Source: a virus (taxonomy: Duplodnaviria > Heunggongvirae > Uroviricota > Caudoviricetes). From it: a stretch of 16,163 nt of DNA. Both the position numbers and the translations under genes were made by a program. Every line of letters begins with the position of its first letter. The first letter of the stretch is position 1. The stretch lies in the IMG/VR virus record IMGVR_UViG_2744054628_000001. One strand, given 5' to 3'. This document shows, in pieces, positions 1 through 16,163 of this stretch. The notes beneath the pieces are model-generated. The model ran no database searches. It saw nothing but the letters and a program-made list of their open reading frames with translations, and had not been told where the DNA came from.

Positions 1-44
1 TTTTTATTTCCATTACACAGCACCCGCATCTGCGAGGTGGGGTT

Positions 45-329
45 ATGAAATCCATGGATAAGTTAACAACGGGTGTCGCCTATGGCACCTCAGCAGGTAG
101 TGCCGGGTACTGGTTTTTACAGTTGCTCGATAAAGTCACGCCCTCACAGTGGGCGGCAATAGGTGTGCTGGGTAGTCTGGTACCGGATATTCTGGAACGT
201 GACTGCGGCCTGCAGCCTGCCGCTGTGAGCCGTGTTCAGTCCATTATTGATGATCTGCGCGATCAGATAGCCCTGCGGGTGACCGAAGCAGGTGCGGATG
301 ATGAGGAGGAATTACAGCAGGAGGAGTAA
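45..329 (+). CDS. Chimeric ORF: pinholin (phage 21 S / EssD-like) N-terminus with dual-start motif MKSMDK, TMD1 and half of TMD2 (to about nt 182), fused in frame to an acidic C-terminal tail resembling a small-terminase (Nu1-like) C-terminus
   Basis: Residues 1-46 ([26 protein letters not shown]...[11 protein letters not shown]) match the S21 pinholin signature from memory; the second TM helix is then replaced by PDILERD...[27 protein letters not shown]. Stop TAA 327-329 overlaps the terminase ATG 329-331. SD GAGGTGGGG lies upstream of ATG 45. Confidence 0.55.
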
Positions 330-2431
330 TGCTGAATCAGGAAACCGCAAAGGCAGCACGAACCGATTCAGGTTATATCCTTCGCGCACCGAGACGAATG
401 CTGGTTGCTGATGCCGTTGCTCAGTATATGCGGGTGCCCATGGGGGCCGGGAATTCAGTCCCGTGGGATCCGCTGGTGGCACCGTATGTTATTGAGCCGA
501 TGAACTGCCTGGCCTCGCGTGAATACGACGCAGTGATATTTGTTGGCCCGGCACGAACTGGCAAGACTATCGGCCTGATTGACGGCTGGGTGATTTACAA
601 TGTGATTTGCGATCCTGCTGATATGCTGATCATTCAGATGACGGAGGAAAAAGCCCGCGAACACTCCAAAAAACGACTTGCCAGAACGTTTCGCGTCAGC
701 CCGGAAGTGGTCAGTCGCCTGAGTCCGAACAAAAATGACAACAACGTTTATGACAGAACATTCCTTGCTGGCAACTACCTGAAAATCGGCTGGCCGTCAG
801 TCAATATCATGTCCTCATCAGATTATAAATGCGTGGCGCTGACGGATTATGACCGTTTTCCGGAAGATATTGATGGCGAGGGGGATGCCTTCTCTCTTGC
901 CTCAAAACGTACCACCACATTTATGTCCAGTGGTATGACGCTGGTGGAGAGTTCCCCCGGCAGGGATGTGAAGGATGTGAAATGGCGACGGACTTCACCG
1001 CATGAGGCTCCACCAACCACGGGGATACTGTCGCTCTATAACCGTGGCGATCGCCGTCGCTGGTACTGGCCCTGTCCACACTGTGGTGAGTATTTTCAGC
1101 CCTGCGGCGATGTGGTTGCTGGTTTCCGTGATATTGCCGATCCCGTGCTGGCAAGTGAGGCGGCTTATATTCAGTGTCCTTCCTGTTCAGGACGGATTAT
1201 GCCTGAACAAAAACGTGAGCTGAACGGACGTGGGGTCTGGTTGCGGGATGGTGAATCCATCAATGCGGATGGCAGTCGTTATGGTGATCCCCGACGCTCA
1301 CGTATTGCGTCATTCTGGATGGAGGGTCCGGCAGCTGCTTACCAGACACTCTCGCAACTCGTTTACAAACTGCTTACTGCAGAACAGGAATACGAGACAA
1401 CCGGAAGTGAAGAAACACTCAAGACGGTTATCAATACCGACTGGGGATTACCTTATCTTCCCCGTGCCAGCATGGAGCAACGAAAAAGTGAACTGCTTGA
1501 GCAGCGGGCAGAGCCAGTTCCTTCCCGCAGTGTGCCGGATGGCGTTAATTTCCTGGTGGCGACAGTTGATGTGCAGGCGGGACGTCATCGCCGTTTTGTG
1601 GTTCAGGTAACGGGCTATGGCAGCCGTGGCGAACGCTGGATTATTGATCGTTACAACATCACGCAGTCATTGCGCGGTGACAGCGACGGGGAGAGCCAGC
1701 GAATTGATCCGGCCAGCTATCCGGAAGACTGGGATGTCCTGCTGACGGATGTTTTTCATAAAAGCTGGCCGCTGGCCTCCGATCCTTCTCAACAAATGCG
1801 ACTGATGGCAATGGCGGTGGACTCCGGCGGTGAAGACGGGGTCACTGATAATGCCTATAAATTCTGGCGTCGTTGCCGTCGTGATGGCCTTGGTAAACGT
1901 ATTTACCTGTTTAAGGGCGACAGCATCCGGCGCGCAAAACTGATCACCCGTACATTCCCTGATAACACCGGACGAACGGGCCGACGGGCGCAGGCCGCAG
2001 GTGATGTGCCGCTCTGGCTTCTTCAGACGGATGCCCTGAAAGATCGGGTGAATAACGCGTTATGGCGTGACTCTCCAGGTCCCGGCTATGTGCATTTCCC
2101 TGACTGGCTGGGGAGCTGGTTTTACGACGAACTGACGTATGAAGAGCGGAGTAGTGACGGGAAATGGAGTAAGCCGGGTCGCGGTGCCAACGAAGCTTTT
2201 GACCTGATGGTGTATGCCGAGGCTCTGGTCATTCTGCATGGATACGAAAAGATCCGCTGGCCGGATGCACCGGAGTGGGCGAGCCGGGAAACCTGGCTGG
2301 AGTGTGTCCCGGACAGCACCGAACCGTCACCCTCACCGGAACCGGTATCCACGCCTGTTAAAAAACAAAAACGGAAGAAAACAGTAACTGACGATGTTAA
2401 CCCCTGGCTGACTTCCGGAGGATGGTTATGA
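329..2431 (+). CDS. Terminase large subunit (lambda gpA-like)
   Basis: 700 aa ORF; Walker A/P-loop GPARTGKT (nt 545-568); Cys4 motif WYWPCPHCGEYFQPCGD...CPSCSG resembling the CPHCGE region of lambda gpA; AGGAGG SD 4 nt upstream of the ATG. Confidence 0.93.
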   Translation: MLNQETAKAARTDSGYILRAPRRMLVADAVAQYMRVPMGAGNSVPWDPLVAPYVIEPMNCLASREYDAVIFVGPARTGKTIGLIDGWVIYNVICDPADMLIIQMTEEKAREHSKKRLARTFRVSPEVVSRLSPNKNDNNVYDRTFLAGNYLKIGWPSVNIMSSSDYKCVALTDYDRFPEDIDGEGDAFSLASKRTTTFMSSGMTLVESSPGRDVKDVKWRRTSPHEAPPTTGILSLYNRGDRRRWYWPCPHCGEYFQPCGDVVAGFRDIADPVLASEAAYIQCPSCSGRIMPEQKRELNGRGVWLRDGESINADGSRYGDPRRSRIASFWMEGPAAAYQTLSQLVYKLLTAEQEYETTGSEETLKTVINTDWGLPYLPRASMEQRKSELLEQRAEPVPSRSVPDGVNFLVATVDVQAGRHRRFVVQVTGYGSRGERWIIDRYNITQSLRGDSDGESQRIDPASYPEDWDVLLTDVFHKSWPLASDPSQQMRLMAMAVDSGGEDGVTDNAYKFWRRCRRDGLGKRIYLFKGDSIRRAKLITRTFPDNTGRTGRRAQAAGDVPLWLLQTDALKDRVNNALWRDSPGPGYVHFPDWLGSWFYDELTYEERSSDGKWSKPGRGANEAFDLMVYAEALVILHGYEKIRWPDAPEWASRETWLECVPDSTEPSPSPEPVSTPVKKQKRKKTVTDDVNPWLTSGGWL

Positions 2432-2640
2432 ACCAGAATGATATCGAAGCCATGATTCAGCGTTATACGGAAGCTGAAATGGCGGTGCTGGACGGAAAAT
2501 CCGTCACCTTTAATGGTCAGCAGATGACAATGGAAAACTTATCTGAGATCCGGCAGGGACGGCAGGAGTGGGAGCGCCGCCTTGCGGCTCTGATTACACG
2601 ACGACGGGGGCATCCCGGGTACCGGCTGGCGAGGTTCTGA
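2428..2640 (+). CDS. W: Head-tail joining / head completion protein (gpW-like)
   Basis: About 70 aa ORF between terminase and portal, the position of lambda W; RRRG motif near the C-terminus as in gpW. GGAGG at 2417-2421 favours ATG 2428 over ATG 2422. Stop TGA 2638-2640 overlaps the portal ATG. Confidence 0.65.
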   Translation: MNQNDIEAMIQRYTEAEMAVLDGKSVTFNGQQMTMENLSEIRQGRQEWERRLAALITRRRGHPGYRLARF

Positions 2641-4109
2641 TGGCAATTCTTGATGATGTGATTGGCGTTTTTTCACCAGGATGGAAAGCGGCAAGGCTGC
2701 GTTCCCGTGCGGTGATCCAGGCTTATGAGGCCGTAAAAACGACGCGGACACACAAAGCCCGGCGGGAAAACCGAACTGCCGACCAGTTAAGCCAGTACGG
2801 GGCCGTGTCGTTACGTGAGCAGGCCCGTTACCTTGATAACAACCACGATCTGGTTATTGGTGTATTTGACAAGCTGGAAGAACGGGTGGTGGGGAAAAAC
2901 GGGATTATTGTCGAGCCACATCCGGTATTACGCAATGGGGCCATTGCCCGTGACCTGGCTGCGGAGATTCGCACCCGATGGAGTGAATGGTCTGTCAGCC
3001 CGGAAGTCACCGGGCAGTTTACCCGTCCGATGCTGGAACGTCTGATGCTGCGTACCTGGCTGCGCGATGGTGAGGTGTTTGCCCAGATGGTTTCCGGGCG
3101 CATAAACAGCCTGACGCCTTCTGCCGGTGTTCATTTCTGGCTGGAGGCGCTCGAGCCGGACTTTATTCCCATGACCAGTGATGAGAGCAACAGGCTGAAT
3201 CAGGGCGTGTTTGTTGATGACTGGGGGCGTCCCGAAAAATATCTGGTGTATAAAAGCCGTCCCGTATCCGGACGGCAGATGGAAACCAAAGAAGTGGATG
3301 CAGAGCGAATGCTGCATCTTAAATTTGTTCGCCGTCTGCACCAGATGCGCGGGACGTCTTTATTGTCCGGTGTGCTGATCCGCCTCAGTGCTCTGAAAGA
3401 GTATGAAGATTCTGAGCTGACTGCAGCAAGGATCGCCGCTGCTCTGGGGATGTACATCCGGAAAGGCGACGGGCAGAGCTATGAACCGGATGGTAATGGC
3501 AGCAAGGATAAGGAACGCGAGCTTACCATTCAGCCAGGCATTATTTACGATGATCTGAAACCCGGCGAAGAAATCGGAATGGTGAAGTCGGATCGCCCCA
3601 ATCCTAACCTTGAAACTTTTCGTAATGGTCAGTTGCGTGCCGTGGCGGCGGGCAGTCGTCTGAGTTTTTCCAGTACAGCGCGCAACTATAACGGCACTTA
3701 CAGTGCCCAGCGTCAGGAGCTGGTTGAATCCACTGATGGCTACCTGATCCTGCAGGACTGGTTTATTGGTGCCGTCACCCGTCCGATGTATCGTGCCTGG
3801 CTGAAACAGGCTGTGGCATCCGGTGTTATCAGGCTACCCCGCGATCTTGACCGTTCTTCACTGTATACCGCGGTGTATTCCGGACCGGTGATGCCGTGGA
3901 TTGACCCTGTTAAGGAGGCTGAGGCCTGGAAAATCCAGATTCGTGGTGGAGCGGCGACAGAATCAGACTGGGTACGTGCTGGTGGTCGTAATCCGGATGA
4001 TGTCAAACGTCGGCGCAAGGCCGAAATTGATGAAAACCGCAAACTGGATCTGGTATTTGATACCGATCCGGCCAGTGATAAAGGAGGCAGCAGTGCCGCA
4101 ACGAAATGA
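2640..4109 (+). CDS. Portal protein
   Basis: 489 aa ORF directly after terminase and W, start ATG 2640 overlapping the W stop (TGATG). Size and position are typical of a portal; I cannot align it to lambda gpB from memory, so the family assignment is by synteny. Confidence 0.85.
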   Translation: MAILDDVIGVFSPGWKAARLRSRAVIQAYEAVKTTRTHKARRENRTADQLSQYGAVSLREQARYLDNNHDLVIGVFDKLEERVVGKNGIIVEPHPVLRNGAIARDLAAEIRTRWSEWSVSPEVTGQFTRPMLERLMLRTWLRDGEVFAQMVSGRINSLTPSAGVHFWLEALEPDFIPMTSDESNRLNQGVFVDDWGRPEKYLVYKSRPVSGRQMETKEVDAERMLHLKFVRRLHQMRGTSLLSGVLIRLSALKEYEDSELTAARIAAALGMYIRKGDGQSYEPDGNGSKDKERELTIQPGIIYDDLKPGEEIGMVKSDRPNPNLETFRNGQLRAVAAGSRLSFSSTARNYNGTYSAQRQELVESTDGYLILQDWFIGAVTRPMYRAWLKQAVASGVIRLPRDLDRSSLYTAVYSGPVMPWIDPVKEAEAWKIQIRGGAATESDWVRAGGRNPDDVKRRRKAEIDENRKLDLVFDTDPASDKGGSSAATK

Positions 4110-6120
4110 CAGGAGCCGCAGCACACCGACGACCAGTCCGAAGAATAATTCCTGGTTCAGGATGCAGGCTGGTCACCAGAGTGACGCGGATATTTATATT
4201 TATGACGAGATTGGTTTCTGGGGTGTTACAGCGAAGCAGTTTATCAGTGATCTGAATGCACTGGGCGATATCACCCACATTAATCTCCATATTAATTCAC
4301 CGGGTGGCGATGTCTTTGAAGGCATCGCCATTTTTAATGCGCTGAAAACACATGGTGCGTCCATTACCGTTTATGTCGACGGTGTGGCGGCGTCAATGGC
4401 GTCGGTCATTGCGATGGTGGGAACCCCGGTCATTATGCCGGAAAACACCTTCATGATGATTCATAAACCATTTGGCTTTACGGGCGGTGATGCGGAGGAC
4501 ATGCGCACCTATGCCGACCTGCTCGATAAAGTTGAGGCGGTTCTGTTACCCGCTTATGCACAGAAAACCGGGAAAACCACCGATGAAATTGCTGCCATGC
4601 TGGCGGATGAGACCTGGATGTCCGGTGCCGAATGTCTGGCACATGGATTTGCTGATCAGGTAACGCCAGCCGTTAAGGCAATGGCATGTATTCAGTCAAA
4701 ACGTACAGAGGAATTTAAAAAGATGCCGGAATCCATTCGAAACATGATTACTCCGCCACGCAACAGTGCTCCACGCGTACAGGATGATGAACCTGCAGCC
4801 TCCCGGACGCCAGTGCAGGCAGCAGCACCCGTGGTGGATGAAAACAGTATCCGTGCGCAGGTACTGGCAGAGCAAAAAGCGCGTGTAAACGGTATTAATG
4901 ATCTGTTTGCCATGTTTGGCGGGCGTTATCAGACGCTGCAGGCCCAGTGTCTTGCCGATCCTGAATGTTCGCTGGAGCAGGCCCGCGAAAAGTTGTTGAA
5001 CGAGATGGGGCGCGAGTCCACGCCATCCAATAAAAATACCCCGGCTCATATTTATGCCGGTAACGGTAATTTTGTGGGGGACGGGATCCGCCAGGCGCTG
5101 ATGGCGCGTGCCGGATTTGAAAAAACCGAACGTGATAATGTCTACAACGGGATGACCCTGCGTGAATATGCCCGTATGTCACTGACTGAACGGGGTATTG
5201 GGGTTTCCGGTTATAACCCGATGCAGATGGTCGGTGCGGCGTTCACACACAGTACGTCTGACTTCGGTAATATTCTGCTGGATGTTGCGAACAAAGCCAT
5301 TCTGCAGGGCTGGGAAGATGCCCCTGAAACCTATGAACAGTGGACGCGGAAAGGTCAGTTGTCTGATTTTAAAATTGCCCATCGTGTGGGTATGGGGGGC
5401 TTCAGTGCTCTGCGTCAGGTGCGTGAAGGGGCGGAATATAAATACGTCACCACCGGAGATAAACAGGCCACTATTGCACTGGCGACCTATGGCGAGCTGT
5501 TCAGTATCACCCGTCAGGCCATTATCAATGATGATCTGAATATGCTGACCGATGTCCCGATGAAGCTGGGCCGTGCGGCGAAATCCACTATTGCCGATCT
5601 GGTTTATGCCATTCTGACGTCTAACCCGAAAATCTCCACAGATAATGTAAGTCTGTTCGATAAAGCGAAACATGCAAACGTACTGGAGAGCGCTGCAATG
5701 GACGTGGCATCGCTGGATAAAGCCCGCCAGTTGATGCGCGTTCAGAAAGAGGGGGAGCGTCATCTGAATATTCGTCCTGCGTTCGTACTGGTACCGACGG
5801 CGATGGAGTCTGTTGCTAACCAGGTCATTCGCTCCTCAAGTGTCAAGGGGGCTGACATTAACGCCGGTATTATTAACCCGGTGAAAGATTTTGCGACCGT
5901 TATTGCAGAGCCTCGTCTTGATGATAACAGCCAGACCACCTTCTACCTGGCTGCGTCAAAAGGCTCCGATACGATTGAAGTGGCTTATCTCAACGGTGTG
6001 GATACGCCATATATTGATCAGATGGAGGGCTTCAGTGTGGATGGCGTGACAACGAAAGTGCGTATTGACGCCGGTGTCGCGCCAGTTGATCACCGCGGTC
6101 TGGTGAAATGTACGGCGTAA
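4093..6120 (+). CDS. Prohead protease (ClpP/S14-like) - linker/scaffold - major capsid protein fusion
   Basis: N-terminal ClpP-like domain with candidate catalytic Ser (GVAASMASV) and His (MMIHKPFG); long C-terminal domain in the major capsid position. Start GTG 4093 chosen for the AAGGAGG SD at 4081-4087 (5 nt spacer); alternative ATG at 4162. The in-frame ORF upstream to 3901 overlaps the portal and is rejected. Confidence 0.8.
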   Translation: MPQRNDRSRSTPTTSPKNNSWFRMQAGHQSDADIYIYDEIGFWGVTAKQFISDLNALGDITHINLHINSPGGDVFEGIAIFNALKTHGASITVYVDGVAASMASVIAMVGTPVIMPENTFMMIHKPFGFTGGDAEDMRTYADLLDKVEAVLLPAYAQKTGKTTDEIAAMLADETWMSGAECLAHGFADQVTPAVKAMACIQSKRTEEFKKMPESIRNMITPPRNSAPRVQDDEPAASRTPVQAAAPVVDENSIRAQVLAEQKARVNGINDLFAMFGGRYQTLQAQCLADPECSLEQAREKLLNEMGRESTPSNKNTPAHIYAGNGNFVGDGIRQALMARAGFEKTERDNVYNGMTLREYARMSLTERGIGVSGYNPMQMVGAAFTHSTSDFGNILLDVANKAILQGWEDAPETYEQWTRKGQLSDFKIAHRVGMGGFSALRQVREGAEYKYVTTGDKQATIALATYGELFSITRQAIINDDLNMLTDVPMKLGRAAKSTIADLVYAILTSNPKISTDNVSLFDKAKHANVLESAAMDVASLDKARQLMRVQKEGERHLNIRPAFVLVPTAMESVANQVIRSSSVKGADINAGIINPVKDFATVIAEPRLDDNSQTTFYLAASKGSDTIEVAYLNGVDTPYIDQMEGFSVDGVTTKVRIDAGVAPVDHRGLVKCTA

Positions 6121-6143
6121 ACGTCGCAGACAACAACTCTGAT

Positions 6144-6163
6144 GGCCCGTAAGGGCTTTTTTT
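6144..6163 (+). terminator. Intrinsic terminator-like hairpin after the capsid gene
   Basis: GGCCC-GTAA-GGGC stem-loop (6144-6156) followed by T7 (6157-6163), 24 nt after the capsid stop TAA 6118-6120. Confidence 0.55.
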
Positions 6164-6206
6164 GTACCTGAAATCAGCCCCTGAACGGGGCTGTGCGGAG
6201 ACAGTT

Positions 6207-6530
6207 ATGGCAAAGAATTTTGTAGAAGAAGGAAAAACGGTGGCGATTGTTGCCAGTGCAGCCATCAGCAGCGGAGATCTGGTGCAGGTGGGTGATGTTT
6301 TTGCGGTGGCGCTGACCGATATTCCACAGGGTGAAACAGGCGACGGCATGACCGAAGGTGTGTTTATGCTGTCTAAGCTGAAAACGGATGACATGAAAAC
6401 GGGTAAGAAGGTTTATCTGAAGTCCGGAAAAGTTCAGCTGACTAACAGCGGCTCTGATCCGCTGGTCGGGGTTGTCTGGGCAGATGCCGGAACCAGTGCA
6501 GAAGAAGTGCCGGTAAAACTCAATGTCTGA
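6207..6530 (+). CDS. DUF2190-family phage head protein (possible decoration/cement protein)
   Basis: 107 aa; begins MAKNFVEEGKTV..., which I recognise as the DUF2190 family pattern; GGAG at 6197-6200 with a 6 nt spacer to ATG 6207. The track ORF start at 6162 lacks an SD. Confidence 0.6.
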   Translation: MAKNFVEEGKTVAIVASAAISSGDLVQVGDVFAVALTDIPQGETGDGMTEGVFMLSKLKTDDMKTGKKVYLKSGKVQLTNSGSDPLVGVVWADAGTSAEEVPVKLNV

Positions 6531-6693
6531 TCCCTTTTCCCGGCTGGCAGCGCGTATGGATGCGATCACGGTCAGAAAGATGGGAAAGACAGCCTCGATT
6601 AATGATGCCGATATGACTGTGATCCCGGGAGAAACACTGGCAGAGCTGAATGCTCTGTCCGGACCTGCGGTCTCTCTGGTGGTGTTTTCTTCG
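6523..6693 (+). pseudogene. FII: Head-tail attachment protein gpFII-like, N-terminal fragment (about 57 codons) ending at the inversion breakpoint
   Basis: ATG 6523 overlaps the DUF2190 stop (ATGTCTGA). MSDPFSRLAARMDAI...GPAVSLVVFS resembles the lambda FII N-terminus (MADFDNLFDAAIARAD...SPSLFV). Past about nt 6690 the frame reads antisense through the inverted H fragment. Confidence 0.5.
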
Positions 6694-6900
6694 GGATGCG
6701 GCTGTTGCAGCCGAAGAAGCCGCCTGCATTGTCTGCCGGGCGGCCTGAGTCTGACGCTCCATAAAACGCTGCATACGGGCAGAAGACCGTTCTGCATCGC
6801 TGGCTGCACCATTCAGAAGGTTTTTGATACGGGGAATTTCATTTTTAAACTCTGCCGCATCAATCCCCAAATCAATGACCAGGTTGGCTATCTGGTCCAT
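6694..6900 (-). pseudogene. H: Tail tape measure protein gpH-like, N-terminal fragment (about 69 codons), inverted relative to the rest of H
   Basis: Minus-strand ATG at 6900 with SD GGAGGTG and a 6 nt spacer; MDQIANLVIDLGIDAAEFKNE...SDAERSS... resembles the lambda H N-terminus (..GDLVVDLSLDAARFDEQ...SDAKK..). It lies directly downstream of the T-frame stop, as H does in lambda. Confidence 0.6.
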
Positions 6901-7222
6901 AACGCACACCTCCGGAAATACCTTCCCCAAGATGCATCAGTTCTTCGTCCGTTCGCTCCGGTATCCCGTTCTCTTCCGGTAAAAGGCTGAAATCAGCCAC
7001 CGCAGCATCACTGCTGCCGGACACCATTCTCACGATCAATGCCTTCAGCGAGGCAAACTGCGCATCCATCCACACATCACTGAAGCTCTGCATCCGGAAA
7101 TAATCGCCCCATTCACCAAGCTCAGTGGCCGACATTTCCGACAGCATCCGCCGCCAGTCTGCCCGCCGGAACTCCCGGGCAAGCCGCATGACAAACTGCA
7201 TTTCCCGTGTCAGGACTTTTCC
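6872..7222 (-). CDS. T: gpT-like -1 frame extension of the tail assembly chaperone (made as a G-T fusion by programmed frameshift); no independent start expected
   Basis: Open -1 frame relative to G, running from the end of G to the stop at 6872-6874; position between G and H as in lambda. Confidence 0.7.
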   Translation of the reverse strand, partial: GKVLTREMQFVMRLAREFRRADWRRMLSEMSATELGEWGDYFRMQSFSDVWMDAQFASLKALIVRMVSGSSDAAVADFSLLPEENGIPERTDEELMHLGEGISGGVRYGPDSQPGH

Positions 7223-7596
7223 GGCGTCAGCACCTCATGCTCCAAATCCCCGGCATTCTCAATGGCTCCCATACCGCTCAGCGACAGAACCATCTCCGCC
7301 CCCGCTCCCAGGGCATCATACGACCATGTTGTAATAACGGATGCGCAAAGCGTCTCAACATCCTGAGACTGTTCCGCATTCCACAGTGAGCGGGAAACCA
7401 GCCAGGCATTGATATCCATCCCCATCCGCAGAAAAGCAATCTGTCGTTCAGCCTCCGGCAGTTCTCCCTCTTCGGCATCAAACTTTGCCGTTCGCTGCTG
7501 AACAAACGCCAGATATTCAATTCTCTGCAGCCCGGACAGCTCACTGAGCACCACGGACTGCTTTTCATAATTAAACGAGCCCTGTTTCAGAAACAT
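7210..7596 (-). CDS. G: Tail assembly chaperone gpG
   Basis: MFLKQGSFNYEKQSVVLSELSGLQRIEYLA resembles lambda G (MFLKTESFEH..TLSELSALQRIEHLA); SD GGTGGAG upstream with a 6 nt spacer (alternative ATG 7599). Confidence 0.85.
   Translation of the reverse strand: MFLKQGSFNYEKQSVVLSELSGLQRIEYLAFVQQRTAKFDAEEGELPEAERQIAFLRMGMDINAWLVSRSLWNAEQSQDVETLCASVITTWSYDALGAGAEMVLSLSGMGAIENAGDLEHEVLTPEKS
7216..7222 (-). promoter_or_regulatory. Candidate -1 programmed ribosomal frameshift site (G GAA AAG on the minus strand) for G-T fusion synthesis
   Basis: Heptamer GGAAAAG in the 0 frame of G, 4 codons before the G stop and inside the short overlap where the T frame is open; analogous to the lambda G-T site G GGA AAG. 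Confidence 0.45.
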
Positions 7597-7612
7597 CATG
7601 TTCTCCACCTGC

Positions 7613-7636
7613 AAAAAAGCCCCGGATAACCGGGGC
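7613..7636 (-). terminator. Intrinsic terminator on the minus strand between V and G
   Basis: On the minus strand: GCCCCGG-TTAT-CCGGGGC, a perfect 7 bp GC stem, followed by T6, between the V stop (7657-7659) and the G start. Confidence 0.7.
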
Positions 7637-7656
7637 AAATGATGAGTATCGTCCTG

Positions 7657-8400
7657 TTAACCTGCGGCGCTGACAGCCACCGCAGCCACGGCCACAAAAT
7701 CGCCGTCAGAAGTCATGCCCACAATGCTGACACTGCCCTGCTTCACGCCTTTCACCGTGGCCACAAGCCCGTTCAGGGTCACCGTGGCAGTCTGTGGATC
7801 TGTCGAATGCACACTGATCGCTTTGTCACTGGCTCCGTCAGGTTTTACTGTAAAGGTCAGCGTGGTGGTTGCTCCCACTTTTACACTGGCAGATGCCGGT
7901 GCCACCGTCAGCCCGGTAACGCTCACTGTTTCAGTGCCTTCCTCTGCCAGATACGGACGCCCCACACCGCTGATTTTCACTGTGCGGGTCATCACGTCTT
8001 TTGAGGCAATGGTTTTACCCAGTGAGCTCAGCCAGCCACGGAAAACATCAACAGTGCCGTTGGGATATTTGATACGAAACGCGCAGACTTCACCGGAGTC
8101 GAACAACTGAACCAGTTTTTTCTGCCCGCTGTCACCCGGACGCCAGGCCAGCGTCGCCGAAGTATCACCGACGGATTTCTGCCCCTGGGTTGTCGTTTTC
8201 CAGTCTGCATCTTCATCATCGAGATAAGTGTCATCTTCTGCATCAGCGGTCATTTCGCCAGGTTGCAGATCCTTCACCATCGCAAGACGCAGCCAGTCAG
8301 TGTCCGATAAAGGGTTCGCAAACGCATCGCCCTTGCCGGTGTACATCCAGAACGTCGTTCCCGCACCTTTCGTTTTTGCCAGTGGATTTGGTGTGGTCAT
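7657..8400 (-). CDS. V: Major tail protein gpV with C-terminal Ig-like (Big_2-type) domain
   Basis: MTTPNPLAKTKGAGTTFWMY...YLDDEDADW...NGTVDVFRGW resembles lambda V ([20 protein letters not shown]...YLDDEDADW...NGTVDVFRGW). AGGAGG SD 5 nt upstream of ATG 8400; the track start at 8406 is a GTG abutting the SD. Confidence 0.92.
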   Translation of the reverse strand: MTTPNPLAKTKGAGTTFWMYTGKGDAFANPLSDTDWLRLAMVKDLQPGEMTADAEDDTYLDDEDADWKTTTQGQKSVGDTSATLAWRPGDSGQKKLVQLFDSGEVCAFRIKYPNGTVDVFRGWLSSLGKTIASKDVMTRTVKISGVGRPYLAEEGTETVSVTGLTVAPASASVKVGATTTLTFTVKPDGASDKAISVHSTDPQTATVTLNGLVATVKGVKQGSVSIVGMTSDGDFVAVAAVAVSAAG

Positions 8401-8411
8401 TGCCACCTCCT

Positions 8412-8813
8412 TTAATTCGTGTACGTGATCTGGTACGTGATTTCCGCCATCGCCCAGGTGGCCATCTCATTATCACGTTGATAGTTAAAACCGAGAGGGA
8501 TCAGGGTGTCGATGAGTCCGGAAAGTGCCGGTATATCATTCAGAGCCGGGAAAATGGTGCTCTCCATCCACATATCCAGCTCTGAATCCGGTGCCTGTGC
8601 CCGGATGAAGACAGCAATATGCAGAACAGCCTGCCAGTCATCTTCATCCGTCATTTTTCCGGTGTACTGAGCATCACTCAGCCACACCGCCACGGCAGGC
8701 AGTTCCTGCGCATCAATAAATGCCGGAAGCCCGTCAAAAAACGTGGCGCTGTCTCCACACTGTTCCCGAAGGCGTGCCAGTACGGCCTGGCGGATTTGTG
8801 TATGTCGGTTCAT
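8412..8813 (-). CDS. U: Tail terminator protein gpU
   Basis: ...ATFFDGLPAFIDAQELPAVAVWLSDAQYTG...PDSELDMWMES...IPALS resembles lambda U (..ATFFDGRPAVFDEADFPAVAVYLTGAEYTG..PDSELDAWMES..IPALS). Start taken as the ATG overlapping the Z stop (ATGA); alternative ATG at 8825. Confidence 0.85.
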   Translation of the reverse strand: MNRHTQIRQAVLARLREQCGDSATFFDGLPAFIDAQELPAVAVWLSDAQYTGKMTDEDDWQAVLHIAVFIRAQAPDSELDMWMESTIFPALNDIPALSGLIDTLIPLGFNYQRDNEMATWAMAEITYQITYTN

Positions 8814-9388
8814 CGGGTCAGCCATAACCTCAGTTGTTGTTTCAGTGCATACCCCAGCTGTTTCGGCATTTCCGCAGCAATAATACGGTCGCGGGCATCT
8901 TCAAATGCCTGTGTCAGCGGTCCGGACAGCGGGACTTTCACCACATCAATGGGGTAACGATTTTTGCCATCAATACGCCGCATCACATGCCAGCGACCAT
9001 TCGCCAGTTGCTGAATAAACGCATCCCGGAAAAGATATTTACCCACCTTCAGCACACTGCCACGGTACTGCAGTTTTCCACCACGCCGGGCCAGTCTGAC
9101 CCGGGCTGTCCCCAGCTTAATAGCGGGCAGATTGCCCCGGTTAACGCGGATCCTGGCCGTCATTTTTCCTGACGGACTGGCTTTAAACATCCGGACACGC
9201 TGACGTACCAGTTTCAGGGGGATCCCTTTCACCTGGTTATCTCCCGCAACGGTATTCCCGGCAACCTGCCGGGTGGCGACCGAGACCGCTTTCTGTGCCA
9301 CACGGTTTATCGCCCATGCGCTGGCCTGTGGCACCATACGGGTATCAAGGCTGTTCAGATTACGGATGGCATTCTCAAGCCCCTTCAT
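8810..9388 (-). CDS. Z: Minor tail protein gpZ
   Basis: 192 aa; ...NGRWHVMRRIDGKNRYPIDVVKVP...LGYALKQQLR resembles lambda Z (..NGRWHVMQRVAGKNRYPIDVVKIP..LGYALQHQLR); SD AAGAGGTG upstream of ATG 9388. Confidence 0.9.
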   Translation of the reverse strand: MKGLENAIRNLNSLDTRMVPQASAWAINRVAQKAVSVATRQVAGNTVAGDNQVKGIPLKLVRQRVRMFKASPSGKMTARIRVNRGNLPAIKLGTARVRLARRGGKLQYRGSVLKVGKYLFRDAFIQQLANGRWHVMRRIDGKNRYPIDVVKVPLSGPLTQAFEDARDRIIAAEMPKQLGYALKQQLRLWLTR

Positions 9389-9399
9389 CCCACACCTCT

Positions 9400-9513
9400 T
9401 TACTCAATAAAGATCATTGGCTTACCGTTAAAACGTTCATGCCGTGTGACCGTCCATTGTTGTCCGTCATAAACAACGCGATCCCCGCGCCGTGGGCGGT
9501 ATCCGTCCATGCG
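9400..9513 (-). pseudogene. FII: gpFII-like C-terminal fragment (about 37 codons plus stop), immediately upstream of Z on the minus strand
   Basis: Minus-strand frame reads ...RMDGYRPRRGDRVVYDGQQWTVTRHERFNGKPMIFIE-stop, resembling the lambda FII C-terminal region (..RQLRRGDTLTIGEENFWVDRV..). Its stop TAA (9400-9402) overlaps the Z SD, the native FII-Z arrangement. No start codon or N-terminus on this strand. Confidence 0.5.
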
Positions 9514-12363
9514 CAGACGGTGGAGAAGAGCGCACAGGCTCATGAACGCATGGCCCGCGAGGTGGAGCAAACCCGCCAGCGTATGGAGGCACTGAGCCAG
9601 AAAATGCGCGAGGAACAGGCGCAGGCCATGGCTCTGGCGGAGGCTCAGGATAAAGCGGCTGCCGCGTTTTATCGTCAGATTGACAGTGTGAAACAGGCCA
9701 GTGCGGGACTGCAGGAATTACAGCGTATTCAGCAGCAGATCCGACAGGCCAGAAACAGTGGCGGGATTGGTCAGCAGGATTATCTGGCGCTGATTTCTGA
9801 GGTTACGGCGAAAACCGGTGTTCTTACGCAGGCTGAGGCAGAGGCTACCCGACAGAAAGTGGCGTTTATCCGTCAGCTTAAAGAGCAGGCAACCCGCCAG
9901 AATCTTTCTTCTTCTGAGTTGCTTCGTGCTAAGGCTGCCCAGCTGGGGGTAAGCAGTGCTGCAGAAGTGTATATCCGCAAAATGGAGCAGGCAGGAAAAG
10001 CCACGCATTCGCTGGGTCTGAAAAGTGCAGCGGCCCGCCAGGAGATAGGCGTTCTGATAGGTGAACTGGCCCGCGGCAATTTAGGTGCGCTGAGGGGATC
10101 CGGGATAACGCTGGCTAACCGTGCCGGATGGATAGACACACTGATGTCACCGAAAGGCATGATGCTGGGCGGGGTTATTGGCGGTATTGCCGCGGCCGTC
10201 TATGGTCTGGGTAAAGCCTGGTATGATGGTCAGAAGGAGGGGGAAGAATTTAACCGCCAGTTGTCGCTGACGGGGCATTATGCCGGAGTCACTGCCGGGC
10301 AGCTGTGGACGCTCAGTCGTGCTATTTCCGGGAATGGTATTACGCAACATGCTGCAGCCGGTGCGCTGGCTCAGGTGGTGGGGAGTGGTGCATTTCGTGG
10401 AAACGATATCGGTATGGTGGCGAGAGCTGCCGCACAGATGGAGCGATCGGTTGGCCAGTCGGTCAGCGATACCATAAATCAGTTTAAGCGGCTGAAGGAT
10501 GATCCTGTAAATGCCGCGAAGGCTCTGGACAATGAGCTGCATTTTCTTACTGCCACTCAGCTTGAGCAGATACGCGTCCTTGGGGAACAGGGGCGGTCCA
10601 GTGATGCGGCACGGATAGCCATGTCTGCACTGGCAGAGGAAACCGGTCGGCGTACTGCGGATATTGATAATAACCTCAATGCGCTGGGCAGTACGCTGAA
10701 GTATCTGTCTGATTTATGGAGTCGTTTCTGGGATGCGGCCATGAATATTGGTCGTGAAGACTCGCTGGATGAACAGATTTCCGCTTTACAGGAGAAAGTG
10801 TCGCGGGCGAAAAGACTCCCCTGGACGGCATCATCTTCTCAGGTTGAATACGATCAGCAGCGTCTTAACGAGCTTCAGGAGAAAAAACGCCAGAAGGATT
10901 TGCAGGATGCAAAAGAGCAGGCAGAGCGGAATTATCAGGAGCAACAGAAACGCCGTAATGCTGAAAATGCTGCACTGAACCGGATGAATGAAACGGAAGC
11001 AGCACGACATCAGCGTGAAATTGCGCGTATTAATTCCATGCAGTACGCCGATCAGGCTGTCAGGGATGCGGCGATACAACGTGAAAATGAACGTTACGAG
11101 AAAGCCCTGGCATCCGGTAAGAAAAAAACACGCGAACCCCGTAATGATGAGGCCACCCGGTTATTGCTGCAGTACAGTCAGCAACAGGCACAGGTGGAAG
11201 GACAGATTGCTGCTGCCAGACAGTCAGCAGGCATTGCCACGGAAAGGATGACAGAAGCGCATAAACAGCTTCTGGCTCTGCAGCAGCGCATCAGCGACCT
11301 GGACGGGAAAAAACTGACGGCAGATGAAAAGAGTGTGCTGGCCCGTAAAGATGAACTGATTCAGGCACTGACGCTGCTGGATGTAAAACAGCAGGAGCTT
11401 CAGAAACAGACGGCACTCAACGAGCTGAAGAAAAAAACAATTCAGCTGACCAGTCAACTGGCTGAAGAAGAGCGCGCTCAGCGTCAGCAACATGACCTGG
11501 ATATCGCCACGGTGGGTATGGGTGATCAGCAGCGGCAGCGATATCAGGTACAACTGAGTCTTCGCCAGAAATACCAGCAACAGCTGGAGCAGTTGAGGCG
11601 GGATAGTGAGCAGAAAGGAACATATAACACGGATGACTACAGAAAGGCCGAGCAGGCGCTGACGGAGAGCCTGAACCGACAACTGAATGAGAATCGCCGT
11701 TACTGGCAACAGCTTGAAGTTGTGCAGGGTAACTGGAAAAACGGAGTCCTGCGTGCATTTCAGGATTTTACCGTGGATGCAGATAATACGGCAGGAACAG
11801 CAGAACAGGTGTTCTCGTCAGCCTTCAGCAACATGGGAAATGGCCTGGCAACTTTTGTCACTACCGGCAAACTCAATTTCAAATCCTTCACCTCTTCTGT
11901 GCTGTCAGATATGGCGAAAATCCTGGCGCAGGCAACCATGATGAAATCGATAAAAGGGATTGGCAGTGTACTGGGATTTGATCTCAGCAGCCTTTCCCTG
12001 AATGCCAATGGGGGGATTTATCAGTCTGCTGATTTGAGTCGTTACAGTGGCACGGTGGTTAACCGTCCGACGTTTTTTGCTTTTGCAAAAGGCGCGGGTG
12101 TGATGGGGGAAGCGGGACCTGAAGCCATTCTGCCACTGCGTCGTGGTGCTGACGGTAAGCTGGGGGTTGTGGCGGATATTGGTGGTTCAGGTATGGCGAT
12201 GTTTGCCCCGCAGTACAACATCGAGATCAATAACGATGGCACGAACGGGCAGATAGGTCCGGCTGCCCTGAAGGTGGTTTATGACCTCGGGAAAAAAGCG
12301 GCAGCGGACTTTATGCAACAGCAGGCCCGTGATGGTGGTCGGTTAAGTGGAGCATATCGGTAA
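9514..12363 (+). pseudogene. H: Tail tape measure protein gpH-like, body and C-terminus (about 950 codons), separated from its N-terminus by the inversion
   Basis: Coiled-coil-rich ORF with a C-terminus resembling lambda H (...VINNDGTNGQIGPAALK.VYD......RDGG). The first 73 codons of the six-frame ORF (from 9295) are antisense to Z and FII and carry no SD. Stop TAA overlaps the M start (TAATG). Confidence 0.75.
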
Positions 12364-12692
12364 TGGAGACGTTTCACTGGAAAGTGCGCCCGGATATGAA
12401 TGTGGTATCAGAGCCGAAAGTGGTGACAGTGAAGCTGGGCGATGGTTATGAACAGCGTCGTGCGGCGGGACTGAATAACCAGTTGTCGACTTACAGCGTG
12501 ACGATACGTGTTCGTAAATGTGAACACCCATCTTTAAAAGCCTTTCTGGAACGGCACGGTGGCGTCCGCGCATTTCAGTGGACGCCACCTTATGACTGGA
12601 AGCCGATCAGGGTGGTTTGTCGTAAATGGTCGGCAAGCGTGGGGGCGCTGTGGATAACCATAACGGCAGATTTTGAACAGGTCGTGGCATAG
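12363..12692 (+). CDS. M: Minor tail protein gpM
   Basis: 109 aa, the same length as lambda M and similar along its whole length (METFHWKVRPDMNVVS... vs lambda MKTFRWKVKPGMDVAS...). Confidence 0.95.
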   Translation: METFHWKVRPDMNVVSEPKVVTVKLGDGYEQRRAAGLNNQLSTYSVTIRVRKCEHPSLKAFLERHGGVRAFQWTPPYDWKPIRVVCRKWSASVGALWITITADFEQVVA

Positions 12693-12701
12693 GAGGCTCT
12701 G

Positions 12702-13400
12702 ATGCAGGATATTCCACAGGAAACACATCATGAGACGACATGCCTCACTCAGTCAGCCCAAGTGGTGCTCTGGGAAATCGATCTGACAGAGGTCGGTGGT
12801 GAACGTTATTTTTTCTGTAATGAGCAGAACGAAAAAGGTGAGCCGGTTACCTGGCAGGGGCGGCAGTATCAGGCATACCCCATTCAGGGGACGGGATTTG
12901 AACTGAATGGCAAGGGCAGTGCTGCCCGTCCGACACTGACGGTTTCTAACCTGCACGGCATGGTCACCGGGATGGCGGAAGACCTGCAGAGTCTGGTCGG
13001 CGGAACGGTGGTCCGGCGTAAGGTTTACGCCCGTTTTCTGGATGCGGTGAACTTCGTCAACGGAAACAGTGACGCCGATCCGGAGCAGGAGGTGATCAGC
13101 CGCTGGCGCATCGAGCAGTGCAGCGAACTGAGCGCGGTGAGTGCCTCTTTTGTACTGTCCACGCCGACGGAAACGGACGGTGCCGTTTTTCCGGGACGTA
13201 TCATGCTGGCCAACACCTGCACCTGGACCTATCGCGGTGACGAGTGCGGTTATCACGGTCCGGCGGTCGCGGATGAATATGATCAGCCGACGTCCGATAT
13301 CACGAAGGATAAATGCAGCAAATGCCTGAGCGGCTGTAAGTTTCGCAATAACGTCGGCAACTTTGGCGGCTTCCTTTCCATTAACAAACTTTCGCAGTGA
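12702..13400 (+). CDS. L: Minor tail protein gpL
   Basis: 232 aa, very close to lambda L as I remember it (MQDI.QET...VVLWEIDLTEVGGERYFFCNEQNEKGEPVTWQGRQYQ...); AGGAGG SD 5 nt upstream of the ATG. Confidence 0.95.
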   Translation: MQDIPQETHHETTCLTQSAQVVLWEIDLTEVGGERYFFCNEQNEKGEPVTWQGRQYQAYPIQGTGFELNGKGSAARPTLTVSNLHGMVTGMAEDLQSLVGGTVVRRKVYARFLDAVNFVNGNSDADPEQEVISRWRIEQCSELSAVSASFVLSTPTETDGAVFPGRIMLANTCTWTYRGDECGYHGPAVADEYDQPTSDITKDKCSKCLSGCKFRNNVGNFGGFLSINKLSQ

Positions 13401-13405
13401 ATCCC

Positions 13406-14149
13406 ATGACAGAGACAGAATCAGCGATTCTGGCGCACGCCCGGCGATGTGCGCCAGCGGAGTCGTGCGGCTTCGTGGTGAGAACACCGGAGGGAGAAAG
13501 ATATTTTCCCTGCGTGAATATATCTGGTGAGCCGGAGGCGTATTTCCGGATGTCGCCGGAGGACTGGCTGAGTGCAGAAATGCAGGGAGAGATTGTGGCG
13601 CTGGTCCACAGCCACCCCGGTGGTCTGCCCTGGCTGAGTGAGGCCGACCGGCGGCTGCAGGTGCAGAGTGATTTGCCGTGGTGGCTGGTCTGCCGGGGGG
13701 CGATTCATAAATTCCGCTGTGTGCCGCATCTCACCGGGCGGCGCTTTGAGCACGGGGTGACGGACTGTTACACGCTGTTCCGGGACGCTTACCATCTGGC
13801 GGGAATTGAGATGCCGGATTTTCATCGCGGGGATGACTGGTGGCGTCACGGCCAGAATCTCTATCTTGACAATATGGAGGCAACGGGTTTTTACCGTGTC
13901 CCACTGACAGAGGCGCAGCCTGGCGACGTGCTGCTGTGCTGTTTTGGTTCATCGGTGCCGAATCATGCCGCCATTTACTGTGGCGACGGCGAGCTGCTGC
14001 ACCATATTCCTGAACAACTGAGTAAACGAGAGAGGTACACCGACAAATGGCAGCGACGCACACACTCCCTCTGGCGTCACCGGGCATGGCACGCATCTGC
14101 CTTTACGGGGATTTGCAACGATTTGGTCGCCGTATCGACCTTCGTGTGA
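13406..14149 (+). CDS. K: Tail assembly protein gpK (JAMM/MPN plus NlpC/P60 two-domain protein)
   Basis: Starts MTETESAILAHARR...; JAMM motif HSHPGGLPWLSEAD (H-x-H-x7-S-x2-D); NlpC/P60-like Cys (VTDCYTLF) and His (PNHAAIYCG). Track start GTG 13397 is an alternative. Confidence 0.93.
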   Translation: MTETESAILAHARRCAPAESCGFVVRTPEGERYFPCVNISGEPEAYFRMSPEDWLSAEMQGEIVALVHSHPGGLPWLSEADRRLQVQSDLPWWLVCRGAIHKFRCVPHLTGRRFEHGVTDCYTLFRDAYHLAGIEMPDFHRGDDWWRHGQNLYLDNMEATGFYRVPLTEAQPGDVLLCCFGSSVPNHAAIYCGDGELLHHIPEQLSKRERYTDKWQRRTHSLWRHRAWHASAFTGICNDLVAVSTFV

Positions 14150-14694
14150 AAACGGGGGCTGAAGCCATCCGGGCACTGGCCACACAGCTCCCGGTGTTTC
14201 GTCAGAAACTGAATGAGGGCTGGTATCAGGTGCGCATTGCCGGGCGTGATGCAGGCGAAAATGAATTATCTGCCCGTCTTAATGAGCCGCTGGCAAATGG
14301 TGCCGTGATCCACATCGTGCCGCGTCTGGCGGGAGCTAAAAGTGGCGGTGTGTTTCAGGTGGTGCTTGGGGCGGCGCTGATTGCGGTGGCATGGTGGAAC
14401 CCTGTGGGCTGGCTGGGGGCCGCGGCTGTATCGGGCATGTATGCGGCAGGGGCCAGTATGATCCTGGGCGGAGTGGCGCAGATGCTGGCACCGAAAGCCA
14501 GGACGCCCACGGCAGCCAGTACAGATAACGGCAAACAGAACACCTATTTCTCCTCACTGGATAACATGGTTGCCCAGGGCAATGTTCTGCCTGTTCTGTA
14601 CGGTGAAATGCGTGTGGGGTCGCGGGTGGTTTCTCAGGAGATCAGCACGGCAGACGAAGGGGACGGTGGTCAGGTTGTGGTGATTGGTCGCTGA
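14047..14694 (+). CDS. I: Tail assembly protein gpI
   Basis: MAATHTLPLASPGMARICLYGDLQRFGRR... and the C-terminus ...NVLPVLYGEMRVGSRVVSQEISTADEGDGGQVVVIGR match lambda I as I remember it; the 5' end overlaps K in another frame. Confidence 0.9.
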   Translation: MAATHTLPLASPGMARICLYGDLQRFGRRIDLRVKTGAEAIRALATQLPVFRQKLNEGWYQVRIAGRDAGENELSARLNEPLANGAVIHIVPRLAGAKSGGVFQVVLGAALIAVAWWNPVGWLGAAAVSGMYAAGASMILGGVAQMLAPKARTPTAASTDNGKQNTYFSSLDNMVAQGNVLPVLYGEMRVGSRVVSQEISTADEGDGGQVVVIGR

Positions 14695-14712
14695 TGCAAA
14701 ATGTTTTATGTG

Positions 14713-14740
14713 AAACCGCCTCCGGGCGGTTTTGTCGTTT
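14713..14740 (+). terminator. Stem-loop with U-rich tail between I and J (possible attenuator or terminator)
   Basis: AAACCGCC-TCCG-GGCGGTTT, a perfect 8 bp stem (14713-14732), followed by TGTCGTTT; lies between the I stop (14692-14694) and the J start (14755). Confidence 0.4.
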
Positions 14741-14754
14741 ATGGAGCATGACGA

Positions 14755-16163
14755 ATGGGTAAAGGCAGCAGTAAGGGGCATACCCCGCGCGAAGCGAAGG
14801 ATAACCTGAAATCCACGCAGCTGCTGAGTGTGATCGATGCCATCAGCGAAGGGCCGATTGAAGGTCCGGTGGATGGATTAAAAAGCGTGCTGCTGAACAG
14901 TACACCGGTGCTGGACAGTGAGGGGAATACCAACATCTCCGGTGTCACGGTGGTGTTCCGGGCAGGTGAGCAAGAGCAGACACCGCCGGAGGGATTTGAA
15001 TCCTCCGGTTCCGAGACGGTGCTGGGTACGGAAGTGAAATACGACACGCCGATCACCCGGACCATCACGTCTGCAAACATCGACCGTCTGCGCTTTACCT
15101 TCGGTGTGCAGGCACTGGTGGAAACCACCTCAAAGGGGGACCGGAATCCGTCGGAAGTCCGCCTGCTGGTTCAGATCCAGCGTAATGGTGGCTGGGTGAC
15201 GGAAAAAGACATCACCATTAAGGGCAAAACCACCTCGCAGTATCTGGCCTCGGTGGTGGTGGGTAACCTGCCGCCGCGCCCGTTCAATATACGGATGCGC
15301 AGGATGACGCCGGACAGCACCACAGACCAGCTGCAGAACAAAACGCTCTGGTCGTCATACACCGAAATCATCGATGTGAAACAGTGCTACCCGAACACGG
15401 CACTGGTCGGCGTGCAGGTGGATTCGGAGCAGTTCGGCAGCCAGCAGGTGAGCCGTAATTATCATCTGCGCGGGCGCATTCTGCAGGTGCCGTCGAACTA
15501 TAACCCGCAGACGCGGCAATACAGCGGTATCTGGGACGGAACGTTTAAGCCAGCATACAGCAACAACATGGCCTGGTGTCTGTGGGATATGCTGACCCAT
15601 CCGCGCTACGGCATGGGGAAACGTCTTGGTGCGGCGGATGTGGACAAATGGGCGCTGTATGTCATCGGCCAGCATTGCGATCAGTCGGTGCCGGACGGTT
15701 TTGGCGGCACGGAGCCGCGCATCACCTGTAATGCGTACCTGACCACACAGCGCAAGGCGTGGGATGTGCTCAGTGATTTCTGCTCTGCGATGCGCTGTAT
15801 GCCGGTATGGAACGGGCAGACGCTGACGTTCGTGCAGGACCGACCGTCGGATAAGGTGTGGACCTATAACCGCAGTAATGTGGTGATGCCGGATGATGGT
15901 GCGCCGTTCCGCTACAGCTTCAGTGCCCTGAAGGACCGCCATAATGCCGTTGAGGTGAACTGGATTGACCCGAATAACGGCTGGGAGACGGCGACAGAGC
16001 TTGTGGAGGACACGCAGGCCATTGCCCGTTACGGTCGTAACGTCACGAAGATGGATGCTTTTGGCTGTACCAGCCGGGGGCAGGCACACCGCACCGGGCT
16101 GTGGCTGATTAAAACAGAACTGCTGGAAACGCAGACCGTGGACTTCAGCGTGGGTGCCGAAGG
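14755..16163 (+). CDS. J: Tail tip / host specificity protein gpJ, N-terminal about 469 codons (runs off the window end)
   Basis: Open frame from ATG 14755 to the window end (absent from the ORF track because it has no stop). Translation MGKGSSKGHTPREAKDNLKSTQLLSVIDAISEGPIEGPVDGLKSV... matches lambda J as I remember it; GGAG 8 nt upstream. Confidence 0.93.
   Translation, partial: MGKGSSKGHTPREAKDNLKSTQLLSVIDAISEGPIEGPVDGLKSVLLNSTPVLDSEGNTNISGVTVVFRAGEQEQTPPEGFESSGSETVLGTEVKYDTPITRTITSANIDRLRFTFGVQALVETTSKGDRNPSEVRLLVQIQRNGGWVTEKDITIKGKTTSQYLASVVVGNLPPRPFNIRMRRMTPDSTTDQLQNKTLWSSYTEIIDVKQCYPNTALVGVQVDSEQFGSQQVSRNYHLRGRILQVPSNYNPQTRQYSGIWDGTFKPAYSNNMAWCLWDMLTHPRYGMGKRLGAADVDKWALYVIGQHCDQSVPDGFGGTEPRITCNAYLTTQRKAWDVLSDFCSAMRCMPVWNGQTLTFVQDRPSDKVWTYNRSNVVMPDDGAPFRYSFSALKDRHNAVEVNWIDPNNGWETATELVEDTQAIARYGRNVTKMDAFGCTSRGQAHRTGLWLIKTELLETQTVDFSVGAE

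Follow-up and report, generated by a model that had tools for sequence, protein, structure and literature searches.

How does a lambdoid prophage come to encode, directly upstream of its large terminase gene, a protein that begins as a holin and ends as a small terminase? The window, that is the whole stretch of DNA analysed here, is the entire 16,163-bp contig LSBS01000332.1 of the draft assembly GCA_001641955.1, whose source strain, E. coli 3c112, is a multidrug-resistant ST10 isolate from human faeces in Hanoi (PMC8698711). It harbors on the + strand, at positions 45-329, an open reading frame of 94 codons with the dual start MKSMDK, whose stop codon (TAA, 327-329) overlaps the ATG of terL (329-331) in a TAATG, leaving terL translationally abutted to it.

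When the 94-residue product is compared with Pfam, residues 5-47 match positions 1-43 of the 64 in PF04971 ('Bacteriophage P21 holin S') with an E-value of 1.8e-20 and a score of 73 bits against a cut-off of 26, and residues 44-80 match positions 110-146 of the 147 in DUF1441 with an E-value of 1.3e-5. The latter score, 25.6 bits against a cut-off of 35.1, lies under the gathering threshold because the fusion retains the tail of this family alone. The PHROGs profiles assign residues 1-46 to holin families and residues 45-94 to the 'terminase small subunit' phrog_141 (positions 127-176 of 183, E-value 2.5e-18), and at the level of these profiles the tail is to be regarded as a fragment of a DUF1441/PHROG 141 member, not as a member itself. 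The chimera is real in the given sequence, far beyond chance. The initial annotation had recognized the phage 21 pinholin signature in residues 1-46, which is borne out by the PF04971 match, the PHROG holin assignment and the identity to EssD. It had also described a second transmembrane domain (TMD2) cut short and replaced by an acidic tail that overlaps the terL start, and a hydropathy scan gives the same picture: residues 7-28 are uncharged, Gly/Ala/Ser-rich and identical to EssD, the second uncharged stretch, which covers residues 31-58 in EssD, is reduced to 31-47, and the 48-residue tail, which begins with Pro-Asp after this stretch, carries 14 Asp or Glu versus 4 Lys or Arg. In agreement with a further remark of the same annotation, the open reading frames include no endolysin, spanin or full terS between the fusion and terL, which is the next gene.

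The reference used to interpret this arrangement is the intact prophage of E. coli H8 (NZ_CP010172.1, about 55-90 kb), whose coordinates are given here as L001. Its genes follow in this order:

L001 3666-3881, essD
L001 3881-4378, rrrD, endolysin
L001 4375-4842, Rz-type 'lysis protein' (spanin)
L001 4830-4982, 50-aa open reading frame, followed by a 676-bp gap
L001 5658-6149, DUF1441 terS
L001 6149-8251, terL

BLAST against this prophage divides the window into four blocks, namely 1-182 (100% identical), 181-6697 (100% identical at an offset of 2,199 bp), 6694-9504 (100% identical and inverted) and 9501-16163 (99.64% identical). The features around the fusion are:

1-44, + strand, leader that carries GAGGTG (Shine-Dalgarno-like) at 34-39 and matches the H8 prophage at 100% identity
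45-182, + strand, 5' part of essD, codons 1-46 (PF04971, PHROG holin families, 100% identity to H8 essD)
181-182, + strand, deletion junction relative to H8, the TA dinucleotide of both parental sites, where the BLAST blocks overlap by 2 nt
183-329, + strand, 3' part of terS, codons 116-163 plus stop (phrog_141, DUF1441, 100% identity to H8 WP_000349509.1)
329-2431, + strand, intact terL, 700-aa GpA-type protein with GpA ATPase and nuclease (Pfam PF05876 and PF20454, RefSeq annotation of the identical H8 gene)

The essD part runs from the M1/M4 dual start through the SAR-type TMD1 and the loop between the helices and ends 11 residues into TMD2 (W36-V46), and the contig itself starts just past a terminator-like hairpin that precedes essD in H8. 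The DNA missing between the first two blocks is L001 3804-6002 (equivalently 3802-6000), which amounts to 2,199 bp or 733 codons, in frame. The parental sites read CTGGTA/TTTGG in essD and ACATTA/CCGGAT in terS (slashes mark the breakpoints here and below), with TA alone common to both, and essD codon 46 (GTA, window 180-182) is joined to terS codon 116. What is missing comprises the remainder of essD, rrrD, Rz, the small open reading frame, the putative cos and terS codons 1-115 including the helix-turn-helix (HTH) and the central region. An in-frame deletion joining S to the small terminase gene, with removal of the lysis genes, probably of cos and of the terminase DNA-recognition domain, had been proposed from the window alone, and the H8 interval contains each of these elements. 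The proposed division into 45-182 and 183-329 was likewise right for the two halves, the correction being that the junction is placed at 181-182/183, with codon 46 at 180-182.

All 24 differences from H8 are found at window positions 15673-16158, in gene J, and the other 15.6 kb show no substitutions, which in a comparison of sequences marks the deletion as recent. A chimera of two prophage copies was considered and ruled out, given that the 24 mismatches all fall in the last 500 bp, distant from the junctions. The cluster of differences in J could mark a mosaic boundary, or it could stem from the J allele of another prophage having been collapsed into the contig end.

Screening of 5,426 complete E. 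coli genomes with megablast yielded hundreds of near-perfect matches to the window, all starting at base 181, and the fusion junction in none of them. The fusion protein (P0001) has one member on one contig, and among 5.8 billion protein clusters it is the only protein with both domains; a known family matching it over its full length, which the initial annotation had named as a possible outcome, is absent from this set. The other outcome it had named, functional phages with the same gene upstream of terL, is not what the relatives show either: in mEp460, PhiR47_1, PhiR55_1 and vB_EcoS-569R4, terL is preceded by a complete terS and by the lysis cassette, and mEp460_4F5 and the H8 prophage also follow the order holin, endolysin, spanin, cos, terS, terL.

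Concerning the terminase half, the full-length H8 DUF1441 protein matches phrog_141 with an E-value of 2.7e-77 and phrog_57 with 8e-9, and lambda Nu1 matches the same two profiles in reverse order (phrog_57, 1e-76; phrog_141, 5.6e-8). These reciprocal matches indicate that the DUF1441 and Nu1 families are remote homologues at the profile level. Placing the fusion tail in a small terminase of Nu1 type is supported. BLASTP gives no alignment between the H8 DUF1441 protein and Nu1, and against PDB sequences the former finds insignificant HTH matches only. With hhalign, DUF1441 residues 9-54 align weakly (E-value 0.02) with Nu1 residues 2-49, that is with the N-terminal HTH only, and Pfam places a weak HTH match at residues 11-40 of the intact H8 TerS, a region deleted in the fusion. 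The earlier claim that the tail resembles the C-terminus of Nu1, for which BLASTP returned nothing, is unsupported; the remote homology to Nu1 sits in the deleted N-terminal HTH.

The position of cos was approached through the record of mEp460_4F5 (LR595868.1), whose two ends abut at L001 5466/5467 in a GC-rich patch containing GGGCGGGAGCGT. A GGGCGG cosN-like motif adjoins this point, and the terS ATG is located 189 nt downstream of it; lambda has cosN at bp 1 and its nu1 ATG at bp 191 (PMC9026076). With this lambda-like geometry, the putative cos is inside the deleted interval wherever it is placed within the GC-rich patch. Lambda cosN itself, GGGCGGCGACCT, was not found with up to 3 mismatches in the gap upstream of terS in H8, and the putative cosN GGGCGGGAGCGT (L001 5440-5490) differs from it at 4 of 12 positions. 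The start of LR595868.1 lies 5 nt left of GGGCGGGAGCGT. The end of the mEp460 RefSeq record was rejected as evidence on cos, that record starting at the terS ATG.

The deletion is accompanied by a second rearrangement, which affects the following features:

6694-9504, - strand, reciprocal 2,811-bp inversion (BLAST against H8 at 100%, junction sequences, strands of the called genes)
6523-6990, + strand, head-tail gene of the PF13856 Gifsy-2 family ('DNA breaking-rejoining protein'), broken after codon 58 (H8 coordinates, open reading frames, translation)
9501-12363, + strand, tape-measure gene without its first ~68 codons, called at 911 aa (H8 annotation and mapping)

The inversion is base-perfect and lies between the inverted tetranucleotides GGAT/ATCC at 6694-6697 and 9501-9504 (here the slash separates the two repeats). 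T, G, V, U and Z thereby end up on the wrong strand, together with the initial ~207 nt of the tape-measure gene; the PF13856 gene reads past the left junction into inverted DNA, and the missing tape-measure start is found inverted at 6900-6694. Both inversion junctions are absent from the 5,426 complete genomes. The initial annotation had seen the deletion; the 2.8-kb inversion and the status of the contig as a singleton of a draft assembly had gone unnoticed.

The reading that we favour, with a probability of roughly three in four, is that an illegitimate and recent deletion in an mEp460/Gifsy-2-type lambdoid prophage of 3c112 left the open reading frame as a scar. In this event, 2,199 bp would have been lost between two TA dinucleotides, bringing essD codon 46 in frame with terS codon 116, and the microhomology at the junction (2 nt here, 2-4 nt at the sister events described below) points to microhomology-mediated end joining or template switching as a candidate route. 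The in-frame join is most simply explained by chance, with a probability of 1/3, rather than by design. The deletion in the window is itself probably real.

As to what the scar would still do, its transcription would rely on the Q-dependent late promoter alone, and both this promoter and Q are off the contig because the contig begins 44 bp upstream of the ATG. The fusion keeps the SAR-like TMD1 and only 11 residues of TMD2, and would be expected to form no holes. In S21, pores require TMD2 and can be formed by it alone, and truncations from the C-terminus are not tolerated beyond about K56 in the 68-aa numbering (bioRxiv 10.1101/2021.04.20.440580); the fusion is cut at residue 43 of the same numbering, short of this limit, and hence should not form pinholes. 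TerS of lambda binds DNA through an N-terminal winged HTH, oligomerises through a central domain and binds TerL through a C-terminal segment of ~40 residues (PMC9026076). The acidic tail occupies the position of this TerL-binding end and, by analogy of position with the lambda protein and without sequence likeness to the Nu1 tail, the retained segment may still bind TerL, whereas recognition of cos would be impossible once the DNA-binding and oligomerisation parts are lost and, to judge from the deleted interval, cos itself is gone. Having suffered both the deletion and the inversion, the prophage could presumably neither lyse the cell, nor package DNA, nor build tails, and the fusion is most likely an inert by-product.

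Two points weigh against this explanation. The junction is located 182 bp from the end of a contig in a short-read draft and occurs in no other genome, and two rare rearrangements within 9.5 kb without any point change are unusual for slow natural decay. In an alternative, the fusion would be a library or assembly artefact, chimeric reads having joined the first 180 bp to the terS/terL contig and the inversion being likewise spurious, and the genome would hold an intact prophage. The contig is indeed a singleton of a fragmented assembly with the junction near its end, the three junctions are absent from the 5,426 complete genomes, and an intact prophage matches the flanks at 100% identity. An overlap of 2-4 nt is, however, far too short for a misjoin by a de Bruijn or overlap assembler, which implies that actual reads crossed the junction; independent chimeras would not yield an inversion whose two ends, as here, are reciprocal base for base; and the same essD breakpoint is found mid-contig elsewhere, in unrelated assemblies. 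We consider an artefact unlikely.

The last of these observations derives from a search with the 94-aa protein, which yielded many EssD N-termini joined to unrelated tails. Rightward deletions starting at CTGGTA/ (V46), the site used in the window, lead into rrrD (L132; 6 contigs carry the same protein, and three places in three assemblies were compared), into lambda A at about nt 2058 (L136), into a protease/capsid gene (L011) and into tail-fibre DNA of a DLP12-like locus on a 202-kb contig (L010). Those starting at CTGGGTA/ (G43) lead into tail or J genes (L137, L138, L139-141) and, in the complete genome CP050220.1 (L135), into other DNA. The same breakpoint lies mid-contig in unrelated assemblies, including contigs of 202 and 404 kb, the essD alleles at the sister loci being 92-97% identical to H8 where measured. 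Junction microhomologies at the sister loci, where measured, are TA, GGTA, GGTA, TA and TAT, compared with 2 nt in the window, and many of the sister deletions at the same essD site are out of frame. Further EssD variants carry tails that we take to be IS2-like (P0013, P0023, P0042, P0075, P0077) or IS1-like (P0021, P0046, P0070, P0104). These IS-like tails sit at different essD positions, and essD is apparently a frequent target of insertions as well as of deletions.

A second in-frame fusion, EssD(1-10)-'TerS (P0002), was found in the Logan assembly of ERR2348886 (L009 10001-10315), with different breakpoints, at essD codon 10 and about codon 70 of terS, in an allele about 98.8% identical to H8. 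The protein search could detect in-frame terS fusions only, and this second case is thus ascertainment-biased. The prophage concerned also lacks the tail genes U to M, with Z directly followed by L; this second lesion maps to about 17335-17373 (contig 194). Its left breakpoint, GCTGGGGTAT/, resembles the essD sites. At one of the V46 loci (L136 7946-12249, GCA_019367435.1), a block with integrase, AlpA, Bro-N and D5 primase is located inside the portal gene of a lambda-like prophage; helper-embedded satellites of this kind have been described (PMC10111431), the likeness being one of appearance.

It is the recurrence of these sites that raises the question of a specific mechanism. The breakpoints correspond to window 170-182 (essD nt 126-138) and follow the GGTA copies in GCTGGGTA/GTCTGGTA/ (loci L010, L011, L132 and L135-L141). 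In the first list of matches, which under-samples earlier essD positions, 13 distinct fusions occur after residue 43 and 11 after residue 46, as compared with 2-4 at residues 42, 44 and 45 and at most 3 anywhere in 47-71; some of these clusters represent one event with different downstream frameshifts, so that roughly 9-10 events per site remain. In a second search, with EssD residues 1-40, which returned proteins of at most 70 aa only, each position between residues 15 and 42 had about 1-3 breakpoints, with 4 at position 43 and 3 at position 46. In a scan of IMG/VR, V46 had no continuation other than the wild-type one and G43 had 4 matches, equivalent to 2 events, and of two control patterns one gave allelic variants only and the other 115 stretches, which presumably represent a common TTTGGCATG allele. 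All of 120 randomly retrieved essD copies were intact. Taken together, breakpoints at the two sites exceed those at upstream positions by about 2-3 fold and those at downstream positions by about 10 fold, a clustering that is suggestive.

Several candidate causes of the fixed breakpoint were examined and rejected. DNA hairpins at the breakpoints have z-scores of -0.9 to +0.15, downstream microhomology is not in excess (the essD sites rank 64th and 106th of 156 positions), and Chi-limited RecBCD resection from cos meets its first active Chi at L001 3583, about 213 bp beyond the endpoint. Nor did a comparison by eye of the breakpoints with IS1 ends, invertase crossover sites and restriction sites give anything convincing. 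The breakpoint is also left unexplained by the integration sites of HE-PICI satellites (PMC10111431).

The alternative that builds on these data is that the deletion and the inversion were made by an enzyme rather than by random slippage, either a quinolone-stabilised gyrase, through 4-bp staggered cuts with subunit exchange, or terminase, through a cos cut in the unexcised prophage followed by RecBCD resection and end joining. The inversion has a 4-bp overlap and is both conservative and reciprocal, the deletion spans cos, the strain is multidrug-resistant, and the clustering after GGTA at two essD positions elsewhere is accounted for neither by an excess of microhomology nor by hairpins. On the other side, no enzyme site has been demonstrated, the first active Chi lies so far beyond the left endpoint that Chi-limited resection does not predict it, and the clustering falls to the lower of the two values given above when compared like for like. 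The sites match the classical gyrase consensus only in part. A further point in favour is that the prophage is Chi-rich, with its Chi sites co-oriented, and that RecBCD entry is predicted from the side of cos where the lysis genes lie (PMC12315714). All in all, an enzymatic origin is improbable. Equally doubtful is its more specific form, in which essD codons 41-46, GCTGGGTA/GTCTGGTA/, would be a sequence-specific hotspot for possibly enzyme-made rightward deletions that ground prophages, and the TA deletion and the 4-bp inversion would stem from one recombination burst, for instance a topoisomerase-II-type exchange or the processing of a cos cut in an abortive induction.

Regarding Chi in general, GCTGGTGG and its one-mismatch variants are over-represented in L001 1-14320, the counterpart of the window plus the upstream part that it lacks, with 28 occurrences versus 12.6 expected, a count reached by 0 of 200 shuffles. 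Nearly all of the sites point the same way as the late genes, 10 of the 11 exact ones being on the + strand. The H8 prophage fits the class of 'high-Chi lambdoid phage' (PMC12315714).

It remains to consider a function for the fusion. S21 forms with a membrane-retained TMD1 act as antiholins. A selected functional protein, be it a TMD1-bearing dominant-negative antiholin shielding a polylysogen against S21-type holins or a TerL-binding decoy that disturbs the packaging of related phages, could on this basis be argued from the in-frame join that keeps the terL translational overlap, from the second in-frame EssD'-'TerS fusion and, by analogy, from a tail at the TerL-binding position of lambda-type TerS (PMC9026076), but it is very improbable, as a single member among 15 billion proteins gives no sign of spread or conservation, in-frame joins are expected once in three and come with out-of-frame sister deletions and a search bias, and expression would need late transcription of an otherwise dead prophage.

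Returning to the recent illegitimate deletion as the preferred reading, the case can be set beside known systems. Residues 1-46 are identical to H8 EssD, a phage 21 S/EssD pinholin (PF04971, class II holin), including the dual start, the Gly/Ala/Ser-rich TMD1 and the loop; unlike EssD, the fusion lacks the C-terminal 25 residues with the second half of TMD2 and the cationic tail, and no SAR endolysin gene follows. Judged by its sequence, it cannot be filed as a functional pinholin. Residues 47-94 are the last 48 of the H8 DUF1441/PHROG 141 TerS, of the mEp460 and Gifsy-2 types and remotely related to Nu1 (PHROG 57), with the same overlap of the stop with the terL start, whereas residues 1-115 with the HTH are absent. 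The H8 prophage, PhiR47_1, PhiR55_1, mEp460 and mEp460_4F5 agree with the contig in how the late genes are ordered and in having a head module with fused protease/capsid, but in them essD, rrrD, Rz, cos and terS are all present and the tail genes are oriented normally. P0002 resembles the window in that the same two genes are fused in frame with loss of the lysis genes, cos and the 5' end of terS, and differs in breakpoints and allele.

Remnants of the DLP12, Rac and Qin types are likewise disabled by internal deletions and rearrangements of late genes, and in DLP12-like loci of other strains essD is cut at the same nucleotides as in the window. Compared with them, the lesion in the window is very young and combines a deletion with a clean inversion. 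The prophage of the contig is hence a private new example of the known grounding of lambdoid prophages by internal deletion, its less ordinary features being its youth, the reciprocal inversion with a 4-bp overlap and the apparent recurrence of the essD breakpoint.

On its own the fusion matters little, and prophage decay is ordinary. What the case offers is a clean and datable conversion of a functional lambdoid prophage to a locked-in remnant by one or two illegitimate recombinations, and an illustration of how such scars yield plausible-looking 'hypothetical proteins' with two unrelated domains. If it is true that independent deletions that disable prophages prefer the same two GGTA positions in the holin gene, this would be a pointer to a specific mutational mechanism in prophage domestication.

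Follow-up and report, generated by a model that had tools for sequence, protein, structure and literature searches.

A Balanced 2.8-kb Inversion and a 2.2-kb Deletion in a Lambda-Like Prophage Contig of Escherichia coli 3c112

Organization of the Locus

The window, meaning the whole stretch of 16,163 nucleotides that was analysed, is the entire contig LSBS01000332.1 of the draft E. coli assembly GCA_001641955.1 from strain 3c112, which is entered in a literature table as ST10 from human faeces in Hanoi. The assembly is fragmented into at least 332 contigs, and the inversion described below is known from this one 16-kb contig only. A lambda-type tail module is encoded (Minor_tail_Z, Phage_tail_U, major tail protein, TAC protein G, Phage_tail_T, and a Tape_meas_lam_C tape measure, all Pfam matches lying above their gathering scores), in which minus-strand Z-U-V-G-T sit between the plus-strand head genes and plus-strand H-M-L-K-I-J (Table 1). 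The gene calls thus agree with the strand layout given by an earlier, sequence-only reading of this DNA. The frame of T is -1 relative to G, and T is reached from G by a -1 frameshift. GC skew is negative in the inverted segment and positive in both flanks, changing sign across about 6,500-9,500. A scan of positions 6100-9900 gave promoter and terminator counts equal to shuffle expectation, with no sign of a new promoter driving the inverted genes.

Table 1. Features at the rearranged locus (positions in the window).
Feature	Position	Strand	Description	Match
holin::terS fusion ORF, OAF26113.1	45..329	+	94 aa; scar of 2,199-bp deletion, junction 181/182	
DUF2190/Phage_cement_2 head decoration gene	6207..6530	+	intact; last undisturbed gene before inversion	
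FII-like 5' fragment	6523..6696	+	57-58 native codons	identical to codons 1-58 of WP_001283144.1
Inverted segment	6694..9504		2,811 bp with microhomology, 2,803 bp without	100% identical to reverse complement of collinear parent
Junction A	6694..6697		GGAT	aligns to parental left flank and to inverted block
H 5' fragment	6694..6900	-	codons 1-69; overlaps end of T, as in parent	
Tail assembly protein T	6872..7201	-	intact, inverted	PF06223, E=3.9e-15
Tail assembly chaperone G	7210..7596	-	intact, inverted	PF06894, E=3.1e-39
Terminator-like hairpin of V	7636-7619	-		
Major tail tube protein V, with Big_2 domain	7657..8400	-	intact, inverted	
Tail terminator U	8412..8813	-	intact, inverted	PF06141, E=8.7e-61
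Tail completion protein Z	8810..9388	-	intact, inverted	PF06763, E=7.1e-76
FII-like 3' fragment	9400..9504	-	last 34 codons and stop; directly upstream of Z, as in parent	
Junction B	9501..9504		ATCC	reverse complement of junction A GGAT
H body	9505..12363	+	codons 70-1021 (952 codons) and stop; no start codon of its own	

Two Changes Relative to a Collinear Parent

Two structural changes aside, the window matches the collinear thrW prophage of E. coli YZMc17-1 at 100.000% identity, with zero substitutions across 16 kb. BLAST aligned it to that prophage in four segments, the third of them reversed and with 4-bp overlaps at both inversion junctions; strain H8 gave the same segment pattern, including the reversed block. 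The first change is a balanced inversion of 6694-9504 (2,811 bp by BLAST against collinear relatives), and the second is an in-frame 2,199-bp deletion at junction 181/182. One inversion and one deletion suffice to rebuild the window base for base from the collinear genome, which is far more than chance, and the contig contains none of the wild-type junction 32-mers. The sequence-only reading had proposed an inversion of about 2.8 kb with breakpoints at 6685-6700 and 9500-9530, and both exact exchange points fall inside these ranges.

No base was gained, lost, or duplicated at the inversion junctions. An ambiguity of 4 bp or more is expected in just 1.8% of random inversions (P=0.018), so the observed overlap fits the use of microhomology. 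A repeat search (seed 7) found no inverted or direct repeats beyond 4 bp at the junctions, and local alignment of the ±60-nt breakpoint contexts, compared with 2,000 random pairs, revealed no hidden homology beyond the null distribution; the previous claim that no extended inverted repeat is present is therefore upheld, with a 4-bp inverted microhomology added to it. Secondary structure is unremarkable at the left parental breakpoint (z=-0.4), and a 6-bp-stem hairpin, a weak signal (z=-2.1), lies 1 nt from the right one. By eye, the breakpoints bear no convincing resemblance to an invertase pseudo-site or to the gyrase consensus.

The deletion, which the sequence-only reading had overlooked, is apparent by BLAST against both H8 and YZMc17-1. 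Lost with it are the holin C-terminus, endolysin, Rz, and 115 codons of terS, and presumably cos as well. In the resulting fusion ORF, residues 5-47 match the PF04971 holin domain and residues 44-80 the C-terminus of DUF1441; among about 15 billion proteins its product stands as a singleton, and no complete E. coli genome spans the deletion junction. Only a 2-bp TA microhomology is present here, expected by chance with P=0.16. The essD-rrrD-Rz lysis cassette occurs in 5,226 of 5,426 E. coli genomes, at a median of three places; a repeat-induced misjoin through this cassette was considered and rejected because the deletion junction shares just 2 bp.

The Two Split Genes

The first gene interrupted by the inversion is an FII-like head-tail joining gene located between the head decoration gene and Z. 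Its N-terminal fragment (residues 1-58) matches PF13856 (E=3.6e-6) and phrog_153 (E=6.6e-25), and its frame reads on into H and T sequence in antisense until a stop at 6990, yielding a 155-aa chimeric ORF. Reverse-complementing 6694-9504 in silico restores a 91-aa ORF identical to WP_001283144.1 of strain H8, which matches the Gifsy-2 family PF13856 over residues 1-88 with 64.2 bits (cut-off 24.1), PDB entry 2PP6 over residues 1-91 (E=1e-19), and phrog_153 (E=1.4e-46). Against the lambda FII family PF05354 (Phage_attach) the restored protein reached 19.5 bits (E=0.0015), below the cut-off of 26, and a PDB sequence match to gpFII (1K0H) was not obtained. By these profile scores the split gene is thus assigned to the Gifsy-2 head-tail family PF13856, with PF05354 reached below threshold only; the PF13856/2PP6 fold is probably that of gpFII.

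The second is the tape measure gene H, in which the exchange point is the ATCC inside codon 69/70. Its N-terminal fragment matches positions 1-69 of phrog_11020, 24823, 18453, and 5918, and also the phrog_24 tape measure, while the body carries TMP_2, TMP_4, and Tape_meas_lam_C and covers phrog_24 positions 97-1056. The GenBank product annotated on the body, OAF26115.1, comprises 911 aa from an internal ATG at 9628 and is found on this contig only. The same in silico re-inversion rejoins H in frame as a 1,021-aa protein identical to WP_044064114.1 of H8.

The sequence-only reading had held that a single inversion splits both genes and that re-inversion would rejoin them in frame, and the exact restoration of both bears this out, as do the expected FII-like and tape-measure family matches of all four fragments. 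Its details stand to different degrees. The FII-like ORF does begin at 6523, and the loss of homology noted near 6690 corresponds to a native part ending at 6693/6696; the C-terminus does lie on the minus strand, ending at 9400 upstream of Z, but starts at 9504 rather than 9513, and the restored protein has 91 residues instead of about 95. The identification as FII is right as to head-tail joining homology (PF13856, phrog_153), but not as to Phage_attach. For H, the minus-strand N-terminus from 6900 to about 6694 was read correctly, as was the length of the restored protein (about 1,020 aa claimed); the location and strand of the body were also correct, but it starts at 9505 and not at about 9514.

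Comparison with Related Phages and Prophages

The collinear order is present in 2,684 complete E. coli genomes and in 17 close phage records, the inverted layout in none of them. The related phages mEp460, cdtI, and Ayreon are all collinear. The inversion junctions were found in 0 of 5,426 complete E. coli genomes and in 0 of 50,697 phage records; the 30-mers of junctions A and B occur in IMG/VR in no record other than the source contig, and the junction A 30-mer is absent from JGI metagenomes and GTDB representative genomes. By exact-protein look-ups the chimeric ORF products are singletons, on record from NCBI only. The arrangement is therefore private to one contig of a draft assembly. The possibility, raised in the sequence-only reading, that intact relatives natively carry Z-U-V-G-T on the opposite strand does not hold, since these phages and prophages are collinear with intact FII-like and H genes.

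The mEp460/cdtI/Ayreon group and the thrW prophages of YZMc17-1 and H8 share with the window terL, portal, the ClpP-protease/capsid fusion, DUF2190 cement, the FII-like gene, Z-U-V-G-T, and H-M-L-K-I-J, with 97.7-100% identity across the 2.8-kb block; for YZMc17-1 the identity is 100% throughout the window. All are collinear with intact FII-like, H, lysis, and terS genes, whereas the window has 6694-9504 reversed and 2,199 bp deleted. A tail order in one collinear orientation holds in every relative examined and fails in the window, where Z-U-V-G-T and H codons 1-69 are reversed.

Origin of the Rearrangements

The most probable explanation, to which we give a probability of about 0.8, is recent and private illegitimate recombination mediated by microhomology in an already dead lambda-like (mEp460/cdtI-type) prophage carrying two private structural mutations. 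This is an ordinary, isolated case of a decaying prophage or, with lower probability, a product of misassembly, and no new system or mechanism. The inversion would have arisen by a reciprocal, base-perfect exchange between GGAT in the FII-like gene and ATCC in H, probably independent of extended homology and not made by a dedicated invertase, and candidate routes may include microhomology-guided breakage and rejoining, topoisomerase-type reciprocal exchange, or replication template switching. The features of microhomology recombination are present at both lesions, namely 4 bp at the inversion, 2 bp at the deletion, and clean junctions with no long repeat, mobile element, or filler. The published model of short-homology illegitimate recombination, alternative end-joining, and MMBIR (PMC2621351) shares with the window the 2-4 bp microhomology, the absence of mobile element or filler, and non-recurrent endpoints. 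Resection-based routes such as alternative end-joining normally lose bases, in contrast to this fully reciprocal and perfectly conservative inversion, with no base lost or gained, which would be an atypical outcome for them. Two private rearrangements combined with zero substitutions in 16 kb form an unusual coincidence, behind which an artefact or a common cause could stand.

The first of these, in which the DNA of 3c112 is collinear and the inversion, perhaps with the deletion, was made by chimeric reads, scaffolding, or contig merging, is considered unlikely. In its favour, the window is a single whole draft-assembly contig, neither rearrangement was found outside it in any collection searched, two structural differences stand beside not a single substitution relative to YZMc17-1, and many sequences of this region recur across E. 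coli prophages, the lysis cassette being the widespread example. Misassembly is nevertheless argued against by the exact base-for-base balance and the absence of a repeat at the junctions. For a graph or overlap misjoin to arise, the joined ends must share a repeat no shorter than the k-mer length, whereas the overlaps are just 4 bp and 2 bp and the 120 nt around the joins show no excess similarity. Chimeric paths between paralogous prophages cannot yield an inverted segment, since the sequence these elements have in common runs in one relative orientation; moreover, two independent chimeric joins would have to coincide to yield an inversion that is reciprocal and base-exact at both ends, and the contig lacks the wild-type junctions. 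We infer that the rearrangement lies in the DNA of strain 3c112 and not in its assembly.

A common cause, that is, one complex event producing deletion and inversion together, is likewise improbable. Such an event might involve abortive induction with in situ replication and terminase or topoisomerase breaks (possibly induced by a gyrase poison), followed by microhomology-guided repair and selection of the survivor through loss of the lysis cassette. Within one prophage, 6.5 kb separates two lesions of comparable length (2.2 and 2.8 kb), both joined at microhomology (2 and 4 bp) in the same manner, free of IS and filler and unaccompanied by substitutions; the deletion takes the lysis genes and the region upstream of terS, where cos is expected, and the hairpin adjoins the right parental breakpoint. 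Type II topoisomerases produce a 4-bp stagger, which the 4-bp junction overlap would fit. Yet no sequence feature ties the lesions together in time, and the hairpin is a weak signal. At known E. coli clock rates, 16 kb could stay free of substitutions through decades of separate history, so two independent events are not implausible. The specific form of this scenario, in which both lesions are a single survival scar of an induced or topoisomerase-poisoned prophage that suffered several breaks, rejoined at 2-4 bp, and spared the cell by losing its lysis cassette, is a little more doubtful still. If true, the contig would document from nature an illegitimate recombination that is complex, conservative, and type II topoisomerase-like, in the prophage of a multidrug-resistant isolate, clinical or commensal.

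A reversible inverton- or shufflon-like switch turning tail production off and on has a negligible probability: the exact conservativeness of the exchange is all that favours it, whereas the boundary inverted repeats do not exceed 4 bp (GGAT/ATCC) in contexts that align no better than random pairs, the contig's gene calls include no recombinase gene or domain, no orientation other than the collinear one is seen in the complete genomes and close phage records, the junction k-mers are missing from three collections (IMG/VR and, for junction A, also JGI metagenomes and GTDB), and the inverted state destroys two ORFs while swapping in no alternative ones. Lacking inverted repeats, recombinase gene, and second orientation, it is effectively refuted. 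Invertible segments are known in phage tail-fibre regions, as in Mu G, P1 C, and e14 P. Like Mu G/Gin, P1 C/Cin, and e14 P/Pin, the window has a reversed segment with exact boundaries in phage tail genes; unlike them, it has no inverted-repeat crossover sites, adjacent invertase, or alternative ORFs, and its inverted orientation, seen once only, is lethal for tail assembly.

Functional Consequences

Lambda gpFII is a hexameric stopper joining head to tail, and gpH sets tail length and initiates tail polymerisation (PMC10721106). As the sequence-only reading had anticipated, neither gene is intact in the window: the FII-like protein is cut short at residue 58 of 91, and H consists of a 69-codon stub and a start-less body of 952 codons. 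Z-U-V-G-T are antisense to late transcription in the inverted state. Taken together, these lesions would make a functional tail or head-tail joining impossible from this element alone. With inversion and 2,199-bp deletion combined, we infer from the gene structures that the prophage is no longer viable and persists as a decaying remnant. The tail lesion offers no obvious selective benefit and would have been fixed by drift or hitch-hiking.

Multiple defects are commonplace in lambdoid prophages, with frameshifts, deletions, and IS insertions among those listed (PMC2669165). The window resembles such defective or cryptic prophages (e.g., the Sp elements of O157 Sakai) in carrying several inactivating lesions in morphogenesis and lysis genes, whereas its internal, balanced, repeat-less inversion is a less usual lesion than those reported there. 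As in these elements, modules that remain intact (head, tail tip) could still serve as donors in recombination or be complemented. The prophage is near-complete by gene content, yet non-functional through a rearrangement that gene-content-based predictors would miss, and its decay is seen while the sequence has not diverged at all from that of an intact relative. For catalogues of spontaneous structural mutations in natural E. coli it offers a clean example of a reciprocal, repeat-independent inversion at 4-bp microhomology; if it were a misassembly, its worth would be only as a caution on draft contigs. Of the 17 late genes, 15 are undamaged and match their counterparts in intact relatives at 100% identity.

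Architecture of the rearranged element

A six-frame ORF map of the window places packaging and head genes on the plus strand up to about position 6,530, tail genes on the minus strand from 6,872 to 9,388, and plus-strand genes again from about 9,500. GC skew is negative over about 6,500-9,500 and positive in the left and right flanks, and together with the Pfam assignments listed below this confirms the strand layout given by the sequence-only reading.

Features assigned in the window
Feature	Position (nt)	Strand	Basis or remark
Holin::terS fusion ORF	45-329		P21-type holin N-terminus in frame with C-terminus of DUF1441 small terminase
Prohead protease (ClpP-like) and major capsid protein	4162-6120		Single fusion gene, intact; relatives annotated likewise
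FII-like gene, two parts	6523-6696 and 9400-9504		Split by the inversion
H, N-terminal fragment	6900-6694	minus	69 residues
Phage_tail_T	6872-7201	minus	Pfam
TAC protein G	7210-7596	minus	Pfam
Major tail protein with Big_2	7657-8400	minus	Pfam
Phage_tail_U	8412-8813	minus	Pfam
Minor_tail_Z	8810-9388	minus	Pfam
H body (long ORF)		plus	Pfam TMP_2, TMP_4, Tape_meas_lam_C

Positions 6000-10200 served as a megablast query in a search of 5,426 complete E. coli genomes and 50,697 phage records. It recovered 6694-9504 as one block in thousands of records at up to 100% identity, always oriented opposite to its flanks relative to the window, and not one of the genomes or records searched matched at least 80% of the query in one place. 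The collinear order, seen in the prophage of E. coli H8 and in phage mEp460, is terS, terL, a small head-tail protein, portal, the protease/capsid fusion, DUF2190, a 91-aa gene, Z, U, V, G, T, H (1,021 aa), M, L, K, I and J. Direct BLAST against H8 and against the thrW prophage of E. coli YZMc17-1 divides the window into four segments (1-182, 181-6697, 6694-9504 reversed and 9501-16163), all four of which match YZMc17-1 at 100.000% identity. Starting from a collinear genome, a single inversion of 2,811 bp and a single deletion of 2,199 bp rebuild the window base for base. The inversion junctions overlap by GGAT (6694-6697) and ATCC (9501-9504), a 4-bp inverted microhomology, with no base gained or lost; no inverted repeat was found beyond these 4 bp, as had been noted earlier. 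In gene J (15673-16158), all 24 differences from H8 fall within the last 500 bp with a spacing in multiples of three, as a diverged J allele or a mosaic boundary would be expected to give, and there are no differences from YZMc17-1.

The split genes and a second lesion

When 6694-9504 is reverse-complemented, two ORFs appear, one of 91 aa that starts at 6523 and one of 1,021 aa; they are identical to H8 proteins WP_001283144.1 and WP_044064114.1, respectively, which bears out the proposal that one inversion splits both the FII-like head-tail joining gene and the tape measure gene H. The 58-residue N-terminal FII-like fragment retains matches to PF13856 and phrog_153, while the short H fragment aligns with positions 1-69 of several tape-measure-linked PHROGs and the 952-residue H body picks up the same PHROGs from position 70. 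The designation 'FII-like' is right by position and probable fold; formally, the gene belongs to PF13856. It is homologous over its full length to the Gifsy-2 prophage protein 2PP6 (E=1e-19), and its match to the lambda FII Pfam family (19.5 bits) stays below the 26-bit threshold. In databases this gene (11707-11982 in the collinear relative's locus, L001) is called a 'DNA breaking-rejoining protein' by PGAP and an 'ATP-binding sugar transporter from pro-phage' under PF13856/2PP6. Neither name seems to suit a head-tail joining protein, which is what the gene's place between the cement protein gene and Z, along with that sub-threshold match to the lambda FII family, points to.

The earlier interpretation is therefore supported, and it is refined by a second lesion that it did not contain. 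Relative to H8 and YZMc17-1, 2,199 bp are absent at 181/182, with a 2-bp microhomology, and no complete E. coli genome spans this junction. It was this deletion that produced the holin::terS fusion ORF at 45-329. Lost are the holin C-terminus, rrrD (endolysin), Rz, a small ORF, 115 codons of terS and the intergenic region upstream of terS, where cos would be expected.

Provenance and authenticity

By exact-protein match, the window is the whole of contig LSBS01000332.1 in assembly GCA_001641955.1, from E. coli 3c112, an ST10 strain from human faeces in Hanoi (PMC8698711 supplement). In a set of about 15 billion proteins the holin::terS fusion occurs only once, as does the truncated 911-aa call for H, and exact-protein look-up returned no record of the 155-aa FII chimera. 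The 30-mers across junction A (6694-6697) and junction B (9501-9504) are both absent from IMG/VR, the former also from JGI metagenomes and GTDB representative genomes. The inverted arrangement is private to one contig. The contig breaks off 44 nt upstream of the holin gene at one end and within J at the other, in both cases in E. coli prophage repeats, the usual cause of such breaks; the lysis cassette occurs in 5,226 of the 5,426 complete genomes, at a median of three places.

The inversion is considered a genuine mutation with a probability of roughly 0.8, judged from the sequence of its junctions. That one draft contig should hold two private rearrangements and zero substitutions is a troubling coincidence that would suit an assembly artefact, but it is softened by E. 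coli clock rates, at which 16 kb without change is compatible with decades of divergence. Moreover, a graph or overlap misjoin requires a shared repeat at the join, where only 4 and 2 bp are present, and the ±60 nt junction contexts are no more alike than random pairs. Chimeric paths joining paralogous prophages keep orientation and cannot invert a segment. The inversion is also reciprocal and exact at its left and right ends, and an artefact appears improbable. A programmed invertible segment was rejected, as there were no boundary inverted repeats in the ±60 nt comparison, no alternative ORFs, no recombinase gene within the contig and no second case of the inverted state in the E. coli genomes and phage records searched.

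Origin of the inversion

Of random inversions in the window sequence, only 1.8% would be expected to have a boundary ambiguity of at least 4 bp. The inversion would fit microhomology-guided illegitimate recombination, the junction type being the same as in short-homology cases described previously (e.g. PMC2621351). Because all bases are conserved, a reciprocal exchange would fit better than resection-based end joining; it could have been topoisomerase-like or, alternatively, have involved template switching twice at the same pair of 4-mers. At the parental right breakpoint, 1 nt separates the 4-bp crossover from a hairpin with a perfect 6-bp stem (CGGCTG-CAA-CAGCCG), at 6698-6715 of the window in its inverted state and about 11785-11807 in the reverse complement of L001. 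This hairpin may bear on template switching or breakage, and the 58-nt context shows a weak DNA-folding signal (z=-2.1).

Functional consequences and related elements

In lambda, gpFII is the hexameric stopper joining head to tail, and gpH determines tail length and starts tail polymerisation (PMC10721106). Here the FII-like gene and H are broken, Z-U-V-G-T run antisense to late transcription, and a promoter scan detected no signals above expectation that could drive the inverted genes; this element alone would therefore be incapable of making tails or joining heads to them. The 2,199-bp deletion is predicted to abolish lysis and packaging as well.

Among known elements, the nearest are mEp460/cdtI-type phages, which are collinear and intact unlike the rearranged window, and the multiply defective lambdoid prophages of O157 Sakai (PMC2669165). 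The window is a further instance of prophage decay by rearrangement, a known kind of process, and the event left a lesion that is private to this draft contig and non-recurrent. The intact YZMc17-1 thrW prophage (locus L004) is bordered by an Avs2 anti-phage gene just past its tail-fibre genes and contains, on the opposite strand, an 'ATP-dependent nuclease' gene located between Q and the DNA methyltransferase gene; the two features, noted at 1-701 and 28119-29570 of L004, may both be defence cargo.
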